Shown: positions 1 to 64,000 of the stretch, one piece after another
How the letters are laid out: each line of letters starts with the position of its first letter
Position numbering within the stretch: position 1 is the stretch's first letter
NCBI GenBank assembly: GCA_030066905.1
Contig: JASJAR010000008.1
Location: forward strand, 42,932 to 106,931
Source of the DNA: Paracoccaceae bacterium
Lineage (GTDB): Bacteria > Pseudomonadota > Alphaproteobacteria > Rhodobacterales > Rhodobacteraceae
DNA length: 64,000 bases
Reading direction: 5' to 3'
The notes under the pieces: generated by a model
Database searches by the model: none
Told to the model about the DNA's origin: nothing
The model's input: only the letters and a program-made list of their open reading frames with translations
Made by a program: the position numbers and the translations under genes

Positions 1-2734
<2,734 letters not shown>

Positions 2735-2746
2735 GGCCTGCGCTCC

Positions 2747-3103
2747 TTACTCGATGAACTCTTTGTAGGCGTCTTCGTCCATGTAGGCAGCCATGGCCGA
2801 GACGTCCTCAACCTTGATCTTGAAGAACCAGTTCGTCAGCGGGTCGTCGTTCACCAGGCTCGGCGTGTCGACGATGGCCTCGTTGACCTCCACGATCTCG
2901 CCGTCGAGGGGGGCGACGATGTCCGAGGCCGCCTTGACGCTTTCAATGACCGAGACCTCGTCGCCCTTCGCGACCTGTGTCTCCACCTCGGGAAGCTCCA
3001 CGAAAACCACATCGCCCAACTGGGTGGCGGCGTGTTCGGTGATCCCGACGGTGACGATGTCGCCCTCGGCGGTGAGCCATTCGTGGTCTTCGGTGAATTT
3101 CAT
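2747..3103 (-). CDS. gcvH: glycine cleavage system H protein
   Basis: Tail of ORF 2747..3589(-), starting [40 protein letters not shown]. It contains the lipoyl-lysine motif region SVKAASD. ATG at 3103. Confidence 0.95.
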
Positions 3104-3116
3104 ATTGTAGAGTCCT

Positions 3117-4208
3117 TTAGCGCTTGAAACGGGCAGGGGTGAAGGGAAGGGCGGCCACACGGACGGGCATGCGCTTGCCGCGCACCTCGCCGAAAAGCCG
3201 GGTGTCCTCGGCCTCGTAGTGGTGGGCAACATAGCCCATCGAGACCGGGGCCTCGACGGTCGGGCCATAGGCGCCCGACGTGACGTGGCCGACCAGCGTG
3301 CCGTCTTCGGTGAAAAGCTCGGTGCCCGCGCGCATCGGCGCCCGGGTTTCGGGGCGGAGGCCCACCCGCTTTCGGCCCGGCCCGGTTTCGAGCTCTGCAA
3401 GGATGCGGTTCGAACCCGGAAAGCCGCCTTCGCGTGCGCCGGTGGAGCGGCGCACCTTGCCGATGGCCCAGCCGAGGCCGGCTTCGATGGGCGAGGTGGT
3501 CTCGTCGATATCGGCCCCATAGAGGCAAAGCCCGGCTTCAAGGCGCAAGCTGTCGCGGGCGCCGAGGCCGATGGGGAGGACGTCCTCATCCGCCAGAAGC
3601 CGGCGGGTCAGGGCTTCGGCCTCGGCATCGGGCACCGAGATCTCGAACCCGTCCTCGCCGGTGTAGCCGGAGCGCGAAATCCAGAGATCGCCTAGGGTGA
3701 GGACGTCCATGAACCGCATCGGGCGGACTTCCGGCACGATGGCCGCGAGCACGTCCTCAGCCGCCGGGCCTTGCAGCGCGAGAAGCGCGCGACCCGCGAC
3801 CGGCTCGACGGAGACCCCATCGAGCGATTGCATATGCGCGATGTCATGGTCCTTGCGCGCGGCATTGACGACGATGAAGAGGTGGTCGCCGCGGTTGGCG
3901 ATCATCAGGTCGTCGAGGAGGTCGCCGCGGTCGTCGGTGAAAAACCCGTAGCGCTGGCGGCCTTGCGGCAGACCGAGCACGTCGACCGGCACGAGGGTTT
4001 CGAGCGCCGCGGCCCGGGTCTCGCCCCTGAGGATCACCTGGCCCATGTGGCTGACGTCGAAAAGGCCGGCCTTGGCCCGGGTGTGAAGATGCTCGGCCAT
4101 CACCCCGGCGGGGTATTGGACCGGCATCTCATAGCCCGCAAACGGCACCATCCTGGCGCCGAGCTCGATATGGAGGTCGTAAAGCCCCGTTCGGTTCAAG
4201 CCGGCCAT
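3117..4208 (-). CDS. gcvT: glycine cleavage aminomethyltransferase (T protein)
   Basis: ORF 3117..4481(-). The conserved part starts [32 protein letters not shown], with ATG at 4208 preceded by GGGAGAAGG. The upstream 91 codons overlap the riboswitch and are not coding. Confidence 0.9.
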
Positions 4209-4279
4209 GCCTTCTCCCTGCATCTGCCGGCAATCTTGCGCCCGGCACCGTGGTCGGGCAAGTCCCTTGCCCGTCGGTG

Positions 4280-4432
4280 CCCCCTCTGTCCTGTCGCCTG
4301 AGATCGTTATCCCGTCGGCGGGCGCGGCCGCGCCACTCTCCAGAGTCTGACCCCGCGACGGTCCTTTTGCCTGAGAGATTACCGGGGCGGTTGCTCCTTC
4401 GGCCCGGGGAGAGGCACCCCCCATGTCTCCCG
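4280..4432 (-). promoter_or_regulatory. tandem glycine riboswitch (two aptamers) in the gcvT leader
   Basis: The minus-strand RNA reads CGGGAGAC...CCGGGCCGAAGGAGCAACCGCCCCGGUAAUCUCUCAGGCAAAAGGACCG, then CUCUGGAGAGUGGCGCGGCCGCGCCCGCCGACGGGAUAACGAUCUCAGGCGACAGGACAGAG. These are two copies of the GGAGAG...CCGAAGG(A/G)GCAA...CUCAGGC(A/G)A(A/C)AGGAC signature, directly 5' of gcvT. Confidence 0.8.
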
Positions 4433-4515
4433 TCGCGAGACGAGTGGCGTGTAGCGCGGCTTGCCAGCCCGCACAAGCCATTGCGAAGGCGGGCGCTTCG
4501 GGGCAGGAGGGCGCG

Positions 4516-5094
4516 ATGGACGGATATGTCTTCGGCTACGGCTCGCTGGTGAATGCCCGCACCCACGATTATGGGACGGTGCATCCCGCGCGAATGACCG
4601 GCTGGCGGCGGCGCTGGTGCCAGGCCAAGGGGCGCGCCTGGGCGTTTCTCGCCGTGACCCCCTCTCCCGAAACCGTGCTCGACGGGGTGATCGCCGAGGT
4701 CCCGGGGCCGGCCTGGGCGGACCTCGATCAGCGGGAATTCAGCTACGACCGGGTCGAGACCGACAGCGTCGAACACCCGCTACCGGATGCGGTCCGCGTC
4801 CAGCATTATTGGGTGCCCGACGGCAAGCACACTGCCCCTGCCGAGACCCAGCCGGTGCTTCTGAGCTATCTCGACACCTGCGTCGAGGGCTATCTCGACA
4901 TCTTCGGCGAGGCGGGCCCGGGTCGGTTCTTCGAGACCACCGATGGCTGGGACACCCCGGTGCTCGACGACCGCCCCGCCCCGATCTACCGCCGCCATAC
5001 CGCGCCGGGCGCGGCGGTGCGGGAGATCACCGACGCGGCACTTGCGCGGCTATCCGTCAGGCGGATGTCTCTGGACATGGTCCGGCCCGGCTAA
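4516..5094 (+). CDS. gamma-glutamylcyclotransferase-fold (GGCT/ChaC/AIG2-like) protein
   Basis: ORF 4423..5094(+). ATG at 4516 gives MDGYVFGYGSLVN, matching the YGSL motif typical of the GGCT fold. There is no closer match I can name. Confidence 0.5.
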   Translation: MDGYVFGYGSLVNARTHDYGTVHPARMTGWRRRWCQAKGRAWAFLAVTPSPETVLDGVIAEVPGPAWADLDQREFSYDRVETDSVEHPLPDAVRVQHYWVPDGKHTAPAETQPVLLSYLDTCVEGYLDIFGEAGPGRFFETTDGWDTPVLDDRPAPIYRRHTAPGAAVREITDAALARLSVRRMSLDMVRPG

Positions 5095-5100
5095 CGCGCC

Positions 5101-6519
5101 CTACCGGCGATGGTGAAAGAGCTGAAAGAGCCGCGCCTGGCGGTCGAAGGGTTCGGCCGGCGCGGCGGGCGTCTCGACAGCCCGTGCCATGACCCGGCGG
5201 GCGAGGCCCCAGGCCAGCGCGCCGAAAAGCACCCCGCCGGCGGCCTGACCGATGAGGACGCCGGGGGCGCCGAAAAGCGTGGCACCTGCGATGACGAAAG
5301 GGATCGTCCCGAGCGTATGACGGCCCCAGTTGATCAGCGTCGACCAGAACGGATGGCCGAGATTGTTGAACGCGGCATTGCCGACGAAGATCACCCCGTT
5401 GAAGAAGAACATCAGTGCCAGCGGCCCGCAGAAGAGAAAGATCAGGCTCCGGGTCACGCCTTCGGCCTCGAAAAGCCAGGCAATGGGCTCGCGCAGGGCG
5501 AAAAGCGCGCCCGAGACGAGAACGACCACCACCGCGCAGAAGATCAGCGCGTCGCGGAACGCCTCGCGCACCCGGTCGTGACGGCCCGCACCGTAGTTCT
5601 GCCCGATGATCGGGCCGACCGCGCCCGAAAGCGCAAAAAGAACCCCGAAGGCCACCGGCGTGATCCGGGCGACGATTGCCATGCCGGCCACCGCCGCCTC
5701 GCCGAACTCGGCCATCGACCGCGTCACATAGGCCTGGCCGATGGGTGTGGCGAGCTGGGTCAGGATCGCGGGGGCCGCGATGGCGGCGATGGGGCGGAAA
5801 TCGCCCAGGAGATCGGAGGCCCTCGGCCGGCCGAGCCCGCCATGGTCGCGAAAGATGAAATAGAGCGCCGTCGCTGCGATGCCGAACCGGGCCGCGACCG
5901 ACGCAAGCGCCGCCCCGACCAACTCGAGGTCGAGACCGAAAATCAGGATCGGGTCGAGGACGGCATTGATCGCCCCGCCGATGAGTGTCACCCACATCGC
6001 CTTTTGGGCTGCGCCATGGGCTCTGAGGATCGCCGATCCGACGATCCCGATGAGGAGGATCGGCATGGACGGAATGATGATCGAGAGATAGAGCACCGCG
6101 AGATCGAGCGTCTCGCCGCTCGCGCCGACGAGCCCGGCGATGGGGGCCAGGTTGACCCAGACAAGGGCGGCGAAGACCGTGCCGAAGGCGATCCCCCAGA
6201 GCATCGCGGTGGTCGCGCGGCGCCGGGCAAGCTCCCCGTCCCCGGCCCCGAGCGCGCGCGCCACCAGCGCGCCCGCGGCGATGGCCATGCCGATGCCGAA
6301 GGAGGTGGTGAAGAAAAGGATCGCGCCCGCATAACCCACCGCGGCGGCAAGCTCCGACTTGCCGAGCATCGAGATGAAAATCATGTCGACGAAATCGACG
6401 AGAAACACCGCCATCAGTCCGACCGACGCGGTGAGCGACATCACCGAAACGTGCCGAAAAAGGCTGCCGTCGAGGAACTTCGCCTGCTCGCTCAACGGCT
6501 GCCCCCCGGCGCTGCGCAA
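5101..6519 (-). CDS. MATE family efflux transporter
   Basis: 472-aa ORF with about 12 hydrophobic segments. The N-terminus KFLDGSLFRHVSVMSLTASVGLMAVFLVDFVDMIFISMLGKSELAAAVGYA is a typical MATE start. The start is TTG at 6519, with no in-frame ATG upstream of TM1. Confidence 0.85.
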   Translation of the reverse strand: MRSAGGQPLSEQAKFLDGSLFRHVSVMSLTASVGLMAVFLVDFVDMIFISMLGKSELAAAVGYAGAILFFTTSFGIGMAIAAGALVARALGAGDGELARRRATTAMLWGIAFGTVFAALVWVNLAPIAGLVGASGETLDLAVLYLSIIIPSMPILLIGIVGSAILRAHGAAQKAMWVTLIGGAINAVLDPILIFGLDLELVGAALASVAARFGIAATALYFIFRDHGGLGRPRASDLLGDFRPIAAIAAPAILTQLATPIGQAYVTRSMAEFGEAAVAGMAIVARITPVAFGVLFALSGAVGPIIGQNYGAGRHDRVREAFRDALIFCAVVVVLVSGALFALREPIAWLFEAEGVTRSLIFLFCGPLALMFFFNGVIFVGNAAFNNLGHPFWSTLINWGRHTLGTIPFVIAGATLFGAPGVLIGQAAGGVLFGALAWGLARRVMARAVETPAAPAEPFDRQARLFQLFHHRR

Positions 6520-6524
6520 AGCCG

Positions 6525-6588
6525 CTTCATCTTGGCGAAAATACCGCGGGGGAGGCGCGAACGCGCCGGGGGCGGAGCCCCCGTCTCC
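6525..6588 (-). repeat. family-2 hairpin repeat, intergenic copy (gltX 3' end / MATE leader)
   Basis: The minus strand reads GGGGGCtccGCCCCC GGCGCGttCGCGCC tCCCCGCGGTATTTTCGCCAAGATGAAG: two GC hairpins plus a T-run. It matches the copy inside xdhB (43135..43191) at about 26 of the 28 nt at the AAGATGAAG end, by eye, with the same hairpin layout. Confidence 0.7.
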
Positions 6589-6589
6589 A

Positions 6590-7915
6590 TCACCGCAACC
6601 CCGGCTTGACCTGCATGAGCGGCATCACATCGGCCATCTCCGGCCCCTTCGTGCGCCCCGTCACCGCGTGGCGGAGCGGCATGAAGAGCCCCCTGCCCTT
6701 GCGCCCGGTCGCCGCCTTCGCGGCAGAGGTCCAGGCCCCCCAGGTGTCGCCGTCATAGGGCGGCTCGCCGAGGAGCCCGAAGGCGGTTTCCACAAATGCC
6801 CGGTCCTCCTCGGCGACCTCCGGGATCGCGCCGCCCTCGAACACCTCCCACCAGCCATCGAGGTCCGAAAGCGTGGAGATGTTCTCCCGGCATACGGTCC
6901 AGAAATGAAGCTGAAGCGCGCCCGGAACGCCAAGGGCGTCGAGCTTGTCCTTGACCGCCGAGAGCGGCAGCCCCGCGAGGTGCCGGGCGGTCAGAGGCGC
7001 GAGATCGGCCTCGTCGAATTTCGTCGGCGCGGCCCCGAACCGGGCGATGTCAAAGCCCTCGACAAGCTCGGCGATCGAGCCCCGAAGTTCGACGGGGTCC
7101 GACGAGCCGAGCCGCGCCATCAGCGACAACAGCGCCATGGGTGCCACGCCCCGGGCCCGGAGGTCCCTGAGCGACAGGGTGCCGAGGCGCTTTGACAGCG
7201 CCTCCCCGCCGGGGCCCGTGAGAAGCGAGTGGTGGGCAAAGGCTGGGGGTGCTGCGCCAAGCGCCTCCATAATCTGAATTTGGGTCGCGGTGTTCGTCAC
7301 ATGGTCCGAGCCCCGTACGACATGGGTCACCCCCATTTCGGTGTCATCGACGACCGAGGCCAGGGTGTAGAGCACCTGCCCGTCCTGGCGGATGAGCACG
7401 GGGTCGGAGACCGATGCGGCGTCGATGGAGGTCTCCCCGAGGATGCCGTCTTTCCATTCGATCCGCGCATGATCGAGCTTGAAGCGCCAGACCCCCTGCC
7501 CCCGTTCGGCGCGGAGCTTGGCCTTTTCCTCGTCCGAAAGCGCCAGGGCGGCGCGGTCGTAGACCGGGGGCCGGCCCATGTTGAGTTGCTTCTTGCGCTT
7601 GAGATCGAGCTCGGTCGGTGTCTCGAAGGCCTCGTAGAACCGTCCCGCCGCGCGCAAAGTCTCGGCGGCGGCGGCGTAGCGGTCGAGCCGGGCGGACTGG
7701 CGCTCGACCCGGTCCCAGGTGAGGCCCAGCCAGTCGAGGTCTTCCATGATCGCGTCGGCGAACTCGGGCTTCGAGCGCTCGGGGTCGGTGTCGTCGAGCC
7801 TGAGGATGAAGGTGCCGCCGGCTTTCCGGGCGATGAGGTAGTTGAAAAGCGCGGTGCGGAGGTTGCCGATATGGAGGTAACCGGTGGGCGAGGGCGCAAA
7901 GCGGGTGACGGTCAT
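6590..7915 (-). CDS. gltX: glutamate--tRNA ligase (short, 441 aa type)
   Basis: Part of ORF 6590..8539(-). ATG at 7915 gives MTVTRFAPSPTGYLHIGNLRTALFNYL (HIGN class I signature), and ALSKRLG is the KMSKS-like motif. Confidence 0.9.
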   Translation of the reverse strand: MTVTRFAPSPTGYLHIGNLRTALFNYLIARKAGGTFILRLDDTDPERSKPEFADAIMEDLDWLGLTWDRVERQSARLDRYAAAAETLRAAGRFYEAFETPTELDLKRKKQLNMGRPPVYDRAALALSDEEKAKLRAERGQGVWRFKLDHARIEWKDGILGETSIDAASVSDPVLIRQDGQVLYTLASVVDDTEMGVTHVVRGSDHVTNTATQIQIMEALGAAPPAFAHHSLLTGPGGEALSKRLGTLSLRDLRARGVAPMALLSLMARLGSSDPVELRGSIAELVEGFDIARFGAAPTKFDEADLAPLTARHLAGLPLSAVKDKLDALGVPGALQLHFWTVCRENISTLSDLDGWWEVFEGGAIPEVAEEDRAFVETAFGLLGEPPYDGDTWGAWTSAAKAATGRKGRGLFMPLRHAVTGRTKGPEMADVMPLMQVKPGLR

Positions 7916-7978
7916 GGGAAGGCTCCTTCGGGCTCCCGGCTCTTTCACAGGGGCGCGGTTTTGTCCATATCGGCGGCC

Positions 7979-8383
7979 ATGCGATTTGCCGACGACACCG
8001 CCCCCGATGCGGCCGATTTCGAGGCCCTCGCCGGGGCCGCCCTCGCCGCGCTGCCGGAGGCGTTCCGCGATGCGGCCGCAAAGGTAGTGCTCCGGGTCGA
8101 GGATTTCGCTCCGGAGACGATCCTCGATGAAATGGGCATGGAAGACGCCTTCGAACTCACCGGGCTCTATGACGGCATCCCGCTCACCGAAAAGTCGGTG
8201 ATGGACCAGCCCCAGGGCCCCGACACGATCTGGCTTTTCCGCCGCCCGATCCTCGACGAATGGGCCGGCCGGGGCGATGTAACGCTGGGGGAGCTCGTCA
8301 CCCACGTGGTCGTCCACGAGCTGGCCCATCATTTCGGCTGGTCGGATGCGGATATCGCGACGGTGGATGAATGGTGGCGGTGA
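7979..8383 (+). CDS. zincin-like metallopeptidase family protein (DUF1025/Zincin_1-like)
   Basis: Tail of ORF 7229..8383(+). ATG at 7979 gives MRFADDTAPDAADFEALAG... and contains the HExxH motif VVHELAHHFGW. Confidence 0.65.
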   Translation: MRFADDTAPDAADFEALAGAALAALPEAFRDAAAKVVLRVEDFAPETILDEMGMEDAFELTGLYDGIPLTEKSVMDQPQGPDTIWLFRRPILDEWAGRGDVTLGELVTHVVVHELAHHFGWSDADIATVDEWWR

Positions 8384-8397
8384 GGGCGGGATCGAAC

Positions 8398-8577
8398 CGT
8401 TTTGGTCAGAATCGGGCGTTCGTTTGCCCGCCCCGATCCACAGCCCCCCCCCGCGTCCCGGGCTCGACCCGGGACCTCGATAGGCTTGGCTCTCCATTGG
8501 ATCGAGGCCCCGGATCAGGTCCGGGGCGCGTTTCGCCAAGGGCTGCCGGTGGAAGACCAGAGCGTCTCCTTCAGGCC
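8398..8577 (-). repeat. family-1 MITE-like double-hairpin repeat, copy 1
   Basis: The reverse complement aligns end to end with copies at 14044 and 18266. Shared parts are the hairpins CCCCGGAcctgaTCCGGGG and GTCCCGGGtcgagCCCGGGAC, the palindromic centre CCTCGAT...ATCGAGG, and imperfect TIRs (TTTTGG(C/T)C(T/A)GAA...). Confidence 0.8.
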
Positions 8578-8659
8578 AGTCACCCGCCTGGCCAAATGAA
8601 ACCCGCTTGCGCTGGTGGCGCTAACACCGCAGATAGGGAGTGCTGAGGAGGCCCGCGCC

Positions 8660-9610
8660 ATGCGCACCGACATTCTGACGATCACTTTGAACCCCACGGT
8701 CGACTTCGCGATGACCGCGCCGAAGATCGTCCCGGAGCTGAAACTGCGCTGTTCGGAGCCCCATGTGGACCCCGGCGGCGGCGGCATCAACGTCGCCCGG
8801 GCGATCCGGCTTCTGGGCGGTCAGGCGACGGCTCTCGTGGCCATCGGCGGGGCGACGGGGGCGCATCTTCTGCAACTTCTGGCCCTTGAGGGCGTGCCCA
8901 CGGTGGCCTTTCAGGGCCCCGGCGAAACCCGCCAATCGACCTCCGTCATCGATCTGTCGACGAAGGACCAGTTCCGTTTCGTCACGCCCGGCCCGGCCTG
9001 GCATCAGGAAGACGTGGACCGGGGCCTGCGCTCCATCGACCAGGCCGCGGGCGACGGCACGCTCGTGGTGCTCTCGGGCAGCCAGCCGCCGGGGGTCGCG
9101 AAGGATTTCCCCTCGATCCTGGCCGATCACGTCCGCGACCGGAAAGCCGAACTCATCGTCGACACCTCGGGGCCGGCGCTGTTTCACCTCGCCGAAGGGC
9201 CCCATGAAGCGGTCGCGGTGCTGAGAATGGACGGGCCCGAAGCCGAGGAGCTTGCGGGACGGGCGCTGCCGAACCGGGCCGATACCGCCGATTTCGCGCA
9301 GGAGCTTGTGAAACGGGGCGTGGCCCGGATCGTGATCGTCGCCCGCGGTGCCGACGGCTCGGTGATGGCCTCGGCGGACGGGCGCTGGCACGCGGTCGGC
9401 CCGGCGGTGGAGGTGATCTCGAAGGTCGGCGCGGGCGACAGTTTCGTCGGCGCCTTTGCCTATAGCCTCGCCCTGGGAGAACCGCTCCCCGACTGCCTCG
9501 CCCATGGGGTCGCCTCGGCGAGTGCGTCGGTGACGACCGAGGCGACACGGCTTTGCGAGCCGGAGACGGTGGCGGCGCTTAGAGCGGAGACCAAGGTGGA
9601 GGCGGTGTGA
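8660..9610 (+). CDS. PfkB-family sugar/hexose-phosphate kinase (1-phosphofructokinase / PfkB-2 like)
   Basis: ORF 8615..9610(+). ATG at 8660 gives MRTDILTITLNPTVD. Motifs GGGGINVARA and the C-terminal GAGDSFVGAF are the PfkB signatures. Confidence 0.75.
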   Translation: MRTDILTITLNPTVDFAMTAPKIVPELKLRCSEPHVDPGGGGINVARAIRLLGGQATALVAIGGATGAHLLQLLALEGVPTVAFQGPGETRQSTSVIDLSTKDQFRFVTPGPAWHQEDVDRGLRSIDQAAGDGTLVVLSGSQPPGVAKDFPSILADHVRDRKAELIVDTSGPALFHLAEGPHEAVAVLRMDGPEAEELAGRALPNRADTADFAQELVKRGVARIVIVARGADGSVMASADGRWHAVGPAVEVISKVGAGDSFVGAFAYSLALGEPLPDCLAHGVASASASVTTEATRLCEPETVAALRAETKVEAV

Positions 9611-9612
9611 GG

Positions 9613-9664
9613 CGGTATCCGCGCGCGGATACCGTGCCGGATATCGCGCGCGATATCCGGTTTT
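9613..9664 (+). terminator. twin perfect GC palindromes plus T-run (likely terminator of the kinase gene)
   Basis: CGGTATCCGCGCGCGGATACCG (9613-9634) is followed by CCGGATATCGCGCGCGATATCCGG (9637-9660) and then TTTT (9661-9664), 3 nt after the stop codon. Confidence 0.6.
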
Positions 9665-9680
9665 AATGTGGGAACAACGT

Positions 9681-10428
9681 CTACCAACCAGTCAGATTTG
9701 CATCCAGGTTAGTCGCTAGCGGATGACGGCTCAGAAACCGCTTGATCAGAACTTGACGAGCCTCCTCCGTATTCAAATCAAGAAGAATTCTACGTCACCA
9801 AAAATACTATTAACCAAAAAGCACCGATTAGGATTGGTACGAAGAATGAAAATACATTACCGCGCCGGCCGATACTGCTGCGTGACCCCGCTCCTTTGAT
9901 TGCTGGCAAAAGGCCAATTGGGTCAATCAAGTCTCGAACTCCGCGCGGCAAACATCTTTCTCCCTCGGGCCCGTCATATCTTGTTCGCCACTTCCTCACA
10001 GTCCTGCTCACGGCCTCTTGAGCAGCTAGAATACTAATGAAAGACACAACAGAAACCAATATCCCCGTCACAGAAAACGCAAAATTCACCATCCGTTGCG
10101 CTTCATCCATTCGACCTTGCGTGAGCGCAAATGCGGTGAAGAGGAAGGCTTGTAGTGTAACCAGCCAAGTAGTTCTTCAATTCACCAAAGTATCTTCGTG
10201 AACAACCTTTTCTCGATAGAGCTTGTAAATTTCGATTGATTCAGGTGTGAGAAATTTCTCTACATCGCTCATATTGCTTGATAGTAGCAATTTTGGTCGA
10301 TTGGGATAACTGACCTCAACAGGGTCGGAAAAGGTATCCTTCCACCACCGAACAACCCGGTTATTTTTGATAATGTTCAAGATCACCTCCGAGATCAGAT
10401 ACATACGATACTTCAATCTGAAAGACAA
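9681..10428 (-). pseudogene. disrupted gene for a ~245-aa 3-TM membrane protein of unknown family (listed as ORFs 10177..10428 and 9790..10110)
   Basis: Both listed ORFs are in the same frame: 10111..10176 is 66 nt, open, and encodes RTTWLVTLQAFLFTAFALTQGR. They are separated only by the TGA at 10177-10179. After the TAG at 9790, the +1 frame continues as RILLDLNTEEARQVLIKRFLSRHPLATNLDANLTGW to TAG at 9681. The codon usage is AT-rich. Confidence 0.4.
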
Positions 10429-10760
10429 TTAAACCGTTTTGCTCCGAGTTCCGCATCTTAAGTACATACTTATTGATCGCTATAATGAATTGTAATCCCA
10501 AGATAGTCCTTGCAATACGAAACGCAATCAATGATATCCATGAACATACCGTACATCGTCGAAGCCAATGGACAGATGGATGGAAGGCTTTTTTCTCGTC
10601 AGTTCCGCATGCCGTTTGATCGTCGTTTTGGTCGGGTTGACGTTCCAGTCCATCATCAAGCGGAAATTGTTACAGCCAATGATTACCATGCAACTGGGAA
10701 ACCTAGATGTTCATTTCTTGATAGCTTCGAAAGCACACTCAGTACGTAGATGAGAGACGC

Positions 10761-12419
10761 CTATCCCCTATCCCGCCACGCATTCGCAATCGGGTACCGC
10801 CGGTCGAGCCAGAATGCCCGCGGGGTGAGTCTTGTGCCCGGTGCCGATTGGAAGCGTTTGTATTCGGCAAGATAGATCAGGCGTTCGATCTTTGTGACCG
10901 TATCGCGGTCGAACCCCATCGCGACCACTTCAGCGACGGATTTCTCCTCGTCGATCAGCGCCTCCAGCATCACGTCGAGCTCCGCATAGGGCGGCAGGCT
11001 GTCTTCGTCCTTCTGGTCGGCGCGGAGTTCTGCCGTGGGGGGCTTGTCGATCACGCGCGGCGGGATCACATTGCCCGCCGGCCCCTTCATCCAGTCGCGG
11101 TGGTTGGCGTTCCTCCAGCGGCAGGTCTCGAAGACGCGGGTTTTGTAGAGGTCTTTTAAGGGGTTATAACCGCCGGCCATGTCGCCGTAGATCGTCGCGT
11201 AGCCCACCGCGACTTCGGATTTGTTGCCCGTGGTCAGAAGCATCTCGCCGAACTTGTTCGACAGGGCCATGAGGAGGAGGCCCCTTAGGCGGGATTGGAT
11301 GTTTTCTTCCGTAAGGTCTTCGGCGCGGCCGGAAAAAAGCGGCGCGAGCGCTTCGGTGACGGCGGCGCGGGGCCCGGCGATCGGCACCGTGTCGAGGCGG
11401 CAGCCGAGCGACTTTGCCACCGAGGCGGCGTCTTCGAGCGAGGTCGGAGAGGTGTATTCGGACGGCAACATTACGCAACGGACGTTCTGGGGCCCCAGGG
11501 CATCGGCGGCGATGGTGGCCACAAGCGCCGAATCCACCCCGCCCGAGAGGCCGAGGACGGCCCTTTCGAACCCGGTTTTGCGGAAGTAGTCGGCGAGGCT
11601 GAGGACCATCGCGCGGTAGTCCTGCTCCCAGGCGTCGGGGAAGACCTGGCGCGCGCCGGTTGCGGCGCGCCAGCCCTCGGGCGTCCGGGTGAAGTCGACA
11701 TGGACCACCGCCTCCTCGAACGCCGGCAGCGACACCGCGAGCGCCCCGCCGGGGTTCAGAACGAAGCTTGCCCCGTCGAAGACCTGATCGTCCTGGCCGC
11801 CGACCATGTTGAGATAGACAAGCGGCAGACCGGTCTCGACACTGCGCTCGACCATGAGGCCGAGGCGGCGGTCGAACTTGCCGCGGTAATAGGGCGAACC
11901 GTTGGGGACGAGAAGGAGTTCCGCCCCGCTCTCGGCGAGTGCCTCCGAGACGTCCGGCCACCAGGCATCTTCGCAGACCGGCGAGCCGATCCGCGCCGGG
12001 CCGATCCGGTAGGGGCCGGAGATCGGCCCCGGCGTGTAGAGCCGCACCTCGTCGAATACCGTCTCGTTGGGGAGATCGTGCTTGAGGATGCGGGCTTTCA
12101 CCGCGCCGTCTGCGAGGATGAAGTAGGTGTTGTAGAGGTTGCCGTCCTTCCGCCAGGGGCCCCCGATCCCGATCGCGGGACCGTCCGCACAATCTGCAGC
12201 CAGCGCCTCGATGGCCGCGACGCAAGACGTCTCGACCGCCGGCTTCATGACGAGATCCTGGGGCTGGTATCCGAGGATGAACATCTCGGCGAAGGCGATC
12301 ATGTCGGCGCCGGCGGCCTTCGCCTCCGCCCAGGCGCTGCGGGCCTTCTCGCCATTGCCGGCGACATCCCCGACGGTCGGGTTAAGCTGCGCCAGCGTCA
12401 GGCGAAATGTCTCGGCCAT
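10761..12419 (-). CDS. nadE: glutamine-dependent NAD+ synthetase
   Basis: 552-aa ORF with an N-terminal nitrilase/CN-hydrolase domain (MAETFRLTLAQLNPTVGDVAGN). The C-terminal synthetase domain has the SGGVDS P-loop (LGLSGGVDSALVA). Confidence 0.92.
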   Translation of the reverse strand: MAETFRLTLAQLNPTVGDVAGNGEKARSAWAEAKAAGADMIAFAEMFILGYQPQDLVMKPAVETSCVAAIEALAADCADGPAIGIGGPWRKDGNLYNTYFILADGAVKARILKHDLPNETVFDEVRLYTPGPISGPYRIGPARIGSPVCEDAWWPDVSEALAESGAELLLVPNGSPYYRGKFDRRLGLMVERSVETGLPLVYLNMVGGQDDQVFDGASFVLNPGGALAVSLPAFEEAVVHVDFTRTPEGWRAATGARQVFPDAWEQDYRAMVLSLADYFRKTGFERAVLGLSGGVDSALVATIAADALGPQNVRCVMLPSEYTSPTSLEDAASVAKSLGCRLDTVPIAGPRAAVTEALAPLFSGRAEDLTEENIQSRLRGLLLMALSNKFGEMLLTTGNKSEVAVGYATIYGDMAGGYNPLKDLYKTRVFETCRWRNANHRDWMKGPAGNVIPPRVIDKPPTAELRADQKDEDSLPPYAELDVMLEALIDEEKSVAEVVAMGFDRDTVTKIERLIYLAEYKRFQSAPGTRLTPRAFWLDRRYPIANAWRDRG

Positions 12420-12556
12420 GGTGCCTCCGGATGGATCGGGCGAGACTTAGCAGATGGTGGCGGGAGGAAAAGGCCGCACCCGAAACGTGTTGCGGGGCTT
12501 CGGGGGGGCCGGTAGATTGAGACCCGAACCGGGAAACGGGTGGGCGAGCGGTAGAG

Positions 12557-13996
12557 ATGACAGCATTCGCGACAGCGCTTCGGCGGGCCGGGGCGACAGG
12601 GATTGTGATCGTTCTGGCGGCGGGTATCGCCGCGGCGCAATCGGACGAGGTCGTCACCAAGCAGTATGACGACGGCGGCGTCTATCAGGGCACTTTCCGG
12701 GACGGCAAGCAGCACGGCACCGGCACCTACCGGCTGCCCAACGGCTATGTCTATACCGGCGACTGGGTGGACGGCGAGATTCGCGGCCAGGGCCGCGCGG
12801 AGTTTCCGAACGGCTCGGTCTACGAGGGCGAATTCGCCGCCGGCAAGCCCGAGGGCCGGGGCAAGATCACCTTCGCCGACGGCGGCACCTACGAGGGCGA
12901 ATGGGTCGATGGCAAGATCACCGGGACCGGCGTGGCGATTTACGCCAACGGGGTGCGCTATGAGGGCGGGTTCGTCGATGCGCTCCATGACGGACAGGGC
13001 CGGATGGAAAGCCCCAACGGCTATGTCTACGAAGGCCAGTGGGCCGGCGGGATCAAAGAGGGCAACGGCCGGATCACCTACCCGGACGGTGCGGTCTACG
13101 AGGGCGACCTGGTGCGCGGGGCGCGCGAGGGGCGCGGCACGCTGACGATGCCCGACGGGTTGACCTATGTCGGCGAATGGGCCGACGGACAGATCAACGG
13201 CACGGGCCGGCTGACCCAGCCAAATGGCGATGTCTACGAGGGCGAGCTTGTCGACGGCAAACGCCAGGGGACGGGCCGGGTGGTCTACGCCAACGGCGAT
13301 GTCTATGAAGGCACTTTCGAGAACGACCGCCGCCACGGCACCGGAACCTTTACCGGCACCGACGGCTATCTCTACACCGGTGCCTGGGTCGAAGGCCGGA
13401 TCGAGGGCGACGGCACGGTGACCTACCCCGACGGGTCGGTCTATGTCGGCACGTTCAAGGACGATCTCGCCGACGGGAGGGGCATGATCACCTATCCCGA
13501 CGGCAACACCTATGAAGGCGAATGGAAGGCCGGGGTGATCGAGGGCCAGGGCAAGGCGACCTATTCCAACGGGCTCGTCTACGAGGGCGGGTTCCGCAAC
13601 GCGCAGATGCACGGGGAAGGCACGATGACCTTCGCCGACGGCTACCGCTACGAAGGCGAATGGCAGGACGGCCAGCGCTGGGGGACGGGCACGGCCACCT
13701 ATTCCGACGGCACGGTTTACGAGGGCGGCTTCGTCGCCGGCCAGCGCGAGGGGATGGGGACGATCACCATGCCCGACGGCTTCACCTATACCGGCGCCTG
13801 GGTCGACGGCGAGATCGAAGGCCAAGGGGTAGCGACCTATGCCAATGGCGATGTCTATGAGGGGATGTTCGCCGCCGGCAAGCGCCAGGGGGAAGGGACG
13901 ATCCGCTATGCGAGCGGAGAGGTCCAGAGCGGGACCTGGACGAATGGGGCGTTGACGGAGCCTGCGGAGGAAGAACCGGCGACCGAGAGCCAGTAG
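12557..13996 (+). CDS. secreted MORN-repeat protein
   Basis: 479 aa with signal-like N-terminus MTAFATALRRAGATGIVIVLAAGIAAAQS. This is followed by about 19 tandem 23-aa units of the form Y.G.(W/F).(D/N)G...G.G.... Confidence 0.85.
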   Translation: MTAFATALRRAGATGIVIVLAAGIAAAQSDEVVTKQYDDGGVYQGTFRDGKQHGTGTYRLPNGYVYTGDWVDGEIRGQGRAEFPNGSVYEGEFAAGKPEGRGKITFADGGTYEGEWVDGKITGTGVAIYANGVRYEGGFVDALHDGQGRMESPNGYVYEGQWAGGIKEGNGRITYPDGAVYEGDLVRGAREGRGTLTMPDGLTYVGEWADGQINGTGRLTQPNGDVYEGELVDGKRQGTGRVVYANGDVYEGTFENDRRHGTGTFTGTDGYLYTGAWVEGRIEGDGTVTYPDGSVYVGTFKDDLADGRGMITYPDGNTYEGEWKAGVIEGQGKATYSNGLVYEGGFRNAQMHGEGTMTFADGYRYEGEWQDGQRWGTGTATYSDGTVYEGGFVAGQREGMGTITMPDGFTYTGAWVDGEIEGQGVATYANGDVYEGMFAAGKRQGEGTIRYASGEVQSGTWTNGALTEPAEEEPATESQ

Positions 13997-14010
13997 GCGA
14001 TGCCCAGGCG

Positions 14011-14050
14011 GGCCTGAGGCTGCGGAGAGGGGGGCTCAGACCTCGGTTTT
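14011..14050 (+). terminator. putative rho-independent terminator of the MORN gene
   Basis: GGCCTGAG (14011-18) pairs with CTCAGACC (14035-42) at 7/8, followed by TCGGTTTT. The T-run may belong to the adjacent repeat TIR. Confidence 0.45.
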
Positions 14051-14222
14051 GGCCTGAACGGGCCGTTCGGGTCTTGCTCCGGCAGCGCTTGGCGAAACAC
14101 GCCCCGGACTTGATCCGGGGCCTCGATCCACCGGAGTGCCAGGCCTGTCGAGGTCCCGGGTCAAGCCCGGGACGCGGGTTACTTGGGGTCGGGGCGCGCA
14201 GAATGAACGTCCGCTCCTGGCC
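14044..14222 (+). repeat. family-1 MITE-like repeat, copy 2 (reference orientation)
   Basis: cggttttggcctgaacgggccgttcgggtcttgctccggcagcgcttggcgaaacacGCCCCGGActtgaTCCGGGGCCTCGATccaccggagtgccaggcctgTCGAGGTCCCGGGtcaagCCCGGGACgcgggttacttggggtcggggcgcgcagaatgaacgtccgctcctggcc. Confidence 0.85.
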
Positions 14223-14529
14223 GGGACCGACGACCTAGACTATTCCCCAACGCCCTTTGCCGCCGGCCCGGGTTCTCCGGGGGCGGTCTGGGGCTGCCGG
14301 TTCGGCGTGTCTGGGAGTGGTCAGGGCTTGTGAAACAGTGGATCCACTGTAACCGGGTACCATCTCGCCCGGGTTTTTGCCCGAACGAAGCGGCCCCTGG
14401 GCCTTCCAAGCGATGCGCATCGCGGGGAGATGTATCGCCCGGAAAGGTAAATGGGTGCTGATGGCACCGCACGGTGGGGCGGCCGGGAGGCATCCTGCAC
14501 CCCTGCCCGTCGACTGCCGGCAGCGCCCG

Positions 14530-16056
14530 TTATACCCGCGCGCCCTGGTCCATGCGCCGCAGAAAGGCCTCGGCATCCTCCAAAACCTGCGCCCGGCGGT
14601 CCTCCTTCATCCGGTCCCAGGTGCCGTACATATTCGCCATCCGCGGGTTCTTGGAAAACCGCGCCCGATGCCGGTCGAGAAACGCCCAGTAGAGGAGGTT
14701 GAAGGGGCAGGCCCCCTCCCCGAGCTTCGTCTTCACGTCATAGGCGCAGCCGTCGCAATAATTCGACATCTTGGCGATGTAGTTACCCGAAGACACGTAG
14801 GGTTTTGAGGCCACCACCCCGCCATCGGCAAACTGGCTCATGCCGATCACGTTCGGGGCTTCGACCCATTCATAGGCGTCGGCATATACGGCGAGATACC
14901 AGTCGTGGACCTCCGAGGGGTCGATGCCCGCCAGAAGCGCGAAATTGCCGGTCACCATCAGCCTTTGGATGTGGTGGGCATAGGCCTCCTCCATCGTCTG
15001 GGTGACGGTCTCGGCGATGCAGGCCATGTCGGTGGCCGCGTCCCAGTAGAACTCGGGCAGCGGGCGGGTGTGGTTCAGAACGTTGCGGGAGGTGTAATCG
15101 GGGCCTTCGCGGAAATAGATGCCGCGGATGTATTCGCGCCAGCCGATGATCTGGCGGATGAAGCCTTCGACGGCGTTAAGGGGGGCATCGCCCGCGCGGT
15201 AGGCAGCTTCGGCGGCCTTGCAGACCTCCAACGGATCGAGGAGGCCGGCGTGGATGTAAAGCGACGTGATCGAGTGGTAGAGGAAGCGCTCGCCGGTGAG
15301 CATCGCGTCCTGGTAGTCGCCGAAGTGCGGGAGGGCGTGGGTCACCCAATGGGCGAGCGCGCGTTTGGCTTGGCCGGACTCGACGGCGAACCAGAACGGG
15401 CGAAGGTCCCCGTAGTTCGAGCCGAAGCGGTCTTCGACGAGGGCGAGGACCTCTTCGGTGGTCTCGTCCGGCGTAAACTCCATCGGACCCTTGTGAGAGA
15501 CCCCGTCGGGCGCGGGTTTGCGGTTTTCCGCGTCGTAGTTCCACTTGCCGCCCTCGGGGGCGTCGCCGTCCATCAGGAGCCCGGTTTTCCGGCGCATGTC
15601 GCGGTAGAAGTACTCCATGCGGAGGTCTTTGCGGCCATCGGCCCAGGCCTCGAACTCGGCGTGGGAGGCGAGGAAGCGGTCGTCTTCGAGAAGGGTGACG
15701 TCAAGCGGCGCCTCTTCGAGGGCGGCAATGAGGCGGTGCTCGCCGGGTTCGGTGGCGAGCGCCGCGCTCACCCCGTGCTTGTCGGCGTAGCGGAGAAGCT
15801 CGCCGGGGATCGAGCCGGTGTTATCGCCGTCGTCGAGCTTGGTGTATTCGACCTGCCAGCCGTCGTCCCTGAGCCGCGCCGCGAAATGGCGCATCACCGA
15901 GAAGATGAAGGCGATCTTCTTGGGGTGGTGAGGGACGTAGGTCGCTTCGTCGGCGACCTCGGCCATGACGACGATGTCGGAGCCCTTGTCGGCGGCTTTG
16001 AGCGCGGCGATGGCTGACGTGCATTGGTCGCCGAGAACGAGGATCAGCCGGCTCAC
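14530..16056 (-). CDS. cryptochrome/photolyase family protein, FeS-BCP / CryB / (6-4) PhrB type
   Basis: 508 aa starting MSRLILVLGDQCT. The C-terminal Cys cluster region YCDGCAYDVKTKLGEGACPFNLLYWAFLDRH is typical of the Fe-S bacterial cryptochrome/photolyase clade. Confidence 0.85.
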   Translation of the reverse strand: MSRLILVLGDQCTSAIAALKAADKGSDIVVMAEVADEATYVPHHPKKIAFIFSVMRHFAARLRDDGWQVEYTKLDDGDNTGSIPGELLRYADKHGVSAALATEPGEHRLIAALEEAPLDVTLLEDDRFLASHAEFEAWADGRKDLRMEYFYRDMRRKTGLLMDGDAPEGGKWNYDAENRKPAPDGVSHKGPMEFTPDETTEEVLALVEDRFGSNYGDLRPFWFAVESGQAKRALAHWVTHALPHFGDYQDAMLTGERFLYHSITSLYIHAGLLDPLEVCKAAEAAYRAGDAPLNAVEGFIRQIIGWREYIRGIYFREGPDYTSRNVLNHTRPLPEFYWDAATDMACIAETVTQTMEEAYAHHIQRLMVTGNFALLAGIDPSEVHDWYLAVYADAYEWVEAPNVIGMSQFADGGVVASKPYVSSGNYIAKMSNYCDGCAYDVKTKLGEGACPFNLLYWAFLDRHRARFSKNPRMANMYGTWDRMKEDRRAQVLEDAEAFLRRMDQGARV

Positions 16057-16718
16057 CAGGGGATCTCCTTGAAGGCGTAGTCGAAAAAGCCGCCCGACTG
16101 CGCGGGGCCGGCGGTTTCGAGCACGTCGGCGAGGTTCTTGGCGGCCGTCTCGGGCGGAACGGTCTTGTGGCGGCCGGCGTATTTCGCGGTGAAATCGGTG
16201 GCGACCGTACCGGGGTGGAGGGCAAGGACAGTCGCCTGCTTGTGGCTGCGGGCAAGCTCGATGGCGGCGGTGTGGAGAAGCTGGTTGAGGGCGGCTTTTG
16301 CGGTGCGGTAGCTCGCCCAGCCGCCGAGGCGATTGTCGCCGATGGAGCCGACCCGGGCCGAGAGGGCGGCGAACGTGGAGGGGCGGTCTTTCGGCAGGAG
16401 ATGGAGGGCGTGTTTCAGCACGAGGAAGGGCCCGATGGCGTTGAAAGCGAATTGATCGGCGAGCGCCTTGGGCGTGACCGCGCAGATCGTCTTTTCGGGC
16501 TCGGCCCCGTCGATGACGAGGGCACCTGTGGCCACGACGATGAGCTCGAAGCCGGGGGCCAAGCGGGCAAGGCCCGCTTCCACCGCGCTTTCATCTGTGA
16601 CGTCGAAGCCGTCGGACGAGCGCGACAGCGCGGTCACCGCCCAGCCTCTGCGGTCGAGTTCGCCGGCCAGTGCCGCACCGATCCCGCCCGTGGCGCCGAT
16701 CACCAAAGCCCGTTTCAT
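16053..16718 (-). CDS. SDR family oxidoreductase
   Basis: ATG at 16718 gives MKRALVIGATGGIGAALA (TGxxxGxG) and the catalytic motif YRTAKAAL (YxxxK). A 4-nt ATGA overlap with the photolyase gene suggests an operon. Confidence 0.8.
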   Translation of the reverse strand: MKRALVIGATGGIGAALAGELDRRGWAVTALSRSSDGFDVTDESAVEAGLARLAPGFELIVVATGALVIDGAEPEKTICAVTPKALADQFAFNAIGPFLVLKHALHLLPKDRPSTFAALSARVGSIGDNRLGGWASYRTAKAALNQLLHTAAIELARSHKQATVLALHPGTVATDFTAKYAGRHKTVPPETAAKNLADVLETAGPAQSGGFFDYAFKEIPW

Positions 16719-16795
16719 GCGCCCTCCCCGATTGACCACGGCTGAGATAGGGCCACCTCAGAAGATGACGAGCCCCCTGCCCCGGAGCCCTCCCT

Positions 16796-17557
16796 ATGCG
16801 CCTCGCCCTCGCCGCCCTTCTTCTGGCCGCCGCACCGGCCGCCGCGCTCGATCTCAGACTCACCAACACCTACGATCTCGCCCGCCCGGCGAGCCTCGAT
16901 TACGACCCGACCTTCTGCGGGCTCTGGATTGCCAACGAGAGCCGGGAACTGGTGCTCGTCACCCTCGACGGGCTGGAACTGAGGCGCTTTTCTTCCGACC
17001 TCCGGCGCATCAAGGCGGTGACCCTCGAAGGCGACAACCTCCTTATCGCCGACGGGTTCGGTGGGTTTCAGCGGGTGACGAAGGACGGCACCGCGCTTGG
17101 GCCGCCCTTCGAGGTCGAAGGCGGCTGGGCGGATACTGAAGGGATCGCCATCGGCGAAGACGGCACGATCATCACCGTCGAGGACGACCCCGAGCGGCTC
17201 ACCTGGTTCACGCCCGAGGGCGAGATCCTCCGCCAGATCGATACGAAAGACCTCGACCCGCCGCTCATCGAAGCCCAAGGAATCGCACGGGACCCCCGCA
17301 CGGGGCATCTTCTGATCGTCGACGATCTCGAAGGCACCAATTCGCTCTATGAGTTCACCGAGGACGGGGAGCTTCTGGCCACCCAGTCACTCCTCGAATA
17401 TGGGCTCGACCCTGAGGGCATCGCGATCCGGCCGGGGTCGGGGGAGATGTTCATCGCCTTCGACCAGGGCGCGCGGATCGCGGCGTTCGAGTACACCCCG
17501 ACCCTGCCCGAAGGCGCCGCGCCGCTGCCGCCCGGGGCCGATTGCATGATGTTCTGA
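16796..17557 (+). CDS. secreted hypothetical protein (possibly beta-propeller, SdiA-regulated/YjiK-like)
   Basis: 253 aa with signal peptide MRLALAALLLAAAPAAALD. It has repeated D..EGIA / D.(E/A)QGIA motifs. The family assignment is tentative. Confidence 0.4.
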   Translation: MRLALAALLLAAAPAAALDLRLTNTYDLARPASLDYDPTFCGLWIANESRELVLVTLDGLELRRFSSDLRRIKAVTLEGDNLLIADGFGGFQRVTKDGTALGPPFEVEGGWADTEGIAIGEDGTIITVEDDPERLTWFTPEGEILRQIDTKDLDPPLIEAQGIARDPRTGHLLIVDDLEGTNSLYEFTEDGELLATQSLLEYGLDPEGIAIRPGSGEMFIAFDQGARIAAFEYTPTLPEGAAPLPPGADCMMF

Positions 17558-17595
17558 TTTCGGTCTATCCCGGGGGCCTTCCGAGGAGGTCCGCT

Positions 17596-18243
17596 ATGGG
17601 CGAAATCGTGCTGGTCCGCCACGGCCAGGCTAATACCGGTGCGAAGACCGAGGCCGAGTACGACCGGCTTTCGGAGCGCGGCAAGACGCAAGCCGAATGG
17701 CTCGGAGCCTGGATGGCGGCCCATGAGGCGGCGTTCGATCTGGTGCTGTCCGGCACCATGCGGCGGCATCTCGAGACCGCCCAAGCGATGGGGGTGAGAC
17801 CTGAGCGCCAGGACGCGCGGCTCAACGAGATCGACTATTTTGCCCTCGTGCGCGACATGGAGACGACCCACGGGGTACCCGAGCCCGAGACGGAGGCCGA
17901 GTTCGCCGCCCATGCGGTGCAGACCTTCACCGCCTGGCACCGTGCCGAGATCGCCGGGGGCGAGCCCTTCGCGACCTTCGAGGCCCGGATCAAGGCGGTG
18001 ATCGAGGAAGCCGCGGTGCCCGGGCGCCGGGTGCTTTGCGTGACCTCGGGCGGGGTGATCTCGATGGCGCTGAGGATCGCGCTGGGGCTCGACACCGAGC
18101 GGCTGGCCCATGTGCTGGTGCCAATCCACAATTCCTCCGTCCACCGGTTCCGGGTGCTCGAGCACGGCACCTATCTGGCGTCGTTCAACGCGATACCCCA
18201 TCTCGACTCTCCAGAACGGGCGGCGTTCCGGACGTTTACCTGA
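17596..18243 (+). CDS. histidine phosphatase (phosphoglycerate mutase-like) family protein
   Basis: ATG at 17596, after GAGGAGG, gives MGEIVLVRHGQANTG (the RHG catalytic motif). Confidence 0.8.
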   Translation: MGEIVLVRHGQANTGAKTEAEYDRLSERGKTQAEWLGAWMAAHEAAFDLVLSGTMRRHLETAQAMGVRPERQDARLNEIDYFALVRDMETTHGVPEPETEAEFAAHAVQTFTAWHRAEIAGGEPFATFEARIKAVIEEAAVPGRRVLCVTSGGVISMALRIALGLDTERLAHVLVPIHNSSVHRFRVLEHGTYLASFNAIPHLDSPERAAFRTFT

Positions 18244-18265
18244 GGGGGAGAGTGCGGTGCGTGGC

Positions 18266-18444
18266 CGGTTTTGGGCTGAAGCGGACGTTCGGGTCATGCT
18301 CCGGCAGCTCTTGGCGAAACACGCCCCGGACTTGATCCGGGGCCTCGATCGACCGGAGCGCCAAGACTATCGAGGTCCCGGGTCAAGCCCGGGACGCGAG
18401 TCACTTGGGGTCGGGGCGCGCAGAATGAACGCCCGCTCAAGGCC
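18266..18444 (+). repeat. family-1 MITE-like repeat, copy 3
   Basis: Near-identical in layout and length to copy 2, with the same two hairpins, centre and ends. Confidence 0.85.
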
Positions 18445-18524
18445 AACGACGACGTCCAAGTCATCCCGCACCGATTGCACGCTAGGGGCTTTTCAACGCC
18501 GCCGGGGTCTGTATGCTCCGTCCC

Positions 18525-18581
18525 ATGGTATCGACGCACCATACGCGCCTTCTCGGCCTCCTTCTTCTTAGCCGCCTCTGA
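18525..18581 (+). promoter_or_regulatory. leucine-rich leader peptide ORF upstream of leuA (attenuation-type control)
   Basis: ATG GTA TCG ACG CAC CAT ACG CGC CTT CTC GGC CTC CTT CTT CTT AGC CGC CTC TGA encodes MVSTHHTRLLGLLLLSRL: 7 Leu in 18 codons, 76 nt before leuA. Overlapping alternative stems follow it: CCTCTGAGCG (18574-83) with CGCTCAGGGG (18605-14), versus GGCGC (18597-601) with GCGCC (18622-26). Confidence 0.6.
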
Positions 18582-18656
18582 GCGTGCCATCTCGGCGCGA
18601 CCGCTCAGGGGAGGATCAGCGCCGGACCAAACCTCAGGCTAAGACGAGAGATCCCT

Positions 18657-20255
<1,599 letters not shown>

Positions 20256-20266
20256 GGCATTACCCC

Positions 20267-20377
20267 CTGCCCCGGGCTTGGCCCTGGGCCTTGATCCTAT
20301 GGAGCGCTCCATTTGTTCGAGGCCCCGGGTCAAGCCCGGGGCGGGGTTGCAAGGTCGGCGGCGTCGCGCCAAAGGCC
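20267..20377 (+). repeat. family-1 repeat, copy 4 (left arm missing, diverged)
   Basis: ctgCCCCGGGcttggCCCTGGGCCTTGATcctatggagcgctccatttgtTCGAGGCCCCGGGtcaagCCCGGGGcggggttgcaaggtcgg... starts 12 nt after the leuA stop. Confidence 0.65.
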
Positions 20378-20488
20378 GCAAGCGCCCCCTATCCCCCAGT
20401 AAACAGTCGCCTTAATGTCGCCGGATTGTCCCGTTAGCGCCTCGTTAGGGTCAAGCTGCGCAGTTTGGCTTTGAATTGGAACCAATGA

Positions 20489-21661
<1,173 letters not shown>

Positions 21662-21680
21662 GCCCGATGCGGGGACGCAC

Positions 21681-22571
21681 TTGGCACGCGAGAGAGCATC
21701 AGCCGACGCCTATTCCGGCCCCGTCAGACGGCTTCTGACGGGGCTCGTTCTGATCTTGCTCATCGGTGTGTTCCTGCTCTGGCGGATCGACAGCCCGCGC
21801 GCCGAGCGGCTGCGCGCCAATGTGGTCGACGCCATCGTACCCTCGCTCGACTGGGCCATGGTGCCCATCGCGACCGGCGCCGACATGCTGGAGAACGCCC
21901 GCTCCTATGCGCGCATCTATGAGCAGAACCAGGAGCTTCGGCGCGAGCTTCGGCAGATGCGGTCCTGGCGCGAGGCGGCGTTGCAGCTCGAACAGCAGAA
22001 CGCCAAGCTTCTCGACCTCAACAATGTCCGGCTGGACCCCAAGCTGACCTATGTGACCGGTGTTGTGCTGGCCGATTCGGGCTCGCCGTTCCGCCAGTCG
22101 GTGCTCCTCAATGTCGGTGCCCGGGACGGCATCCGCGACGGCTGGGCGACGACGGACGGGCTGGGGCTGGTGGGTCGAATATCCGGCGTCGGGCAGAATT
22201 CCTCGCGCGTGCTCCTGCTCACCGACCCCGAAAGCCGGGTGCCCGTGACGATCCAGCCATCGGGGCAGGATGCGATGCTCACGGGCGACAACACCCGCCT
22301 GCCGCTCATCGAGTTCGTCGAAGTGCCCGAGGCGGTGCGCCCGGGCGACCGGGTGATCTCGTCAGGCGATGGCGGGGTGTTCCCCGCGGGGCTCCTCGTC
22401 GGCCAGATCGCCCTCGGGCCCGACGGGCGCCAGCGGCTGCGGCTCGCGGCCGATTACGAGCGGCTGGAATTCCTCCGCGTCCTGCGGTCGAGCCCGCCCG
22501 AACGCATCGAAGCCCCCGGCGAACTGATCGCGCCGACGACCCCGCCGCTCGCGGAGGCAACCGATGGGTGA
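21681..22571 (+). CDS. mreC: rod shape-determining protein MreC
   Basis: ORF 21681..22571 with a TTG start. It has an N-terminal TM, a coiled-coil (QNQELRRELRQMRSWREAALQLEQQNAKLLDLN) and a beta-barrel region. Confidence 0.85.
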   Translation: MARERASADAYSGPVRRLLTGLVLILLIGVFLLWRIDSPRAERLRANVVDAIVPSLDWAMVPIATGADMLENARSYARIYEQNQELRRELRQMRSWREAALQLEQQNAKLLDLNNVRLDPKLTYVTGVVLADSGSPFRQSVLLNVGARDGIRDGWATTDGLGLVGRISGVGQNSSRVLLLTDPESRVPVTIQPSGQDAMLTGDNTRLPLIEFVEVPEAVRPGDRVISSGDGGVFPAGLLVGQIALGPDGRQRLRLAADYERLEFLRVLRSSPPERIEAPGELIAPTTPPLAEATDG

Positions 22572-23097
22572 GGTGGGCGCGCTCCGGCTCTGGAGCTACC
22601 GAGTGCTTTTTCTCGCTGCGGTGCTGGGCCTCGTTCTGGTGCTGCTTCTCCCGCTCGGGGTCGATGCCGGGCGGTTGCCCGGCCCCGACGTCATTCTCGC
22701 GTTCACCCTCGCCTGGGCAATGCGCCGGGCGGATCATCTGCCGATCGTGCTGCTGGCCGCGGCGATGCTCGCGGTCGACTTTCTGCTCATGCGGCCGCCT
22801 GGACTGATGGCGGCCCTCACCGTGGTCGCCGTCGAGGTGATCCGGCGGCGCGAATACCAATGGCGCGACCTGCCTTTGCCGGTCGAGTGGCTCATCGGCG
22901 GTGCGATCATTGCCGCGGTCTCGGTGGCCAACGCTGTGGTCCTCGCATTGTTCTTCGTCCCGCAGGCCAGTCTGGGACAGATCCTGATCCGAATGATCTT
23001 CACCGCCGCGATTTACCCCGTTGCGGCCCTGGCGGTGCGCTATGTCTTCGGTGTCACGCGGATGCCCGCCGACGGTGAGCCCGGAGGCCGGACATGA
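22564..23097 (+). CDS. mreD: rod shape-determining protein MreD
   Basis: 177-aa polytopic membrane ORF overlapping the mreC end, in the canonical position. Confidence 0.8.
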   Translation: MGEVGALRLWSYRVLFLAAVLGLVLVLLLPLGVDAGRLPGPDVILAFTLAWAMRRADHLPIVLLAAAMLAVDFLLMRPPGLMAALTVVAVEVIRRREYQWRDLPLPVEWLIGGAIIAAVSVANAVVLALFFVPQASLGQILIRMIFTAAIYPVAALAVRYVFGVTRMPADGEPGGRT

Positions 23098-25037
23098 AAC
23101 GAACCCCGAAGGAGGTGGAAGACAGCGCGCGGCTCGTCACCCGCCGCGGCGCGGTGCTCGGCGGGGTGCAGCTTCTCTTCATGGGCGGGCTTGCCCTGCG
23201 GATGCGGCAGATGCAGGTCGAGGAGGCGGACGAGTACCGGCTTCTGGCGGAGGAAAACCGCATCAACATGCGGCTCATCCCACCCGCACGGGGCGTGATC
23301 TATGATCGCAACGGCGTCCCCATCGCCGACAATTCGCAGAACTACCGGATCATCATCGTCCGCGAGGATGCCGGCGACGTCGAGGAGGTCGTCCGACGGC
23401 TGAAGCGGCTCGTACCGCTCGACGAAAACGACCTAGAGCGCGCGCTGCGCGAGCTTGAGCGCCGGAGCCCGTTTGTTCCGGTCACCCTGGCGGACCGATT
23501 GAGTTGGGAGGACTTCTCCCGCGTCGCCTCGAACGCCCCTGCCCTTCCCGGCATCACACCCGATGTGGGCCTGTCGCGGCACTACCCGATGGCGGAGGAT
23601 TTCGCCCATATTGTCGGCTACGTGGGCCCGGTTTCGGATTACGACCTGTCGCGGATCGAGGATCCGGACCCGCTTCTTCAGATCCCGAAGTTCCAGATCG
23701 GTAAGGTCGGTGTCGAAACCAAGCTAGAGGATAGGCTGCGGGGCAAGGCCGGTACCCGCCGGATCGAGGTGAATGCCGCGGGGCGGGTGATGCGAGAGCT
23801 CGGCCGCGACCCCGGTATCCCGGGGGTGGACCTGCAACTGACCACGGACTGGCGGCTTCAGAACTTCGCTCAGGCTCGGCTCGCCAACGAAAGCGCGGCC
23901 GCCGTCGTGATGGATGTCGAGACCGGCGACCTTCTCGCCATGGCCTCCGCCCCCGCCTTCGACCCCAACAAGTTCGTCCGCGGCATCTCGTCGAGGGATT
24001 ACGGGGAACTCACCGCCAACACCTATCGCCCGCTTGCCAACAAGACGGTACAGGGCACCTACCCGCCGGGCTCCACCTTCAAAATGATGACCGGGCTTGC
24101 CGCACTGAAGGCCGGGGTGATGGGACCGGAAGAGACCGTTTGGTGCCCCGGGCATTTCCAGCTTGGGCGACGCCGGTTCCATTGCTGGAAACGTGGCGGA
24201 CATGGACATGTCAGCTTCGACAAGGCCATCGTCCAGTCTTGCGACACTTATTTCTACGAAGCGTCCCGGCGGCTCGGGATCGACCCTATCGAAGAGATGT
24301 GCCGCGAGTTTGGCCTTGGCGAGCGCTTTGATCTACCGATATCGGCGGTGGCCGAGGGGCTGATTCCTTCGGTAAAATGGAAGGCGCAAGTCAGGGGCGA
24401 GACCTGGCGGCCGGGCGATACGATCAACGCCTCTATCGGGCAGGGCTATGTGCTGACCTCTCCATTGCAACTTGCGGTGATGACCGCGCGGCTGGCGACC
24501 GGGCGGAAGGTGATGCCGCGGCTCGTCAAATCCATCGACGGGTTGGAAACCGAAATCGCGCCGACCGAGCCTGTAAACGTTCCGGCGCATCTGATGGAGA
24601 TGACCCGGCGGGCGATGTACCGGGTGTCGAACTCCGACCGGGGGACGGCAAGGCGCTCGCGCATCGTCGAGGCGTCGATGGAGATGGCCGGGAAGACCGG
24701 GACGAGCCAGGTCAGGAACATCACCGCCGCCGAGCGCGCGGCCGGGGTCTTCAAGAACGAGGACCTGCCCTGGGAGCGCCGCGACCACGGGCTCTTTGTC
24801 TGCTACGCACCCTTCGACCGGCCGAAATATGCCGTGTCGGTGGTGGTCGAACACGGCGGCGGAGGGTCGTCGGCCGCAGCCCCGCCGGCCCGCGACATCC
24901 TGCTTTTCGCGCTCTACGGCGGCATCCCGCCGGTGGAGGCCTACCCGTCGGACCAGCGCGAACGGATGCGCACGATGTACGAGGAATTGGTTCTCCGCGA
25001 CCCGCCCGACCCCGGACCGTCGAGGAGCCGGGCGTGA
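23094..25037 (+). CDS. mrdA: penicillin-binding protein 2 (elongasome transpeptidase)
   Basis: 647 aa with motifs GSTFK, SCD and KTGT, plus a 4-nt overlap with mreD. Confidence 0.92.
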   Translation: MKRTPKEVEDSARLVTRRGAVLGGVQLLFMGGLALRMRQMQVEEADEYRLLAEENRINMRLIPPARGVIYDRNGVPIADNSQNYRIIIVREDAGDVEEVVRRLKRLVPLDENDLERALRELERRSPFVPVTLADRLSWEDFSRVASNAPALPGITPDVGLSRHYPMAEDFAHIVGYVGPVSDYDLSRIEDPDPLLQIPKFQIGKVGVETKLEDRLRGKAGTRRIEVNAAGRVMRELGRDPGIPGVDLQLTTDWRLQNFAQARLANESAAAVVMDVETGDLLAMASAPAFDPNKFVRGISSRDYGELTANTYRPLANKTVQGTYPPGSTFKMMTGLAALKAGVMGPEETVWCPGHFQLGRRRFHCWKRGGHGHVSFDKAIVQSCDTYFYEASRRLGIDPIEEMCREFGLGERFDLPISAVAEGLIPSVKWKAQVRGETWRPGDTINASIGQGYVLTSPLQLAVMTARLATGRKVMPRLVKSIDGLETEIAPTEPVNVPAHLMEMTRRAMYRVSNSDRGTARRSRIVEASMEMAGKTGTSQVRNITAAERAAGVFKNEDLPWERRDHGLFVCYAPFDRPKYAVSVVVEHGGGGSSAAAPPARDILLFALYGGIPPVEAYPSDQRERMRTMYEELVLRDPPDPGPSRSRA

Positions 25038-26179
25038 GCTACCTCGAGCATTCCGTCAAACGCGTCCCCACCGGCGCGCGGAAGATCCTCTATCTCAACT
25101 GGCCGCTGATCCTACTCATAGCTGCCGTCGCCTCTATCGGTTTTCTGATGCTCGTCTCGGTGGCCGGCGGCCGGGTCGACCGCTGGGCCGAGCCCCAGAT
25201 GATCCGCTTCGTGATGGGGATGGTGGCGATGTTCATCGTCGCGATGGTGCCGATCTGGTTCTGGCGGAACATGGCGGGGCTCGCCTACCTCTTTTCGCTC
25301 GCCCTTCTGGTCTTTGTCGAGTTCTTCGGGGTCACCGGCATGGGCGCCCAGCGCTGGATCGATCTGGGCTTCATGCGGCTTCAGCCCTCGGAGGTCACCA
25401 AGATCACGCTGGTGATGATCCTGGCCGCCTATTACGACTGGCTGCCGCTCAATAAGGTCTCGCATCCGCTCTGGGTGCTGATCCCGGTGGCGATCATCCT
25501 CATTCCCACCGCGCTCGTTCTGAAGCAGCCCGATCTCGGCACGGCGATCCTGCTGCTGGCCGGCGGAGGGATCGTGATGTTTCTCGCCGGGGTCTCCTGG
25601 TGGTATTTCGGCGCGGTGGCGGCGGCCGGAGTGGGGCTCGTCTCGGCGGTCTTCGCCTCGCGGGGTACGGACTGGCAGCTCATCAAAGACTACCAGTTCC
25701 GTCGGATCGACACCTTCCTTGACCCGGCCTCGGACCCGCTCGGCGCGGGCTACCACATCACCCAGTCGAAGATCGCGCTGGGTTCGGGCGGCTGGACGGG
25801 GCGGGGCTTCATGCAGGGCACCCAGTCGCGGCTGAACTTCCTGCCCGAAAAGCACACCGATTTCATCTTCACGACGCTGGCCGAGGAATTCGGCTTCATC
25901 GGCGGGATCAGCCTTTTGATCCTTTACGGGCTCATCATCCTCTTCTGCGTCGTTTCCGCCTTCGGCAACCGCGACCGGTTCGGAGCACTTCTGACCCTCG
26001 GCATTGCGGCGGCGTTCTTTCTGTTCTTCGCGGTCAACATGTCGATGGTGATGGGGCTCGCGCCGGTGGTGGGCGTGCCCCTGCCGCTCGTCTCCTTCGG
26101 GGGCTCGGCGATGCTGGTGCTCCTGGTCGCATTCGGACTTGTCCAATCGGCCCATGTCCACCGGCCGAGGGGGTCATGA
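25034..26179 (+). CDS. rodA: peptidoglycan glycosyltransferase RodA (SEDS)
   Basis: Tail of ORF 24377..26179. The GTG at 25034 overlaps the mrdA stop (GTGA) and gives VSYLEHSVKRVPTGARKILYLNWPLILL... and QPSEVTKI. Confidence 0.92.
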   Translation: MSYLEHSVKRVPTGARKILYLNWPLILLIAAVASIGFLMLVSVAGGRVDRWAEPQMIRFVMGMVAMFIVAMVPIWFWRNMAGLAYLFSLALLVFVEFFGVTGMGAQRWIDLGFMRLQPSEVTKITLVMILAAYYDWLPLNKVSHPLWVLIPVAIILIPTALVLKQPDLGTAILLLAGGGIVMFLAGVSWWYFGAVAAAGVGLVSAVFASRGTDWQLIKDYQFRRIDTFLDPASDPLGAGYHITQSKIALGSGGWTGRGFMQGTQSRLNFLPEKHTDFIFTTLAEEFGFIGGISLLILYGLIILFCVVSAFGNRDRFGALLTLGIAAAFFLFFAVNMSMVMGLAPVVGVPLPLVSFGGSAMLVLLVAFGLVQSAHVHRPRGS

Positions 26180-27105
26180 CGCGGGTACTCTTCGCGGCCC
26201 TGCCGTCGCGCTGGGAGGAATACGAGTCTCATCTGAGGGCGGCGTTCGCCGAAGCGGGGCTTGATGTGGAGCTCGACACGAGCTTTGCGCCGGAGACGGT
26301 CGACTACATCGTCTATGCGCCCAACTCCGACGTGCAGGACTTTACGCCCTACACCCGGCTGAAGGCGGTGCTGAACCTCTGGGCGGGGGTCGAGCATGTC
26401 GCGCCGAACCCCACGCTCAAGGTCCCACTGGCCCGGATGGTCGATGCCGGGCTCACCGAGGGGATGGTCGAATGGGTAGCGGGCCATGTCCTGCGCCATC
26501 ACCTCGGGATCGATGCCTGCGTTGCACTCCAAGACGGCGTCTGGCGGCGCCATGTCCCGCCCTTGGCGCGGGAGCGGCGGGTCGGGCTTCTGGGGCTTGG
26601 AGAACTCGGTGCGGCTTGCGGGCGCGCCCTCGCAGAGCTCCATTTCGATGTGCGGGGCTGGTCGCGGAGCGCAAAGGCGCTGCCGGGAGTTGCCTGCCAT
26701 CACGGAGACGATGGCTTCAGCGCGGTGCTTGCCGCGAGCGACATCCTGATCCTTCTGCTGCCATACACGGCGGAGACCGAAAGCATCATCGATGCCAAAG
26801 CGCTCGCGCGGTTGCCGCAGGGCGCGGTGCTTTTGAACCCCGGTCGGGGCGGGCTCATCGACGACGACGCCCTGATCGCCGCACTCGATGCCGGGCATCT
26901 CTCCCATGCCACGCTCGATGTGTTCCGCACCGAACCCCTGCCGCCGGACCACCCGTTCTGGGCCCACCGACAGGTCACCGTGACGCCGCATATCGCCTCG
27001 GACACCCGGGCTCCGACGGCATCCCGGGTTATTGCGGAGAACGTCCGCCGGGGCGAGGCGGGCGAGCCGTTTCTGCATCTCGTGGACAGGCTGGCGGGGT
27101 ACTGA
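26176..27105 (+). CDS. D-2-hydroxyacid dehydrogenase family (glyoxylate/hydroxypyruvate reductase A-like)
   Basis: 309 aa with the NAD fold GLLGLGELG and the C-terminal HIAS catalytic His region. ATGA overlap with the rodA stop. Confidence 0.75.
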   Translation: MTRVLFAALPSRWEEYESHLRAAFAEAGLDVELDTSFAPETVDYIVYAPNSDVQDFTPYTRLKAVLNLWAGVEHVAPNPTLKVPLARMVDAGLTEGMVEWVAGHVLRHHLGIDACVALQDGVWRRHVPPLARERRVGLLGLGELGAACGRALAELHFDVRGWSRSAKALPGVACHHGDDGFSAVLAASDILILLLPYTAETESIIDAKALARLPQGAVLLNPGRGGLIDDDALIAALDAGHLSHATLDVFRTEPLPPDHPFWAHRQVTVTPHIASDTRAPTASRVIAENVRRGEAGEPFLHLVDRLAGY

Positions 27106-27296
27106 GGCCGGGCGGGCCTTCCCGCTCCGTCTCTGCCCCCGCTTTCCCCCGAACACACCGCGTCCCGGGCTTTACCCGGGACATCTATGAGCTCTTCGCT
27201 CCGGTGCGCCCGGGCCCCGGATCACGTCCGGGGCGTGGATCGCTCAAAGGGCAACCGGCGCGGTCCTTCGTCGAGCGGCAATACCCGTCCAAGGTC
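27106..27296 (-). repeat. family-1 repeat, copy 5 (diverged arms)
   Basis: cgcGTCCCGGGctttaCCCGGGACatctatgagctcttcgctccggtgcgcccggGCCCCGGAtcacgTCCGGGGCgtggatcgctcaaagggc... begins right after the stop at 27105. Confidence 0.7.
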
Positions 27297-27332
27297 AAAT
27301 GCCCGAGATCGGTTCGCCCGATATCCATCCTG

Positions 27333-28106
27333 CTAGAGCGGCGTGCCGGGGAAAGGTGCAAGCCCGATCCCAGCCGCCGCCAGCCCCTCCCGCACCGCGC
27401 GCGCCATCGACACGGCGGCCGGGGTGTCGCCGTGCAGGCAAACCGTGTCGATCCGGGTGGGGATGCGCTTGCCGCTTTCGGAGAGGATCGCGCCCGCCTC
27501 GATCATGTCGACCACCCGCCGGGCGGCGCGCTGGGGGGCGCGGATGACGGCGCCGGGCTCGGTCCGGTCGACGAGCGTGGCGTCGTCGGTATAGGCGCGG
27601 TCGGCGAATATCTCGCACGCCACGCGGCATCCGAGCGCGGCGGCAGCGGATTGCTGGGCCGTACCGGCCATGACCATCACGATAATCTCGGGTGCGACGG
27701 CCAGCGCGGCCTCATAGCAGACCCGGGCGAGGGCCTCGTCTTCGGACGCCATGTTCGCCAACGCGCCGTGGAGCTTCACATGACGGATCTCGCTCCCGGT
27801 CTTCGCCGCGATGCCGCGGGCCGCGCCGACCTGGTAGGCGACGAGATTGCCGATGCTCGCCGCGGCCAGGTCTATCCGGCGGCGCCCGAACCCCTGGAGG
27901 TCGGGGAAGCCGGGATGCGCGCCGAGGCCAAGATTGCGCGCCGAGGCGGATGCGAAGGTCCTTTCCATAACGTCCCAGTCGCCGGCATGCATCCCGCAGG
28001 CGACATTGACCGAGGTAACGATGTCGAGAAGCCCCTCGTCGTCGCCCATGGTCCAGGGTCCGAACCCTTCGCCCATATCGGCGTTGAGATCGACGGATCG
28101 TGTCAT
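27333..28106 (-). CDS. pxpA: 5-oxoprolinase subunit A (LamB/YcsF)
   Basis: MTRSVDLNADMGEGFGPWTMGDDEGLLDIVTSVNVACGMHAGD. Confidence 0.9.
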   Translation of the reverse strand: MTRSVDLNADMGEGFGPWTMGDDEGLLDIVTSVNVACGMHAGDWDVMERTFASASARNLGLGAHPGFPDLQGFGRRRIDLAAASIGNLVAYQVGAARGIAAKTGSEIRHVKLHGALANMASEDEALARVCYEAALAVAPEIIVMVMAGTAQQSAAAALGCRVACEIFADRAYTDDATLVDRTEPGAVIRAPQRAARRVVDMIEAGAILSESGKRIPTRIDTVCLHGDTPAAVSMARAVREGLAAAGIGLAPFPGTPL

Positions 28107-29131
28107 GTCTCGGCCCCTTCCGGCGGGTCTCCGGCGGTCACGCCGCTGATGAGGTTATAGGACAGAAGGTCGGGGACGTCCTCTGCGCGGGTGACGAGGC
28201 GTTTGCGGCCCGCGCCGAGGCGTTCGAGGTCCGCCCGGTACGCGCGCTCGATCCCGAGCGCGGTATCGGGGTCGACGAACTGAAACCTCAGTTCGGCACT
28301 GAAGCCGGCCTGAGCTACCCGTGGCAGGTCGGCGGGGAGGATCGTGCCGATCCGGGGGTAACCCCCGGTGGTCTGACATTCGGCGAGAAGGACGTAAGGC
28401 ATCCCGTCGCCGGCGATCTGGATGTCGCCGGGCACGGTGATTTCGGACAGAACCGACAGGCCGGCGTCGGAGGCAAAGCCGGTGCCGTCGGGCAACAGAC
28501 GCTGACCCATCCGGTTGCCGCGCATGTCGCGTCGGAAACGCGTGTCGGCAAAGCGGTCGCGCTCCGCCGGAGTAAAGTCCTCCGTCTGAAGGCTCGGCAC
28601 GACGCGGATCGCTCCGCCGTCGACCCTTTGGGCGACGTCGAGGCGCCATCCGTGACCGATGGGGGTCGCACCGGGCCGGACCGGGAGACTGTCTCCGGCG
28701 TCCAGCGACCGGCCGATCCCGGCAGCCAGATGGACCGAGCGGGAACCGAGCCATTCGGGGGTCTGGATGCCGCCGGCCACATGGAGATACCCGTATCCGC
28801 CTGCCACCGCCGCGCCAATCGCGAGCCGGGTGCCGCCCGGCCAGAGGTGGCTTGCGTTCCAGCGGAGCGGGGCGCCGTCTAGGCGGGCGGCCATCGGCGG
28901 GCCGGTCAGAGCGATGGTCAGGTCGGCGCCGGTCTCGAACACGCCGCCGCGTCCGGCCATTTCGATGGCCGCAAGGCCTGCCGATTGGCCGAGAAGGGCA
29001 GCCCCTTCGTAAAGGGCGAGCCGGTCGACCGCACCGCCGCGCGACAGCCCGAAGGCGAGATACCCGGGCCGCCCGAGGTCCTGGACGGTGAGATGTGGAC
29101 CGCCTTCGAGCACCGTAACGGCCGCGGTCAC
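28103..29131 (-). CDS. pxpC: 5-oxoprolinase subunit C (KipA / allophanate hydrolase subunit 2-like)
   Basis: 342 aa containing VLEGGPHLTVQDLGRPGYLAFGLSRGGAVD. 4-nt overlaps on both sides. Confidence 0.85.
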   Translation of the reverse strand: MTAAVTVLEGGPHLTVQDLGRPGYLAFGLSRGGAVDRLALYEGAALLGQSAGLAAIEMAGRGGVFETGADLTIALTGPPMAARLDGAPLRWNASHLWPGGTRLAIGAAVAGGYGYLHVAGGIQTPEWLGSRSVHLAAGIGRSLDAGDSLPVRPGATPIGHGWRLDVAQRVDGGAIRVVPSLQTEDFTPAERDRFADTRFRRDMRGNRMGQRLLPDGTGFASDAGLSVLSEITVPGDIQIAGDGMPYVLLAECQTTGGYPRIGTILPADLPRVAQAGFSAELRFQFVDPDTALGIERAYRADLERLGAGRKRLVTRAEDVPDLLSYNLISGVTAGDPPEGAET

Positions 29132-29886
29132 GGCAGGTCCTCCGAGGTTGCCCCGCCGTCCGCGCCGCTGGTTTCGAGCCGCTGGAACTCCGCACCTGCC
29201 ACGGGCTCAAAGATCACCTCGTCGCCGGGGGAGAGGACGAACGGCCTCTCGGCCTCGGGCCGGAACGCGCGGAATGCTGTCTGGCCGATATGGCGCCAGC
29301 CGGTTGGTGACGACACCGTAAAGAGGACGAGCTGGCGGATCGCAACCGTCAGCGCCCCGACCGGAACCCGCGGGGTCAGATCGGTCTGGCGCGGGATATC
29401 CCAGCATGGGGGCAGATGCCCCAGATAGGGCTGGCCCGGTGCAAATCCGATGGTCTCGACCCGCAACCTAGTCCCGGCGATGGAGGCGACGGCGGCGTCC
29501 TCGCTGATCCCCGCCAGCGCGGCGGCTTCGCCAAGCTGCGGGCCGCGGTCGCCGCCGAAGACGGTCGGGATGCGCCAGAGCCGGCGGCCGGCGGGCAGCG
29601 GCGCGCGGTACCAATCCCGCCCACCGACAAACGCGGCGAGGGCCCCGCGAAGCGCGTCGGGTTCGGTCTCGGTCGGGTCGAACCGGACATAGGCCGATGC
29701 CAGCGAGGTGGATGTCTCTTCGACGCCGGGCAGGCGAGCGGCGTCGAGCGCGGCGCGGCAGGCGAGCGCGGCACGGTTGGCCGCATCGCTGAGGCGATCG
29801 TCGAAACTGACGAGAAACCCGTCGATGCCCACCGCGCGGATGACCGGCCAGCCCGGCCGCCCATGTTTCCTTCCCGCCGGGCTCAA
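29128..29886 (-). CDS. pxpB: 5-oxoprolinase subunit B (KipI-like); start uncertain
   Basis: ORF 29128..30078(-). The conserved part begins near VIRAVGIDGFLVSFDD. The only plausible start near it is TTG at 29886. The listed 64-codon ATG extension runs into a low-GC leader and is unlikely to be coding. Confidence 0.75.
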   Translation of the reverse strand: MSPAGRKHGRPGWPVIRAVGIDGFLVSFDDRLSDAANRAALACRAALDAARLPGVEETSTSLASAYVRFDPTETEPDALRGALAAFVGGRDWYRAPLPAGRRLWRIPTVFGGDRGPQLGEAAALAGISEDAAVASIAGTRLRVETIGFAPGQPYLGHLPPCWDIPRQTDLTPRVPVGALTVAIRQLVLFTVSSPTGWRHIGQTAFRAFRPEAERPFVLSPGDEVIFEPVAGAEFQRLETSGADGGATSEDLP

Positions 29887-30176
29887 GCGGCACCTTTGCT
29901 CTGGCGCTCGGAGGCTCCACGCGTCGATAGCCCGTGCGGCGAAGGGGCACGGGTCGAACCGACGTTTGGCGGTGTTGGCGGCATTCCTATCCTTCGGGCG
30001 TGCGGGGTCGTGGCGCAGCCGTGACGTATCTGTCCCATAGGGCGTCCTTCCATTCCAACAAATGGATCGCACCATCAAACCCTGGGATCAAACACCCATC
30101 TCATCCTCCTGCCTGTGTTGGCCAGAAGTGAATCAGACAAACCACTCAATGGGAATCCGCTAATTAAGTACGAACC

Positions 30177-30866
30177 CTAAACCCCCAGCCGCGCCACCAG
30201 CGCGGCGAGGGTCTCCCGTTCGCCCTCCCAGGCCGCCATCCGCGAACGATACAGCCCCGCCTGGCTTTTGAGGATCGTCCCATCCGTCAACGCCCGGAGA
30301 TGGTTGTCGCGGAGCGTGGCCCCGGTCGTGGTGATATCGGCGATGGCCTCGGCGATCTCGTTCTTCACCGTCCCTTCCGTTGCCCCCTGGCTGTCGACGA
30401 GGGCGTAGTCGGCCACGCCGGCATGGCGGAGAAATTCACGCACGATCCGGTGGTACTTGGTGGCGATCCGGAGCCGGGTGCCGTGGCGGGCGCGGAAGGC
30501 GGCCGCCGCCCCGTCGAAATCGTCGAGCGTCTCGACATCGACCCAGAAATCCGGAACCGCGATCACCAGATCCGCCTGCCCGAAGCCAAGCTCGGCCACG
30601 GGCTCCACCCGGTCTTCCCAGAAGGCCAGCTTTTCCTCAATCATGTCCCGGCCCGTCACCCCGAGATGGAGCCGCCCGGCCCCCAGTTCGCGGGGGATTT
30701 CCCCCGCCGAGAGGAGCACCAGATCGACACCGCCGATGCCCTCGACGACACCGGCATACTCCCGGTCGGCGCCGGCCCGCGAGAGCGTCACGCCGCGCTT
30801 TCCGAACCAGTCGAAGGTCTTCTCCATAAGCCGGCCCTTGGAGGGCACCCCGAGCTTCAGCGTCAT
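30177..30866 (-). CDS. hisG: ATP phosphoribosyltransferase catalytic subunit (short form)
   Basis: 229 aa starting [21 protein letters not shown], preceded by hisZ. Confidence 0.9.
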   Translation of the reverse strand: MTLKLGVPSKGRLMEKTFDWFGKRGVTLSRAGADREYAGVVEGIGGVDLVLLSAGEIPRELGAGRLHLGVTGRDMIEEKLAFWEDRVEPVAELGFGQADLVIAVPDFWVDVETLDDFDGAAAAFRARHGTRLRIATKYHRIVREFLRHAGVADYALVDSQGATEGTVKNEIAEAIADITTTGATLRDNHLRALTDGTILKSQAGLYRSRMAAWEGERETLAALVARLGV

Positions 30867-31948
30867 CGCTGCACCTCCGGCAGGAGGGCCGGGCGGATCA
30901 CCCCGCCGATGGCCGGCGGTGCGCCTGCGCCGCCGAGCGCCCGGGCGAGCGCGTCATAGCGGCCTCCCGAAGCGACGGGGGGCAAGTCCGGGCGGTCGGG
31001 CCTCAGAAAGCCGAAGATGAACCCGTCGTAGTACTCGAGCGTGGTGCGCCCGTAGGTGGCCTCGAAAGTGAGCCTGTCGAGGTCCACTCCGGCCGCCGAG
31101 AGCCCGTCGAAGCGTGCGGCCAGCCGGTCGATGGCCGGTGCTATGGCGGGGAGATCGACGGCGATGTTGCGGACCTGCGACAAGGCTTTCTCCGGCGTCT
31201 CGCGGACTTCCAGTAGCGCGTCGAGAGCCGCGATCTCGGCCGGCGGCACGGGGGGGGCTGCGGCGTCCTCGGCAAGGGCGGCGAGCCGGGCCAGAACGTC
31301 GTCGCGGCGCCTCAGGCCGACCTCGGGGCCCCGGCCCGCCAAGGCCGTCTCATCGGCCGGCGGGCGGGCAGCGGCGGGCCGGGAGAACCGCTCGAGGAGC
31401 GCCCGGAACCGCCGCGGCCGCCAGAGGTGACGCCGCAGCGCGGCCTTGCGCGCCCCGGTCGTCGACAGCCCTTCGACGGCGGCGGCCAGAAGCCCGATAT
31501 CGCCGGTCACGGCCGCGAGATCGTATGGGGCCAGGAGTTCAGCAAAGAGCGCGAAGACCTCCGCATCCGCCGCCGGCCCTGCCTCCCCGAAGACCTCGAT
31601 CCCGGCCTGGAGGAACTCCGGCGGCCGCCGCGAGCCGGTCTCCTGCTGCCGGAACACCTCGCCGGCATAGGCATAGCGCGCAGCCGCGCGGCCGGCGTCG
31701 AGATGGGCGCGGGCGACGGGAACGGTGAAGTCGGGCCTCAGCATCGCCTCGCCCATAACGGGGTCGTGGGTGACGAAGGCACGTGCCCGGATGTCTTCGC
31801 CGTAAAGGTCGAGAAGCACATCGGCCGGTTGCAGGATGTCGGCCTCCACGGGTTCGGCCCCAGCGGCAACGAAGGCGGCCTTCAGGCGCTCGGCCGCGGC
31901 CCGAAGGGCCGCTTTGGCGTTGGCGCGAAGCGCGGCCTTGCCGGTCAT
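30863..31948 (-). CDS. hisZ: ATP phosphoribosyltransferase regulatory subunit
   Basis: The ATG at 31948 overlaps the hisS stop (ATGA). It is a HisRS-like core without an anticodon domain ([14 protein letters not shown]). Confidence 0.85.
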
Positions 31949-33552
31949 TGCCCGAGGATGCGCCGGACTTCGGCGAGAAGCCCCTCGCGCGGCACCTCGA
32001 CCTGCTGGGGCCGGTCGGCCCATTCGGCCTGGCTCGCGGTCTCGGCGATCTTGGCGCCGAGAACGAGGTCCTTGACCTGCACAACGCCCCGCGCCCGCTC
32101 GTCCTCGCCCTGGATCACGGCGACCGGGGCGCCACGTTTGTCGGCGTATTTCAACTGGTTGCCGAAGTTCTTGGGGTTGCCGAGATAGACCTCGGCGCGG
32201 ATGCCAGCCGCCCGCAGCTCGGCGGCCATTGCCTGGTAGTCCGCCATCCGGTCGCGGTCCATGACGGTGACGACCACCGGACCTTCCGCCTGTCCATCGA
32301 ACCGCCCCTTGGCCTCGAGCGCGGCCAGAAGCCGGTCGACCCCGATGGAAACACCGGTGGCCGGGACGGGCTGTCCGGTGAAGCGCTTGACGAGATCGTC
32401 ATAGCGCCCGCCCCCGGCCACCGAGCCGAAGCGCGCCAGACCCTCGCCGATAAGCTCGGCTTCGAAAACGGGGCCGGTGTAGTAGCCGAGGCCGCGGACG
32501 ACGGTGGGGTCGATGATGATACGGTCGGCCGAATAGAATTGTTTCTGAGAATACCAAACAATATCAATAAGTTCATCGAGACCGGCTCTGAAACTGTTGT
32601 CGATCCCGAGAAGCCCGTCGAAATAGTCTATCCACGCTCCATTGAGTCTCTTTTCATCTAACAACGGATCGACTGTCTTCGTTTCTGGGTCGAGTTCGGT
32701 TCTCGACGGCTTACCGCGCAAAGCACGAAGCGCGCTCAACGCCTCTGCGCCGCGTTCGCCGGGCGACGTCGATCTTGAAACGAGCTTTCGTTCAAGGTTC
32801 GCCGGGGCGTCAGCAAACTGCATGATCGTATCGATCTGATTAACCGCCAGCCCCGCCCCTTCGGTGAAATCCCCGCTCTCGTCCTTGCGCCCCTCCCCAA
32901 GCAGCGCCCGCACCCCGTCCGGTCCCAACCGGTCGAGCTTGTCGATGGCCCGGAGCACAATTCCCCGCGTCCGTTCATCGTCCTCGGCGATCCCGGCCAC
33001 CTCCAGCACGCCATTAAGCACCTTCCGGTTGTTCACCCGGATCACATACTCACCGCGATCTATCCCCACCGCCTCCAGCGCGTCGGCGAGCATCATGCAC
33101 ATCTCGGCATCGGCGGCCGCACTCGCCGTCCCCACTGTGTCGGCATCACATTGATAAAACTGCCGAAACCGCCCCGGACCCGGCTTCTCGTTCCGCCAGA
33201 CGGTGCCCATCGCAAATCGCCTGTAGGGCGTCGGCAGATCGTTCCGGTGCTGGGCGAAGACGCGCGCGAGCGGGGCGGTGAGGTCGTAGCGGAGCGCCAG
33301 CCAGTCGCCGTCCCCGTCCTCCTGCCAGGCGAAGACGCCCTCGTTGGGGCGATCGACATCCGGAAGGAACTTCCCCAGCGCCTCGACGGTCTCGACGGCG
33401 GCGCTTTCGAGCGGGTCGAACCCCCAGAGACGGTAGACCTCGGCGATGTCGGCCAGCATCTCCTGGCGGCGCTCGACGTCGGCGCCGAAATAGTCGCGGA
33501 AGCCTTTCGGCGTCTCCGCCTTGGGGCGGGGGGTTTTCTTCTGCTTCGCCAT
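31945..33552 (-). CDS. hisS: histidine--tRNA ligase (535 aa, enlarged insertion domain)
   Basis: ATG at 33552 gives [23 protein letters not shown]. Contains [39 protein letters not shown] and GGGRYD. Confidence 0.9.
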
Positions 33553-33709
33553 GGACGGGTGGCCCGGGTTCGAGGTCGCGCGGGGTCTAGCGGAAGGGCC
33601 GGGCCGGGGCAAGGCGAGGTACAAAGCGCATGTCTGCAAAGCGTATGGCAAAGTGTCGGCTTTTCGTATGGCAGATGATCTGGCATCGCCCCCGTGCTAG
33701 GAGGGCGCC

Positions 33710-33916
33710 ATGACCGACAACGGCACCGATCTCGAAGAACGCATCGCCCATCTCGAACGACTCGCCGAGGACCTTTCAGACGAGGTCGCCCGGCTTGCAA
33801 GGGCGCTGGCCGCCGCCGAGGCACGCCTCGCGCGGCTCACCGAGCGGGAGGCGGAGCGCGAGCTTGACGCGGGCGCGTCGGTCCCGCTCGCCGATCAGCG
33901 ACCGCCGCATTGGTAG
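33710..33916 (+). CDS. slyX: SlyX family protein
   Basis: 68-aa coiled-coil starting LEERIAHLERLAEDLSDEV and ending in PPHW (E. coli SlyX ends in PPPHY). Confidence 0.8.
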   Translation: MTDNGTDLEERIAHLERLAEDLSDEVARLARALAAAEARLARLTEREAERELDAGASVPLADQRPPHW

Positions 33917-33938
33917 AGGTGGCGGGCTGAAGCCCGCC

Positions 33939-36900
33939 CTACGCCACGTCTTCGACCGCCGCCACACCGGGGAGCGACTTCAGCGCCGAGCGGATCTCGG
34001 GCGTCATCGGCCAGCCGTCGCCGAGCTCGATATCGACCTCGCCGACGGGCAGGCCGAGAGGCGCGATCCGCACCTCGCCCCGGCCCCTGACGGCGGCATC
34101 TTCGCGGTAGCGGTCGAGGAGCGAGCGCACCGAGACGGCGCCTTCGGGCGCATCGATGAAGACCCGCACCGCCATGTCGCCAGCATCGGCGGCTACCGTG
34201 TCGAGCGGAGTGACCGAGCGGGCCACGGGGTCGAAGCCGCCGTCGTTGAAGCGGGCCTCCAGCGTCATCACCACGCGCAGGCCCTGTTCGAAGACCCTGC
34301 GCGACGCCTCGAAGTCTTCGGGGAACAGCGCCATGCCCGGCACCGTGAGCGTGGGGTCGGAGATCGTCATCCGGAAGAACCGCGTCCCCCGGCCCGATTT
34401 CCGGTCCTGGAGCCCCGAGACCATCACCCCGACCCGGCCCACGGCCCCGCCGTCGCGCTCGGCCTTGTCGCGAAGCTCGGCCAGCGTCGTGCAGCCCTTC
34501 CGCTTGAGTGCCGCGAGATAATCGTCGAGCGGGTGGCCGGAAAGGTAAAAACCCACCGCCTCGTGCTCGGCTTCCAGCCGGTCGGAGGCGAGCCAGTCCT
34601 CGGCCGGCGAGAGCCGCGGCTCGGGGAGGTCGTCGCCGGCCTCGCCGAAAAGCGAGACCTGGGCCGAGGCGCGCTGGTCGTGGATGGCGGCCGAATAGGC
34701 CGTCAGCGCATCGAGGCTCTGGAAAACCCGGGCGCGGTTCGGGTCGAGCTCGTCGAAGGCCCCGGCCCTGCTGAGCATCTCAAGCGGCCGCTTGCCGATG
34801 CGGCGAAGGTCCACCCGGCGGGCGAAGTCGAAGAGCGTGGCGAAGGGTTTGTCTGGGGTAGCCCCGCCCTGGACCTGATCCGGGGCCTCGTGCGGACCGT
34901 CGCGCCCGGTGGCACGGGGCCCCTGCTCTGCGGCCGGGGCGGGGCGAGCTTGGCGGCGGGCCTCGACGATGAGCCGCATCGCCTCGACCCCGACATTCTT
35001 CAACGCCCCCAAAGCATAGACGATTCTGCCGTCCGCGACCGAGAACATCGCCTCGGAGCGGTTCACGCAAGGCGGCACGATCTCGATCCCGAGCCCGCGC
35101 CGCACCTCCTCGGCATAGACGGCAAGCTTGTCGGTCAGATGGAGGTCGCAGTTCATGACGCCGGCCATGAACTCCACGGGGTGGTTGGCCTTGAGCCAGG
35201 CCGTCTGGTAGCTGACCACGGCATAGGCCGCGGCGTGGGATTTGTTGAAGCCGTAATTGGCGAACTTGTCGAGGAGGTTCCAGACCTCCAGCGCCTTCTT
35301 CTCGTCGACGCCGTTATCCTTGGCACCTGCGAGGAATTTCGGGCGTTCGGCATCCATCGCGGCCTGGATCTTCTTGCCCATTGCCCGGCGCAGAAGGTCC
35401 GCACCGCCCAAAGAATAGCCGGCCATCTTCCGGGCGATCTCCATCACCTGTTCCTGGTAGACGATGATGCCTTGCGTCTCGTCGAGGATGGGATCGATCA
35501 ACGGGTGGATGCTCTCGCGCTCGGCCCGGTCGTTCTTGACGTCGCAATATTTCGGGATGTTCTCCATCGGCCCCGGGCGGTAGAGCGCGACGAGGGCAAC
35601 GATGTCTTCGATTGAGGTGGGTTTCATCCGCACCAGGGCATCCATCATGCCCGAGCTTTCCACCTGGAAGACGGCGACGGTCTTGGCGGCGGAATAGAGC
35701 TCGTAGGTCTTTTCGTCGTCGAGCGGGATCGCGTTGATGTCGAGTTCAACTCCGCGTTCGGCCAGAAGGTCGAGGGCGTTCTGGATCACGGTCAGCGTCT
35801 TCAGCCCGAGAAAGTCGAACTTCACAAGGCCGGCCTGCTCGACCCATTTCATGTTGAACTGGGTTGCGGGCATGTCCGAGCGGGGGTCCTGGTAGAGCGG
35901 GACGAGCTTGTCGAGCGCGCGGTCGCCGATCACCACACCGGCGGCATGGGTGGAGGCGTTGCGCAAGAGACCTTCGACCTGGGCGCCGTAGGTCAGGAGC
36001 CGGTCGACGACCTCTTCGGCCTTGGCCTCTTCGCGAAGACGCGGCTCGTCGGCCAGGGCTTTCTCGATGGAAACGGGCTTCACCCCTTCGATGGGGATGA
36101 GCTTCGAGAGCCGGTCGACCTGGCCGTAGGGCATTTGCAGCACCCGGCCGATGTCGCGGACGGCGGCTTTCGACAGGAGCGCGCCGAAAGTGATGATCTG
36201 GCCGACCCGGTCGCGGCCGTATTTCTCCTGCACGTAGGCGATGACCTCTTCACGGCGGTCCATGCAGAAGTCGATGTCGAAGTCGGGCATCGAGACCCGT
36301 TCGGGGTTGAGGAACCGTTCGAAGAGGAGGCCGTAGCGCAAGGGGTCGAGATCGGTGATGGTGAGTGCATAGGCCACAAGCGAGCCCGCGCCCGAGCCCC
36401 GGCCGGGGCCGACGGGGATGCTTTGGTCCTTGGCCCATTTGATGAAGTCGGCGACGATCAGGAAGTAGCCCGGAAAGCCCATGCCTTCGATGACACCGAG
36501 TTCGTAGTCGAGCCGGGCCTCGTACTCGGCGAGGGGTGCGGCGGGCTCGATGGCCGCAAGGCGGGCGGTCAGGCCGTCGCGGGCCTGTTTGCGGAGTTCC
36601 TCGACCTCGTTTTCGGCGAATTTCGGCAGGATCGGGTCGTGGCGGGAGACGGCAAAGGCGCAGCGGCGGGCGATTTCGATGGTGTTCAGGGTTGCCTCGG
36701 GGAGGTCGGCGAAGAGGGCGGCCATTTCGGCGGGCGACTTGAAGTAGTGCTGCGGCGTGAGGCGGCGGCGGGGGGCCTGCTGGTCGACGTAAGCCCCTTC
36801 GGCGATGCAGATGAGCGCGTCATGGGCCTCGTACATCGAGGGCTCCGGGAAATAGACGTCGTTGGTGGCCACGAGCGGGAGGGCCTTTTGGTAGGCCAGC

Positions 36901-37487
36901 GCGACGGTGGCGGCCTCTGTGGTGCGTTCGGCCTCGGGGGCCGCGCCTTCGGTGGGGTGGCGCTGAAGCTCCACATAGAGCCGGTCGCCGAAGGCGGCGG
37001 CGAGCCGGTCGAGAAGGGCGGCCGCCTGGGTCTGGCGGCCGGACGCGATCAGGCGGCCGAGGGGGCCGTCGGGCCCGCCGGTGAGGCAGATCAGGCCGCC
37101 GGCATGGGCGGTGAGCGTATCGAGTGTGACCTCTGCGCGGGCCCCGCCCGCACCGAGATAGAGCGCGGAGTTGAGCGCCATGAGGTTTTCGTAGCCGGCC
37201 CGGTTCTGGGCGAGAAGGACGAGGGGGGCCGGCGGGTTCGGGTTGGCGCCCTCGCGGGCGGGGTCGAAGGCGAGGTCGACCTGGCAGCCGACGATGGGCT
37301 GGATGCCGGCGTCGAGGGCGGTGACGGAAAACTCGAGCGCGGCGAACATGTTGTTGGTGTCGGTGAGCGCCACAGCGGGCATGCCGTTCGCCGCACAGAG
37401 CTTCGGCAGGGCCTTCAGCCGCACCGCTCCTTCGAGCAGCGAATATTCGGAATGGACGCGGAGATGGATGAATCGGGGGCTGCTCAT
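33939..37487 (-). CDS. dnaE: DNA polymerase III subunit alpha
   Basis: 1182 aa. PHP domain MSSPRFIHLRVHSEYSLLEGA, then the palm/fingers, HhH and OB-fold regions. Confidence 0.97.
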   Translation of the reverse strand: MSSPRFIHLRVHSEYSLLEGAVRLKALPKLCAANGMPAVALTDTNNMFAALEFSVTALDAGIQPIVGCQVDLAFDPAREGANPNPPAPLVLLAQNRAGYENLMALNSALYLGAGGARAEVTLDTLTAHAGGLICLTGGPDGPLGRLIASGRQTQAAALLDRLAAAFGDRLYVELQRHPTEGAAPEAERTTEAATVALAYQKALPLVATNDVYFPEPSMYEAHDALICIAEGAYVDQQAPRRRLTPQHYFKSPAEMAALFADLPEATLNTIEIARRCAFAVSRHDPILPKFAENEVEELRKQARDGLTARLAAIEPAAPLAEYEARLDYELGVIEGMGFPGYFLIVADFIKWAKDQSIPVGPGRGSGAGSLVAYALTITDLDPLRYGLLFERFLNPERVSMPDFDIDFCMDRREEVIAYVQEKYGRDRVGQIITFGALLSKAAVRDIGRVLQMPYGQVDRLSKLIPIEGVKPVSIEKALADEPRLREEAKAEEVVDRLLTYGAQVEGLLRNASTHAAGVVIGDRALDKLVPLYQDPRSDMPATQFNMKWVEQAGLVKFDFLGLKTLTVIQNALDLLAERGVELDINAIPLDDEKTYELYSAAKTVAVFQVESSGMMDALVRMKPTSIEDIVALVALYRPGPMENIPKYCDVKNDRAERESIHPLIDPILDETQGIIVYQEQVMEIARKMAGYSLGGADLLRRAMGKKIQAAMDAERPKFLAGAKDNGVDEKKALEVWNLLDKFANYGFNKSHAAAYAVVSYQTAWLKANHPVEFMAGVMNCDLHLTDKLAVYAEEVRRGLGIEIVPPCVNRSEAMFSVADGRIVYALGALKNVGVEAMRLIVEARRQARPAPAAEQGPRATGRDGPHEAPDQVQGGATPDKPFATLFDFARRVDLRRIGKRPLEMLSRAGAFDELDPNRARVFQSLDALTAYSAAIHDQRASAQVSLFGEAGDDLPEPRLSPAEDWLASDRLEAEHEAVGFYLSGHPLDDYLAALKRKGCTTLAELRDKAERDGGAVGRVGVMVSGLQDRKSGRGTRFFRMTISDPTLTVPGMALFPEDFEASRRVFEQGLRVVMTLEARFNDGGFDPVARSVTPLDTVAADAGDMAVRVFIDAPEGAVSVRSLLDRYREDAAVRGRGEVRIAPLGLPVGEVDIELGDGWPMTPEIRSALKSLPGVAAVEDVA
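34854..34952. repeat. family-1 repeat core embedded in frame in dnaE (about 33 codons)
   Basis: The plus strand reads gccctggacctgatccggggcctcg..ccggtggcacggggcccc..ccggggcg, against copy 8 gccccggacgtgatccggggcctcg..ccggtgggtcggggcccc..ccggggcg (first block 23/25 by eye). It encodes QARPAPAAEQGPRATGRDGPHEAPDQVQGGATP between EAR and DKPFATLFDF. Confidence 0.45.
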
Positions 37488-37529
37488 AGCAGACGATGCT
37501 AGCGCAGCATCAAGTGGTGCGCCACCGGG

Positions 37530-38345
37530 CTACCGCAGGATTTGGTAGCTCGTCACCGTGCTGCGGAAGTAAGGCGCATAGGTCCCTTCGCGGATGTAGC
37601 CGACTTCGCCCTCGGTCGGGATCCGCCGACCGCCGATCTCGGCATAATTGCCGAAGACCGCGCGCCAGTCCCGCAACGCGCAGGTGCCGTCGGCGTCTTG
37701 CTCGGCGGGGCGGTCATCGGCGCGCATTTCGACGATATCGCCGGCGACGAGGCGAAACCGGACAGCGGCCGGGCGCGGATCGAGCGGCAGGCTGGCCTCG
37801 ATCCAGCCGTCGTCGCGCTCGGTCCAGACGATTTCGGGGTTGCCGAGGATCGCATCGGGTATCCACGGAAGCTCGGCAAGATATCGCATGGCTTCGGCCC
37901 GGTCGATCTCGGTCCCTTCGGCATCCGCCACCGGGATCGACCCGAACAGGCGCACCGAAAGCCGGCCCTCGCCGCCAACATAGGCGTCGATCACCCGGGC
38001 CTTCGGGACCAGAACGCCGGGGGTTTCGGCAAACCAGACGAAGCCCGGTGCGCCGAGGCCGAAGGTCTGGGTGGCAGGGGCCGGGTCGAACGGCAGCCCC
38101 GGGGCGCGTTGCAACGCCGCGTCCTGGGTCAGCCGAACGGCGCGGGCCGGGCCGTTCTGCCCCGCCCCGTTTCGCTCCGCGAACCTGCGCATCGCCGGGG
38201 GCGGCGACGCGGCACGGGTCGCCGGACCCGAGCCGAGCATGTCCGAGAGTGCCTGAGCCCGGGCCGCAAAGCGGGCGCTGCCGACAAGGTGGGCAAGGAC
38301 CGCCAGAACAACGAGGCAGGCGACAAAAAGAAGAAGGAAGCGCAT
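37530..38345 (-). CDS. hypothetical membrane-anchored protein (DUF6544-like)
   Basis: 271 aa with N-terminal TM MRFLLLFVACLVVLAVLAHL. No catalytic motif recognised. The family call is from memory and tentative. Confidence 0.45.
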   Translation of the reverse strand: MRFLLLFVACLVVLAVLAHLVGSARFAARAQALSDMLGSGPATRAASPPPAMRRFAERNGAGQNGPARAVRLTQDAALQRAPGLPFDPAPATQTFGLGAPGFVWFAETPGVLVPKARVIDAYVGGEGRLSVRLFGSIPVADAEGTEIDRAEAMRYLAELPWIPDAILGNPEIVWTERDDGWIEASLPLDPRPAAVRFRLVAGDIVEMRADDRPAEQDADGTCALRDWRAVFGNYAEIGGRRIPTEGEVGYIREGTYAPYFRSTVTSYQILR

Positions 38346-38457
38346 CTGTTCCAGTATGGGGCAAGCGCGGGGCGGCCGCCCTGCGTGAGATCAGCTTGAT
38401 GGTTAGTAGCCTGGCTTAGTGTCTTGACCAGGTGCCGCTGCGCTGTTACTTAGCCAT

Positions 38458-38796
38458 ATGACTAACCATCTCGACAGTTTCTTCGCCGCCCTCTCCGACC
38501 CCACGCGGCGGGCGGTGATCGAGCGGCTGGCGACCGGGCCGGCGCCCGTGAGCGAACTGCACGCGCCGCACGACATGGCGTTGCCGACCTTTCTGACCCA
38601 TCTGAAACGCCTCGAGGCCGCCGGGCTGGTGCGGAGCGAAAAGATCGGGCGTGTGCGCACCGTCCATATCGAGGCCGCCCCGCTCGCCGAGGCCGAAGAC
38701 TGGCTCGCCCGCCACCGGCGGATCTGGGAACGCCGGCTCGACCGGTTGGCGGATCTCGCCGAACGCATTGAACGCAGCGAAGGAAAAAGATCATGA
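38458..38796 (+). CDS. ArsR/SmtB family transcriptional regulator
   Basis: 112 aa. FFAALSDPTRRAVIERLATGPAPVSELHAPHDMALPTFLTHLKRLEAAGLV is the winged-HTH region. Confidence 0.85.
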   Translation: MTNHLDSFFAALSDPTRRAVIERLATGPAPVSELHAPHDMALPTFLTHLKRLEAAGLVRSEKIGRVRTVHIEAAPLAEAEDWLARHRRIWERRLDRLADLAERIERSEGKRS

Positions 38797-39266
38797 CATT
38801 GAACACAGGGCATTTCGAGTTCAAACGCAGCCTCGCCCTGCCGCCGGAGCGGCTCTGGGAGGTGCTCACCGACCCCAGGCACCGCGAGAACTGGGGTGCG
38901 CCGGAAGAAGGCATGGTGCTGACCGTCGAAACCGCCGATCTCAGCGAGGGCGGGCAGGACCGGCACCGGTGCGGGCCCGCCGAGGCACCCGATTTCGTCG
39001 TCGACACGCGCTGGTACCGGCTCGAGGCGCCGCACCGGGCGGTCTTTACCGAAACCGTGATCGTCGGCGATGAGGCGGTCGCCACGAGCCTTGTCACCTA
39101 TGCGCTCGGCGCGGCGGGCCGGGGCACCGCGCTGGAGGTCGGTGTCGCCGTTTCCTCCTTCGTCGGACCCGAGGCGGCGTCGGAGTTTCACGCCGGCTGG
39201 GAGGGCGGGCTTGCCAATCTCGACGCCTATCTCGCCAAGCTCGACGCGACCGCAGGTGCGGCCTAG
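38793..39266 (+). CDS. SRPBCC (AHSA1/START-like) domain protein 1
   Basis: 157 aa with a 4-nt overlap with arsR. Contains ERLWEVLTDPRHRENWGAP. Confidence 0.7.
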   Translation: MTLNTGHFEFKRSLALPPERLWEVLTDPRHRENWGAPEEGMVLTVETADLSEGGQDRHRCGPAEAPDFVVDTRWYRLEAPHRAVFTETVIVGDEAVATSLVTYALGAAGRGTALEVGVAVSSFVGPEAASEFHAGWEGGLANLDAYLAKLDATAGAA

Positions 39267-39287
39267 CCCGGCGCCCGGAGAGCGACG

Positions 39288-39752
39288 ATGGAGCAGGACT
39301 TCCAGACATTCGAAGTGGTGCGGGACATCGCGGCGGACCCGGCGACGGTCTTCCGGCTCTGGACCGACGCGGACCTCAAGGAGCGGTGGTTCTGCGCGGA
39401 CGCCAACGGCTGGCGCCATGGCCCCTACAGGGCCGACCTCCGGGCCGGCGGCGGCGAAACGGTGACCTTCACCAACGGCGACGGGGAGAGTTTCACCTAC
39501 CATAGCCACATCTTTCACATCCGCGACCGGGCCCGGCTCGTCTACGGCTACGTAATGGAGAGCGACGAAGGCCCGATCTCGGTGAGCCAGGCGACCGTCG
39601 CGATCGAAGGCAGGTCGGGAGGGACCCGGGTGAGATATACCGAACAGGCGGTGTTTCTCGATGGCGGCGACAGTCTCGCGACCCGGGTTCCGGGATGCGA
39701 GGATGTTATGAATCATCTCAAGGCGGCAGCGGAGGACATGGAAGATGCCTGA
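39288..39752 (+). CDS. SRPBCC domain protein 2
   Basis: 154 aa. Contains DPATVFRLWTDADLKERWF. Confidence 0.7.
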   Translation: MEQDFQTFEVVRDIAADPATVFRLWTDADLKERWFCADANGWRHGPYRADLRAGGGETVTFTNGDGESFTYHSHIFHIRDRARLVYGYVMESDEGPISVSQATVAIEGRSGGTRVRYTEQAVFLDGGDSLATRVPGCEDVMNHLKAAAEDMEDA

Positions 39753-40221
39753 GTTCAATCCAGAGACCGACCTGGAGATTGCGCGGGTGATCCGGTCTGC
39801 GCCCGAGACGATCTGGCGCTGCTGGGCGGAGCCGGAGCTTTTCAAGCAATGGTTCACCCCACCGGGCGTGGAGGTGACCGATTGCGAGAACGTTCTCGAA
39901 CCGGGCGGGCGTGCCTATACGGTGATGAAGCTGCCCGACGGGTCTCAGATGCCCCTCGATGGCTGTTTTCTGCTGGCCGACTTTCCCCGGCGGCTGGTCT
40001 ATACCGACGCGATGGTCGCGGGCTTCCGCCCCAAGGGCGAGGCGTTCATGTGCGTCGATGTCACGCTGACGCCGGTCGACGGCGGGACGCGCTATCATGC
40101 CCATGTCATGCATCCGGGCGCCGACCAGCGCCAGGCCCATCTCGACATGGGTTTCGAGGAGGGCTGGGGGACGACATTCGAGCAACTCGACCGGCTGGCG
40201 GCCGGGCTTGAGGCGGGATGA
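39745..40221 (+). CDS. SRPBCC domain protein 3
   Basis: 158 aa. Contains APETIWRCWAEPELFKQWFTP. 8-nt overlap with the previous gene. Confidence 0.7.
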   Translation: MPEFNPETDLEIARVIRSAPETIWRCWAEPELFKQWFTPPGVEVTDCENVLEPGGRAYTVMKLPDGSQMPLDGCFLLADFPRRLVYTDAMVAGFRPKGEAFMCVDVTLTPVDGGTRYHAHVMHPGADQRQAHLDMGFEEGWGTTFEQLDRLAAGLEAG

Positions 40222-40258
40222 CCCTCGACCGAGCGGGAGTGGCCCCCTCGCCTGTCCG

Positions 40259-40411
40259 GTCCCCCCGCCCTGGATCGAAGATGCACCCGTTCCGGGCTCT
40301 GCGCGGGACCTCGATCTGCCCAGCGCGCGATGGGATCGGGGCCGCGGATCGGGGCCGGGGCAGGTCGCGCCGGGCGTCGTCGGCCTCAAGCGAGAGCACC
40401 AGAGACCGGCC
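40259..40411 (-). repeat. family-1 repeat, copy 6 (degenerate)
   Basis: cccgttccgggctctgcgcgggacCTCGATctgcccagcgcgcgatgggATCGGggccgcggatcggggccgggg..., with the arm ...caagcgagagcaccagagaccggcc. It is recognisable only by alignment to copy 1. Confidence 0.45.
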
Positions 40412-40591
40412 GTGCGCGACCAGCGAGGTGGCGGACTGCCGCCCTCGCGTCGGCGCAGGCGGCCACTCCGGACGCTCAAGGTCTTGAAACCCCCTCACAG
40501 CCGCGCTCTTATCCCCGCCAGCGCGCTCTCTACGCCGCATCGACGGCGCGCTTGACGCGGAACGGGTTCGGGTAAGGCGGCGGGATTTACG

Positions 40592-41989
40592 ATGGAGATC
40601 AGCTTTCGCCTCAACGGCGAAGACGTCGTGGTGGCGGACCAGCCGTCCACGCGGACGCTTCTCGACTGGCTGCGCGAGGACCGGGGCCTTGCCGGCACCA
40701 AGGAGGGCTGCAACGAGGGCGATTGCGGGGCCTGTACGGTGATGGTCACCGACGAGGGCGGCGCCCGGGCGCTCAACGCCTGCATCCTGTTCCTGCCCCA
40801 GCTTCACGGGAAGGCGGTGCGCACGGTCGAAGGCATTGCGGGGCCGGACGGCACCCTCCATCCGGTGCAGGAGGCGATGGTCGCCCACCACGGCAGCCAA
40901 TGCGGGTTCTGCACGCCGGGATTTGTGGTGTCGATGGCGACGGCGCATCTCAACGGGCGGCGGGATTTTGACGATGCGCTGGCGGGGAACCTCTGCCGGT
41001 GTACCGGGTATGCGCCGATCGTGCGGGCGGCGGAGGCGGCGGCGGACGCACCGGTGCCCGAGTGGATGCGGGATGAGGTGCCGGGGGTGCACAAAGGGGT
41101 GGTGGGTGAACCTGCGCCGCCGGCGCAGGACCACCCACCCTACCTTCCCGATCATAGCGACGGGCTGGCCGAATGGTATGCCGCCCATCCCGAGGCGACG
41201 CTCATTGCCGGGGCGACCGATGTGGGGCTCTGGGTGACGAAGGAGCTTCGCGACCTCGGGCCGGTGGCCTTCCTGAACCGCTGTGAAGACCTAAAGACCA
41301 TCGAGGAGCGGGGCGACCGGCTCTGGATCGGCGCGGGAGCGACGATGGCCGCCGTGCTGGGCGCGGTCCGCGACCGCTTTCCCTCCTACGCCGAGATGAT
41401 CCGCCGCTACGGCTCGGACCAGGTGCGGCAGGCCGCGACCATCGGCGGCAACATCGCCAACGGCTCGCCCATCGGGGACAACCCGCCGCCGCTTATCGCC
41501 ATGGGCGCGGTGTTGCATCTGCGCAGGAAGGACGCCCGCCGGGAGATGCCGCTCGAGGCTTTCTTCCTCGACTACGGCAAACAGGACCGCGAGCCCGGCG
41601 AGTTCGTCGAGGCCGTGACGATCCCGGCCGAGGCGCCCGACCTCAGGGTCTACAAGCTCTCGAAGCGGTTCGATCAGGATATCTCGGCGGTTTGCGGGGC
41701 TTTCAACCTGACCGTCGAGGGCGCGCGCGTGACCGAGGCGCGGATCGCCTTCGGCGGGATGGCGGGCATCCCGAAACGGGCCGCCGCCGTCGAGGCCGCG
41801 CTCATCGGCGCGCCCTGGACCGACGCGACGGTGCGGGCGGCGATGGAGAGGATCGGCGAGGATTTCACGCCGCTGTCGGATATGCGCGCCTCGGCCGCCT
41901 ACCGGTTGGAGGCGGCGGCCAACATGCTCCTGCGTTACTTCCACGACCGGAGCGGGGCGCCCGTCGAAGTGCTGGAGGTAACCCCGTGA
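40592..41989 (+). CDS. xdhA: xanthine dehydrogenase small subunit (2Fe-2S + FAD)
   Basis: 465 aa. Contains [25 protein letters not shown] and CRCTGY, plus an FAD-binding domain. Confidence 0.9.
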
Positions 41990-44409
41990 GCGTGGCGAAA
42001 CCGCTGCCGCATGACGCAGCACGGCTCCATGTGACGGGGGCGGCGCGCTATGTCGACGACATTCCGACCCCGGCAGGCACCTTGCATCTGGCTTTCGGGA
42101 CCTCCGAGATCGCCCATGGGCGGATCGTGGCGATGGACCTCAACGCCGTTCGGGCCGCTCCGGGGGTCGCTCTGGTGGTGACGGCCGAGGACTTGCCGTT
42201 CGCCAACGACGTCTCCCCGTCGCCCGCGCCCGAGCCGCTTCTGGCCACGGGCGAGGTGCATTTCATGGGCCAGCCGCTCTTTTTGGTCGTGGCCGAGAGC
42301 CATCTGGCGGCGCGGAAGGCGGCGCGGTTGGCGAAGGTCGAGTACGAGGAACGCCCGGCGATCCTCAGCATCGACGAGGCATTGGCGGCGGGGTCGCGGT
42401 TCGAGGAAGGCCCCCGGGTCTATGCGCGCGGCGATGCCGCAGGGGCGATTGCCAAGGCAGTCCATGTGCTCGAGGGCTCGGTCGAGATCGGCGGGCAGGA
42501 GCATTTCTACCTCGAAGGCCAGGCCGCCCTCGCCTTGCCGCATGAGGGGGGCGATATGGTCGTTCACTCCTCCTCCCAGCATCCCACCGAAATCCAGCAC
42601 AAGGTGGCCGATGCGCTGGGTCTGCCGATGAACGCGGTGCGCTGCGAGGTCAGGCGGATGGGCGGCGGGTTCGGCGGCAAGGAGAGCCAGGGCAATGCGC
42701 TGGCTTGCGCCGCGGCGGTCGCGGCCCGGGCGACCGGGCGGGCCTGCGCGATGCGCTACGACCGCGACGACGACATGGTAATCACCGGCAAGCGCCACGA
42801 TTTCCGCATCGATTACCGGGTCGGGGTGGATGCCGGGGGACGGATCGAGGGGATCGAGTTCGTCCAGCTTTGCCGCTGCGGTTGGAGCATGGATTTGTCC
42901 CTGCCCGTCGCCGACCGGGCGATGCTTCATGCCGACAATGCCTATTATCTCCCAAACGTGCGGATCGAGAGCCACCGGCTTCGGACCAACACCCAGTCGG
43001 CCACGGCATTCCGGGGGTTCGGCGGGCCCCAGGGCATGTTCGGGATGGAGCGGGTGATGGACCATATCGCCCATGCGCTCGGGATGGACCCTGTCGCGCT
43101 TCGGCGGGCGAATTACTATGAGGCGGCCCGGGGAGGGGGCGCTGCCCCCGCGCCTGACGGCGCCCCCCGCGGTATTTCGGCCAAGATGAAGACCGGAGCG
43201 GAGCTTACAAGCCGCGCCGCCGCGCCGGGGACGGGGCGACGGTATGGGGGGGCCTATTCGCCGGAGAATGCCCGGCCGCGGACCCTGACCCCCTATCACA
43301 TGGAGGTGGAGGATTTCATTCTCCATGACCTGACGGAGCGGTTGCTTGCAACGTCGGACTACCGGGCGCGCGCCGAGGCGGTGGCGGCGTTCAATGCCGG
43401 AAATGCGGTGTTGAAAAAGGGGATCGCCTTCAGTCCGGTGAAGTTCGGGATTTCGTTCACGCTCACCCATCTCAATCAGGCGGGTGCCCTCGTCCACGTC
43501 TACCAGGACGGGTCGGTCCACATGAACCACGGCGGCACCGAGATGGGTCAGGGGCTCTTTCAGAAGGTCGCCCAGGTGGCCGCGGCGCGGTTCGGGGTGG
43601 AGGTGGACCGGGTGAAGATCACCGCGACCGATACCGGCAAGGTGCCGAACACGTCTGCGACGGCGGCCTCGTCAGGCTCGGACCTTAACGGGATGGCGGT
43701 GCAGGCGGCCTGCGACACGATCCGCGACCGGCTGGCGGCCTTCGTCGCCGAGGGATACCAGGCCGACCCGGCTACGGTGCGATTCGAGGACGGGAAGGTC
43801 CATGTGGGCGGCGAGGCGCTGGCCTTCGAGGCGGTCGTGAAGGACGCCTATATGAACCGGATCTCGCTCTCGGCCACCGGCTTCTACAAGACCCCGAAGA
43901 TCGTCTGGGACCGGATCAGGGGCGAGGGCCGGCCGTTCTTCTACTTCGCCTATGGGGCGGCGGTGACCGAGGTGGTGATCGACACGCTGACCGGGGAGAA
44001 CCGGATCTTGCGCGCCGACATTCTCCACGATTGCGGGGCGAGCCTGAACCCCGCGCTCGATATCGGCCAGATCGAGGGGGGCTATGTGCAGGGCGCGGGC
44101 TGGCTGACGACGGAGGAACTCGTGTGGGACGGCAAGGGCCGGCTTCGGACCCATGCGCCCTCGACCTACAAGATCCCCGCCTGTTCGGACCGGCCGGACA
44201 TCTTCAACGTGGCACTTTGGGACGGCGCGAACCGGGAGGAGACGGTCTATCGGTCGAAGGCGGTGGGCGAGCCGCCCTTGATGCTGGGGATTTCGGCCTG
44301 GTTGGCGCTGTCGAACGCCTGCGCCGCCGCGGGGCCCGGCTGGCCCGACCTGCAAGCGCCGGCGACACCCGAGGCGGTGCTGGCCGCTGTGACCCGGGCG
44401 CGGGCGTGA
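41986..44409 (+). CDS. xdhB: xanthine dehydrogenase molybdopterin-binding subunit
   Basis: The GTG at 41986 overlaps the xdhA stop and gives [27 protein letters not shown]. Also contains GGGFGGKES and the C-terminal [11 protein letters not shown]. Confidence 0.92.
43135..43191 (+). repeat. family-2 hairpin repeat embedded in frame in xdhB
   Basis: GGGGGCgctGCCCCC GCGCCtgacGGCGC CCCCCGCGGTATTTCGGCCAAGATGAAG is translated as [19 protein letters not shown]. It is the reverse complement of the intergenic copy at 6525..6588. Confidence 0.6.
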
Positions 44410-45353
44410 GTTTCGACCGCGAGGAGCTGGCGGCGGCCATCGCCCGGCATGGGGCGGTAGCGCGGGTTGTCGTCGCCGATGCCAAGGGCTCCGCACCGCG
44501 CGAGGCGGGAACGGCGATGCTTGTCTGGGCAGAGGGTCAGGAGGGCACGATCGGCGGCGGGGCGCTCGAATGGGAGGCGGCGGCGCGGGCGCGCGACGTG
44601 CTGGGCAGCGGCGAAACCCGGGTCGACCGGCTGGCACTTGGGCCCTCGCTCGGGCAATGCTGCGGTGGTGCGGTGGTGCTTGTCACCGAGGTCTGGGACG
44701 CGCCCCGCCTCGGGGGCCTGACAGAGCCGATCGTCGCGCGGCCCCTGCCCGGCGGGCATCCGGTACGGCCGCTCGGGGTAGCCCGCGCCATTGCCCGGGC
44801 GCGGGACCGGGGGGCTAGGGTCACGACACGGATCGTAGACGACTGGCTCATCGAGCCCGTCGCGGCGCCAGACCGGCGGCTCTGGGTCTGGGGGGCGGGC
44901 CATGTGGGCAGGGCGGTCGTTTCGGCGATGGCGCCCCTGCCCCGGCTCGAAATCACCTGGGTCGATACAGCGCCCGAGCGGTTCCCGGCCCATGTGCCGG
45001 ATGGCGTGGTGGAATTCGTCGCTGCCAGCCCCGGCGACGCGGTGCCGCGGAGCCCGGTCGATGCGGACCATCTCATTCTGACCTATTCCCACGCGCTCGA
45101 TCTCGATCTCTGCCATCGACTTTTGTCCCACGGGTTCCGCAGTGCCGGTCTCATCGGCTCGGGCACCAAATGGGCGCGGTTCCGGGCACGGCTGCGCGCG
45201 CTTGGCCATGCCGAGACGTCGATTGCGCGGATCGCATGCCCGATTGGCGAACCCGGCCTTGGGAAGGCCCCCGCCGCCATCGCCATCGGGGTTGCGGCGG
45301 CGTTTCTGCGCGACGCGGGGGCAGCGACGGCGGTGGGCGAGGAGAGTGCGTGA
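44406..45353 (+). CDS. xdhC: xanthine dehydrogenase accessory protein XdhC
   Basis: The GTG at 44406 overlaps the xdhB stop. Contains GTIGGGALEWEA and WVWGAGHVGRAV. Confidence 0.85.
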   Translation: MSFDREELAAAIARHGAVARVVVADAKGSAPREAGTAMLVWAEGQEGTIGGGALEWEAAARARDVLGSGETRVDRLALGPSLGQCCGGAVVLVTEVWDAPRLGGLTEPIVARPLPGGHPVRPLGVARAIARARDRGARVTTRIVDDWLIEPVAAPDRRLWVWGAGHVGRAVVSAMAPLPRLEITWVDTAPERFPAHVPDGVVEFVAASPGDAVPRSPVDADHLILTYSHALDLDLCHRLLSHGFRSAGLIGSGTKWARFRARLRALGHAETSIARIACPIGEPGLGKAPAAIAIGVAAAFLRDAGAATAVGEESA

Positions 45354-45380
45354 GGGACCGGGAAAGTTCCCGGGCCGTCC

Positions 45381-45562
45381 CGGTTTGGCCTGACGCGGAG
45401 GTTCCTCGGTCCGCGCCGATCTTAAGACCGTCGCGTCCCGGGCCTGACCCGGGATCTCGACAGGCTTGGCACTCCGGGACGTCGGGGGCCCGGATCAGGT
45501 CCCGGGCGTGGGTGGTCGGTTGCCGCAGGCGGCACCGCGGCCCTGTTGAGGCCAAAAGAACG
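45381..45562 (-). repeat. family-1 repeat, copy 7
   Basis: cggtttggcctgacgcggaggttc...cgcGTCCCGGGcctgaCCCGGGAtCTCGAcaggcttggcactccgggacgTCGgGGGCCCGGAtcaggTCCCGGGCgtgg...ttgaggccaaaagaacg. Confidence 0.8.
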
Positions 45563-45607
45563 GTCGCAGGCCTTCACTCGATGCCAGCCCCGCCAGAAGT
45601 GAAGCCC

Positions 45608-45646
45608 GAAAATAACGAAGACCCGCTGCACGAGTTGCGGGCCTTC
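45608..45646 (-). terminator. rho-independent terminator of the Hint-domain gene
   Basis: The minus strand reads GAAGGCCCGCaactcgtgcaGCGGGTCTTC then GTTATTTTC, 26 nt after the stop at 45672. Confidence 0.55.
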
Positions 45647-45671
45647 GCAGGTCTTGAACTTCACCCCTAGC

Positions 45672-46295
45672 TCAGGCGAAATCCGGGCGGTATCGGGCGT
45701 GCTCTGCCATCGGGTAACGGGCGGCCGGATAGGTCTCGGGCCGCTCCTTCAGCGATGGAAAGAGCCGCGTAATGTCGTCGCCCACGTTGCGGTCGATCGC
45801 ATCGAGTGCCGCAGGCGTTGGCCGGAAGCTTTCGACGGGCATGCCGTTGGCGCAGAATACCACATGCTCGTCGAAAACGATGTTGAAATAGGTCACGTCG
45901 CCGGCCTCGCGGACGGTGTGGATCGTGTCGTTCACCCCCGCAAGTTCGCGGGCGGGCAAGAGCGTCATCTCATTGTCGGCCTTGTCTTCGAGCCGCCAGC
46001 CGGGGATCAGCAGACGGTGCCCGGGGGCGACCCGCAGATCCTGCGCCGGCATCATCGGCGCGATGGCCCGGGCGGACAGCCGAACCGGCGCCAGCGAGGG
46101 ATCCGCCGCCAGTTCGGCCGCCGTCACGGTCCGAGAGAAGACCACGCGCACCGGTTGCAGCCCGGCATCACGGGTCACCACAAGATCACCGACGCGGATG
46201 TTTTCGACACGCCTTGCCCCGCACGGGGTTCTCAGGTTCGCGCCGGTGACCAGCCCGACAGGTCCCGCCTTGGTGAATGCGATGTCTTTTGGCAT
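45672..46295 (-). CDS. Hint (Hedgehog/intein-like, Hint_2) domain-containing protein
   Basis: 207 aa. Contains GANLRTPCGARRVENIRVGDLVVTRDAGLQPVRVV...RDLRVAPGHRLL...TYFNIVFDEHVVFCANGMPVESF, the stand-alone Hint_2 layout common in Rhodobacterales. Confidence 0.75.
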   Translation of the reverse strand: MPKDIAFTKAGPVGLVTGANLRTPCGARRVENIRVGDLVVTRDAGLQPVRVVFSRTVTAAELAADPSLAPVRLSARAIAPMMPAQDLRVAPGHRLLIPGWRLEDKADNEMTLLPARELAGVNDTIHTVREAGDVTYFNIVFDEHVVFCANGMPVESFRPTPAALDAIDRNVGDDITRLFPSLKERPETYPAARYPMAEHARYRPDFA

Positions 46296-46634
46296 CTCGT
46301 TCGTCTTCCATCACGGTCCCGCAAGCGCGGGAGCGTTGAAACAATTCCTCCGATGGAGACTAGGGGCAATCTTGTCCGAAATGTGGACGCGGGATGGTTA
46401 AATCGCGGAGGACGGCGAAAAGATGAGGGGATAGTCTTAACAAACTGGAAACATCGGGGCTGTTTGGGCGTCCCGACGCGACAATCTCGGGGGATTTCTG
46501 CCGACTGTCCGCCTGAATTCGGGCTTTTGTCTGATTGCCGTGGCAAGCTCCGGTCACAACCGGAACACCGGCCACGGGATCGCTACAGCGGGCACGCCGC
46601 GGGCGTCCTCGGTGGTGCAGGAACTGGCCCGGGC

Positions 46635-47057
46635 CTACTCTGCCTGAAGCGTCGAGAGATGCTCGACCAACGCCAGAATACGGAACTTGATGTATTCCTC
46701 GCGGGCTTCGAGGCTCGCAAACTCCCCCAGCATCCTGTCGGCCCTGAACTTGTACCGCATTCCCCATGCCGGCATGTCGGTCGTGCCATGCGGGCCGATC
46801 TCGACGGAGTTTTCGATGATCCCGTAGACCCGCGCCACGGGGAAAACGCCGCCGTTTTCGGCCTGAAGCCGGGTGAGGTCGGGCAGCCGGGTGTTGAGGT
46901 ATCCCGCCAGGACCCCGTCGCCCTCGCCGCCGACGCCGTGACAGGCAGCACAGCTCGACACATACTCCGTCTCCCCGAGCGAGGCCTCCTGTGCGACTGC
47001 CGGCACCGCCGCGAACGAGGCCGCGAGCGCGAACCCCAGAGCATTCCAGCCTTGCAT
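46635..47057 (-). CDS. c-type cytochrome (monohaem)
   Basis: ATG at 47057, after GGGGAGGAGA, gives the signal peptide MQGWNALGFALAASFAAVPAVAQE. CAACH is the haem-binding site and DMPAWG the distal Met region. Confidence 0.7.
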   Translation of the reverse strand: MQGWNALGFALAASFAAVPAVAQEASLGETEYVSSCAACHGVGGEGDGVLAGYLNTRLPDLTRLQAENGGVFPVARVYGIIENSVEIGPHGTTDMPAWGMRYKFRADRMLGEFASLEAREEYIKFRILALVEHLSTLQAE

Positions 47058-47155
47058 GGTTCTCCTCCCCTTCCAGACAAACGCTGCGCCAGAAGGATGC
47101 ACCGGGCGCCGCCGCGAAGAGCTGACGGGCGTCAGGAACGGTTGCGCCGTGCGGA

Positions 47156-49654
47156 TTAGCCGTCGATGCGAATCGCGGTGTTGGAGGGGTCGTAAGGGCT
47201 GTCTTCCGTGACGGTCGCGGGCCAGAGCTTGTCCTGCATCTTGACGGTGAGTTTCGTGCCCGGCACGGCCTTGTCCGGCGTGACGTAGCCCATGCCGATG
47301 GACTTGCCGAAGGCCACCGACCAGCCGCCGGAAGTGAGCCGGCCAACCTTCGTGTCGCCGTCATAGAGCGCCTCGCGGCCCCAGGGGTCGGCATCGTCGG
47401 GGCCGTCGATGAGGAAGGTGGCGCATTTGACGCGGAGACCGGTGGCCTCCATCGCGGCCTTGCCGAAAAAGTCCTTCGAGAGGTCGACGAAGCGGTCGAG
47501 GCCGGCTTCAAGCGGTGTGCCGTCGCGGCCGAGCTCGGTGCCGAAGGCGCGGTAGCTTTTCTCCTGGCGGAGCCAGTTCTGCGCCCGCGCACCGACGGGT
47601 TTGAGCCCGTGGGGGGCGCCGGCCTCCATCAACCGGTCCCAGAGGTAGGTCTGCATCTCGATGGGGTGGTGCAGCTCCCAGCCAAGCTCGCCGGTATAGG
47701 CGACGCGCACGGCTTTGACCGGGCACATGCCCAATTCGATGTTGCGCACCGAGAGCCAGGGGAAGCGCTTGTTCGACAGGGCCGTGTCGGGGTTAGCATC
47801 GCGGATGAGAGTGTGAAGTACTTCGCGGGATTTGGGGCCGGCGAGCGCGAAGACGCCCCACTGCGTGGTGACATCCTTTTGGTTGATCCGCCCGAACTCG
47901 TCCTCCTTCTCGGCGATGGCCTCATAGAGATAGTCCTCGTCATAGGCGTGCCAGGCGCCGGCGGAGACAAGGTAGTAATCGTTCTCGGCCTCGCGGACGA
48001 TGGTGTATTCGGTGCGGACGGTGCCGGCGGTTGAGAGCGCATAGGTCAGGTTGATCCGGCCCACTTTGGGCAGCCGGTTGCAGGTGAACCAATTGAGGAA
48101 CGCCGTGGCCCCGGGCCCCGTCAGCCGATGCTTGGCGAAGGCGGTGGCATCGATGAGACCGACACCGGAGCGGATCGCCTCGGCCTCGGCGCGCGCATAC
48201 TCCCACCAGCCGCCCCTGCGGAACGAGCGCGCGTCATGGTCGAAGCTGTCGGGGGCGCCTTTGGGCCCGTAGTAGTTCGGCCGTTCCCAGCCGTTGACCT
48301 GGCCGAACTGGGCGCCCAGCGCCTTCTGCCGGTCATAGGCCGGCGCGGTGCGCAGGGGCCGGCAGGCTTCGCGTTCTTCGTCCGGGTGATGGAGGATGTA
48401 GACGTGCGCGTAGCATTCCTCGTTCTTGCGCGCGGCATATTCGGTGGTCATCCAGGGGCCGTAACGGCGCGGGTCGAGCGAGCCCATATCGATCTCCGCC
48501 TCGCCTTCGGTCATGAGTTGGGCAAGGTAATGCCCGGTGCCGCCGGCGGCCGTGATGCCGAAGGAGAAGCCCTCGGCGAGCCACATGTTCCGGAGGCCCG
48601 GGGCGGGGCCCAGAAGCGGGTTGCCATCAGGGGTGTAGCAGATCGGGCCGTTGTAATCGTCCTTCAGCCCCACGGTCTCCGACGAGGGGATGCGGTGGAT
48701 GAAGGACATGTATTCCTCCTCGATCCGGTCGAGATCGAGCGGAAAGAGGTCGGCGCGGAAACTGTCGGGGACGGTATATTCGAACCGCGCGGGGGCGCCC
48801 TGCTCGTAGGGGCCGAGAATCCAACCGCCGCGTTCTTCGCGGACATACCATTTGGCGTCGGCGTCCCGCAGAACGGGGTGTTCGGGGTTGTCTTTCCGCC
48901 ATTCGACCAAGGCCGGGTCGGGCTCGGTGACGATGTACTGATGCTCGACGGGGATGGCGGGGATCTTGATGCCGAGGAGCCCCGCGGTGCGTTGGGAATG
49001 GTTGCCGGTGGCGGTGACCACATGCTCGGCATGGATTGTGACCTGCTCCTCGGACGGGACGAGATTGCCGCCCTTTTCGACCATCTTCGTCAGCGTCACG
49101 TCCCAATGGGACCCAGTCCAGGCATAGCCATCGACCTGCCAGCGCCGCTCGACGGTCACCCCCCGCGCCCGGGCCCCCTTGGCCATGGCTTGGGTGACAT
49201 CGGCGGGGTTAATGTAACCATCCGTCGGGTGGTAGATCGCACCGATGAGGTCTTCGGTGCGCACCAGCGGGTAGCGGTCTTTTATATCGGCAGGGCTCAG
49301 CCACTCATAGGGTACGCCCACAGTCTCGGCGGTGGAGGCGTAGAGCTGGTATTCGTCCATCCGGGCCTTGCTCTGGGCCATCCGCAGATTGCCGACAACG
49401 AAGAAGCCCGGGTTGAGACCGGTCTCGTCTTCGAGGGTCTTGTAGAACTTGATCGAGTAGTCGTGGATATGGGTCGTCGCGTAGGACATGTTGAAGTAGG
49501 GCAAGAGGCCCGCGGCATGCCAGGTCGAACCCGAAGTCAGCTCGTCGCGCTCGACGAGCATCACATCGTCCCAGCCCGCCTTCGCGAGGTGATAGGCGAT
49601 GGACGTGCCCACCGCGCCGCCGCCGACCACCAGGGCTCGGACATGGGTTTTCAT
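47156..49654 (-). CDS. FAD-dependent dimethylglycine/sarcosine dehydrogenase-like protein (DAO domain fused to GcvT-like folate domain)
   Basis: 832 aa. The N-terminus VVGGGAVGTSIAYHLAK is a dinucleotide fold, and the C-terminal half is aminomethyltransferase-like (RVAYTGELGWELH). Confidence 0.85.
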   Translation of the reverse strand: MKTHVRALVVGGGAVGTSIAYHLAKAGWDDVMLVERDELTSGSTWHAAGLLPYFNMSYATTHIHDYSIKFYKTLEDETGLNPGFFVVGNLRMAQSKARMDEYQLYASTAETVGVPYEWLSPADIKDRYPLVRTEDLIGAIYHPTDGYINPADVTQAMAKGARARGVTVERRWQVDGYAWTGSHWDVTLTKMVEKGGNLVPSEEQVTIHAEHVVTATGNHSQRTAGLLGIKIPAIPVEHQYIVTEPDPALVEWRKDNPEHPVLRDADAKWYVREERGGWILGPYEQGAPARFEYTVPDSFRADLFPLDLDRIEEEYMSFIHRIPSSETVGLKDDYNGPICYTPDGNPLLGPAPGLRNMWLAEGFSFGITAAGGTGHYLAQLMTEGEAEIDMGSLDPRRYGPWMTTEYAARKNEECYAHVYILHHPDEEREACRPLRTAPAYDRQKALGAQFGQVNGWERPNYYGPKGAPDSFDHDARSFRRGGWWEYARAEAEAIRSGVGLIDATAFAKHRLTGPGATAFLNWFTCNRLPKVGRINLTYALSTAGTVRTEYTIVREAENDYYLVSAGAWHAYDEDYLYEAIAEKEDEFGRINQKDVTTQWGVFALAGPKSREVLHTLIRDANPDTALSNKRFPWLSVRNIELGMCPVKAVRVAYTGELGWELHHPIEMQTYLWDRLMEAGAPHGLKPVGARAQNWLRQEKSYRAFGTELGRDGTPLEAGLDRFVDLSKDFFGKAAMEATGLRVKCATFLIDGPDDADPWGREALYDGDTKVGRLTSGGWSVAFGKSIGMGYVTPDKAVPGTKLTVKMQDKLWPATVTEDSPYDPSNTAIRIDG

Positions 49655-49801
49655 GGCGCATTCTCCCCGCGTTCCTCAGCCCGAGTTAAGCGCAATCGGG
49701 CGTGCGCCGCCAAGGCGGGCCGACCCATCGGCCGCCGAATGCGACCTTGCCGGGGGCGGCGCGACGGGCGAGAAGGGGCGCAAACGACGGGGACGAACGG
49801 C

Positions 49802-50659
49802 ATGGAGGTCTGCCGGACCATCGCTGGTTACCGCGCCGTGCTCGCGGGCTACCGCGCGGCGGGCGAGAGCATCGGGCTCGTGACCACGATGGGCGCGCTC
49901 CATCACGGGCATATGGCCCTTGTGGCGGCCGCGAAAGCAGGCAATGACCGGGTGGCGACAACGATCTTCGTGAACCCGACCCAGTTCGGCGCGGCCGCCG
50001 ATCTCGACGCCTATCCCCGCAGCGAGGCGGCCGACATTGAGATGTTCCGGGACGCCGGTGTCGACGCGGTGCTGATCCCTTCTGTCGAGGAGATGTATCC
50101 GCCGGGCGAAGAGACCATCGTCGAGACCACGCGGCTGGCGAACATGCTCCATGGCGCGGTGCGCCCCGGTCATTTCCGGGGGGTGGCGACGGTCGTGGCG
50201 AAGCTTTTCAACATCGCCGGCGCCGACCGGGCCTATTTCGGCGAGAAGGATTATCAGCAGCTTGCCGTCATCCGCCGGATGGTGCGCGATTTGCACTTCC
50301 CGGTGGAGATCGCCGGCGTACCGACCGTGCGCGAGGCAGACGGGCTGGCGATGTCGTCGCGCAACGTGCGGCTTTCGCCGCAGCATCGGCGGGAGGCGAC
50401 GGTGTTGAACCGATGCCTCGACCATGCCGAGATGCTGGCGGCGCGGGGCGGTTCCGCCGAGCACATGTACGGCGATGCCGCCGAGATGATTGGGGAGCAG
50501 ACAAGTGGGACGCTAAAGGCGTTCGATGTCGTCGACCCCGACACGTTCGAGCCCGTGACCGGCTCCGTGACCGGGCCTGCCGCGATAATGATGTCCGTCG
50601 AATTCGGCGAGGGCGACGATGCCGTACTGCTGATCGACCAGAGGGAGATACGCCCATGA
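49802..50659 (+). CDS. panC: pantoate--beta-alanine ligase
   Basis: Tail of ORF 48128..50659. ATG at 49802. Contains [20 protein letters not shown] and GEKDYQQ. Confidence 0.92.
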
Positions 50660-51471
50660 GCACCGAACCCGCAAAGCCCGTCCGCCGGACAACGGTGCCC
50701 CAGATCGCGGCGCGGAAGGGGGGCGACCCGATCGTCTCGCTGACCTCATACCATGCCCACACGGCGGCCATCGTCGACCGGCACGCCGATTTCATCCTCG
50801 TGGGCGACAGTCTCGGGATGGTGATGCACGGGATGGAGACGACCGTGGGCGTGCCGCTGGACCTGATGATCATGCACGGTCGCGCGGTGGTGCGCGGGAC
50901 GAAGAAAGCGCTCATCGTCGTCGATATGCCGTTCGGCACCTATGAGGAAAGTCCCAACATGGCGTTCCGAAACGCCGCCAAGATCATGAAGGAGACAGGC
51001 TGCGGCGCGGTGAAGCTCGAAGGGGGCGCGCGGATGGCCGAGACGATCCATTTCCTCGTCGAGCGCGGTATCCCGGTGATGGCCCATACCGGGCTCACGC
51101 CGCAAAGCTCGCATGTAATGGGGGGGTTCAAGACCCAGGGGCGCGATGAGGAGACCTGGGACGCCCACCGCGACGACGCCCGGGCGGTGGCCGAGGCGGG
51201 GGCCTTCGCGCTCGTGCTCGAAGGCATGGTCGAGCCCCTGGCGGCGAAGATCACCAAGGAGGTTCCGATCCCCACCATCGGCATCGGGGCGAGTGCCGAA
51301 TGCGACGGGCAGATCCTCGTCCTCGAAGACATGCTGGGGCTGAACCCCCGGCCGCCGAAATTCGTCAAGGTCTACGGCGACCTCCTGAACCAGATCGAAA
51401 CGGCGGTGGAGGGCTATGCGCGGGACGTCCGCTCCCGCGCCTTTCCCACCGAGGACGAGGTTTACCGGTGA
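50656..51471 (+). CDS. panB: 3-methyl-2-oxobutanoate hydroxymethyltransferase
   Basis: The ATG at 50656 overlaps the panC stop. Contains [19 protein letters not shown] and GLTPQS. Confidence 0.93.
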
Positions 51472-52448
51472 GCGGCGCGGGCTACGGCGCCGAACGGGTC
51501 GCGCTGCGGATCGATGGCGAGGGGCAGGCCCGGCCGGCCGAGGGCGCGGCGGAGAACGCGCCCGGCCCGGGCTATGCGTTCGTCTGGCTACGCCACCGCG
51601 CGGGCGACCCCGAGACCGCCGAAACGCTGCGCGCGATGGGGCTTCCGGGCGTTGCCGCCGAGGCGCTGACCGCTGCCGAGACCTGGCCCCGCTCTACGGT
51701 TCACGGGGCCGGTGTCGTGCTGAACCTCAGGGGCGTGAACCTCAACGCGGGTGCGGACCCCGAGGACATGATCTCTGCCCGGCTCTGGATCGAGGAGGCC
51801 CGCGTGGTCGGCGTCTGGCTCAGGCCCCTGATGGCGGTGAGCGATCTCTTCGACGCCATCGAACGGGGCCAGGGTCCGGTGAGCCCGGGCGACCTCGTGG
51901 CGAAACTGGCGCTCAGGCTCGCCGACCGGGCCGAGCCGACGGTGGCCAAACTCAACGAGCGGATCGACGCTCTGGAGGAGAAGATTATCGACGACGCGCG
52001 CACCGTGGCGCGCTCGGAACTCGCCGCGATCCGCCAGCAATCGATCGCGCTCCGCCGCTACATGTTCCCCCAACGCGACGCCCTGAGTACGCTTCAGATC
52101 GAGGACCTGGCTTGGCTCGGCGAGCGCGACCGGGGACGGCTGAGGGAGGCCGCCGACCGGGTAACGCGCCTTTGCGAAGACCTCGACGCGCTCCGCGACA
52201 GGGCGCAGATCGTCCAGGACCAGCTGGCCGACCAACGCTCGGAGACGATGAACACCAACATGATGGTGCTCTCGTTGGTCGCCGCGATCTTCCTGCCCTT
52301 GGGGCTCCTGACGGGGCTTCTGGGTATCAACGTGGCGGGCATTCCGGGGACGGAGAACCCTTGGGCGTTCTGGATCGTGGGCCTTCTGCTGGCGGTGCTG
52401 GTGGCGGAGCAAGTGGTGCTCTTCCGGCGGTATCGGATTATCGGGTGA
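51468..52448 (+). CDS. CorA-superfamily divalent metal transporter (ZntB-like)
   Basis: The GTG at 51468 overlaps the panB stop. The C-terminus has two TMs around [11 protein letters not shown] (a GxN motif). Confidence 0.7.
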
Positions 52449-52492
52449 GGGGAGCGTCCTGGGGCCGCACACCCCGGCCGTCGTCCGATCTT

Positions 52493-52652
52493 GGCCTTTT
52501 GCCCACGCTGGCCGAACCCGGCGACATGCGCCCCGGACGTGATCCGGGGCCTCGATTGGCTTGGCACTCCGGTGGGTCGGGGCCCCGGATCACGTCCGGG
52601 GCGTGTATCGCTAGGGCTTTGGAACGCGCAGAATGAACGTCGGCCCAAGGCC
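52493..52652. repeat. family-1 repeat, copy 8 (symmetrised variant: both hairpins CCCCGGAygtgaTCCGGGG type)
   Basis: gcGCCCCGGAcgtgaTCCGGGGCCTCGATtggcttggcactccggtgggTCGGGGCCCCGGAtcacgTCCGGGGCgtg...gcgcagaatgaacgtcggcccaaggcc. Confidence 0.75.
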
Positions 52653-52818
52653 GATTCTGTTGAAAAACTCGCTGTTTGGACGGCAGCGGCCAGTTTGGCG
52701 GAACATCCTCCTGATAAATGGTGATTGAGCGAACGACGCTTACTAGGCGGCCCCTTGCAAGAACACCGTTCCAAGTTTTCGAGTGAAATTTCGGGTTGGA
52801 GAGTTTTTCAACACAATC
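52653..52818. repeat. 166-bp element bounded by 18-bp terminal inverted repeats (MITE-like, different family)
   Basis: GATTCTGTTGAAAAACTC (52653-52670) matches the reverse complement of 52801-52818 (GATTGTGTTGAAAAACTC) at 17/18. The interior has lower GC and no ORF. It abuts the end of family-1 copy 8. Confidence 0.55.
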
Positions 52819-52848
52819 GGTCAAGACCCGACCTCGCTCCCGGTCCGT

Positions 52849-53835
52849 CTACAGCATCGACGGCACCACCAAATCCGGCGGACGGTGCCCGTCGTCGAAG
52901 GTCTTGATGTTGATGAGGACTTTTTCTCCCATCTCCACCCGCGCCTCCTCGGTGGCCGAGCCCATATGGGGCAGGAGGACGACGTTTGGCAATTCCCGCA
53001 GGCGGGGGTTCACATCCGAGCCGTGTTCGTAAACGTCGAGCCCCGCACCGGCGAGTTCGCCTGCCCGCAACATCCGGGTCAGCGCGTTTTCGTCGATCAC
53101 CTCGCCGCGGGAGGTATTTACGATCACCGCCGAGGGTTTCATCAGTTTCAGCCGGCGCGCGTTCATCAGATGGAAGGTCGCCGGTGTGTGCGGACAGTTG
53201 ATCGAGAGGACGTCGACCCGCGCGACCATCTGGTCGAGGCTCTCCCAGTAACGCGCGCCGTGGGCGGCCTCGATCTCGGGGTGGAGGCGGCGGCGGTTGT
53301 GGTAATGGACTTCCATGCCGAAGGCGCGCGCCCTCAAGGCCACCGCGCCGCCGATCCGGCCCATGCCGAGGATGCCGAGATGCTTGCCGCCGAGGCGCCC
53401 GCCCAGAAAAGCGGTGGGCGACCAGCCGGCCCATTCCCCAGATTGCATCGCCGCCATCCCCTCGGGCAGCCGCCGGATGGTCGCGAGAAGCAGCGCCATG
53501 GCCATGTCGGCGGTATCCTCAGCCTGAACGCCCGGGGTGTTTGACACCAGAACGCCCCGCTGGCGGGCGGTGGCAACGTCGATATGGTCGACGCCCGCTC
53601 CGTAGTTGGCGATGAGCTTCAGCCGGTCCCCGGCGGCCGAAAGCAGCGCCGCATCGATCTGGTCTGTGAGCGAGGGGACGAGGACGTCGGTGCTCCTGAT
53701 CGCTTCGGCAAGCTCGGTGCGGCTCATCGGCGTGTCGTCGGGGTTCAGACGGACATCGAACAGCTCCGACATCCGCGCCTCAACGCGCTCGGGCAGCCGT
53801 CGCGTGACGACCACACTGAGCCGTTTGCCTGCCAT
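52849..53835 (-). CDS. D-isomer-specific 2-hydroxyacid dehydrogenase (glyoxylate reductase / D-glycerate dehydrogenase-like)
   Basis: ATG at 53835 gives MAGKRLSVVVTRRLPE. Contains GILGMGRIGGAVA and LLPHMGSAT. Confidence 0.85.
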   Translation of the reverse strand: MAGKRLSVVVTRRLPERVEARMSELFDVRLNPDDTPMSRTELAEAIRSTDVLVPSLTDQIDAALLSAAGDRLKLIANYGAGVDHIDVATARQRGVLVSNTPGVQAEDTADMAMALLLATIRRLPEGMAAMQSGEWAGWSPTAFLGGRLGGKHLGILGMGRIGGAVALRARAFGMEVHYHNRRRLHPEIEAAHGARYWESLDQMVARVDVLSINCPHTPATFHLMNARRLKLMKPSAVIVNTSRGEVIDENALTRMLRAGELAGAGLDVYEHGSDVNPRLRELPNVVLLPHMGSATEEARVEMGEKVLINIKTFDDGHRPPDLVVPSML

Positions 53836-53929
53836 GGTCTGCCTCCCCGGGGACTTCCCCTCGCGCCGGATATGGGCCATGTTCGCAAGAGAACCGGCGC
53901 GGCACAAGCGCCGGAAGGAGCGAGCGGAC

Positions 53930-54430
53930 ATGACACGGGGCATCCGGGCCGGCCTGGTGCTGGCAATTTCGATTCTCATCGCCAGCGCGGCCGTGGCCGA
54001 AACGCGCGGCCAGGTCACCAATCTCCCCCTGCCCCGCTTCGTCTCCCTCAAGGCCAGCGAAGGCAATGTCCGCCGTGGCCCCTCGCTGTCGCACCGGATC
54101 GACTGGGTCTTCACCCGCCGCGACATGCCGCTCGTCGTCACCGCCGAATACGGACACTGGCGCCGGGTGGAAGACCGCGACGGCCAGGGCGGCTGGGTGC
54201 ATTATTCGCTTCTGTCAGGGGTGCGCACGGTCATCGTCGCAGAAGACCTCACACCGCTCTACATGAAGCCGCAGGACGGCGCGCCGGTCTCTGCGCGCGC
54301 CGAAGCTGGCGTCGTCGCCAGGCTCGGGGCCTGCGACGCGGATTGGTGCCGGATCACCGCCGACGGCAAGCGCGGCTGGGCGCGGAAGGCGGCCCTCTGG
54401 GGCGTGGCCGCCGACGAGATCCGCGAATAG
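53930..54430 (+). CDS. SH3-like domain protein (DUF1058-type), secreted
   Basis: ATG at 53930 gives MTRGIRAGLVLAISILIASAAVAE, followed by two SH3b-like repeats (NVRRGPSLSHRIDWVF, WRRVEDRDGQGGWVH). Confidence 0.7.
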   Translation: MTRGIRAGLVLAISILIASAAVAETRGQVTNLPLPRFVSLKASEGNVRRGPSLSHRIDWVFTRRDMPLVVTAEYGHWRRVEDRDGQGGWVHYSLLSGVRTVIVAEDLTPLYMKPQDGAPVSARAEAGVVARLGACDADWCRITADGKRGWARKAALWGVAADEIRE

Positions 54431-54433
54431 CCG

Positions 54434-54820
54434 TTACTCCACCGTCACGGTAATCACGTCCGACACAATCGGCGGGTTGTGCGGGACGTGGTTGTGATCC
54501 CCGACGACGAGCTGGAGCGTATGGTCCCCGGGTACGAGTTCGACGGTGACCTCCGTCTGCCCGCCACCGAAATGGCGGTGGTTTTCGTCATTCGGCAGCG
54601 CGAGTTCGAACTCCTCGGCGCCGAACTGGCCTTCTCCGAGCGGGGGCCGGTCGATGAGGAGATGATGGTGGCCGGTCATCTCCATCTCCACCCCGGCCGG
54701 GGCGACGCCCATGCCCGACAGACCGAAGACAATCGTCAAAGGCGACGATACGGTCATGCCGTCTTCGAGATTGGCGAAGTAGACGGCCGCGCCCTCCGGG
54801 GCGGGGGTTTCGGCGGCCAA
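54434..54820 (-). CDS. DUF4399 domain protein; 5' end problematic
   Basis: Contains GHHHLLID and DHTLQLVVGDHNHVPH. The listed start is TTG at 54820. A signal-peptide-like stretch (GRFAIAAAFAIATPVLA) is open in frame upstream to 54868 but has no start codon. Confidence 0.6.
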   Translation of the reverse strand: MAAETPAPEGAAVYFANLEDGMTVSSPLTIVFGLSGMGVAPAGVEMEMTGHHHLLIDRPPLGEGQFGAEEFELALPNDENHRHFGGGQTEVTVELVPGDHTLQLVVGDHNHVPHNPPIVSDVITVTVE

Positions 54821-55099
54821 TACGGGTGTCGCGATGGCAAAGGCGGCGGCGATTGCGAAACGTCCATGCTATCCGCCCTGATATGTAGAAAAGAACATAG
54901 GACGGGATGCAGTCGTTTCGAACCGGCGGGCCAGGTTTGCCCGGGGTGGGCGGTTGGCGTCGCCGATGGAAGGAACAAGACCCGGCCACGGTTCGACCCC
55001 GGACCGCGTTCGACAGCGCATTTCCTCGGGCCGCACCCCCCGGATCGGGTCTGTGGCGCGGTTTATGAAGGTCTTTCTGGGCAAGGCCAGGTCGCCATA

Positions 55100-56200
55100 T
55101 CAAGACCGAGCCCCCTCACCCCCCGAACCCGAAGCGATCCCGCGCATGTCCGGCGAAGCCTTCCCACGATCTCCGCAAACCGGGCAGGTCGAATTCCGGG
55201 CAACCGACATAACGCGGGTTTCGCCGTAGAGCCCGTCATAGATCATCATCCGACCGAGGAGCGCGTCGCCTGCCCCGGCGATCACCTTCAGCGCCTCCAG
55301 CGCCATGATCGAGCCGATGATGCCGGGCAGCGGTCCGGCCACGCCGGCTTCCGCGCAGGTCTGGGAGACCCCCGGAGCGGCCGGAACCGGAAAGACGCAG
55401 GCGTAGCAGGGTGCCCCCCGGGCCGGGTCGAACACGCTCACCTGACCCTCCCACTGGCTGATGGCCCCCGAAACCAGCGGTTTGCCCAAGACGACGGCCG
55501 CACGGTTCGCGACATAGCGGGTCTCGGTATCGTCGGCCCCGTCGACGATCACGTCGTAGTCCGCAAAAAGATCGGCCGCGATGTCCTCGGTCAGGCGCCG
55601 GTTGTAGGGCCGAACCGTCACGAAGGGGTTCTGCGCGGTCACCGCCGCTTCCGCCGAAAACACCTTCGGCATGCCGATCCGCGCGTCGGTATGGATCGTC
55701 TGGCGTTGCAGGTTCGACAGTTCCACGACATCGTTGTCAATCACCCCCAGCGTGCCCACGCCCGCCGCCCCGAGATACTGGAGCACCGGTGAGCCGAGCC
55801 CGCCGGCACCGATCACCAGCACCCGGGCCGCTTCGATCTTCTGCTGCCCCATGCCGCCGATCTCTCTGAGAACGATATGGCGGGCAGCGCGTTCGAGCCG
55901 CGTCGATGTCGATCCGGTCTCCCGGGCAGGTGGCCGGTTTTCGGGTCGGACCCAGCGGCGCAGCAGCGTCAGGCCCCGGAAGTAGACCCAGACGGTCGCC
56001 CCGAGCCCGCCGAGCACCAGCCATTCGGCCGCCGAACCGCCGGTGGCCTCACGGAGCGGATGGCCCGGGGGCAGGCCGACATTGGCCGCGAGCACCGCGA
56101 CATAAAGGAGCGCGATCATCAGAAGGCGGGCGTTAACCGGCGCGTTCATCAGCCGCCCGAGGACCCAGAGCGCCCCCGCGAGGACCAAAAAGAGCGTCAT
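55100..56200 (-). CDS. HesA/MoeB/ThiF family adenylyltransferase with ~110-aa N-terminal membrane extension
   Basis: 366 aa. There are 3 predicted TMs in the first ~85 residues. The E1-like core follows, with VLVIGAGGLGSPVLQYLGAAGVG and CxxC...CPVC. Confidence 0.8.
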   Translation of the reverse strand: MTLFLVLAGALWVLGRLMNAPVNARLLMIALLYVAVLAANVGLPPGHPLREATGGSAAEWLVLGGLGATVWVYFRGLTLLRRWVRPENRPPARETGSTSTRLERAARHIVLREIGGMGQQKIEAARVLVIGAGGLGSPVLQYLGAAGVGTLGVIDNDVVELSNLQRQTIHTDARIGMPKVFSAEAAVTAQNPFVTVRPYNRRLTEDIAADLFADYDVIVDGADDTETRYVANRAAVVLGKPLVSGAISQWEGQVSVFDPARGAPCYACVFPVPAAPGVSQTCAEAGVAGPLPGIIGSIMALEALKVIAGAGDALLGRMMIYDGLYGETRVMSVARNSTCPVCGDRGKASPDMRGIASGSGGEGARS

Positions 56201-56670
56201 CAGCCGGTGCCGGTCGAGCCGAAGCCGCCTGCGGCCCGGACACTGCCCGTTAGGGCCTCGGCGGGCCGGAATACCGCTTGGGGGGCCGGTGCGACCACGA
56301 GTTGCGCAATCCGCTCGCCATGGGCCACGCTCTGGACTTCGGTGCCAAGGTTGACGATTATCACGCCGAGCTCGCCCCGGTAGTCGCTGTCGATCGTGCC
56401 TGGGGCGTTAAGAAGCGTCAGACCGCGCTTCAGCGCCAGACCGGATCGGGGACGCACCTGAACCTCCCAGCCGGGCGGGATTTCCAGAACGAGCCCCGTC
56501 GGCACGAGCCGCCGCGCACCGGGCGGAAGGGCGAGCCCCGCAGATCGCAGGTCCGGTGGCAGATCGGCGCGCACATCCGCCCCGGCCGCCCCGGCGGTGG
56601 CGTAGGCCGGCAGCGGCAGGGACCGGTCGGCCGCTGCGGTGCGCGCGACCCGGATCACCGGCGCCGTCAC
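56200..56670 (-). CDS. dut: dUTP diphosphatase
   Basis: 156 aa. Contains [22 protein letters not shown] and GGFGSTG. Confidence 0.93.
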
Positions 56671-57857
56671 GCCAGCGCTCCGGCGATCTTCGCGGCCAGA
56701 CGGCGGGCGACGTCGTCCTTCGACATCCGTGGCCAGGCGTCCGCGCCGCCCGCGTCGATGATCGTCACCGCGTTTTCCGCCCCGCCCATGATGCCGGTGG
56801 CCGGCGAGACGTCATTGGCCACGATCCAGTCGCAGCCCTTGCGTTCGCGTTTGGCCGCCGCATGGGCCACGACATCGTCGGTTTCGGCGGCAAAGCCGAC
56901 GACGAGGCGCGGACGGTCGGGATGGGCCGAGATCGCGGCGAGGATGTCGGGGTTTTCGGCAAGCGCGAGGGCCGGCGGGCCGCTGCCGGTCTTCTTGATC
57001 TTGCCTTCGGACGGCAGTTCCGCACGCCAGTCGGCCACGGCGGCGGTGCAGATCGCGGCATCGACGGGCAAGGCGGCGAGCGCGGCGGCGTGCATCTCGG
57101 CGGCAGTCTCAACCCGCACCACCTCGACGCCTTCGGGCGGCGGCACCTCAGCCGGTCCGGTGACGAAGACCACCTCCGCCCCGAGCGCCGAGAGCGCCCG
57201 CCCGAGCGCGGTGCCTTGCGCCCCGGACGACCGGTTGGCGATGTAGCGCACGGGGTCGAGCGGCTCGTGGGTCGGCCCCGAGGTCACGAGAATGCGCTTT
57301 CCTTGCAGCGGTCCCTCGGCCAGCGCGGAGGCGACCGCCGTGACGATCTCGAGGGGGTCGGACATCCGCCCCGGTCCGAACTCGCCGCAGGCCATGTCCC
57401 CCTCGCCGGGCCCGACCACCCGCACCCCGTCTCCGAGTAGTGTGGCGAGGTTGCGCTGGGTCGCGGGATGCTGCCACATCCGCACGTTCATTGCCGGCGC
57501 GATGAGGACGGCGGTGTCGGTCGCCAGAAGGACCGTTGAGGCCAGATCGTCGGCATGCCCGCCCGACATCTTCGCCATCAGATCGGCGGTGGCCGGGGCG
57601 ACGACGATGAGGTCGGCCGAGCGCGACAGCTCGATATGCCCCATCTCCGCCTCGTCGGTCAGATCGAAGAGATCGGTATAGGCTTTCTCACCGGCGAGGG
57701 CCGCCGCCGAAAGCGGGGTGATGAATTGCCCCGCGGCCCGGGTAAGAAGCGGCGTCACCATTGCGCCGCGGTCTTTCAGACGGCGGATGAGGTCGAGCGC
57801 CTTGTAGGCCGCTATGCCGCCGCCGATGACGAGAAGGATGCGTTTGCCGCCGAGCAT
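56667..57857 (-). CDS. coaBC: bifunctional phosphopantothenoylcysteine decarboxylase / synthetase
   Basis: 396 aa. The flavoprotein N-domain has GGIAAYK, and the CoaB domain has SGPT.E.LDPVRYI.N.SSG. Confidence 0.93.
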
Positions 57858-57929
57858 GGTCCCTGGGGTCCCCTTCGCCCCCCTTGCGCCAAGTCGTAGG
57901 CGCCCGGGAGGCCCGCTGCAAGCTCAGCG

Positions 57930-58715
57930 CTAGCGGAAGGCGGCGCAGGGATCGCCGCGTTCCGGCGCGGGAGCCACCGTCCAGTAATCGAAAGGCTGCG
58001 CACCCTCCGGTTCGGCCTCGAATTGTCCGACGGTGACGACATCGAGACCGGGCTCGGCAGCCGCAAGCAGCGCCGGCACGCCCCAGTCGGCACGCGCATG
58101 ACCGTTGCCGGTGATAACCACCACTGGCCCGCCGGTCTCGGCCAAGGCCGCGAGCACCGCGCGGGCAAGCACACCGTCGCGCATCCGCTGGGCCTCGACC
58201 ATTCCCGGCAGAAGGCCCGCCGGAAGCGCGTCGCAATGGGCCTCGGCCATCCCCTCCTCGCGCGCGGCCTGCACAACCGGCGGCAAGGGGGCGTCTAGCC
58301 CCATGATGGTTCCCCAGCCGCCCAGTGCCGCCGCCGCGCCCATCTCCATCGCGCGTTCAAGCTCGTCCCGCGGCACCTCTGCACCGAAGAGCGTCGCCTC
58401 GGGCGCGGCGGCGAAAACCGGCCAGTACATCGCAAAATCCGGCCAGCCGCGAGAGTCCCAGTCGAGATGCGCTTCGAGCCGTCCGGCGTCGGCGCGTATC
58501 TCGCCGGTCACCGTGAGGGCCAGCGCCTCGGGAACCATTTCGAACACGAGCGCCGCGGGCTCGATCTCGGCGATGATCCGGGCCTGGGCGTTGTGATGGA
58601 GCGGATTGTCGTGACGTTCGCCCAGGATGGCGATGTCGGCCCGCGCCAGACGCTGGAGCCCCGCATCATCGAGCGGGGCTGCCTGCAGAGTTGCGGCAGC
58701 GAAGACCGCCGGCAA
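57930..58715 (-). CDS. ChaN-family (haem-binding uptake/Tiki-like) protein; start uncertain
   Basis: 261 aa. Contains ILGERHDNPLHH. The listed start is TTG, and the signal-like N-terminus may start slightly upstream at CTG. Confidence 0.6.
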   Translation of the reverse strand: MPAVFAAATLQAAPLDDAGLQRLARADIAILGERHDNPLHHNAQARIIAEIEPAALVFEMVPEALALTVTGEIRADAGRLEAHLDWDSRGWPDFAMYWPVFAAAPEATLFGAEVPRDELERAMEMGAAAALGGWGTIMGLDAPLPPVVQAAREEGMAEAHCDALPAGLLPGMVEAQRMRDGVLARAVLAALAETGGPVVVITGNGHARADWGVPALLAAAEPGLDVVTVGQFEAEPEGAQPFDYWTVAPAPERGDPCAAFR

Positions 58716-58723
58716 TATCGGGG

Positions 58724-59602
58724 TCAGACGAAGAATTCGTGAACTTCCTTCGACTGGGCTTCGAGCGCCTTGCGCATCTTGCCGAATGCGGCGGCTTCGA
58801 GCTGGCGGACCCGCTCCTTCGACAGGCCGAGCTCGTTGCCGAGGCTTTCGAGCGTGCGGGGCTCGTCGCGAAGCTTGCGCTCGCGCACGATGAAACGCTC
58901 GCGTTCGTTCAGACCGTTAAGTGCCGTCACCAGCCAATCGCGCAGCGTGTCGATGTCCTTGTCGGCCTCGACCTGGGCCGATTGCTGGGCGCCCTCGTCT
59001 TCGAGCGTCTCGATCCACTCGCGCCCCTCGTCGTCGGACGACTGCGTGGCGTTGAGCGAAAAGTCCGACCCCGCGAGCCTGCCCTCCATCATCTCCACGT
59101 CATGAAGCGGCACGCCCACCTCGGTGGCGATGAGCTGGCGCATCTGGTGCCGGTCGAGGTTTTCGCCCCGGGCCAGTGCCTCGCGTTCGAGCCTGGCCTG
59201 GACCCGGCGCATGTTGAAGAAGAGCGATTTCTGCGAGGAGGTGGAGCCGGTGCGCACCATGGACCAGTTGCGCATCACGTAATCCTGGATCGATGCCTTG
59301 ATCCACCACACCGCGTAGGTCGAGAACCGCACGCCGCGGTCGGGGTCGAACTTGTCGGCCGCCTTCATCAGGCCGAGGGACGCTTCCTGTATAAGGTCGT
59401 TCATAGGCGCGCCGTAACGGCGGAATTTGGCGGCCATCGAAATCGCGAGGCGCATATAGGCCGTCACGAGGCGATGCAGCGCCTTTTCGTCACGCTCGTC
59501 GCGCCAGGCGAAAGCAAGACGAAGTTCGGTCTCGGCATCGAGGAGTTCGGCCTGCATGGCGCGTCGCGAAAGTGTTTGATCGGAGAAACCGTCGAGTGCC
59601 AT
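58724..59602 (-). CDS. rpoH: RNA polymerase sigma-32 factor
   Basis: 292 aa. Contains the RpoB-box-like WWIKASIQDYVMRNWSMVR and the RpoH box QKSLFFNMRR. Confidence 0.93.
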   Translation of the reverse strand: MALDGFSDQTLSRRAMQAELLDAETELRLAFAWRDERDEKALHRLVTAYMRLAISMAAKFRRYGAPMNDLIQEASLGLMKAADKFDPDRGVRFSTYAVWWIKASIQDYVMRNWSMVRTGSTSSQKSLFFNMRRVQARLEREALARGENLDRHQMRQLIATEVGVPLHDVEMMEGRLAGSDFSLNATQSSDDEGREWIETLEDEGAQQSAQVEADKDIDTLRDWLVTALNGLNERERFIVRERKLRDEPRTLESLGNELGLSKERVRQLEAAAFGKMRKALEAQSKEVHEFFV

Positions 59603-59851
59603 GCGTTGTCATCCCAGCGTTGGAGGCCGCCAGCGGCCGATCTGTTGAGTGTATCAATGATACGCGACCGATCCGTTACCGGATCACCAACATTGGTAAA
59701 AATTCTCTTACTGCACTTGACGCGCGGGGAAACCGGCCAATGACGGCGGACTTGGTGGTGTGCGAGGTGCATGGAGCCGGCATCGCCGCGACCGGCGTTA
59801 ACTGATCGTCAACCACACGCGCCCTACGCCTTGTCGCGAAAGGAGCCAGCG

Positions 59852-61375
59852 ATGGTGGCACGGGCCTATACGGTCGCTTTCGAAGGGATCGCCGCCCGGC
59901 TTGTCGAGGTCCAGTGCGCCCTCACCCCGGGGATGCCGGCATTTTCCATCGTCGGCCTGCCCGACAAGGCGGTCTCCGAAGCCAGGGAGCGGGTGCGCGC
60001 GGCGTTCGCGGCATTGGCGATTGCATTGCCGGCGCGCAAGATCACCGTGAACCTCAGCCCCGCGGACCTGCCGAAGGAAGGGTCTCACTTCGACCTTGCC
60101 ATCGCGCTGGGTGTGCTGGCGGCGATGGATGTCATACCCGCCGACCGCGTCGCCGAGACCGTCGGTTTCGGCGGCCTTTCCCTTGATGGAACCCTGGAAC
60201 CGGTCGGCGGCGCGCTTCCGGCCGCGCTGACGGCGGCCGCCGAGGGCCGCGAACTGATTTGCGCCCGGGCCTCCGGTGCCGAGGCGGCCTGGGTCGATGC
60301 CGCGGCGGTGACACCGGCCGACAGCCTTGCCGCAGTGATTGCCCATCTCAACGGCAAGGTGCCGCTTGGGCTGGCGGCACCGGGCGAGATCAAGGGCGCG
60401 GGCGGATGGCGCGACCTGTCCGAAGTCAAAGGACAGGAGCGCGCGAAACGGGCGCTCGAAATCGCCGCGGCCGGCCGCCACCACCTCCTGCTCGTCGGCA
60501 CGCCGGGGTCGGGCAAGTCCATGCTCGCCCAGCGCCTGCCAGGCCTGCTGCCGCCGCTCGACGCCGCCGAGGTGCTTGAGACATCGATGATCCATTCGCT
60601 GTCGGGGCTCATTGCCGAAGGCGGCATCTCCCGCGAACGTCCCTACCGGGAGCCGCACCATACCGCATCGATGGCCGCGATTGTCGGCGGCGGTAAGGGC
60701 GCCAAACCCGGCGAGATCAGCCTTGCGCATAACGGTGTTCTGTTCATGGACGAGTTCCCGGAATTCTCCCGCCAGGTGCTTGAAACCCTACGCCAGCCCA
60801 TCGAGACCGGCAGCGTGGTCGTCGCACGGGCCAACGCCCATGTCCGCTACCCCTGCCGGTTTCTTCTCGTCGCCGCCGCCAACCCCTGCCGCTGCGGGTA
60901 TCTTGCGGACCCGTCGCGGGCCTGCCCGAAGGCGCCCTCCTGCGGAGAGGAGTACCTGGGGCGCATCTCGACCCCGCTTCTCGACCGGATCGATCTGCGG
61001 GTCGACGTCCCGCCGGTGGCCTATTCCGACCTCGATCTTCCGGCCAACGGCGAGCGGTCGGCGGCGGTGGCCAAACGGGTGGCGCGCGCCCGGGCCTGCC
61101 AGGCCGAGCGATACCGCGAGGTGGGGCAGGTGGCGCTCAATGCCGAGGCCGAGGGCGATGTCCTTGCCGCGGCCGCGCCTCTGGACGCGGAGGGCAAGGC
61201 GCTTCTGGGACGTGCGGCGGAGAAGTTCTCGCTGTCGGCGCGCGGCTATCATCGGGTGTTGCGGGTGGCGCGCACGATCGCCGATCTCGAGGCCTCGGAC
61301 CGCGTCCTGACCGGCCATCTCGCCGAAGCCCTGAGCTACCGGCTCTCCCATGCGATGCCGGTGATGTCAGGCTGA
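59852..61375 (+). CDS. YifB/ComM family Mg-chelatase-like AAA+ ATPase
   Basis: ATG at 59852 after AAGGAG. The N-terminus has a Lon-like domain, followed by Walker A GTPGSGKS and Walker B LFMDEF. Confidence 0.9.
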   Translation: MVARAYTVAFEGIAARLVEVQCALTPGMPAFSIVGLPDKAVSEARERVRAAFAALAIALPARKITVNLSPADLPKEGSHFDLAIALGVLAAMDVIPADRVAETVGFGGLSLDGTLEPVGGALPAALTAAAEGRELICARASGAEAAWVDAAAVTPADSLAAVIAHLNGKVPLGLAAPGEIKGAGGWRDLSEVKGQERAKRALEIAAAGRHHLLLVGTPGSGKSMLAQRLPGLLPPLDAAEVLETSMIHSLSGLIAEGGISRERPYREPHHTASMAAIVGGGKGAKPGEISLAHNGVLFMDEFPEFSRQVLETLRQPIETGSVVVARANAHVRYPCRFLLVAAANPCRCGYLADPSRACPKAPSCGEEYLGRISTPLLDRIDLRVDVPPVAYSDLDLPANGERSAAVAKRVARARACQAERYREVGQVALNAEAEGDVLAAAAPLDAEGKALLGRAAEKFSLSARGYHRVLRVARTIADLEASDRVLTGHLAEALSYRLSHAMPVMSG

Positions 61376-62311
61376 CAGCCGCGCCTCGACAGCGTCCCAG
61401 ATCTGGCCGGCGACATCGCTGCCGTCGAACCGCTCGAGTTCCTGGATCCCCGTGGGCGACGTCAGGTTGATCTCGGTGAGGTTGCCGCCGATCACGTCGA
61501 TGCCGACGAAGACCTGACCCTTCTCGCGCAGAAGCGGGCCGATGGCGGCGGCGATCTCGCGGTCGCGAGCGGTCAGCGCCGACGGCTCGGCCCGCCCGCC
61601 GACATGGAGGTTCGACCGGGTTTCGCCCGGCGCCGGCATCCGGTTGATCGCCCCGACCGCCTCGCCGTCGACGAGGATCACCCGCTTGTCGCCGTCCGAC
61701 ACGGCCGGCAGAAATTTCTGAACGATCAGCGGCTCGCGGTTGATGCCGGAGAAAAGCTCGTGGAGGCTGGTGAGGTTCCGGTCCTCGGGCCGGAGGCGAA
61801 ACACGCCGGCGCCACCGTTGCCGTATAGCGGTTTGAGGATGATATCGCCGTGTTCGGCGTGAAAGGCCCGGAGGAGCTCGAGGTCCCGTGCGATGGTTGT
61901 CGGCGGCGTCAGGTCGGGAAAGTCCAGCACCAGGAGCTTTTCGGGGTAGTTCCGGACCCAGAACGGGTCGTTGAGTACGAGGCTGCGCCCGGCGAGCCGG
62001 TCGAGAATATGGGTTGTGGTGATGTAGCCCATATCGAAGGGCGGGTCCTGGCGCAGCCAGACGACATCGATATCGGCAAGGTCGATCACGGCCTCCGGGC
62101 CGAGCGTCACATGGTCTCCGCGCACCCGCTGCACCTCTGCGGGGCGCGCCCGGGCGGTCACCCGCCCCGCCTCATAGGCAAGCTTGTCGGGCGTGTAGAC
62201 ATAAATGTCGTGGCCGCGCGCCGCGGCGGCTTCGGCGAGGCGAAACGAGGAATCGGCGTCGATATCGACATCTTCGATCGGGTCCATCTGAAACGCGACG
62301 CTGAGGGCCAT
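61367..62311 (-). CDS. gshB: glutathione synthetase
   Basis: ATG at 62311 gives MALSVAFQMDPIEDVDIDADSSF. It has an ATP-grasp C-terminal half. The 3' end overlaps comM by 9 nt (convergent). Confidence 0.92.
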   Translation of the reverse strand: MALSVAFQMDPIEDVDIDADSSFRLAEAAAARGHDIYVYTPDKLAYEAGRVTARARPAEVQRVRGDHVTLGPEAVIDLADIDVVWLRQDPPFDMGYITTTHILDRLAGRSLVLNDPFWVRNYPEKLLVLDFPDLTPPTTIARDLELLRAFHAEHGDIILKPLYGNGGAGVFRLRPEDRNLTSLHELFSGINREPLIVQKFLPAVSDGDKRVILVDGEAVGAINRMPAPGETRSNLHVGGRAEPSALTARDREIAAAIGPLLREKGQVFVGIDVIGGNLTEINLTSPTGIQELERFDGSDVAGQIWDAVEARLSA

Positions 62312-62381
62312 TGCGACTTCCCTATCCGGCAACGCCGCTTCATCGCCGGGGGGGGAACCGAGCGCAAGCCCCGAAGCCGCG

Positions 62382-62768
62382 TCAGGTCAGCATGACATTC
62401 TCGACGATCTCGATCTCCCCCGCCCCCCCGACAAGGGCGAGATCGAACCGCAGGGGTGTCAGAAGCCCCAGGGGCTGGCCCGAAAGGAATTCCGACGCCG
62501 CATCGTAGAGCCGGCGCAACTGGCGCGCGGTCAGCCGAAAGGCGGCGTCATGGAGGCTGCCGGCCTTCTTCACCTCGACGAAGACCAGTTCGTCGCCGCG
62601 GCGCATCACAAGGTCGATCTCGCCGCCCCGGCCCCGCCACCGGCTTGCCGCCAGCTCGTGGCCCGAGCGCCGGTAATGGGCCGAGACCTGATCCTCCGCC
62701 GCGAGGCCGGCCTCGTAGGCGGTGCGCCCCCGCATCCTTCGCGCGCTGCGCGTCTTCGCCTCGGCCAT
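62382..62768 (-). CDS. yraN: YraN family (UPF0102) endonuclease-like protein
   Basis: ATG at 62768 gives MAEAKTRSARR. Contains GEIDLVMRRGDELVFVEVK. Confidence 0.8.
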   Translation of the reverse strand: MAEAKTRSARRMRGRTAYEAGLAAEDQVSAHYRRSGHELAASRWRGRGGEIDLVMRRGDELVFVEVKKAGSLHDAAFRLTARQLRRLYDAASEFLSGQPLGLLTPLRFDLALVGGAGEIEIVENVMLT

Positions 62769-62770
62769 CG

Positions 62771-63661
62771 TCAATTCTCCTCGTCCGCATGACCCTGCAT
62801 CCTAAGGCCGATCTGGTAGACCTCGCGGCGCGGGATCCCGAGGCTCTCGGACACGTCGCGCACGGCATCCTTGAAACTGGCCCGTTGCAGCGCTGCTGCC
62901 AGATGCCGTCCGATTTCGGCGGGATCGCGCGGGCGACCGGCGGCCTCGGCCCGATCGACCACAACCACGCATTCGCCCTTGGCCACCATCTCCTCCACCC
63001 CGCCGAGCAGGTCCTGAAGGGGCATACGCCGCACCTCTTCGAAACGCTTGGTCAATTCGCGACAGACCGCCGCCTGCCGATCCGGCCCCAGGACTGCCAC
63101 AGCATCCTTAAGAAAGCTCTTAAGGCGTCGCGGCGTCTCATAGATCACCAGCGTTGCTTCGATGTCGCGCAGTCCTTCGAGAAACCGCCGGCGCGCCCCG
63201 GCCTGGGCCGGCGCAAAGCCCGCAAAAAGGAACCGGTCCGTGGGAAGACCCGAGACCGTGAGCGCGGCGAGCACCGCCGAGGCGCCCGGTACCGCCTCGA
63301 CGCGGTGGCCAGCCGCAATCGCCTCCCGGGCAAGGACGAACCCCGGATCGGCCACCATCGGCGTGCCGGCATCCGAGACATAGGCCACCGAACGGCCCTC
63401 GCTCAGAGCCGCGAGCAGGCGGGGGCGGACGGCCGGTCCGTTGTGGTCATGATAGGCGAGGATCGGCCGGTCGGCGAGAGCGACGCCGTGGATTTCCATC
63501 AAGCGGCGGGCGGACCGGGTGTCCTCGGCCGCGATCACATCGGCCGCGCCAAGGATATCGAGCGCCCGAAGCGTGATGTCGCGCGCATTTCCGATCGGTG
63601 TGGCGACGATGTAGAGCGCCGCCGTCGGCTTCGGCGGCGTTCTCCCTGCGGCGTCACCCAA
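62771..63661 (-). CDS. rsmI: 16S rRNA (cytidine1402-2'-O)-methyltransferase; start uncertain
   Basis: Contains LYIVATPIGNARDITLRAL and AEDTR. There is no ATG near the conserved N-terminus, so the best start is TTG at 63661. The listed 383-aa ORF would overrun the divergent lipoprotein gene promoter. Confidence 0.8.
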   Translation of the reverse strand: MGDAAGRTPPKPTAALYIVATPIGNARDITLRALDILGAADVIAAEDTRSARRLMEIHGVALADRPILAYHDHNGPAVRPRLLAALSEGRSVAYVSDAGTPMVADPGFVLAREAIAAGHRVEAVPGASAVLAALTVSGLPTDRFLFAGFAPAQAGARRRFLEGLRDIEATLVIYETPRRLKSFLKDAVAVLGPDRQAAVCRELTKRFEEVRRMPLQDLLGGVEEMVAKGECVVVVDRAEAAGRPRDPAEIGRHLAAALQRASFKDAVRDVSESLGIPRREVYQIGLRMQGHADEEN

Positions 63662-63736
63662 GGCGGCGATCCGATTTACATGAGCAGACGTTCGGCATAG
63701 GGTCGCGACGACTTTCGGGAGCGAGGATCGACATCC

Positions 63737-64000
63737 ATGGTTGCGTTTTTGAGCAAGGGCCGCAAGGCACTCCGCCGATGGACGGGCGTCGTGGGCCTGC
63801 TCGCTCTCGCTGCCTGCGATGCCCCGGTCCTCTCGGGGGGCTTTCTCGACACGACCCGGGCCGTACCGGTCGCGCTTCTGGTCCCGCAAAGCTCCGGCGC
63901 AGATGGGGCGGTCCTCGCGCAAAGCCTTGAAAACGCGGCCCGGCTCGCGATGGCCGATCTCGACGGCGTGGAGATCGATCTTCGGGTCTACGACACCGGC
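63737..64000 (+). CDS. penicillin-binding protein activator LpoA-like lipoprotein (5' part, runs off the window)
   Basis: Absent from the ORF track because there is no stop inside the window. Hand translation from ATG at 63737 gives MVAFLSKGRKALRRWTGVVGLLALAACDAPVLSGGF...VALLVPQSSGADGAVLAQSLENAARLAMADL. It has a lipobox (LAAC) and the rsmI/yraN neighbourhood seen for E. coli yraM. Confidence 0.55.
   Translation, partial: MVAFLSKGRKALRRWTGVVGLLALAACDAPVLSGGFLDTTRAVPVALLVPQSSGADGAVLAQSLENAARLAMADLDGVEIDLRVYDTG

Follow-up and report, generated by a model that had tools for sequence, protein, structure and literature searches.

A low-GC segment with an interrupted gene of an 8xMP-like membrane protein between the pfkB and nadE genes of a Paracoccaceae bacterium

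Organization of the pfkB-nadE locus

In the window, i.e., the whole stretch of 64,000 nt that was analysed, a segment of low G+C content was found at positions 9665-10755, between two convergent housekeeping genes. The following features were annotated in this segment (hereafter, the island) and at its edges:

8615-9610, plus strand: pfkB, gene of a PfkB-family carbohydrate kinase, left flank, native (Pfam PF00294, E 5e-47)
9613-9664, plus strand: two back-to-back perfect GC-rich palindromes followed by TTTT (inverted-repeat and terminator-like match)
9665-9789, no strand assigned: low-GC segment 3' of the membrane-protein gene, no recognisable content (45-52% G+C)
9790-10428, minus strand: 8xMP-like membrane-protein gene with one in-frame TGA (homologues, Pfam, hhalign, AlphaFold2)
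10177-10179, minus strand: premature TGA, codon 84 of this gene (alignment to homologues)
10429-10755, no strand assigned: low-GC region upstream of the membrane-protein gene (35-52% G+C)
10510-10749, plus strand: orphan ORF, 79 aa (self-match only)
10528-10689, minus strand: orphan ORF, 53 aa (self-match only)
10761-12419, minus strand: nadE, gene of a glutamine-dependent NAD+ synthetase, right flank, native (Pfam)

The first-pass annotation, made from the sequence alone, had described this segment as an AT-rich island of about 1.1 kb and as the only clearly non-native DNA of the window, and had proposed a G+C scan and a comparison of the junction in related genomes as checks. The scan bore out the deviation from the flanks. 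The G+C content is 44.6% in 9665-10755 against 67.0% window-wide (1091-nt windows, SD 3.4%), and all 1091-nt windows with less than 58% G+C in the scan of the 64,000-nt window overlap the island. Two 60-nt blocks (9781-9840 and 10201-10260), for which about 35% G+C had been counted by hand, contain 35% each. In the whole 3.69-Mb assembly, 1-kb windows have a mean G+C content of 66.5% (SD 3.5), and values under 52% occur in no more than 12 regions. The codons of the island had been called AT-rich and foreign to this genome, which agrees with a codon position 3 G+C of 47% in the island gene versus 84-85% in pfkB and nadE. The non-gene parts of the island are as AT-rich as the rest of it.

Both flanking genes were confirmed using Pfam and are intact to the C-termini of their products. 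The pfkB product is 84-86% identical to its orthologues in three genomes of the same genus, and the gene ends with a stop codon at 9608-9610. Palindromes at 9613-9634 and 9637-9660 come next, and then a T-run at 9661-9664; a terminator-like match was obtained for 9636-9661, directly before the T-run. These palindromes together with TTTT are probably the pfkB terminator and form the left edge of the low-GC segment. Both palindromes are single-copy in the 3.69-Mb assembly and are absent 3' of pfkB in the same-genus genomes. On the other side, nadE (NAD_synthase, E 1e-69; CN_hydrolase, E 4e-27) encodes a product that is 83-85% identical to the same-genus orthologues, and its stop codon occupies 10761-10763. 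Thus, the edges had been placed correctly, the left one after the twin palindromes and T-run 3' of pfkB and the right one 5 nt before the nadE stop.

The earlier statement that no integrase, tRNA or direct repeats accompany the island also held. No tRNA gene was found within 8000-13000, no direct or inverted repeats flank the island, and the island contains no integrase-sized ORF and no transposase. A recombinase gene, an att target and flanking direct repeats, by which an integrase-mediated genomic island is recognised, are all missing here.

The DNA of the island outside the membrane-protein gene was analysed separately. Comparison of 9665-9789 and 10429-10755 with the loci of homologues via blastn and tblastx revealed no similarity. 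The region 10429-10755 is presumably a promoter/leader brought in with the gene, or decayed DNA; it gave no sigma-70-like promoter match. A search among 5.8 billion proteins found no homologue of either orphan ORF beyond itself, and neither ORF has a Pfam or PADLOC match. The 53-aa ORF showed a by-eye likeness to a remnant of a ThsB-TIR gene, and this candidate was rejected because the ThsB-partner HMM scores it below the window background. The sole Rfam match in 9400-11000 is a sub-threshold, snoRNA-like chance match (E 0.18). The remaining ~450 bp of the island contain no detectable gene or RNA.

To place the island among related genomes, its DNA was searched for in 40 relatives, and no match was found. 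A homologue of the encoded protein was likewise absent from any position in three genomes of the same genus and four other members of the family; the same query recovers its own genome (E 7e-139). When 300 genera of the family were searched, a single further genome gave a reasonable match (39% identity). Throughout the family, pfkB and nadE form a conserved convergent pair, and the spacer between the two genes is hypervariable (0-1659 bp). The junction in the three same-genus genomes and in four other genera contains unrelated cargo or nothing. The spacers were as follows:

G022: 0 bp, two stop codons abut as TGATCA
G002: 300 bp
G003: 624 bp, 148-aa ORF, ~52% G+C, looks SnoaL-like by eye alone
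G014: 675 bp, 198-aa ORF with hydrophobic stretches
G012: 888 bp, 227-aa ORF, looks flavodoxin/WrbA-like by eye alone
G001: ~1.2 kb, 296-aa ORF, looks like a cation-efflux (cation-diffusion-facilitator) transporter by eye alone
G009: 1659 bp, two genes

The proposed comparison of the junction thus supported the non-native character of the segment, which is absent from the three same-genus genomes as DNA and as protein, with other cargo or none in a spacer of 0-1659 bp in relatives. Like classical genomic islands, this segment is compositionally foreign, lies between core genes and occupies a locus that is variable among relatives. It differs from classical genomic islands and integrative elements in that it is only 1.1 kb long, contains one gene and has no integrase, transposase, tRNA target or repeats. 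A match in phage and plasmid collections is lacking as well.

The interrupted gene and its family

Two minus-strand ORFs of the island, 10177-10428 (83 aa) and 9790-10110 (106 aa), share a common frame and are split by a single TGA. Read through this codon, the gene has 212 codons from TTG at 10428 or 204 codons from ATG at 10404, and it ends with TAG at 9790-9792. For the read-through product (P0001, 212 aa), 9 intact homologues of 152-251 aa were found among 5.8 billion proteins, the best of which shows 64% identity over 89% of the query. The alignment of P0001 with the intact homologues is continuous across the TGA. The column of this codon contains Trp in the four closest homologues and Phe in the others, and codon 84 is TGG in the closest relatives. 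It is located in the invariant motif H-E-D-T-L-x-N-[WF]-R-T (HEDTLVNWRT), directly before transmembrane helix 1.

Judging from this alignment, the lesion is a TGG to TGA nonsense mutation, and no further lesions are visible in the 212-codon frame. The earlier description of the island as decayed therefore holds for its gene, to the extent of one in-frame TGA. Trp is encoded by TGG at the five remaining positions of the ORF, and neither tRNA-Sec nor a tRNA with a UCA anticodon was found in the assembly; thus, the TGA is taken as a genuine nonsense codon. An alternative code in which TGA encodes Trp was rejected on account of these five TGG codons and the use of TGA as a stop by the host. Selenocysteine was rejected since homologues have Trp or Phe in this column and tRNA-Sec is missing from the assembly. 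In addition, the first-pass annotation had supposed a 1-nt frameshift at the 3' end of the gene. It is not needed, as the homologues stop 6-40 residues past the same point and their tails are unrelated. The codon position 3 G+C of 47% versus 84%, along with the single lesion, points to recent arrival and recent inactivation, and we infer that the gene is a recent pseudogene.

In order to determine the family of P0001, it was compared with Pfam. The only meaningful match was the 'Octameric membrane protein family (8xMP)' (PF24838; 23.9 bits, E 3.9e-5). It covers residues 66-133 of P0001, spanning the stop, and only model positions 2-70. The score was 27.8 bits in a six-frame search of the genome, so that P0001 remains below the PF24838 gathering cut-off (23.9-27.8 vs 30 bits). 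A precomputed PF24838 match is present in some close homologues. When 1.84 billion cluster representatives were searched with a profile, 2,532 relatives with E<=1e-3 were obtained, 400 of them with E<=1e-10; these are without exception small proteins. At E<=5, PF24838 was matched by 95 of 97 relatives, and at E<=1e-3 by 76; no other family was recurrent.

The alignment of these 97 sequences was then compared using hhalign with a canonical set of 18 8xMP proteins that score above the cut-off and were taken from genomes of the same class. The result was a probability of 96.5% (E 8e-10) over 148 columns, corresponding to P0001 residues 58-212. According to these sequence comparisons, P0001 is a member of a divergent branch of the 8xMP superfamily. 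The earlier view that nothing in the island belongs to a known family has to be corrected for the main ORF, which by the same comparisons represents a divergent branch of PF24838 with more than 2,500 cluster representatives. PHROGs and NCBIfam gave no match for P0001, and tblastn against phage and plasmid collections gave none either. PADLOC 2.0 matched neither P0001 nor its fragments nor the canonical 8xMP proteins. A published description of the function of the 8xMP family was not found in the literature.

The branch shares the layout of canonical 8xMP proteins, in which a membrane-adjacent helix bearing a motif of the E-I-Y-K-L type precedes membrane helices 1 and 2, and membrane helix 3 follows after a cytoplasmic loop. 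It differs in its own motifs (HEDTLVNWRT and LPAxKGxG) and in an N-terminal extension of ~60 aa. Like canonical 8xMP, which is sporadic in the class (18 of 301 genomes), the branch gene is a sporadic accessory gene; the copy in this genome is nonsense-mutated. In a scan of the class, weak family matches in two further genomes (G402 and G557) were also found to contain in-frame stops, and decay of such genes may thus be frequent.

Modeling of the read-through product using AlphaFold2 (97-sequence alignment, monomer) led to a confident model with pLDDT 91 and pTM 0.81. The predicted N-terminal helices are located at 5-33. Helix 62-103 comprises the membrane-adjacent motif and transmembrane helix 1, and helix 110-148 contains transmembrane helix 2 and is followed by a small hairpin and the conserved LPAxKGxG loop, while helix 185-211 represents transmembrane helix 3. 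The hydrophobic segments of the sequence are 86-103, 110-135 and 190-211. Conserved residues of the membrane-adjacent helix are Y68, R72, H77-E78-D79 and R85, and the cytoplasmic loop contains the conserved pattern RD..DP..LPAxKGxG. P0001 is thus predicted to be a small integral membrane protein with three transmembrane helices and a cytoplasmic N-terminal part. Basic residues are concentrated N-terminally and within the loop 136-184, which suggests an N-in, C-out topology by the positive-inside rule.

A search of the PDB by sequence and Foldseek searches against the PDB and BFVD gave no significant structural match. The best two BFVD matches were SLATT proteins, with non-significant E values of 0.15 and 0.93. 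SLATT effectors (CBASS; ThsH of Thoeris type VII) are likewise small, helical and membrane-embedded, and a cytoplasmic helix comes before their membrane helices. A relationship to SLATT was rejected, as hhalign against the SLATT_1 alignment gave 0.2% and no Pfam SLATT or DUF4231 match was obtained. The comparison with DUF2270, for which the profile was thin (two sequences), gave 0.5% for the branch and 0.8% for canonical 8xMP, and no PF10028 match was found among the 97 relatives at E<=5.

Genomic neighbours of the solitary branch and of canonical 8xMP

The genes of the branch were solitary at 11 of 11 loci, each being a singleton between housekeeping genes, and no conserved partner gene is shared across these loci. 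In Limibaculum, the gene is located between DsbA-like genes and an FAD oxidase, and in Marivita between rplP and rpmC; other loci lie beside thyX, beside hisF and after lysS. The G+C content of the solitary gene is 7-33 points under that of the rest of the locus in all 11 cases, with an extreme of 35.7% vs 68.7% (L047). Canonical 8xMP genes are also below their flanks in G+C content at 17 of 18 loci.

The neighbours distinguish the two groups. One third of the canonical 8xMP loci examined (6 of 18) have an immune-type neighbour (TIR, STING, SEFIR or AbiJ) within 1.5 kb, whereas no TIR, STING or Abi neighbour was found in the solitary-branch loci. At three of the canonical loci (L050, L052 and L062), a ThsB-type TIR gene is located directly upstream and overlaps the 8xMP start (PF08937, E 1e-9 to 1e-15; PADLOC ThsB). 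The others have a bSEFIR/TIR_2 neighbour (L072; PADLOC E 2e-59), a prok_STING-domain protein encoded directly downstream on the same strand (L063) and an AbiJ_NTD4 / PDC-S32 protein directly downstream (L056). The locus studied here, flanked by pfkB and nadE, lacks a TIR gene, and the ThsB HMM found nothing in the island.

Origin of the island and possible function

The best explanation of these data, to which we assign a probability of about 0.75, is that the island is recently acquired foreign DNA with one pseudogenised gene of the 8xMP branch, located at a neutral intergenic spot between pfkB and nadE. A small fragment gained by horizontal transfer, with a base composition not yet adapted to the host, would have entered between the two convergent genes, where insertions would do no harm. 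No integrase, repeats, tRNA, phage match or plasmid match was found, so the likeliest route would be illegitimate or flank-homology recombination of incoming DNA without an integrase. Transformation or gene-transfer-agent particles would be the obvious vehicles for such bacteria. The stop at codon 84 ends translation just before the first membrane helix.

It is unlikely that the gene is functional, the TGA being either a sequencing or assembly error or leaky, with near-cognate reading by tRNA-Trp inserting the ancestral Trp. Such a reading fits the presence of one lesion in 212 codons, in an alignment to intact homologues that is otherwise unbroken, as well as the folding of the read-through product at pLDDT 91, the location of the stop on a Trp codon, one transition from TGG, and the draft state of the assembly (55 contigs). 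However, TGA is a normal stop in this host, neither a suppressor nor a Sec tRNA is present, the ORF otherwise uses TGG for Trp (five codons), and other family matches (G402 and G557) have in-frame stops, so decay is common. If the TGA were an error or leaky, full-length protein would be produced, possibly in deliberately small amounts. Since canonical 8xMP often has an upstream overlapping ThsB-TIR gene, and ~330 bp of equally AT-rich DNA with orphan ORFs only is located upstream of the gene here, the island could also be regarded as the stump of a larger element, such as a two-gene defence operon (e.g., a TIR sensor and an 8xMP effector) or a mobile element. The second gene would in that case have decayed beyond recognition in 10429-10755. 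This was judged improbable: the ThsB-partner HMM scores the island below the window background, no such partner exists in 11 of 11 solitary-branch loci, a TIR gene of ~140 codons would not fit into 330 bp, and integrase, transposase, repeat and tRNA are all absent.

That the segment is not foreign, being either an old native spacer or a membrane-protein gene of unusual composition, is very improbable and is refuted by the presence/absence pattern in relatives. The segment is absent from the three same-genus and other family genomes, both at the junction and elsewhere, and one relative has a spacer of 0 bp. Family members are below host G+C everywhere, so part of the deficit could be intrinsic to the family, but the island is just as AT-rich outside its gene, and the codon position 3 G+C of the gene is 47% vs 84%. 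Finally, it is hardly credible that DNA of another organism was joined into the contig as an assembly chimera. Although the assembly is a draft (55 contigs, 94.7% complete), both flanks keep the family-conserved gene order with pfkB and nadE convergent, and neither flanking gene is truncated before its stop codon. For a chimera, two exact joins only 1.1 kb apart would be required, and there are no repeats that could have produced them.

As for the function of the family, a precedent among Thoeris systems is available from a 2025 preprint on TIR signalling. A ThsB gene and ThsF (DUF2270, a three-helix membrane protein) form a working system of type V; ThsF is activated by 3'cADPR and breaches the membrane, and it is predicted to be a circular homo-oligomeric channel with charged signal pockets between protomers (10.64898/2025.12.03.692087). 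Many further transmembrane effectors are among the 29 putative types in the same work (10.64898/2025.12.03.692087). ThsF is the closest working analogue of the 8xMP proteins, being small, having three membrane helices and being encoded beside a ThsB TIR gene, and the canonical 8xMP operons have the same ThsB-then-effector layout as ThsF systems. The differences are that no sequence homology with ThsF was detected (using a thin two-sequence DUF2270 profile) and that the locus studied here has no TIR gene. The position of one third of the canonical 8xMP genes beside ThsB-TIR, SEFIR, STING or AbiJ genes, three of them in overlapping operons, together with the ThsF precedent, suggests by analogy a membrane effector role of canonical 8xMP in bacterial immunity. 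This suggestion would concern the 8xMP family and draws on another branch; it would not extend to the dead copy found here, for which the question would arise only if the TGA were an error or were read through.

Under the preferred reading, a recently acquired and then inactivated 8xMP-branch gene, the intact protein would form a ring-like homo-oligomer in the inner membrane, in line with the octamer of the family name. By analogy with the neighbours of the canonical branch, it may have been a membrane-perturbing effector in conflicts with phages or other mobile elements. R72, H77, E78, D79 and R85, together with the loop R165-D166...D169-P170, could constitute a gating or ligand site, and opening of the ring would lead to a collapse of membrane integrity. 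The weakest step concerns the solitary branch, which has no sensor partner; its own N-terminal extension may sense the signal, or its role may be unrelated. It is possible, although doubtful, that the solitary HEDTLVNWRT branch is a self-contained membrane-acting conflict gene of the abortive-infection/toxin type, spread as a promoter-plus-gene cassette among high-GC Alphaproteobacteria. If this is true, such cassettes would land between housekeeping genes, even in ribosomal-protein and his clusters, without mobility genes of their own, and the inserts would stay strikingly AT-rich. The stop at Trp84 would then be a case of the host disarming a costly gene, or an attenuated allele in which UGA read-through restores Trp.

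For this genome, the finding has little consequence, as a dead copy of an accessory gene lies at a neutral insertion spot. The locus itself represents a commonplace accessory gene in decay rather than a new system, and it should be annotated as one 8xMP-like pseudogene instead of two hypothetical ORFs. The undescribed accessory function that had been proposed for it was overstated: the gene is a nonsense-mutated copy from a catalogued family, and the other ~450 bp have no detectable content. Both the association of 8xMP with immunity genes and the AT-rich solitary branch lie outside this window, and the recent catalogue of Thoeris effector types may already include them. The wider value of the locus is as a lead on the uncharacterised Pfam family 8xMP, whose canonical genes are located beside TIR, SEFIR, STING and AbiJ-type genes, and on its large solitary branch (~2,500 cluster representatives at E<=1e-3), which occurs as AT-rich single-gene inserts in GC-rich genomes.

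The pfkB–nadE junction in related genomes

Comparison of the junction in seven relatives (loci L014–L021) showed that the spacer between the convergent pfkB and nadE genes varies from 0 to 1659 bp. The cargo carried there differs between relatives and is unrelated and of a single-gene type, the 0 bp spacer having none. The junction is a recurrent hotspot for small cargo, without mobility genes. Judged by eye, the cargo included ORFs resembling cation-efflux, flavodoxin and SnoaL-like proteins, another marked by hydrophobic segments, and a 312-aa unknown adjoining a 141-aa ORF.

Twin perfect palindromes are located 3' of pfkB (positions 9613–9660 of the window), each present in one copy in the assembly. 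They were not found in the genomes of the same genus. C14:125831–125880 of the same genome shows 82% similarity to 49 nt of sequence that overlaps the palindromes. These palindromes may be a native terminator or may have been brought in with an earlier insert.

Low-GC patches and inserts elsewhere

The genome contains about a dozen small foreign low-GC patches. A second low-GC island (C17:6751–10750; G+C minimum of 43.7%) lies outside the window and encodes a 588-aa TIR_2-domain protein (E 5e-30). The TIR_2 gene adjoins an IrrE/M78 peptidase gene, with a DUF5906 (primase/helicase-like) gene upstream, and the island looks like a small mobile element with a defence gene. Four other patches outside the window have 43–47% G+C:

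C36:66488–66949
C14:2598–3059
C37:7831–9098
C4:50593–51618

Their orphan ORFs include two of 153 aa with hydrophobic stretches, and one patch encodes a Clp_N-domain protein. Two further ORFs were without a Pfam match, the Pfam scan covering one of the two.

Among the loci of the solitary 8xMP branch, the Marivita gene (L033, 3763–4413; L034, 3–497) lies between rplP and rpmC inside a cluster of ribosomal-protein genes and has 46–47% G+C versus 57–59% in its surroundings. An opposite-strand 206-aa gene adjoins it in L033, and L034 ends before the corresponding position. The rplP–rpmC interval in Marivita is an uncommon site for an accessory insert. The strongest G+C contrast among the 8xMP family loci examined was found in L047, where the family member (6001–6594) has 35.7% G+C versus 68.7% for the locus. 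It directly follows a His_biosynth (PF00977) gene in a histidine-biosynthesis gene cluster, where DUF3800 and HTH genes (one of each) are also located.

Two further weak 8xMP matches from the class scan (G402:C168:284–502 and G557:C19:31847–32071) contain in-frame stop codons, which suggests that family members frequently decay.

Canonical 8xMP genes and their neighbours

In Alphaproteobacteria, an immune-type gene was located beside the canonical Pfam 8xMP gene at 6 of 18 loci:

L050, L052, L062: ThsB-type TIR gene (ThsB_TIR), in an overlapping operon with 8xMP
L072: bSEFIR/TIR_2 gene, directly adjoining
L063: prok_STING gene, directly adjoining
L056: AbiJ_NTD4 / PADLOC PDC-S32 gene, directly adjoining

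PADLOC 2.0 has no model for an 8xMP partner of TIR, SEFIR, STING or AbiJ-type genes. By analogy, canonical 8xMP could be a Thoeris-like type of membrane effector, either undescribed or catalogued only lately.

Follow-up and report, generated by a model that had tools for sequence, protein, structure and literature searches.

In the convergent intergenic region between a MORN-repeat gene (stop at 13996) and a photolyase-related gene (stop at 14530), both named from Pfam, lies a full-length copy of a repeat that recurs throughout the window, by which we mean the whole 64-kb stretch of DNA that was analysed. This copy is matched on the plus strand at 14042-14232 (nhmmer 180.2 bits, E 6.9e-53), and by direct reading the element proper occupies 14047-14226, which is 180 bp. 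It begins with a left terminal inverted repeat (TIR), TTTTGGCCTGAACGGGCCGTTCG (14047-14069), matching the consensus TTTTGGCCTTGAGCGGACGTTCG, and ends with a right TIR, TGAACGTCCGCTCCTGGCCGGGA (14204-14226), whose terminal AAAA has degenerated. Between the two, direct reading together with the conservation of the pairs defines hairpin H1 (14101-14121), which has an 8-bp stem GCCCCGGA/TCCGGGGC and the loop CTTGA. A 31-nt spacer (14122-14152) forms the palindromic centre, bracketed by CTCGAT...GTCGAG with partly conserved pairs (81% paired), and is followed by hairpin H2 (14153-14173), an inverted and compensated copy of H1 with an 8-bp stem GTCCCGGG/CCCGGGAC and the loop TCAAG. All these features are given on the plus strand.

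Five other full-length copies were found in the window. The copy at 8389-8582 (minus strand, 167.6 bits) is in a tandem region, 6-15 nt past the stop (8383) of a Zincin_1 gene and upstream of a PfkB kinase gene (Pfam), and the copy at 18266-18454 (plus strand, 180.6 bits) comes past the stop of a histidine phosphatase gene (18243) and upstream of leuA. The remaining three, all on the minus strand, are in convergent regions: 27121-27301 (117.1 bits), filling the intergenic region 27106-27332; 45372-45561 (142.1 bits), past the xdhC stop (45353; Pfam); and 52481-52661 (130.3 bits), past the stop of a CorA-like gene (52448), in which both hairpins read as the GCCCCGGA type. These five and the focal copy are the six seed sequences of the nhmmer profile, so they match it by construction. 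Two copies outside the seed were recovered independently, both on the minus strand. One is a core-only copy with both hairpins and no arms (20268-20349, E 4.7e-8, profile positions 54-135), placed 12 nt downstream of the stop of leuA (20255), and the other is a degenerate copy (40264-40394, E 2e-6, profile positions 29-159) past the stop of an SRPBCC-like gene (40221) and upstream of a gene for a xanthine dehydrogenase flavin/Fe-S subunit (Pfam).

A sequence-only reading of the window had counted eight copies, and all eight are present close to where it placed them, together with a weak ninth, a left-half fragment at 55038-55110 (minus strand, E 4e-4, profile positions 9-81) that also falls in the repeat family D3. 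Since the core comes close to being a palindrome, the orientations which it gave to core-only copies are ambiguous. It had attributed two shadow peptides, APDLIRGLD and RGPGSSPGR, to the repeats, and by direct reading these are the in-frame translations of H1 and H2. A degenerate hairpin-pair core (CGCCCTGGACCTGATCCGGGGCCTCG ... GGGGCCCCTGCTCTGCGGCCGGGGC; no strand assigned), falling below the nhmmer threshold and recognised in the sequence, is found at 34862-34945 within dnaE, whose reading frame runs on the minus strand at 33939-37487.

The genome scan that had been proposed with that reading gave 255 distinct loci in 3.69 Mb (best E 5e-53), with a total length of 34.9 kb or 0.95% of the genome. 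About 96 of these loci are full-length (about 180 bp) and about 65 are core-only (about 85 bp). Some form tandem arrays, and of the 23 clusters with at least two units, 8 have at least three. A pattern describing the hairpins was matched 215 times in the genome versus 0 times for the reversed-pattern control, and the family is thus far above chance. We considered core-only copies as old full-length copies with decayed arms and rejected this, as the arms projected for them have the scores of shuffled sequence.

The genome-wide consensus agrees with the anatomy that had been read from the window alone, namely a TIR, two hairpins and a palindromic centre. It has a perfect 23-nt TIR, TTTTGGCCTTGAGCGGACGTTCG, with 46 TIR sites within 2 mismatches, and between the hairpins GCCCCGGA-CTTGA-TCCGGGGC and GTCCCGGG-TCAAG-CCCGGGAC it has a centre bracketed by CCYCGAT...ATCGAGG. 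The pairs of H1 are kept at 95.7% in 222 copies of this genome and at 99% in 71 copies of other genomes, the closing pair alternating between AT, GC and CG. H2 covaries across genomes in the same manner (closing pair GC 34, AT 16, CG 15; second pair TA 34, CG 29). If H1 paired with H2 into a single long hairpin, two mismatches would arise in about 90% of the genome's own copies. The dimer architecture is found in nearly all copies and across genomes. Two REP-type hairpins, joined head to head and showing clear compensatory base-pair changes, make up the core. Pairwise identity among full copies is 88% in the core versus 62-69% in the arms; structural constraint and conservation reside in the inner hairpin pair, not in the ends of the element.

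The arms extend about 50 nt on each side and end in the 23-nt inverted repeat. We found the full-length form only in the present genome (G000), the frequency of the TIR in 120 other genera of the family is at the chance level, and a plasmid search with the left arm returned one match, also at the chance level. By these sequence comparisons, the arms are specific to the lineage of this genome.

The sequence-only reading had taken the repeats for MITEs, and a classical MITE would here be a 180-bp internally deleted insertion sequence, moved in trans by a DDE transposase acting on the 23-nt TIRs, with the hairpins carried as cargo. The perfection of the consensus TIR over 23 nt is in favour of this, and so is a second, unrelated element of about 255 bp in related metagenome contigs that is capped by the same TIR; finding one TIR on two unrelated elements suggests that the ends are a recognised module. 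The presence/absence comparison that had been proposed also fits, as orthologous sites in congeners are empty. This was seen directly for the site of the 18266-18454 copy, in a filled-versus-empty alignment with two congeners (G002 and G003), and more generally the orthologous genes in congeners are without the repeat and the congeners carry almost none; the focal region 13996-14530 is too diverged to be aligned with them. However, no target-site duplication (TSD) of 2-9 nt, another check proposed earlier, exceeded chance in 68 copies at 100 combinations of boundary offsets, and the arms, on which such a transposase would act, vary more among copies than any other part of it. Nor was a longer element bounded by these ends found in the draft assembly of this genome, where 7 weak TIR-like sites (3-4 mismatches) outside the short copies flank none. 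An autonomous insertion sequence with these TIRs was likewise absent from the limited sample of 120 genera, plasmids and 10 metagenome loci, and the 64-kb window has no transposase for the element, as the sequence-only reading had observed. The flanks of the copies, moreover, are base-skewed and variable in sequence and are not duplicated. A classical MITE is therefore unlikely to be the right description.

The sequence GGCCTTGAGCGGACGTTYGGG is the end that would be expected to bound the open reading frame of any partner transposase. The flanks are a puzzle in their own right, as G-rich and C-rich flanks of variable sequence seem to come in with the element. Two explanations for them were tried and rejected. 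Insertion into pre-existing palindromes, which would make the two flanks pair, was rejected on duplex energies, these being the same within a copy as across copies. A longer element revealed by common flanks was rejected too, because only a few pairs of copies share flanks, mostly through adjacent core units.

The repeats are strongly concentrated downstream of genes. By our own rather crude gene calls, 136 loci are in convergent regions, 91 in tandem regions, 13 in divergent regions and 4 within genes, and the share of intergenic regions that hold a repeat is 27% where genes converge, 4.6% where they are in tandem and 2.2% where they diverge. Copies follow the upstream stop at a median distance of 35.5 nt in tandem regions and 43.5 nt in convergent ones; the downstream start is 140 nt away. 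The earlier statement that copies always stand just past a gene 3' end is right for the window, where each copy follows a stop codon (in the zincin case by Pfam), and too strong for the genome because of the 13 divergent and 4 genic loci.

This enrichment directly past stop codons could mean that the repeat is in the first place a host cis-acting RNA element, selected at gene 3' ends, and not a selfish repeat, whether as an mRNA stabiliser, an attenuator or a Rho-related signal. REP hairpins stabilise upstream mRNA in E. coli, and the compensatory changes that maintain the hairpins, as well as the very stable fold of the consensus as DNA (-73 kcal/mol, z -9.4), are also in favour of such a role. 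Folded as RNA, however, an actual copy has only a modest advantage over shuffled sequences (z -2.4). No T-run (U in the transcript) follows either hairpin or the whole element at any copy, and no terminator-like call was obtained for the copies in the scanned stretch 8000-27900, which holds five of the eight, so the suggestion that the copies serve as terminators fails and the element is not an intrinsic terminator. In tandem regions the copies are found in both orientations relative to the genes (21 same, 11 opposite), and one degenerate copy is inside dnaE. The lack of the repeat at orthologous genes of congeners, a copy number that is 0 in some genera and above 200 in others, and the decay of the arms also speak against selection for a function at these genes. 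We regard a primary role as an RNA element as very unlikely, even if it is plausible that the hairpins protect upstream mRNA.

The core, which is present in many named Rhodobacterales and in other Alphaproteobacteria, the named hosts being mostly Alphaproteobacteria, shows an association that had been missed in the sequence-only reading. On a contig of one relative (G009, contig C57, L004), a small GIY-YIG open reading frame has one core on each side. In Cypionkella sinensis (L048) and at a second locus (L013), its homologue is exactly enclosed by H1 and H2. Another homologue is beside cores (L076), and in two further genomes the hairpin pattern is matched on both sides of a GIY-YIG gene (G083, L129; G119, L132). 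The flanked proteins are single-domain GIY-YIG proteins of 93-95 aa; they gave nothing above cut-off against NCBIfam, and the closest solved structure is that of a UPF0213 GIY-YIG protein (E 6e-4). In relatives the gene is single-copy and is located at a conserved chromosomal site. Across 121 genera it was present in 10 of the 23 genomes with the hairpin pattern versus 5 of the 98 without (odds ratio 14.3, p 1.5e-5), and 13 of the 23 hairpin-bearing genomes are without a detectable Ssn-like gene. On this comparative sequence evidence, the core belongs to a widespread alphaproteobacterial class of hairpin dimers that flank a small GIY-YIG (Ssn-like) gene in relatives.

A tblastn search of the present assembly with the Ssn-like protein of a relative found no such gene, and none was seen in congeners. 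The only GIY-YIG match in the assembly is in a 661-aa open frame that we read as UvrC. The syntenic site, between an amidohydrolase and a dihydropyrimidinase gene, coincides with the gap in the assembly that separates contig C13 from C31, and a hairpin lies at the edge of this gap. An exact-protein look-up of a gene neighbouring this gap led to no other assembly. Weak tblastn matches had given apparent Ssn fragments beside repeats at C15:33098-33133 and C33:16829-16888. Both are spurious, the first lying within a longer and unrelated-looking open reading frame which, from a motif, we take to be cyclase-like.

The repeat could also be a REPIN like those of Pseudomonas and Escherichia coli, which are mobilised by a RAYT, a tyrosine transposase associated with REPs and belonging to the IS200/IS605 superfamily. 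This would agree with the inverted hairpin pair and short spacer that define REPINs (PMC3116915, PMC3337134), and with the lack of a TSD, but this reading is largely refuted and scarcely credible, given that the genome has no Y1_Tnp (PF01797) match in a search that was positive in 6 control genomes, that there is no GTAG tag, and that the gene between the hairpins in relatives is a GIY-YIG nuclease.

The reading which we prefer, and consider probable, is that of a composite non-autonomous element in which a hairpin-dimer core of an Ssn-like class is set in TIR arms. It would consist of two layers, the core of about 75-85 bp (H1, the 31-nt spacer and H2) and the arms of about 50 nt on each side. 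As the class brackets a GIY-YIG gene in relatives, in the manner published for Ssn, the gene-less dimers are best read as miniature derivatives of a hairpin-nuclease-hairpin unit. Retention of two local hairpins would reflect recognition by a protein in single-stranded DNA. The composite of about 180 bp would have been amplified to its roughly 96 copies after the split from the sampled congeners, the copying perhaps being driven by an Ssn-like nuclease or by an enzyme acting on the inverted ends, with single-stranded hairpin DNA as the presumed intermediate. Ssn nucleases are not known to mobilise their own repeats. The 23-nt TIR hints that the composite form depended on a different enzyme, a transposase. 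Insertions just past genes would do least harm, which would explain why copies are kept there and almost nowhere else, and perhaps a preference for G-rich gene ends adds to the bias in placement.

A bolder version of the composite-element reading, which we hold to be quite unlikely, is that the family inserts by an undescribed route in which a GIY-YIG nuclease of Ssn type may be the driving enzyme and hairpins of single-stranded DNA the substrate. Such a route would be recognised by a conserved palindromic element landing downstream of genes without a TSD and bringing along some 20-70 nt of variable flank, which on both strands would be rich in G at its 5' side and rich in C at its 3' side. 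If the route were real, Ssn systems would be genuine engines of mobile elements, beyond their role as modulators of transformation, and an Ssn-type dimer in a TIR shell that is common to another element would mean modular exchange between two repeat systems.

These findings matter in several respects. The link between hairpin, gene and hairpin is extended to a Rhodobacterales hairpin class that is outside the published search pattern; CGTC-type REP dimers were described in 2013 without a dedicated enzyme, and the Ssn family was described only in 2025. A hairpin dimer can come to lie within inverted-repeat arms and expand to 1% of the genome of one lineage, and its skewed and variable flanks are a clue to the mode of insertion. 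For annotation, the family yields recurrent false open reading frames and peptides, breaks assemblies, and occasionally stands in frame within essential genes.

A search of Rfam for a named family, as had been proposed, found no match at the gathering threshold over the window, and at permissive thresholds the focal copy drew nothing but sub-threshold noise from microRNA precursors, so nothing relevant was found at either setting. Bacterial MITEs such as Correia, ERIC and RUP are similar in being non-coding, intergenic and of high copy number, about 180 bp long, with TIRs and a long-hairpin fold; unlike them, the present family has no TSD, no related insertion sequence, and ends that are less conserved than the interior. 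The CIR elements of Caulobacter crescentus are reportedly defined by conserved CcrM (GANTC) sites and few in number; GANTC is not conserved here, and by description our family is set apart from them. As summarised in PMC10969869, CIRs (Chen and Shapiro 2003) are intergenic repeats of more than 100 bp with inverted-repeat structure, and in that summary they resemble our family as long alphaproteobacterial repeats that are strictly intergenic.

The sequence-only reading had likened the repeats to REP/BIME/ERIC-type elements. The REP/BIME part of this was right, since these are interspersed, non-coding, hairpin-rich repeats concentrated downstream of genes, and the classical MITE part was not. 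REP/BIMEs in general share the stem-loop palindromes in many extragenic copies, the inverted pairs and clusters, and the preference for convergent and unidirectional regions downstream of genes. REPIN/RAYT systems and gamma-proteobacterial BIMEs also show inverted REP pairs amplified without a TSD, and mosaic or tandem arrays. As in REPIN/RAYT systems, the partner gene in relatives is present once, is inherited vertically and keeps a fixed locus, but this partner is a GIY-YIG nuclease instead of a tyrosine (HUH) transposase, and the GTAG tag is lacking.

A closer likeness is to the CGTC-type REPs, most of which are head-to-head dimers lying between convergent or unidirectional genes, without a dedicated transposase and sometimes within longer palindromes (Di Nocera et al., BMC Genomics 2013, PMC3733652). 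Their tag is a terminal CGTC (or TGTC/CCTC), with an 8-9-bp stem starting with two A/T pairs, a 4-5-nt loop and a CCA-like tail. Our family shares with them the 8-bp stems with 4-5-nt loops (here 5 nt), the head-to-head dimers with 20-100-bp spacers having complementary ends, and the heterodimers whose hairpins differ at compensated positions. The convergent or unidirectional regions near stops and the occasional intragenic copies in replication genes are also alike, as are the alphaproteobacterial hosts and the lack of a dedicated transposase, and in some species every CGTC dimer is within a longer palindrome. The stems here (GCCCCGGA, GTCCCGGG) do not start with A/T pairs, however, CGTC occurs only in the reverse complement of H2, where it overlaps the stem, and a conserved CCYCGA tail takes the place of the CCA tail. 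The family matches these "orphan" dimers in architecture and differs in tag, start of the stem and tail.

The system nearest in its gene content is that of the Ssn nucleases (Chenal et al., Nat Commun 2025, PMC11893778), a GIY-YIG family (CDD cd10448) that cuts single-stranded DNA next to a hairpin. Their NTS-ssnA-NTS architecture was likened to an insertion sequence, and among genomes with more than 200 SRM repeats 81% have an Ssn gene. The consensus of our family does not match the degenerate SRM search sequence, HGTCWYN(0-2)YYVSBRHN(0-5)WNVSBRGN(0-2)RNCYNB, on either strand, and none of the 31 matches of that search sequence in the genome is in a repeat locus. The stem here is all G/C-rich with a 5-nt loop, unlike in SRMs, the dimer is inside TIR-bearing arms, and the Ssn gene is not in the assembly. 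The two systems are alike in having hundreds of copies of a short hairpin repeat, few of them intragenic, in the inverted hairpins which in relatives flank a single-copy, single-domain GIY-YIG gene of about 94 aa, and in patchy, lineage-specific expansions, with the gene absent from some repeat-rich genomes. Taken with these comparisons, the family is a selfish-looking intergenic repeat, in which hairpins of a known class have received a new wrapping of inverted-repeat arms.

All eight copies of the repeat that the sequence-only reading had claimed for the window were recovered in place by a repeat search, and they align with one another. An nhmmer profile seeded with six of them was searched against the whole assembly (3.69 Mb, 55 contigs, 66.5% G+C), in which the window is C15:42932-106931, and its 419 matches resolved into 255 distinct loci that together occupy 34.9 kb (0.95% of the genome). 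Two window copies absent from the seed were still matched (E 4.7e-8 and 2e-6), and a weak ninth fragment was found at window 55038-55110. About 96 of the 255 loci are full length (~180 bp), including the focal copy at 14047-14226 (+); most of the others span only profile positions ~50-140, that is, both hairpins and the centre (~85 bp). Adjacent units form 23 clusters of at least two, eight of which hold at least three. An IUPAC pattern for the hairpin and its tail gave 215 genome matches and its reversed control gave 0. A separate element of ~166 bp (window 52653-52818), with lower G+C and inverted ends TCTGTTGAAAAACTC ... GAGTTTTTCAACA, abuts the eighth copy.

The consensus of 77 full copies reads TTTTGGCCTTGAGCGGACGTTCG GGTCTTGCTCCGGCAGCCCTTGGCGAAACAC GCCCCGGA-CTTGA-TCCGGGGC CCCGATCCACCGGAGTGCCAAGCCTATCGAG GTCCCGGG-TCAAG-CCCGGGAC GCGGGGGGCTTGGGATCGGGGCGGGCAAA CGAACGTCCGCTCAAGGCCAAAA. 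Its 23-nt ends are reverse complements without mismatch, and the second hairpin (H2) repeats the first (H1) in inverted form, differing at two base pairs, both of them compensated (C-G to T-A, A-T to G-C). Folded as single-stranded DNA the consensus gives -73.4 kcal/mol (z = -9.4), the terminal repeat being predicted to form a closing stem with the two local hairpins within. When base pairs were counted over 222 copies from this genome and 71 from others, H1 and H2 were 95-99% paired and their variable positions presented several Watson-Crick types; across genomes the closing pair of H2 is GC 34, AT 16 and CG 15, and its second pair TA 34 and CG 29. If H1 paired with H2 in a single long hairpin, roughly 90% of the genome's own copies would contain C-A and A-C mismatches; shifted-partner controls were 39-62% paired. 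Constraint therefore acts on two separate small hairpins. Pairwise identity within full copies is 88% in the core (92% in the hairpins) and 62-69% in the arms of ~50 nt on each side, and the arms are genuinely missing from core-only copies. A degenerate hairpin-pair core can also be read in the dnaE reading frame (window 34862-34945).

Placement was assessed with our own crude gene calls from a codon-usage model (3,496 genes, 87.5% coding), those in the window being checked against Pfam where relevant. Convergent intergenic regions hold 136 loci, with 27% of such regions occupied, followed by tandem regions (91 loci, 4.6%) and divergent regions (13 loci, 2.2%); four loci lie inside called genes, where an occupied share is not applicable. 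The element occurs in both orientations. In tandem regions the median distance to the upstream stop is 35.5 nt and that to the downstream start 140 nt, and many convergent regions contain nothing but the element and about 30 nt on either side. The suggestion that it serves as a terminator was not supported, given that a T-run follows none of the copies and that terminator-like calls are absent among the copies in window 8000-27900. In the congener G001 (C40:10420-11200) an inverted pair of another hairpin, GCGGGCTGAAGCCCGCC ... GGCGGGCTTCAGCCCGCC, representing another REP-like family, occupies the same convergent intergenic region where the genome under study has the 180-bp element. Elsewhere in the window, a tandem glycine riboswitch at 4284-4442 (-), with two aptamers of 65 and 37 bits, sits upstream of a minus-strand ORF ending at 4223 in our gene calls, and the MORN-repeat gene at 12860-13874 contains an internal DNA repeat with a 69/138-nt period (7 copies, 61-71% identity).

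Of the sampled genomes, the one under study alone carries the arms and the 23-nt terminal repeat. Forty relatives gave matches to the core only, as did G083, the only further genome in which hairpins exceed 200. Allowing up to 2 mismatches, the terminal repeat occurs 46 times here, and in 120 other genera no more often than expected by chance. The three congeners have 9, 4 and 0 hairpin-pattern matches and, at alignable orthologous sites, empty, short intergenic regions, as in the comparisons of window 18243-18657 with G002 and G003 and of C21:30632-30893 with G003; further comparisons elsewhere were less clean. The composite element has therefore been amplified in the lineage of this genome.

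The extra DNA at the empty-site comparisons also includes the flanks. Over ~30-45 nt outside full-length copies (88 copies genome-wide; window 14000-14046 and 14227-14270 for the focal copy), the 5' side is G-rich (G 0.47, C 0.26) and the 3' side C-rich (G 0.25, C 0.45), a skew that fades to background by ~75-90 nt and is absent from repeat-free intergenic regions and core-only copies. Flanks could not be aligned between copies and showed no copy-specific complementarity. These flanks, variable in sequence, appear to have been inserted together with the element. Downstream of the focal copy, the 50 nt at window 14250-14300 share 96% identity with sequence that follows the C4:228444 copy and are probably another short repeat family.

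The core is distributed much more widely. A scan for the H1 pattern, with one genome per species, gave mostly Rhodobacterales loci, hosts including Rhodovulum, Cypionkella, Wenxinia, Pikeienuella, Shimia, Roseovarius and Sulfitobacter, and also loci in Erythrobacter, Porphyrobacter and Hyphomonadaceae. Such named relatives of the repeat suggest that its host here is likewise one of the Rhodobacterales. The profile match in these loci is restricted to the core, laid out as H1-CCTCGA, variable spacer and TCGAGG-H2. On contig C57 of the relative G009 the core lies on either side of a GIY-YIG ORF of 94-108 aa. In tblastn searches with this protein, homologues in Cypionkella sinensis (L048) and in locus L013 proved to lie immediately between H1 and H2, and one in L076 adjoins a core; all three loci had been selected for the hairpin alone. 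Hairpin-pattern matches flank the nuclease gene on both sides in G083 and G119 too, and GIY-YIG is the sole domain of the flanked proteins. Across 121 genera of the family, 23 genomes have the hairpin pattern, 15 the nuclease gene and 10 both (odds ratio 14.3, p = 1.5e-5). This hairpin-gene-hairpin arrangement is the one that Chenal et al. 2025 (PMC11893778) described as NTS-ssnA-NTS; they showed SsnA to cut single-stranded DNA next to its hairpin, and compared the unit with an insertion sequence and with REP/RAYT systems.

In four Rhodobacterales loci (L004 on C57, 365-691; L048, 5213-5497; L076, 6654-6932; L013, 5834-6109) the Ssn-like gene occupies one chromosomal site, with an N-carbamoyl-amino-acid amidohydrolase gene (ending ...VLDVAGVVG*) on one side and a dihydropyrimidinase gene (starting MTTVIKNGTIVTADLTY) on the other. 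The shared position suggests that the gene is inherited vertically at a fixed locus, a behaviour reported for RAYTs as well. The assembled contigs of the genome under study show no Ssn-like gene; the syntenic site, where one may lie, falls in the gap between contig C13 (end 185653), which stops within the amidohydrolase gene, and contig C31 (end 82156), which breaks off at an H2-type hairpin, 25 nt short of the dihydropyrimidinase start. In G081, a second, partial Ssn-like frame with an in-frame TGA (C1:388684-388791), about 80 nt from the intact gene, resembles a duplicated fragment or pseudogene.

We favour a single-strand, hairpin-recognising route by which the element may be copied, reasoning from the analogous Ssn and RAYT systems. 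The main rival has the composite form moved by a transposase that acts on its terminal repeats. Exact matches to the terminal repeat (GGCCTTGAGCGGACGTTTGGG ... CCAAGGTCCGCATCAAGCCAAAA) were found in metagenome contigs of related bacteria, whose genes show 76-85% DNA identity and where it caps a different MITE-like element of ~255 bp with an unrelated interior, at no fewer than three distinct sites (L140, 3802-4060; also L142, L143, L146, L147 and L148). The terminal ends and the hairpin dimer are therefore separable modules. The genome has no RAYT. A classical MITE is not supported, since the copies lack target-site duplications of 2-9 nt and the genome lacks a longer element bearing these terminal repeats.

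The fit of the element to the Ssn/SRM system (PMC11893778) is inexact, in that the published SRM search pattern misses the element's hairpins. The REP/BIME-like interpretation was right. The CGTC-type REPs (Di Nocera et al. 2013, PMC3733652) share the element's dimer organisation and intergenic placement and likewise form heterodimers, without a transposase and sometimes enclosed in longer palindromes; the A/T pairs described for CGTC stems are absent from the element's stems. The element joins a hairpin dimer of REP type, associated with Ssn, to inverted-repeat arms that are specific to this lineage.

Follow-up and report, generated by a model that had tools for sequence, protein, structure and literature searches.

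A probable in-frame copy of an intergenic REP-type palindromic dimer in the helix-hairpin-helix connector of DnaE in a Paracoccaceae genome

The dnaE gene of the Paracoccaceae genome analysed here contains 99 extra bases between the codons for two helix-hairpin-helix (HhH) motifs. By sequence comparison, these bases are very probably a copy of the REP-type palindromic dimer found between the genes of the same genome. The whole stretch of DNA that was analysed, hereafter the window, is 64 kb long, and its relevant features are given in Table 1. A tolerated in-frame palindrome in dnaE is already known from Rickettsia; the insert is therefore a good further example and not a new phenomenon.

Table 1. 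Position of the dnaE gene, its insert and the intergenic repeats in the window
Feature	Coordinates	Strand	Evidence or remark
Intergenic REP dimer, between Zincin_1 gene and pfkB kinase gene	8453..8541	-	nhmmer, covariance model
Intergenic REP dimer, within longer conserved element 14044-14238	14099..14187	+	nhmmer, covariance model
Intergenic REP dimer, within longer conserved element 18266-18460	18321..18409	+	
Intergenic REP dimer, 7 nt past stop codon; units of CCCCGGGTCAAGCCCGGGG subtype	20262..20350	+	
Intergenic REP dimer	27160..27248	-	
dnaE, DNA polymerase III alpha subunit	33939..37487	-	1182 aa, single unbroken ORF; translation and Pfam
In-frame insert, codons 845-878 (RQARPAPAAEQGPRATGRDGPHEAPDQVQGGATP)	34854..34955	-	alignments with 80 loci and 119 proteins; empty-site DNA from sibling lineages
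REP unit A, well preserved, CGCCCtGGACCTGATCCGGGGCCTCGTGCGG	34865..34895	+	coding strand encodes PHEAPDQVQGG
Spacer between inverted units	34896..34912	.	hairpin apical loop; CCGGTGG block common to copy 52528-52616
REP unit B, decayed inverted partner with one indel, CACGGGGCCCCTGCTCTGCGGCCGGGGCGGGG	34913..34944	+	coding strand encodes APAAEQGPRA
Intergenic REP dimer, degenerate	40287..40375	-	
Intergenic REP dimer	45433..45521	-	
Intergenic REP dimer, best preserved ('copy 8' of the sequence-only reading)	52528..52616	+	near-perfect 35-nt arms, z -8.9

Polymerases of the dnaE1 type combine PHP, polymerase core, fingers and HhH domains with an internal beta-clamp motif and a C-terminal OB region. 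The predicted product of dnaE has the features expected of such a Pol III alpha subunit: Pfam recognised PHP, DNA_pol3_alpha, DNA_pol3_finger and HHH_6, a QVSLF motif is present, and both halves of the protein align to 5fku/2hpi. It is 100% identical to MDJ1007621.1, from a MAG assigned to Paracoccaceae. The extra codons sit between ...LIVEAR and DKPF, where they replace the lone Gly of the 'empty' form EAR-G-D-KPF, and the net gain of 33 codons (99 nt) in the original frame agrees in extent, position and sequence with what the sequence-only reading had described. Since the length of the insert is a multiple of three and its reading frame contains no stop codon, the insert is translated, into 33 residues with a high content of Pro, Gly, Ala and Arg. 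The continuous ORF and the length of only 33 residues speak against an intein and against a split gene, which were rejected, as was an assembly artefact in view of the inserts at this site in independent datasets.

The repeat family comprises at least eight intergenic dimers in the window. Each dimer is made of two inverted stem-loop units of about 30 nt that are separated by a spacer of about 17 nt, and the unit itself, CCCCGGA-TCAGG-TCCGGGG, is an imperfect palindrome with a stem of 7-8 bp and a loop of 5 nt. The properties that define a REP dimer, i.e. a palindromic unit and an inverted pair foldable as one hairpin, were found in the eight intergenic copies as well as in the dnaE copy, and within the 64 kb the copies are many and mainly extragenic. 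Dimers of the family were also detected elsewhere. A pattern back-translated from PHEAPDQV[QR]GG retrieved seven metagenomic contigs with intergenic REP dimers; the same scan, which was aimed at dnaE DNA like that of the metagenomic relative P0008 (see below), recovered no dnaE. A tight consensus dimer found BLAST matches in plasmids of Marinovum, Roseovarius and Salipiger, and the 107-nt window copy gave no match against plasmids. A literature lookup with the repeat sequence strings found nothing, and a crude scan of the window for HUH/Y1 motifs revealed no transposase. Rfam recognised nothing at the repeats; its sole match in the window was a tandem glycine riboswitch.

How significant is the resemblance between this family and the dnaE insert? 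An nhmmer profile and a covariance model were built from the eight intergenic copies, leaving the dnaE copy out of both. With the profile, positions 34860-34891 scored 17.6 bits (E 1.9e-4), the top match outside the family in the window and above the background maximum of 11.5 bits in 1.62 Mb of related Rhodobacterales DNA, and on the opposite strand the whole dnaE element was matched at E 0.063. The covariance model, which has 26 pairs, was run with its filters off. On either strand it aligned to the dnaE copy from end to end (model positions 1-97) with 26 bits, whereas no background hit exceeded 15.3 bits. The 19-nt unit pattern, with at most two mismatches allowed, occurs 13 times in the window versus 0.13 expected, and one occurrence lies in unit A (34867-34885, one mismatch). 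Unit A further agrees at 31/32 bases with the pattern that had retrieved the seven metagenomic dimers, and the find_repeats grouping independently placed 34852-34890 with the REP family. Unit A is almost consensus, whereas unit B has decayed to about 80% identity; unit B nevertheless pairs with unit A in the predicted fold. Smith-Waterman alignment to the unit consensus gave a score of 54 in the orientation of unit A, and alignment to the reverse complement gave 28 for unit B (null 14.9 +/- 2.2); in both cases 0/2000 dinucleotide shuffles reached the observed score. The match of 23/25 between 34866-34890 and 52530-52554, on which the first claim of a repeat core inside dnaE was based, and the ccggtgg, ggggcccc and ccggggcg blocks are directly readable in the sequence.

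One could imagine that slippage or duplication of G+C-rich Pro/Gly/Ala codons produced a palindrome-like segment by chance in a genome of 67% G+C. Indeed, the site is a hotspot of indels, as 34/80 Rhodobacterales loci have variants of +1 to +12, and when treated as decayed REP units the short inserts of L044, L025, L030 and P0004, the insert of P0006 and the 26-codon insert of P0002 gave no significant similarity. However, such an origin has to contend with shuffles that never attain the score of either arm, with a profile score above everything in the related G+C-rich DNA, with a full-length covariance match 11 bits over background, and with a block order, spacing and inverted symmetry that all match the family. 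The similarity therefore stands out from both shuffled and GC-rich backgrounds, the control that the sequence-only reading had called for, and a chance resemblance is extremely improbable and close to refuted.

The insert splits the HHH_6 domain at Pfam profile position 50/51. Alignment to solved structures places it between E. coli residues 855 and 859 and at Thermus 914, where both proteins have a turn of 3-4 residues. The E. coli comparison proposed earlier (EARNK-GGY-FRELFDL) holds in the alignment to 5fku. The site had, however, been expected after the HhH/beta-binding region, and the Pfam profile and the 5fku alignment place it instead within HHH_6, in the segment that connects its two HhH motifs. 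In an AF2 model computed from a 49-sequence alignment, the insert is coil with pLDDT <50. This model is poor (mean pLDDT 55), too poor to serve for a fold search, so that it is the comparison with solved structures by alignment, together with the composition, that supports an exposed and disordered loop. We infer that the peptide extends a short turn into a solvent-exposed loop and is tolerated there.

The HhH domain of Pol III alpha binds duplex DNA, and a peptide with several Arg residues beside it might have been kept for a role in the polymerase, such as a contact with DNA, the clamp or the replisome, its repeat origin being incidental. The inserts of the window DnaE (P0001) and of P0008 have 19/30 aligned residues in common, including an identical PHEAPDQV block. 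Moreover, Di Nocera et al. noted that genes of replication and repair carry intragenic REPs in excess, for a reason left unexplained (PMC3733652). Such a role is nonetheless very unlikely. The PHEAPDQV block is the consensus of the DNA repeat, and its conservation therefore needs no selection at the protein level; the peptide that P0002, the closest relative, has at this place is unrelated, and the other siblings have none; and the composition suggests disorder, the segment being coil in the AF2 model.

The nucleic acid could also be what is retained, as a pause site, an element of mRNA stability or processing, or a binding site for a protein. As single-stranded DNA, the insert is predicted to fold into a long imperfect hairpin like those of the intergenic copies (-35.7 kcal/mol, z -3.9, 0/200 shuffles), and as RNA its folding energy is -63.8 kcal/mol (z -2.5). 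The stem is thus still strong, and REPs of other genomes bind gyrase and stabilise mRNA, as reviewed (PMC3733652). Against this, the central part of unit B is decayed, the siblings manage without the insert, the insert DNA is represented by one sequence, and a recent insertion would look alike; we consider it highly improbable that the hairpin was kept for such a role.

By the most probable account, the REP dimer would have reached dnaE by the family's own spreading, either through transposition of a single-stranded hairpin or through microhomology-driven copying, and the peptide that it encodes would be functionless and drifting, with one arm near the consensus and the other decayed. The insert had earlier been called a mobile hairpin: the hairpin holds, as both arms are kept and the fold exceeds the shuffled background, and mobility may be supposed, a transposase, a target duplication and a within-species empty allele being unseen. 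In particular, comparison with the empty sites made no target-site duplication visible at the borders of the insert.

The comparison of DnaE from relatives, another control suggested by the sequence-only reading, indicated that the insert is restricted to one lineage. Among 80 GTDB Rhodobacterales, the site has +0 residues in 46, +1 to +4 in 29 (75/80 in all at 0 to +4) and +8 to +12 in 5. It is empty in 100/119 of the closest proteins, and a minimal turn is present in 116/125 broad DnaE representatives, in which the largest insert is +16; no Rickettsia DnaE could be identified among the 50%-identity representatives. In the sibling lineages, whose DnaE is 84-87% identical, the site is empty or short, and about 130 kb around dnaE on six sibling-lineage contigs contained no REP units. 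Likewise, the family profile and the unit pattern found no copies in 81 related loci except for a unit in dnaE of Mangrovicoccus algicola.

Long inserts were found in two metagenomic relatives. That of P0008 is clearly homologous to the window insert at the protein level, the only level available, and includes PHEAPDQVRGG, which is the translated unit consensus; P0008 is a protein-level assembly without DNA on record and may be chimeric. The insert of P0002/L081, the closest relative, is similar in length and lies at the same site, and it has no significant similarity to either the window insert or the REP unit. P0008, although more distant, has an insert very similar to that of the window, a pattern at odds both with one old insertion and with simple independent insertions. 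Rather than inserting in this lineage, the dimer may have come in with a dnaE segment recombined from a relative, or an old insertion at the base of the P0001-P0008 clade may have been deleted or overwritten in most descendants. P0008 is basal in the NJ tree, and still its insert is the most similar one; derived features of the decayed arm are common to P0001 and P0008 (PAxExGPR, against the consensus reading APDLIRGL); over its C-terminal third, P0008 resembles P0002 more than P0001, which suggests mosaicism; and hairpins are deletion-prone. However, the tree is a simple NJ tree that includes a possibly chimeric sequence, and an old neutral insert should not remain one mismatch from the consensus in one arm. 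We regard such a history as possible, if rather doubtful; it concerns the past of the insert and not its nature, and is compatible with its origin as a REP dimer.

Mangrovicoccus algicola (L036) carries GAGGCCCCGGGTCAGGCCCGGGGCGGG, a single near-perfect unit, in the same DnaE loop. This is the sole exact pattern match in the 81 loci (Smith-Waterman 49, 0/1000 shuffles). Because the unit belongs to another subtype, the site has probably received more than one insertion, and this independent hit suggests that the loop is either the most permissive place in dnaE or a preferred target. The HhH-HhH turn of DnaE might even be a recurrent landing site of REP palindromes across Alphaproteobacteria, with the window MAG, P0008 and Mangrovicoccus algicola (with its other subtype) as candidates, to which the RPE-4/RPE-6 site of Rickettsia may perhaps be added. 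We put this forward tentatively, as an unlikely idea. If it is true, passive tolerance would not be the whole explanation, and either targeted insertion or selection for a decorated replicase would be indicated. Microhomology is a possible targeting cue: the empty site GCGCGGGGCGAC contains the terminal CGGGGCG of the repeat, and the Mangrovicoccus unit is flanked by direct CGGGGCGG. The window and Mangrovicoccus cases together offer a small natural system in which to ask whether REP-type repeats choose their sites or face a selection filter only. In practical terms, the HhH connector of DnaE would tolerate at least 33 foreign residues, a useful property where Pol III alpha is to be tagged or engineered, and for annotation, a repeat insert accounts for an odd stretch of low complexity in this essential gene.

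Several known systems resemble this element. MITEs are defined by IS-derived terminal inverted repeats and target-site duplications; the dnaE insert does not belong to them, as comparison with empty sites revealed no border duplication and no related IS was seen. Bacterial MITEs have been described in frame in genes, for example Nezha in cyanobacteria and the MITEs of Coxiella (PMC5896051; review PMC10969869). Like them, the insert is a small non-autonomous repeat able to extend or interrupt ORFs and to be translated.

REP, BIME and REPIN elements are extragenic palindromes, and their inverted doublets are mobilised by RAYT transposases. The window family is like them in its units of about 25-30 nt, each with its own stem of 7-8 bp and loop of 5 nt, in their pairing as inverted doublets with a short spacer, and in its numerous intergenic copies, most of which lie downstream of genes; the family is common to related genera. 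Unlike REPINs, it shows no RAYT gene in the window and no GTAG tag, and several copies form part of a longer palindromic element, itself conserved, of about 130-195 nt. A copy in a coding sequence is also unusual for classical REPs. The CGTC-tagged REPs are defined by a terminal CGTC (or TGTC/CCTC) at the outer end of the unit, are mostly alphaproteobacterial, have stems of 8-9 bp, loops of 4-5 nt and a 3-nt tail that is mostly CCA, and occur predominantly as tags-outside (HH) dimers; no dedicated transposase is known for them, and intragenic copies include dnaE and dnaE2 (PMC3733652). Judged from this written description, the 8-bp stem and 5-nt loop of the window units fit, and the stem sequence and tail do not: the first stem positions are G/C where A/T pairs at positions one and two are almost invariable, and the tail is CTC instead of CCA. 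As to the tag, 5/8 right-hand window units begin with CGTC (GCGTCCCGGGCTTGACCCGGGAC), and the remaining units, among them the left-hand ones and both dnaE units, begin with CGCC or TGCC.

The closest parallel is the one to the Rickettsia palindromic elements (RPE), reportedly described by Ogata et al. in 2000/2002. Like an RPE, the insert is a short palindromic repeat lying in frame in an essential, functional gene, at a position that is probably exposed, and even the host gene is the same. The likeness proposed from the sequence is thus apt: RPE-4/RPE-6 and CGTC REPs have been published in frame in Rickettsia dnaE, and in-frame REP/RPE units also occur in dnaE2 of other species (PMC3767692, PMC3733652). 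Modelling on the structure of E. coli Pol III alpha (2HNH) made the residues inserted in Rickettsia DnaE solvent-exposed, and different repeat subtypes occupy one site in different species, which the authors suggest might be read as a 'hotspot' (PMC3767692, PMC3733652). For the R. conorii REP the listed position is 853-861 of 1181 residues, which by number is adjacent to that of the window insert, 845-878 of 1182. In size, the R. japonica dnaE insert (114 bp) is near the 99 bp found here. The repeat sequences are unrelated, being A+T-rich with an ATGAC motif in Rickettsia (PMC3767692) and G+C-rich (CCCCGGATCAGGTCCGGGG) in the window, and on sequence the insert falls outside RPE-1 to RPE-8: it behaves like an RPE and is none of them. 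The hosts differ as well, a free-living high-G+C member of the Paracoccaceae versus the reduced intracellular genome of Rickettsia. In-frame protein-coding palindromes, best known in the latter, thus arise in marine Alphaproteobacteria that are free-living and G+C-rich as well, with the replicative polymerase once more as the host protein.

The extra codons in the window's dnaE are a REP dimer of a local repeat family. The dimer is in frame, occupies what is usually a tight turn and is confined to a few lineages. The source is a metagenome-assembled Paracoccaceae genome, and its DnaE (P0001) is identical to MDJ1007621.1. Compared with the shortest relatives, which keep one Gly at the site (EAR-G-D-KPF), dnaE is 33 codons (99 nt) longer here, which agrees with the estimate of the sequence-only reading; its claim that the frame is preserved also held, the reading frame being uninterrupted throughout. 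That reading had expected the insert after the HhH/beta-binding region. However, the alignment to solved Pol III alpha structures is interrupted exactly at the insert, and the HHH_6 Pfam profile is split there, at position 50 of 90; the insert therefore lies in the turn linking two helix-hairpin-helix motifs. At this site E. coli reads ...IIEARNK(855), then F(859)RELFDL, and Thermus ...EERERGGP(914)F. The turn is minimal in 116 of 125 broad DnaE representatives (50% clusters), the largest other insert being +16. In an AF2 model that is poor overall (pLDDT 55), residues 846-884 form a low-confidence coil between two helices, which is consistent with a loop and says no more than that.

Features of dnaE, its insert and related repeats (window coordinates unless a locus is named)
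Feature	Coordinates	Strand	Remarks
dnaE	33939-37487	minus	single uninterrupted ORF, 1182 codons; PHP, polymerase, finger and HHH_6 domains
Insert	34854-34955 (residues 845-878)	minus	34 residues between ...AMRLIVEAR and DKPFATLFDFARRVD
Unit A of insert	34865-34895		one mismatch from unit pattern
Unit B of insert	34913-34944		decayed, one indel
Longer elements enclosing REP dimers	14044-14238, 18266-18460, 8450-8578, 45373-45510, 52516-52653
Single near-perfect REP unit in Mangrovicoccus algicola dnaE	L036:12580-12625		DNA GAGGCCCCGGGTCAGGCCCGGGGCGGG, encodes EAPGQARGG

A repeat search of the window found elements of about 89 nt at 8453, 14099, 18321, 20262, 27160, 40287, 45433 and 52528, and independently placed 34852-34890, within dnaE, in the same family. 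All eight copies are outside genes according to a GC3-based gene map, one doubtful intergenic call having been checked by Pfam. Each element is an inverted pair of units of about 25-30 nt with about 20-30 nt of spacer between them, so arranged that the entire element makes one long hairpin; every unit also forms a small stem-loop of its own (CCCCGGA-TCAGG-TCCGGGG, or the variant TCCCGGG-TCAAG-CCCGGGA). When up to 2 mismatches are allowed, the window contains 13 matches to the 19-nt unit pattern (0.13 expected). This is the architecture of REP dimers of the BIME/REPIN-like type.

The dnaE insert is a copy of this family. An nhmmer profile built from the eight intergenic copies only, with the dnaE copy left out, matched 34860-34891 (17.6 bits, E 1.9e-4) as its top non-family match in the window and, on the opposite strand, the entire insert element (E 0.063); the maximum of the same profile in 1.62 Mb of related Rhodobacterales DNA was 11.5 bits. 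A covariance model from the same copies, run with filters off, scored 26 bits at the insert site on either strand, the match extending over the full model (1-97); the top background match scored 15.3 bits. In local alignment the insert scored 54 against the unit consensus and 28 against its reverse complement (null 14.9 +/- 2.2), each value being reached in 0 of 2000 dinucleotide shuffles. As both orientations exceed the shuffles, both inverted units are present. The block matches to the repeat core first noticed by eye proved correct on direct reading. The fold of the insert is still family-like (DNA -35.7 kcal/mol, z -3.9; RNA z -2.5).

Several REP dimers are enclosed in a longer conserved element (about 130-195 nt), itself palindromic, whose outer motifs are ggttttggcctgaacgggccgttcg and cgcgcagaatgaacgtccgctc. 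Only the core dimer is present in the dnaE copy and in those at 20262 and 40287, which makes the family composite. A further inverted repeat pair, 6525-6571 and 43145-43191 (47 nt, 79% complementary), starts with CTTCATCTTGGCGAAAATACC; its CTTGGCGAAA motif also adjoins the REP dimers at 14087 and 18309, and the pair may represent another related family. Elsewhere in the window, the gene at 12521-13996 (+) has a YxNGDVYEGxF-type repeat with a period of 69 nt (23 residues), which resembles MORN repeats and explains the direct-repeat families D1, D3, D4 and D7. Tandem glycine riboswitch aptamers are located at 4284-4442 (-) (Rfam RF00504, 65 and 37 bits).

Alignment of DnaE from relatives confined the insert to few lineages, most sites being empty or short. 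The site is empty in 100 of the 119 closest proteins, and among 80 GTDB Rhodobacterales loci 46 have no extra residue there, 29 have +1 to +4 and 5 have +8 to +12. A +4 variant, (K/N/Q)-VDG-V/R-(D/E)KPF, recurs in 23 of these 80 (e.g. L011, L016, L018, L026, L038, L047), and a +9 variant, RR(S/T/A)DP...(S/P)D, is common to several unrelated genera. The turn is an indel hotspot in Rhodobacterales, yet almost invariant across other bacteria. In the small clade that includes the window's DnaE (84-87% identity), the site is empty in P0003 and P0005 and extended by +4 in P0006, +9 in P0004 and +11 in P0007; P0002 has +26, and its peptide is unrelated. Compared as DNA, the P0002 insert was significantly similar neither to the unit nor to the window insert (p about 0.1-0.5), and the shorter inserts of relatives showed no significant similarity to the unit. 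P0008 (80% identity), a protein-level assembly compared as protein only, has +29 with RRVPAGEPGPRSEGRGRPHEAPDQVRGGQAVG; 19 of 30 aligned residues equal the window insert, and its EAPDQVRGG is what the unit consensus GAGGCCCCGGATCAGGTCCGGGGCGG encodes when translated directly. No family unit was found in sibling contigs (about 130 kb around dnaE, six lineages), against 8 dimers in the 64-kb window; therefore, the family expanded or was retained in the window lineage.

In their decayed arm, P0001 and P0008 have in common a derived PAxExGPR where the consensus reads APDLIRGL, and this points to a single insertion event. Yet P0008 is at the clade base, whereas the insert of the sister P0002 is unrecognisable and the site is without an insert in other members. 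This mixed pattern could come from recombination inside dnaE, from repeated loss, from homogenisation with other copies in the genome or from a chimeric P0008 assembly. In the protein comparison of P0008 and P0121 with P0002, P0008 is nearly identical to P0002 in the C-terminal third and in the region of the insert, and it is the most divergent of the clade over the N-terminal part; this mosaic suggests recombination within dnaE or chimeric protein-level assembly. Neither a transposase in the window nor a target duplication at the insert borders was seen, nor was an allele of the same species with the site empty. The insert would have arrived by whatever process spreads the family, and it is probably translated, tolerated as a flexible loop and evolving in a nearly neutral way.

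A single REP unit is also present in this loop of Mangrovicoccus algicola DnaE (L036, about 70% identity), where the protein reads EAR-GGGEAPGQARGGTG-KPF; 26 of the unit's 27 bases are identical to the window copy at 20323. It is the sole exact pattern match in 81 loci (estimated chance expectation about 0.002-0.005), with an SW score of 49 that 0 of 1000 shuffles reached. The subtypes differ, GGGTCA(A/G)GCCC in L036 and GGATCAGGTCC in the window dnaE units, and many intervening taxa are empty; a separate insertion in L036 is therefore the simpler reading, and the unit is evidence for a second insertion into the same DnaE loop. The L036 unit is flanked by direct CGGGGCGG (upstream GCG CGG GGC GGC, unit's end CC CGG GGC GGG). 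At many empty sites the sequence is GCGCGGGGCGAC, which gives the site a 7-mer in common with the repeat end; this could provide microhomology for insertion.

A metagenome scan aimed at P0008-like dnaE yielded instead, from contigs with 61-70% G+C, seven tight dimers in intergenic positions, reading CGCCCCGGAC(C/T)TGATCCGGGGCCTC...CCCCA(C/T)GAGGCCCCGGATCA(A/G)GTCCGGGGCGG. When their consensus was run through BLAST, plasmids of Marinovum algicola, Roseovarius sp. and Salipiger abyssi proved to carry copies in unannotated (intergenic) DNA, so the family is widespread among Rhodobacterales-like bacteria.

Di Nocera et al. 2013 (PMC3733652) separate REPs into two superfamilies, tagged GTAG or CGTC, and describe intragenic units and dimers that encode 20-30 residues, many of them inside genes for replication and repair. 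CGTC-class REPs are like the window family in stem and loop size, outward-facing tags and host taxon. However, in the window family the stem does not start with A/T, the tail is not CCA and only some units carry CGTC, and we did not adopt this assignment. A CGTC-4 unit occupies residues 853-861 of 1181 in R. conorii dnaE (RC1211), and dimers occur in dnaE2 of other species (PMC3733652); the R. conorii unit and the window insert are adjacent in residue numbers, a comparison by numbering only. Spotted-fever rickettsiae carry RPE-4 (114 bp) within dnaE, and R. felis has RPE-6 in that position (Matsutani et al. 2013, PMC3767692); these elements were modelled as solvent-exposed on E. coli 2HNH, and a hotspot reading was discussed (PMC3767692). 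The likeness to Rickettsia palindromic elements first proposed for the insert is supported as an interpretation, its position in the protein being corrected. The Rickettsia dnaE repeats behave in the same way, although the window family is unrelated in sequence, G+C-rich and hosted by a free-living lineage. The window insert is a clean example of in-frame palindrome insertion in a new lineage.

Follow-up and report, generated by a model that had tools for sequence, protein, structure and literature searches.

A modular GC-hairpin repeat of the Rhodobacterales lies in frame in the inter-domain linker of XdhB

Results

We have analyzed a 64 kb stretch of DNA, referred to here as the window, in which the gene xdhB occupies positions 41986-44409 on the plus strand. 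The gene has a GTG start, and encodes in an intact frame a protein of 807 amino acids that matches XdhB of Rhodobacter capsulatus (1jro_B, 777 amino acids) with E = 0, and shares 100% identity with a protein listed at NCBI as XdhB from a Paracoccaceae metagenome-assembled genome (MAG). Pfam places the domains Ald_Xan_dh_C at residues 17-124, MoCoBD_1 at 144-377 and MoCoBD_2 at 453-737, with a linker of residues 378-452 between the last two. Within the linker lie 57 bases (43135-43191, plus strand) that add 19 amino acids in frame (residues 384-402). The initial annotation had read these as a member of an interspersed repeat family, embedded in frame in a length-variable segment of XdhB. This was borne out: the bases match profiles of a family that is abundant in metagenomes, the 807 amino acid frame is intact with an exact counterpart at NCBI, and the linkers differ among orthologues.

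The copy of the repeat in xdhB is made up of three modules. The first is a hairpin, H1 (43135-43149), with the sequence GGGGGC-GCT-GCCCCC (GGGGGCGCTGCCCCC), which codes for G384-P388 (GGAAP) and has the form G5-7 C, a loop of 3-7 nt, and G C5-7. There follows a variable palindrome, H2 (43150-43163), GCGCC-TGAC-GGCGC (GCGCCTGACGGCGC), coding for A389-A393, and then a conserved tail (43164-43191; CCCCCGCGGTATTTCGGCCAAGATGAAG), coding for P394-K402 (PRGISAKMK). The tail conforms to C4-6 ..G(G/A)TATTT N4 C(A/C)(A/G)GATGAAG, and gives nhmmer E values from 2.5e-7 to 5.9e-7, the latter against a profile of 120 listed family tails.

The second copy in the window is intergenic, at 6525-6582 on the minus strand, with its tail at 6525-6552, H2 at 6554-6567 (GGCGCGTTCGCGCC) and H1 at 6568-6582 (GGGGGCTCCGCCCCC). 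It sits between two co-directional minus-strand genes, and lies 2 nt past the upstream open frame (6590-8620), which extends to its stop codon. Both copies have the order H1, H2, tail (CCCCCGCGGTATTTnnGCCAAGATGAAG), as had been proposed, and the identity of 26 out of 28 bases noted between them was also found, comprising the core and one more common C upstream. The 64 kb contain two exact occurrences of the core CCCCGCGGTATTTnnGCCAAGATGAAG and no more (43165-43191, plus, and 6525-6551, minus), and none is expected from 100 dinucleotide-preserving shuffles. A repeat search sees the two copies as a 47 nt inverted repeat with 79% complementarity, and profiles made from 61 and 120 listed family members find just these two copies in the 64 kb. 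At the gathering threshold, no Rfam family matched in the vicinity of either copy; the region 43080-43320 gave E = 6, which is noise.

Could the match be unique to these two loci, as the initial annotation had allowed? This is not what we find, the family being abundant elsewhere. A narrow tail pattern has six exact copies in one Aliiroseovarius MAG and one in Rhodobacter sp. Har01, and a looser pattern has at least 120 matches in metagenomes. The consensus of the tail is CCCCC(G)(GAGG/GGAG/GGGA/GCGG)TATTT-N4-C(A/C)(A/G)GATGAAG. H1 lies upstream of it in 113 of the 120 matches listed, as a single type in 61 and a twin type in 52, and the CGCTG loop type of the xdhB copy accounts for 37 of these 113, more than any other H1 type among the matches listed. 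The mean best perfect stem of H2 is 6.4 in the matches listed compared with 3.1 in shuffles, and subfamilies retain the stem via paired changes (TTGGCC/GGCCAA, TTCGCC/GGCGAA and CCGGCC/GGCCGG). The complete architecture comprises an optional 5′ hairpin H0 (TTTCGCC..GGCGAcCG), H1, an optional H2 and the tail. We take the element to end at GATGAAG, since nothing but G-richness is conserved beyond this point; an SD-like run is found there in about one-third of copies.

Amongst the 120 copies listed, 48 have a sense-strand stop codon within 150 nt upstream of H1, and in 28 the stop codon of a convergent gene lies within 150 nt past the tail (within 12 nt in 17 of those 28). Copies usually lie shortly downstream of a stop codon, within a few dozen bases, where the neighboring genes are co-directional or convergent, and the family is very abundant in the Rhodobacterales (Paracoccaceae/Roseobacteraceae). 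Literature searches for a named repeat of such a kind in Rhodobacterales, Paracoccus or Rhodobacter found none, and the family of H1, H2 and tail is apparently undescribed. A single one of the 120 listed metagenome copies, which were sampled at random, is truly intragenic, and its host gene is xdhB (L055). This gene was one of 18 long ORFs that run across a listed copy and passed a codon-composition filter as candidate host genes. The remainder were rejected: ten have no Pfam match and, judged by eye, four are real genes that start after the element and three are spurious.

The rest of the linker beyond the repeat (43192-43281, plus strand; T403-R432) comprises two modules, C and B. These 80-90 nt had been put forward as a degenerate tandem copy, a suggestion that was not upheld because the element profile gives no match there even at E ≤ 1000. 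In the 951 kb of sequence compared, the only matches to this DNA come from the xdhB linkers of L008 and L012, and both are weak (E = 0.14 and 2.9). Module B, the second after the repeat, corresponds to PGTG[KR]R[FY]GG..SP, the linker found most often in the class of XdhB proteins with 780 amino acids; L014, the sole member of this class for which DNA was read, has no element in its linker. Inspection by eye gave no convincing DNA match for module B as the element read in a different frame or orientation. On these comparisons the modules that follow the repeat appear to be known from XdhB linkers alone.

In the protein alignment the flanks of the linker are collinear with 1jro_B, and the repeat-encoded part aligns with the R. 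capsulatus linker ERGGLSAPPSPPEPIATK. Residues 401-431 are unaligned, and correspond to the ~30 residues in excess of the R. capsulatus protein. The XdhB of the window is indeed longer, as had been claimed (807 vs 777 amino acids), but the surplus comes from modules C and B and not from the repeat. At the peptide level, the linker of the crystallized R. capsulatus XdhB resembles a remnant of the repeat-derived module. In an AlphaFold model residues 382-429 have pLDDT < 50 and almost no secondary structure (one helical turn of three residues), although with a mean pLDDT of only 63 the model is weak evidence on the linker.

The element in xdhB had been described as having the look of an intrinsic terminator. 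A simple terminator scan flags nothing at this copy, where only three T nucleotides follow the hairpins. At the intergenic copy a simple scan flagged a 5 bp stem with TATTTTCGCC and no more, and the T-run of the repeat tail is only 3-5 bases long. The fold of the region is not better than that of shuffles (z = +0.72 and −0.06); as it does not differ from that of shuffles, fold stability is uninformative in this GC-rich DNA. As a terminator the xdhB copy is unconvincing.

H1-like and tail-like peptides occur together in 33 of 120 and 20 of 62 XdhB linkers, and about one-third of the Rhodobacterales orthologues have an element-derived peptide at this site. The linkers span 6-65 residues, and close relatives differ. 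DNA was read for ten xdhB linkers (those named being the window, L008-L013, L055 and L135). Five discrete types of H1 are seen in xdhB linkers (CGCTG, CCGTCTG, CTGTCTG, CCAG and TTTCA), and all five are also found among intergenic copies. The H2 modules are unrelated in sequence yet pair, with the exception of a decayed copy in L011. The H1 DNA GGGGGGCCGTCTGCCCCCC is read in two frames, giving GGPSAPR in L009 and GGRLPPE in L013. Given five H1 types, unrelated palindromic H2 modules and two reading frames, conservation is evidently at the level of the DNA and not the peptide.

These data bear on the possibility that the linker has no origin in a repeat, and is an old, fast-evolving, low-complexity Gly/Ala/Pro sequence that resembles the element at 6525 by chance or local gene conversion. 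The XdhB linker is rich in these residues and hypervariable, R. capsulatus has a similar peptide, and the xdhB tails are alike between genomes, all of which would accord with such an origin. However, at least 120 unrelated contigs from metagenomes have the same architecture, as do several named genomes, and it lies outside genes in nearly every case; these matches are not fragments of xdhB (1 of 120 listed is xdhB). Moreover, an exact core of 25 bases is unexpected by chance, and both the five H1 types common to xdhB and intergenic copies and the identical H1 DNA read in different frames in different orthologues speak against it. We consider this explanation to be very improbable.

It is scarcely conceivable that a repeat-induced chimera in the assembly has put an intergenic repeat into xdhB. 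The window does come from a MAG, and truncation close to the linker is common among XdhB proteins in databases, in a list biased to partial proteins by the query. Nevertheless, the reading frame is unbroken, the sequence on either side is collinear with 1jro_B, and the same in-frame arrangement is found in independent assemblies, including contigs of 254-961 kb. One of these is L135 (Ovoidimarina sediminis), with a copy that is also in frame; the assembly is not labeled as a MAG, and this copy thus argues against an artefact.

Further coding copies were observed. One is in antisense orientation in the linker of xdhA in L013. Another, in L010, lies at the C-terminal end of an ABC ATPase, whose last residues and stop codon it supplies; at this junction the copy is intergenic in L009 and L093, and L011 is empty. 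In this one comparison of filled (L010, L009, L093) and empty (L011) junctions, any target-site duplication is at most 2 nt (GA). None of 113 listed copies has an inverted match of 9/10 or better between its ends, i.e., terminal inverted repeats were not found. As neither a transposase nor terminal inverted repeats nor a target-site duplication were found, we infer mobility from distribution alone. Separately, some xdhB ORFs on long contigs (P0163, P0170 and P0239) are truncated or frameshifted at the linker.

The module of the window agrees with that of the distant L011 at 53 of 60 nt (our own count from the codon listing), which is closer than the genes themselves (76% for the whole gene), and it is unlike the modules of its sister genes, L008 and L009. 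In three of seven genomes (those of the window, L012 and L013) the nearest counterpart of the xdhB tail is a copy from the same genome that lies outside xdhB (0.93, 0.97 and 0.81), and in the other four it is no nearer to own-genome copies than to those of other genomes. The own-genome tail is closest in only three of seven (p ~0.07 by our own binomial estimate), and so concerted evolution is suggested, but no more. The xdhB tails resemble each other across genomes (mean 0.80), so that simple vertical inheritance may account for much of what is seen.

Discussion

The explanation that we favor, and hold with good confidence, is that the 57 bases at 43135-43191 represent a copy of a short interspersed repeat, built of GC-hairpin modules, which is read in frame in xdhB. 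It is established that the sequence belongs to the family, that its frame is intact, that it lies between two domains, and that the element recurs at this site with conservation of its DNA rather than its peptide. The element has no stop codon in two of the three sense frames, so that it can be read as a Gly/Ala/Pro-rich peptide, which would lengthen the inter-domain linker of XdhB without breaking the enzyme. The copy would be a tolerated passenger, and not a working terminator. It probably entered an ancestral xdhB long ago, and since then may have been in part inherited vertically, in part lost, and in part replaced module by module, either by re-insertion or by gene conversion from copies elsewhere in the genome. 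With 1 of the 120 listed copies intragenic, an old resident copy or a hotspot fits better than frequent random insertion in frame.

The hairpins are intact in all the xdhB copies examined but one. A neutral passenger need not keep its hairpins, and this may therefore indicate selection on DNA or RNA. Might they be functional in xdhB? They could cause the ribosome to pause between the cofactor-binding domains, serving co-translational folding or XdhC-dependent cofactor insertion, or adjust the amount of full-length xdhB(C) message as an attenuator or a processing site, and be kept by selection. H1 intact in all but one xdhB copy and H2 pairing despite its differing sequence are in keeping with this, as is the module kept exactly at the domain boundary in about one-third of orthologues, and the location of the family at gene 3′ ends and intercistronic junctions is typical of post-transcriptional elements. 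Yet some two-thirds of orthologues are without the module, their linkers ranging from 6 to 65 residues and differing between close relatives, and the gene of L011 is intact though its hairpins have decayed. Nor is there a terminator signature at the xdhB copy, or a folding energy better than that of shuffles. We regard a function of this kind as unlikely.

A further reading, which we offer as a rather doubtful one, is that a hairpin element of a new kind lands in, or undergoes gene conversion at, the XdhB linker (and perhaps that of xdhA) specifically and repeatedly, with its modules swapped in situ and the element selected at both the RNA and protein levels. In the tail AAGATGAAG, after which GGAG or GGGG often comes, there is an overlapping start and stop (ATGA) as well as a ribosome-binding-like run, by virtue of which the element would act as a portable intercistronic junction that could split or re-couple genes at domain boundaries. 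The truncated or frameshifted xdhB ORFs on long contigs are a hint in this direction.

We regard the xdhB copy as an in-frame repeat of the RPE/REP-like kind. Rickettsia palindromic elements (RPE) were reportedly first described by Ogata et al. in 2000 and 2002. They lie in frame in protein-coding genes (review PMC10969869). The present element resembles them as a short palindromic repeat that is found both between genes and inside ORFs, is read through in frame with the added peptide at a position that may be compatible with the fold, and has unrelated housekeeping genes as hosts. It has copies outside and inside ORFs, and the frame is kept in the intragenic copy, as in the RPE-like class. 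However, RPE are ~100-150 bp in length and AT-rich, with obligate intracellular hosts and a large intragenic share, whereas the present element is ~45-90 bp and extremely GC-rich, in free-living Rhodobacterales, and is intragenic in 1 of 120 copies listed; the intragenic copies observed concentrate in the xdh operon (xdhB and xdhA). As composition and size are grossly different we expect no similarity in sequence and do not claim membership of the RPE sequence family, and the likeness is one of functional class.

The likeness to REP/BIME sequences (PMC3733652) lies in GC-rich small stem-loops of probably high copy number, a mosaic of modules, occasional intragenic copies, and a preference for sites that follow coding regions, where ORFs run in one direction or converge. 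Different REPs occupy about the same site in recB of two Xanthomonas species (PMC3733652), in parallel with the recurrent site in xdhB. The element differs in its long asymmetric conserved tail (..TATTT-N4-CAAGATGAAG), which REPs do not have, and GTAG/CGTC tags were rare within 6 nt of H1 in the copies listed (CGTC 2/113, GACG 2/113, GTAG 0/113). No RAYT gene was noted in the short loci compared. No genus of the Rhodobacterales is named in the REP survey (PMC3733652). Like QMITE2 and other MITEs, the element is a terminator-like interspersed repeat at gene 3′ ends, and the copy in the L010 ABC ATPase supplies C-terminal residues and a stop codon as does QMITE2 in enhC. Unlike MITEs it has no terminal inverted repeats or clear direct repeats, and it differs from QMITE in a T-run of 3-5 bases lying ~10 or more nt from H1, with the xdhB copy unflagged as a terminator.

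For annotation, linker peptides that derive from the repeat should not be taken as protein-level features. The XdhB linker is a candidate for a natural permissive insertion site between two Moco-binding domains, which would be of use in protein engineering. In a well-studied enzyme of free-living, GC-rich Rhodobacterales, the copy is an example of RPE-like "selfish DNA inside a protein". The family as a whole marks gene 3′ ends and operon junctions, and is thus a candidate for post-transcriptional or termination roles.

Results

The Repeat in xdhB

The repeat embedded in frame in xdhB, the gene for xanthine dehydrogenase subunit B, is real and was correctly recognised in the initial annotation. 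The host open reading frame (41986-44409) is intact and encodes 807 aa, 100% identical to a database protein annotated as XdhB of a Paracoccaceae MAG. Codons 384-402 are the element, translated as 19 residues. Pfam places MoCoBD_1 at residues 144-377 and MoCoBD_2 at residues 453-737, and the element thus sits in the inter-domain linker. AlphaFold assigns residues 382-429 pLDDT <50, with hardly any secondary structure apart from one helical turn of three residues; the mean pLDDT of the model is only 63, which makes this weak evidence.

The sequences at 43121-43280 and at its intergenic partner, 6525-6588, are both as first quoted. The core CCCCGCGGTATTTnnGCCAAGATGAAG has its sole sites in the window at 43165-43191 (+) and 6525-6551 (-). 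Its expected count in dinucleotide-preserving shuffles is none, and fragments of it are restricted to the same two sites. A repeat search of the window scored the pair as a 47-nt inverted repeat, and profiles from 61 and 120 family members found these two copies in the 64 kb and no others. The modules follow the same order in each, as had been claimed: H1, a G5-C/G-C5 hairpin (43135-43149 in xdhB, 6568-6582 in the intergenic copy), then H2, a second short palindrome (43150-43163 and 6554-6567), then the tail. The H2 sequences are unlike. The intergenic copy begins 2 nt past the upstream open frame and precedes the next same-strand gene.

A resemblance to an intrinsic terminator had also been proposed, and this proved weak. 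A simple terminator scan flagged nothing at the xdhB copy, its tail has three T only, and predicted folding of the region is no more stable than that of shuffled sequence.

The Remainder of the XdhB Linker

In an alignment of 120 XdhB orthologues of 757-837 aa, the region flanked by the conserved motifs NYY and TTPYxxxVEDF is hypervariable, with a linker of 6-65 residues by a motif-based count. Three peptide modules recur in it. Module A, GG(L/G)SAPR...PP(E/R)(D/G)IS(G/A)(Q/K/E)MK, is the translated element; module B, PGTG(K/R)R(F/Y)GG..SP...GP, is the commonest state, that of the 780-aa class; module C is ..D(L/I)(A/T)SRG(A/V).... The window linker runs A, short C, B.

A degenerate tandem second copy had been suggested after the element. 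The element profile found no match in the C+B DNA (43192-43281) even at E<=1000, and within the 951 kb searched this DNA matched only the xdhB linkers of two other loci, L008 and L012, weakly (E 0.14 and 2.9). We therefore conclude that 43192-43281 is not a second copy. The repeat at 43135-43191 stands, but the original extent of ~160 nt was too long for what is a single 57-nt copy. The extra length relative to Rhodobacter capsulatus XdhB (1jro_B, 777 aa) is likewise real, with residues 1-400 and 432-806 aligned and 401-431 unaligned, but it is due to C+B and not to the element. Module A aligns with the R. capsulatus linker ERGGLSAPPSPPEPIATK, and the linker of this crystallised protein, compared at the peptide level, is likely to be a relic of the element.

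The module C peptide (..GDLASRGAASAVRQEVRMPAQPPGV and variants) is conserved across distant XdhB lineages (orthologues P0050, P0086, P0010, P0025, P0047 and others). It occurs together with A or with B, and can stand before B (A-C-B, as in the window) or after it (B-C, as in P0086). The ORFs of orthologues P0163, P0170 and P0239 (462-483 aa; contigs of 148-346 kb) lose frame or stop within or just past the element-derived linker, and P0239 apparently has two element-like stretches. These three could reflect split genes, pseudogenes, or misassembly at the repeat.

Recurrence and Turnover at the xdhB Site

Both H1 and tail peptide patterns were present in 33/120 linkers in a first search, and in 20/62 complete linkers of another set. 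Of ten xdhB linkers examined as DNA, nine contain the element; the tenth, L014, has B only. The window combines H1 GGGGGCGCTGCCCCC with H2 GCGCCTGACGGCGC, and L135 (Ovoidimarina sediminis, an assembly not labelled MAG) has H1 GGGGGCGCTGCCCCC with H2 GCCGGCCCGGGGCCGGC. L008 carries H1 GGGGGGCCGTCTGCCCCCC and H2 GCCCTGCGGGC, L009 the L008 H1 with H2 GCTCGCCGGAGGCGAGC, and L012 H1 GGGGGGCTGTCTGCCCCCC with H2 GTCCCTCCGGGAC. H2 is missing from L013 (H1 as L008), L010 (H1 GGGGGGCCAGCCCCCC) and L055 (H1 GGGGGTTTCACCCCC), while L011 has a window-like arrangement in which both hairpins have decayed. The linker of L136 (P0058) is minimal, GQGRAT. The five H1 types in these linkers are each a discrete type common among intergenic copies. 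One identical H1 DNA encodes GGPSAPR in L009 and GGRLPPE in L013; since the same DNA is read two ways, it is the DNA element that is conserved, not a peptide.

In a neighbour-joining tree from which the linker was excluded, H1 loop types are distributed patchily across close relatives. The closest xdhB genes to that of the window, L009 (83% nt identity) and L008 (82%), differ from it in H1 loop, H2 and tail variant. The distant L011 gene (76% nt identity overall, 53% at third positions) has an element arrangement in common with the window, at 53/60 nt by hand count from the codon listing. Three xdhB tails, those of the window, L012 and L013, have their nearest match in a non-xdhB copy of the same genome (for L012, GAGGATATTTCCAAGGCAAAGGCAG versus GAGGATATTTGCAAGGCAAAGGCAG at a distance of 7 kb). 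This does not hold for four other genomes, and xdhB tails are mutually similar (0.80 on average). Our reading is that the xdhB element is an old resident copy, partly vertical in descent, that has frequently been lost and, through exchange with other copies, has time and again been renewed or replaced. The data do not discriminate between re-insertion and gene conversion.

Turnover of modules in situ is not peculiar to xdhB, since H1 and H2 also differ between genera at an orthologous intergenic site at the dnaE 3′ end. Copies lie there at L008 2894-2950, L010 2213-2260 and L135 4673-4742, with different hairpin modules in each; the tail is near-identical in L008 and L010 (GGAGTATTTTTGCCAGGATGAA) and diverged in L135.

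Architecture and Genomic Context of the Family

An exact scan for GCGGTATTTnnGCCAAGATGAAG, covering one genome per species, found copies in an Aliiroseovarius MAG, which has six, and in Rhodobacter sp. Har01, which has one; every copy has a G5/C5 hairpin upstream. A looser pattern, CCCC-N3-6-TATTT-N4-CMRGATGAAG, gave at least 120 matches in metagenome contigs, and H1 lies upstream in 113 of the 120 listed. Among the matches listed, H1 loops fall into a few discrete types (CGCTG 37, CCAG 19, CTCTG 11, TTTCA 5, CTGTCTG 4, and others), and H1 is separated from the tail by 3-8 nt in 61 copies and by a variable H2 in 52. An optional 5′ hairpin, H0, reads TTTCGCC...GGCGAcCG. H2 sequences are highly diverse, with palindromy far above chance (mean best perfect stem 6.4 versus 3.1 in shuffles), and within subfamilies paired changes preserve the stem (TCTTGGCC..GGCCAATTCA, TCTTCGCC..GGCGAATTCA, TCCCGGCC..GGCCGGTTCA). 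It follows that the hairpin as such is important, in DNA or in RNA form. Past the GATGAAG that ends the tail, element copies have no conserved bases, G-richness aside.

Gene context of the metagenome copies was judged with a crude codon-composition gene finder. A sense-strand stop codon lies <=150 nt upstream of H1 in 48/120 copies listed, mostly at 3-50 nt, and the stop of a convergent gene lies <=150 nt after the tail in 28/120 (<=12 nt in 17 of these 28). This distribution at gene ends is that described for REPs (PMC3733652). Just one of the 120 randomly sampled copies listed lies within a real gene, and its host is again xdhB (L055). Among other filter-passing ORFs spanning a copy, ten had no Pfam match, four were by eye genes starting after the element, and three were by eye spurious.

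Further copies are read in coding sequence. L013 has one in frame and antisense at 9091-9145 (SIDLQISSGGPGGRQPPG) within xdhA (8601-10004), in the linker between the Fe-S and FAD domains; the gene call keeps all four Pfam domains, and the copy is absent from the other seven xdhA genes compared. In L010 a copy (14563-14610) supplies the final 17 residues of an ABC ATPase encoded downstream of xdhC, at the junction with a permease gene. At this junction L009 (7137-7177) and L093 (about 1985-2070) have an intergenic copy, and L011 (about 11740) has none. The element tail here makes AAGGAG with the bases that follow it, 7-8 nt ahead of the ATG of the permease.

The window also holds a separate, larger repeat (family 1), a long palindrome of ~90-130 nt, CCCCGGAnnTGATCCGGGGCCTCGAT...ATCGAGGCCCCGGATCAnnTCCGGGG, at 8453-8541, 14099-14187, 18321-18409, 20265-20348, 27160-27248, 34852-34890, 40287-40375, 45433-45521 and 52528-52616. 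Several copies are flanked by CTTGGCGAAAC / GTTTCGCCAAG, which includes TTTCGCCAAG. TTTCGCCAAG is also the end of the copy of the present family (family 2) at 6525-6536, and the two families may have a common end motif. Tandem glycine riboswitch aptamers (Rfam RF00504, 65 and 37 bits) lie at 4284-4442 (-), and a coding tandem array of 69-nt period with MORN-like repeats (PNGYVYxGxWxxG-type) at 12737-13874.

Discussion

In-frame palindromic repeats are known as RPEs in Rickettsia, QMITEs in Coxiella and REPs inside genes (PMC10969869, PMC5896051, PMC3733652); recB of two Xanthomonas species carries different REPs at roughly one site (PMC3733652). Terminator-like interspersed repeats are known as SPRITE (PMC3049150). 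The element behaves like these RPE, QMITE, intragenic REP and SPRITE classes. It differs from MITEs in missing their defining terminal inverted repeats (0/113 copies among the matches listed) and from GTAG/CGTC REPs in missing the defining tag at the hairpin; nor is it a canonical terminator. It matched no Rfam family, and in the literature on Rhodobacteraceae, Rhodobacterales, Rhodobacter and Paracoccus we found no account of it.

The added interest lies in an abundant family for which we found no description, in the way its copies recur and turn over module by module at a single inter-domain linker of a model enzyme, and in a likely relic, judged from the peptide only, in the crystallised XdhB of R. 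capsulatus.
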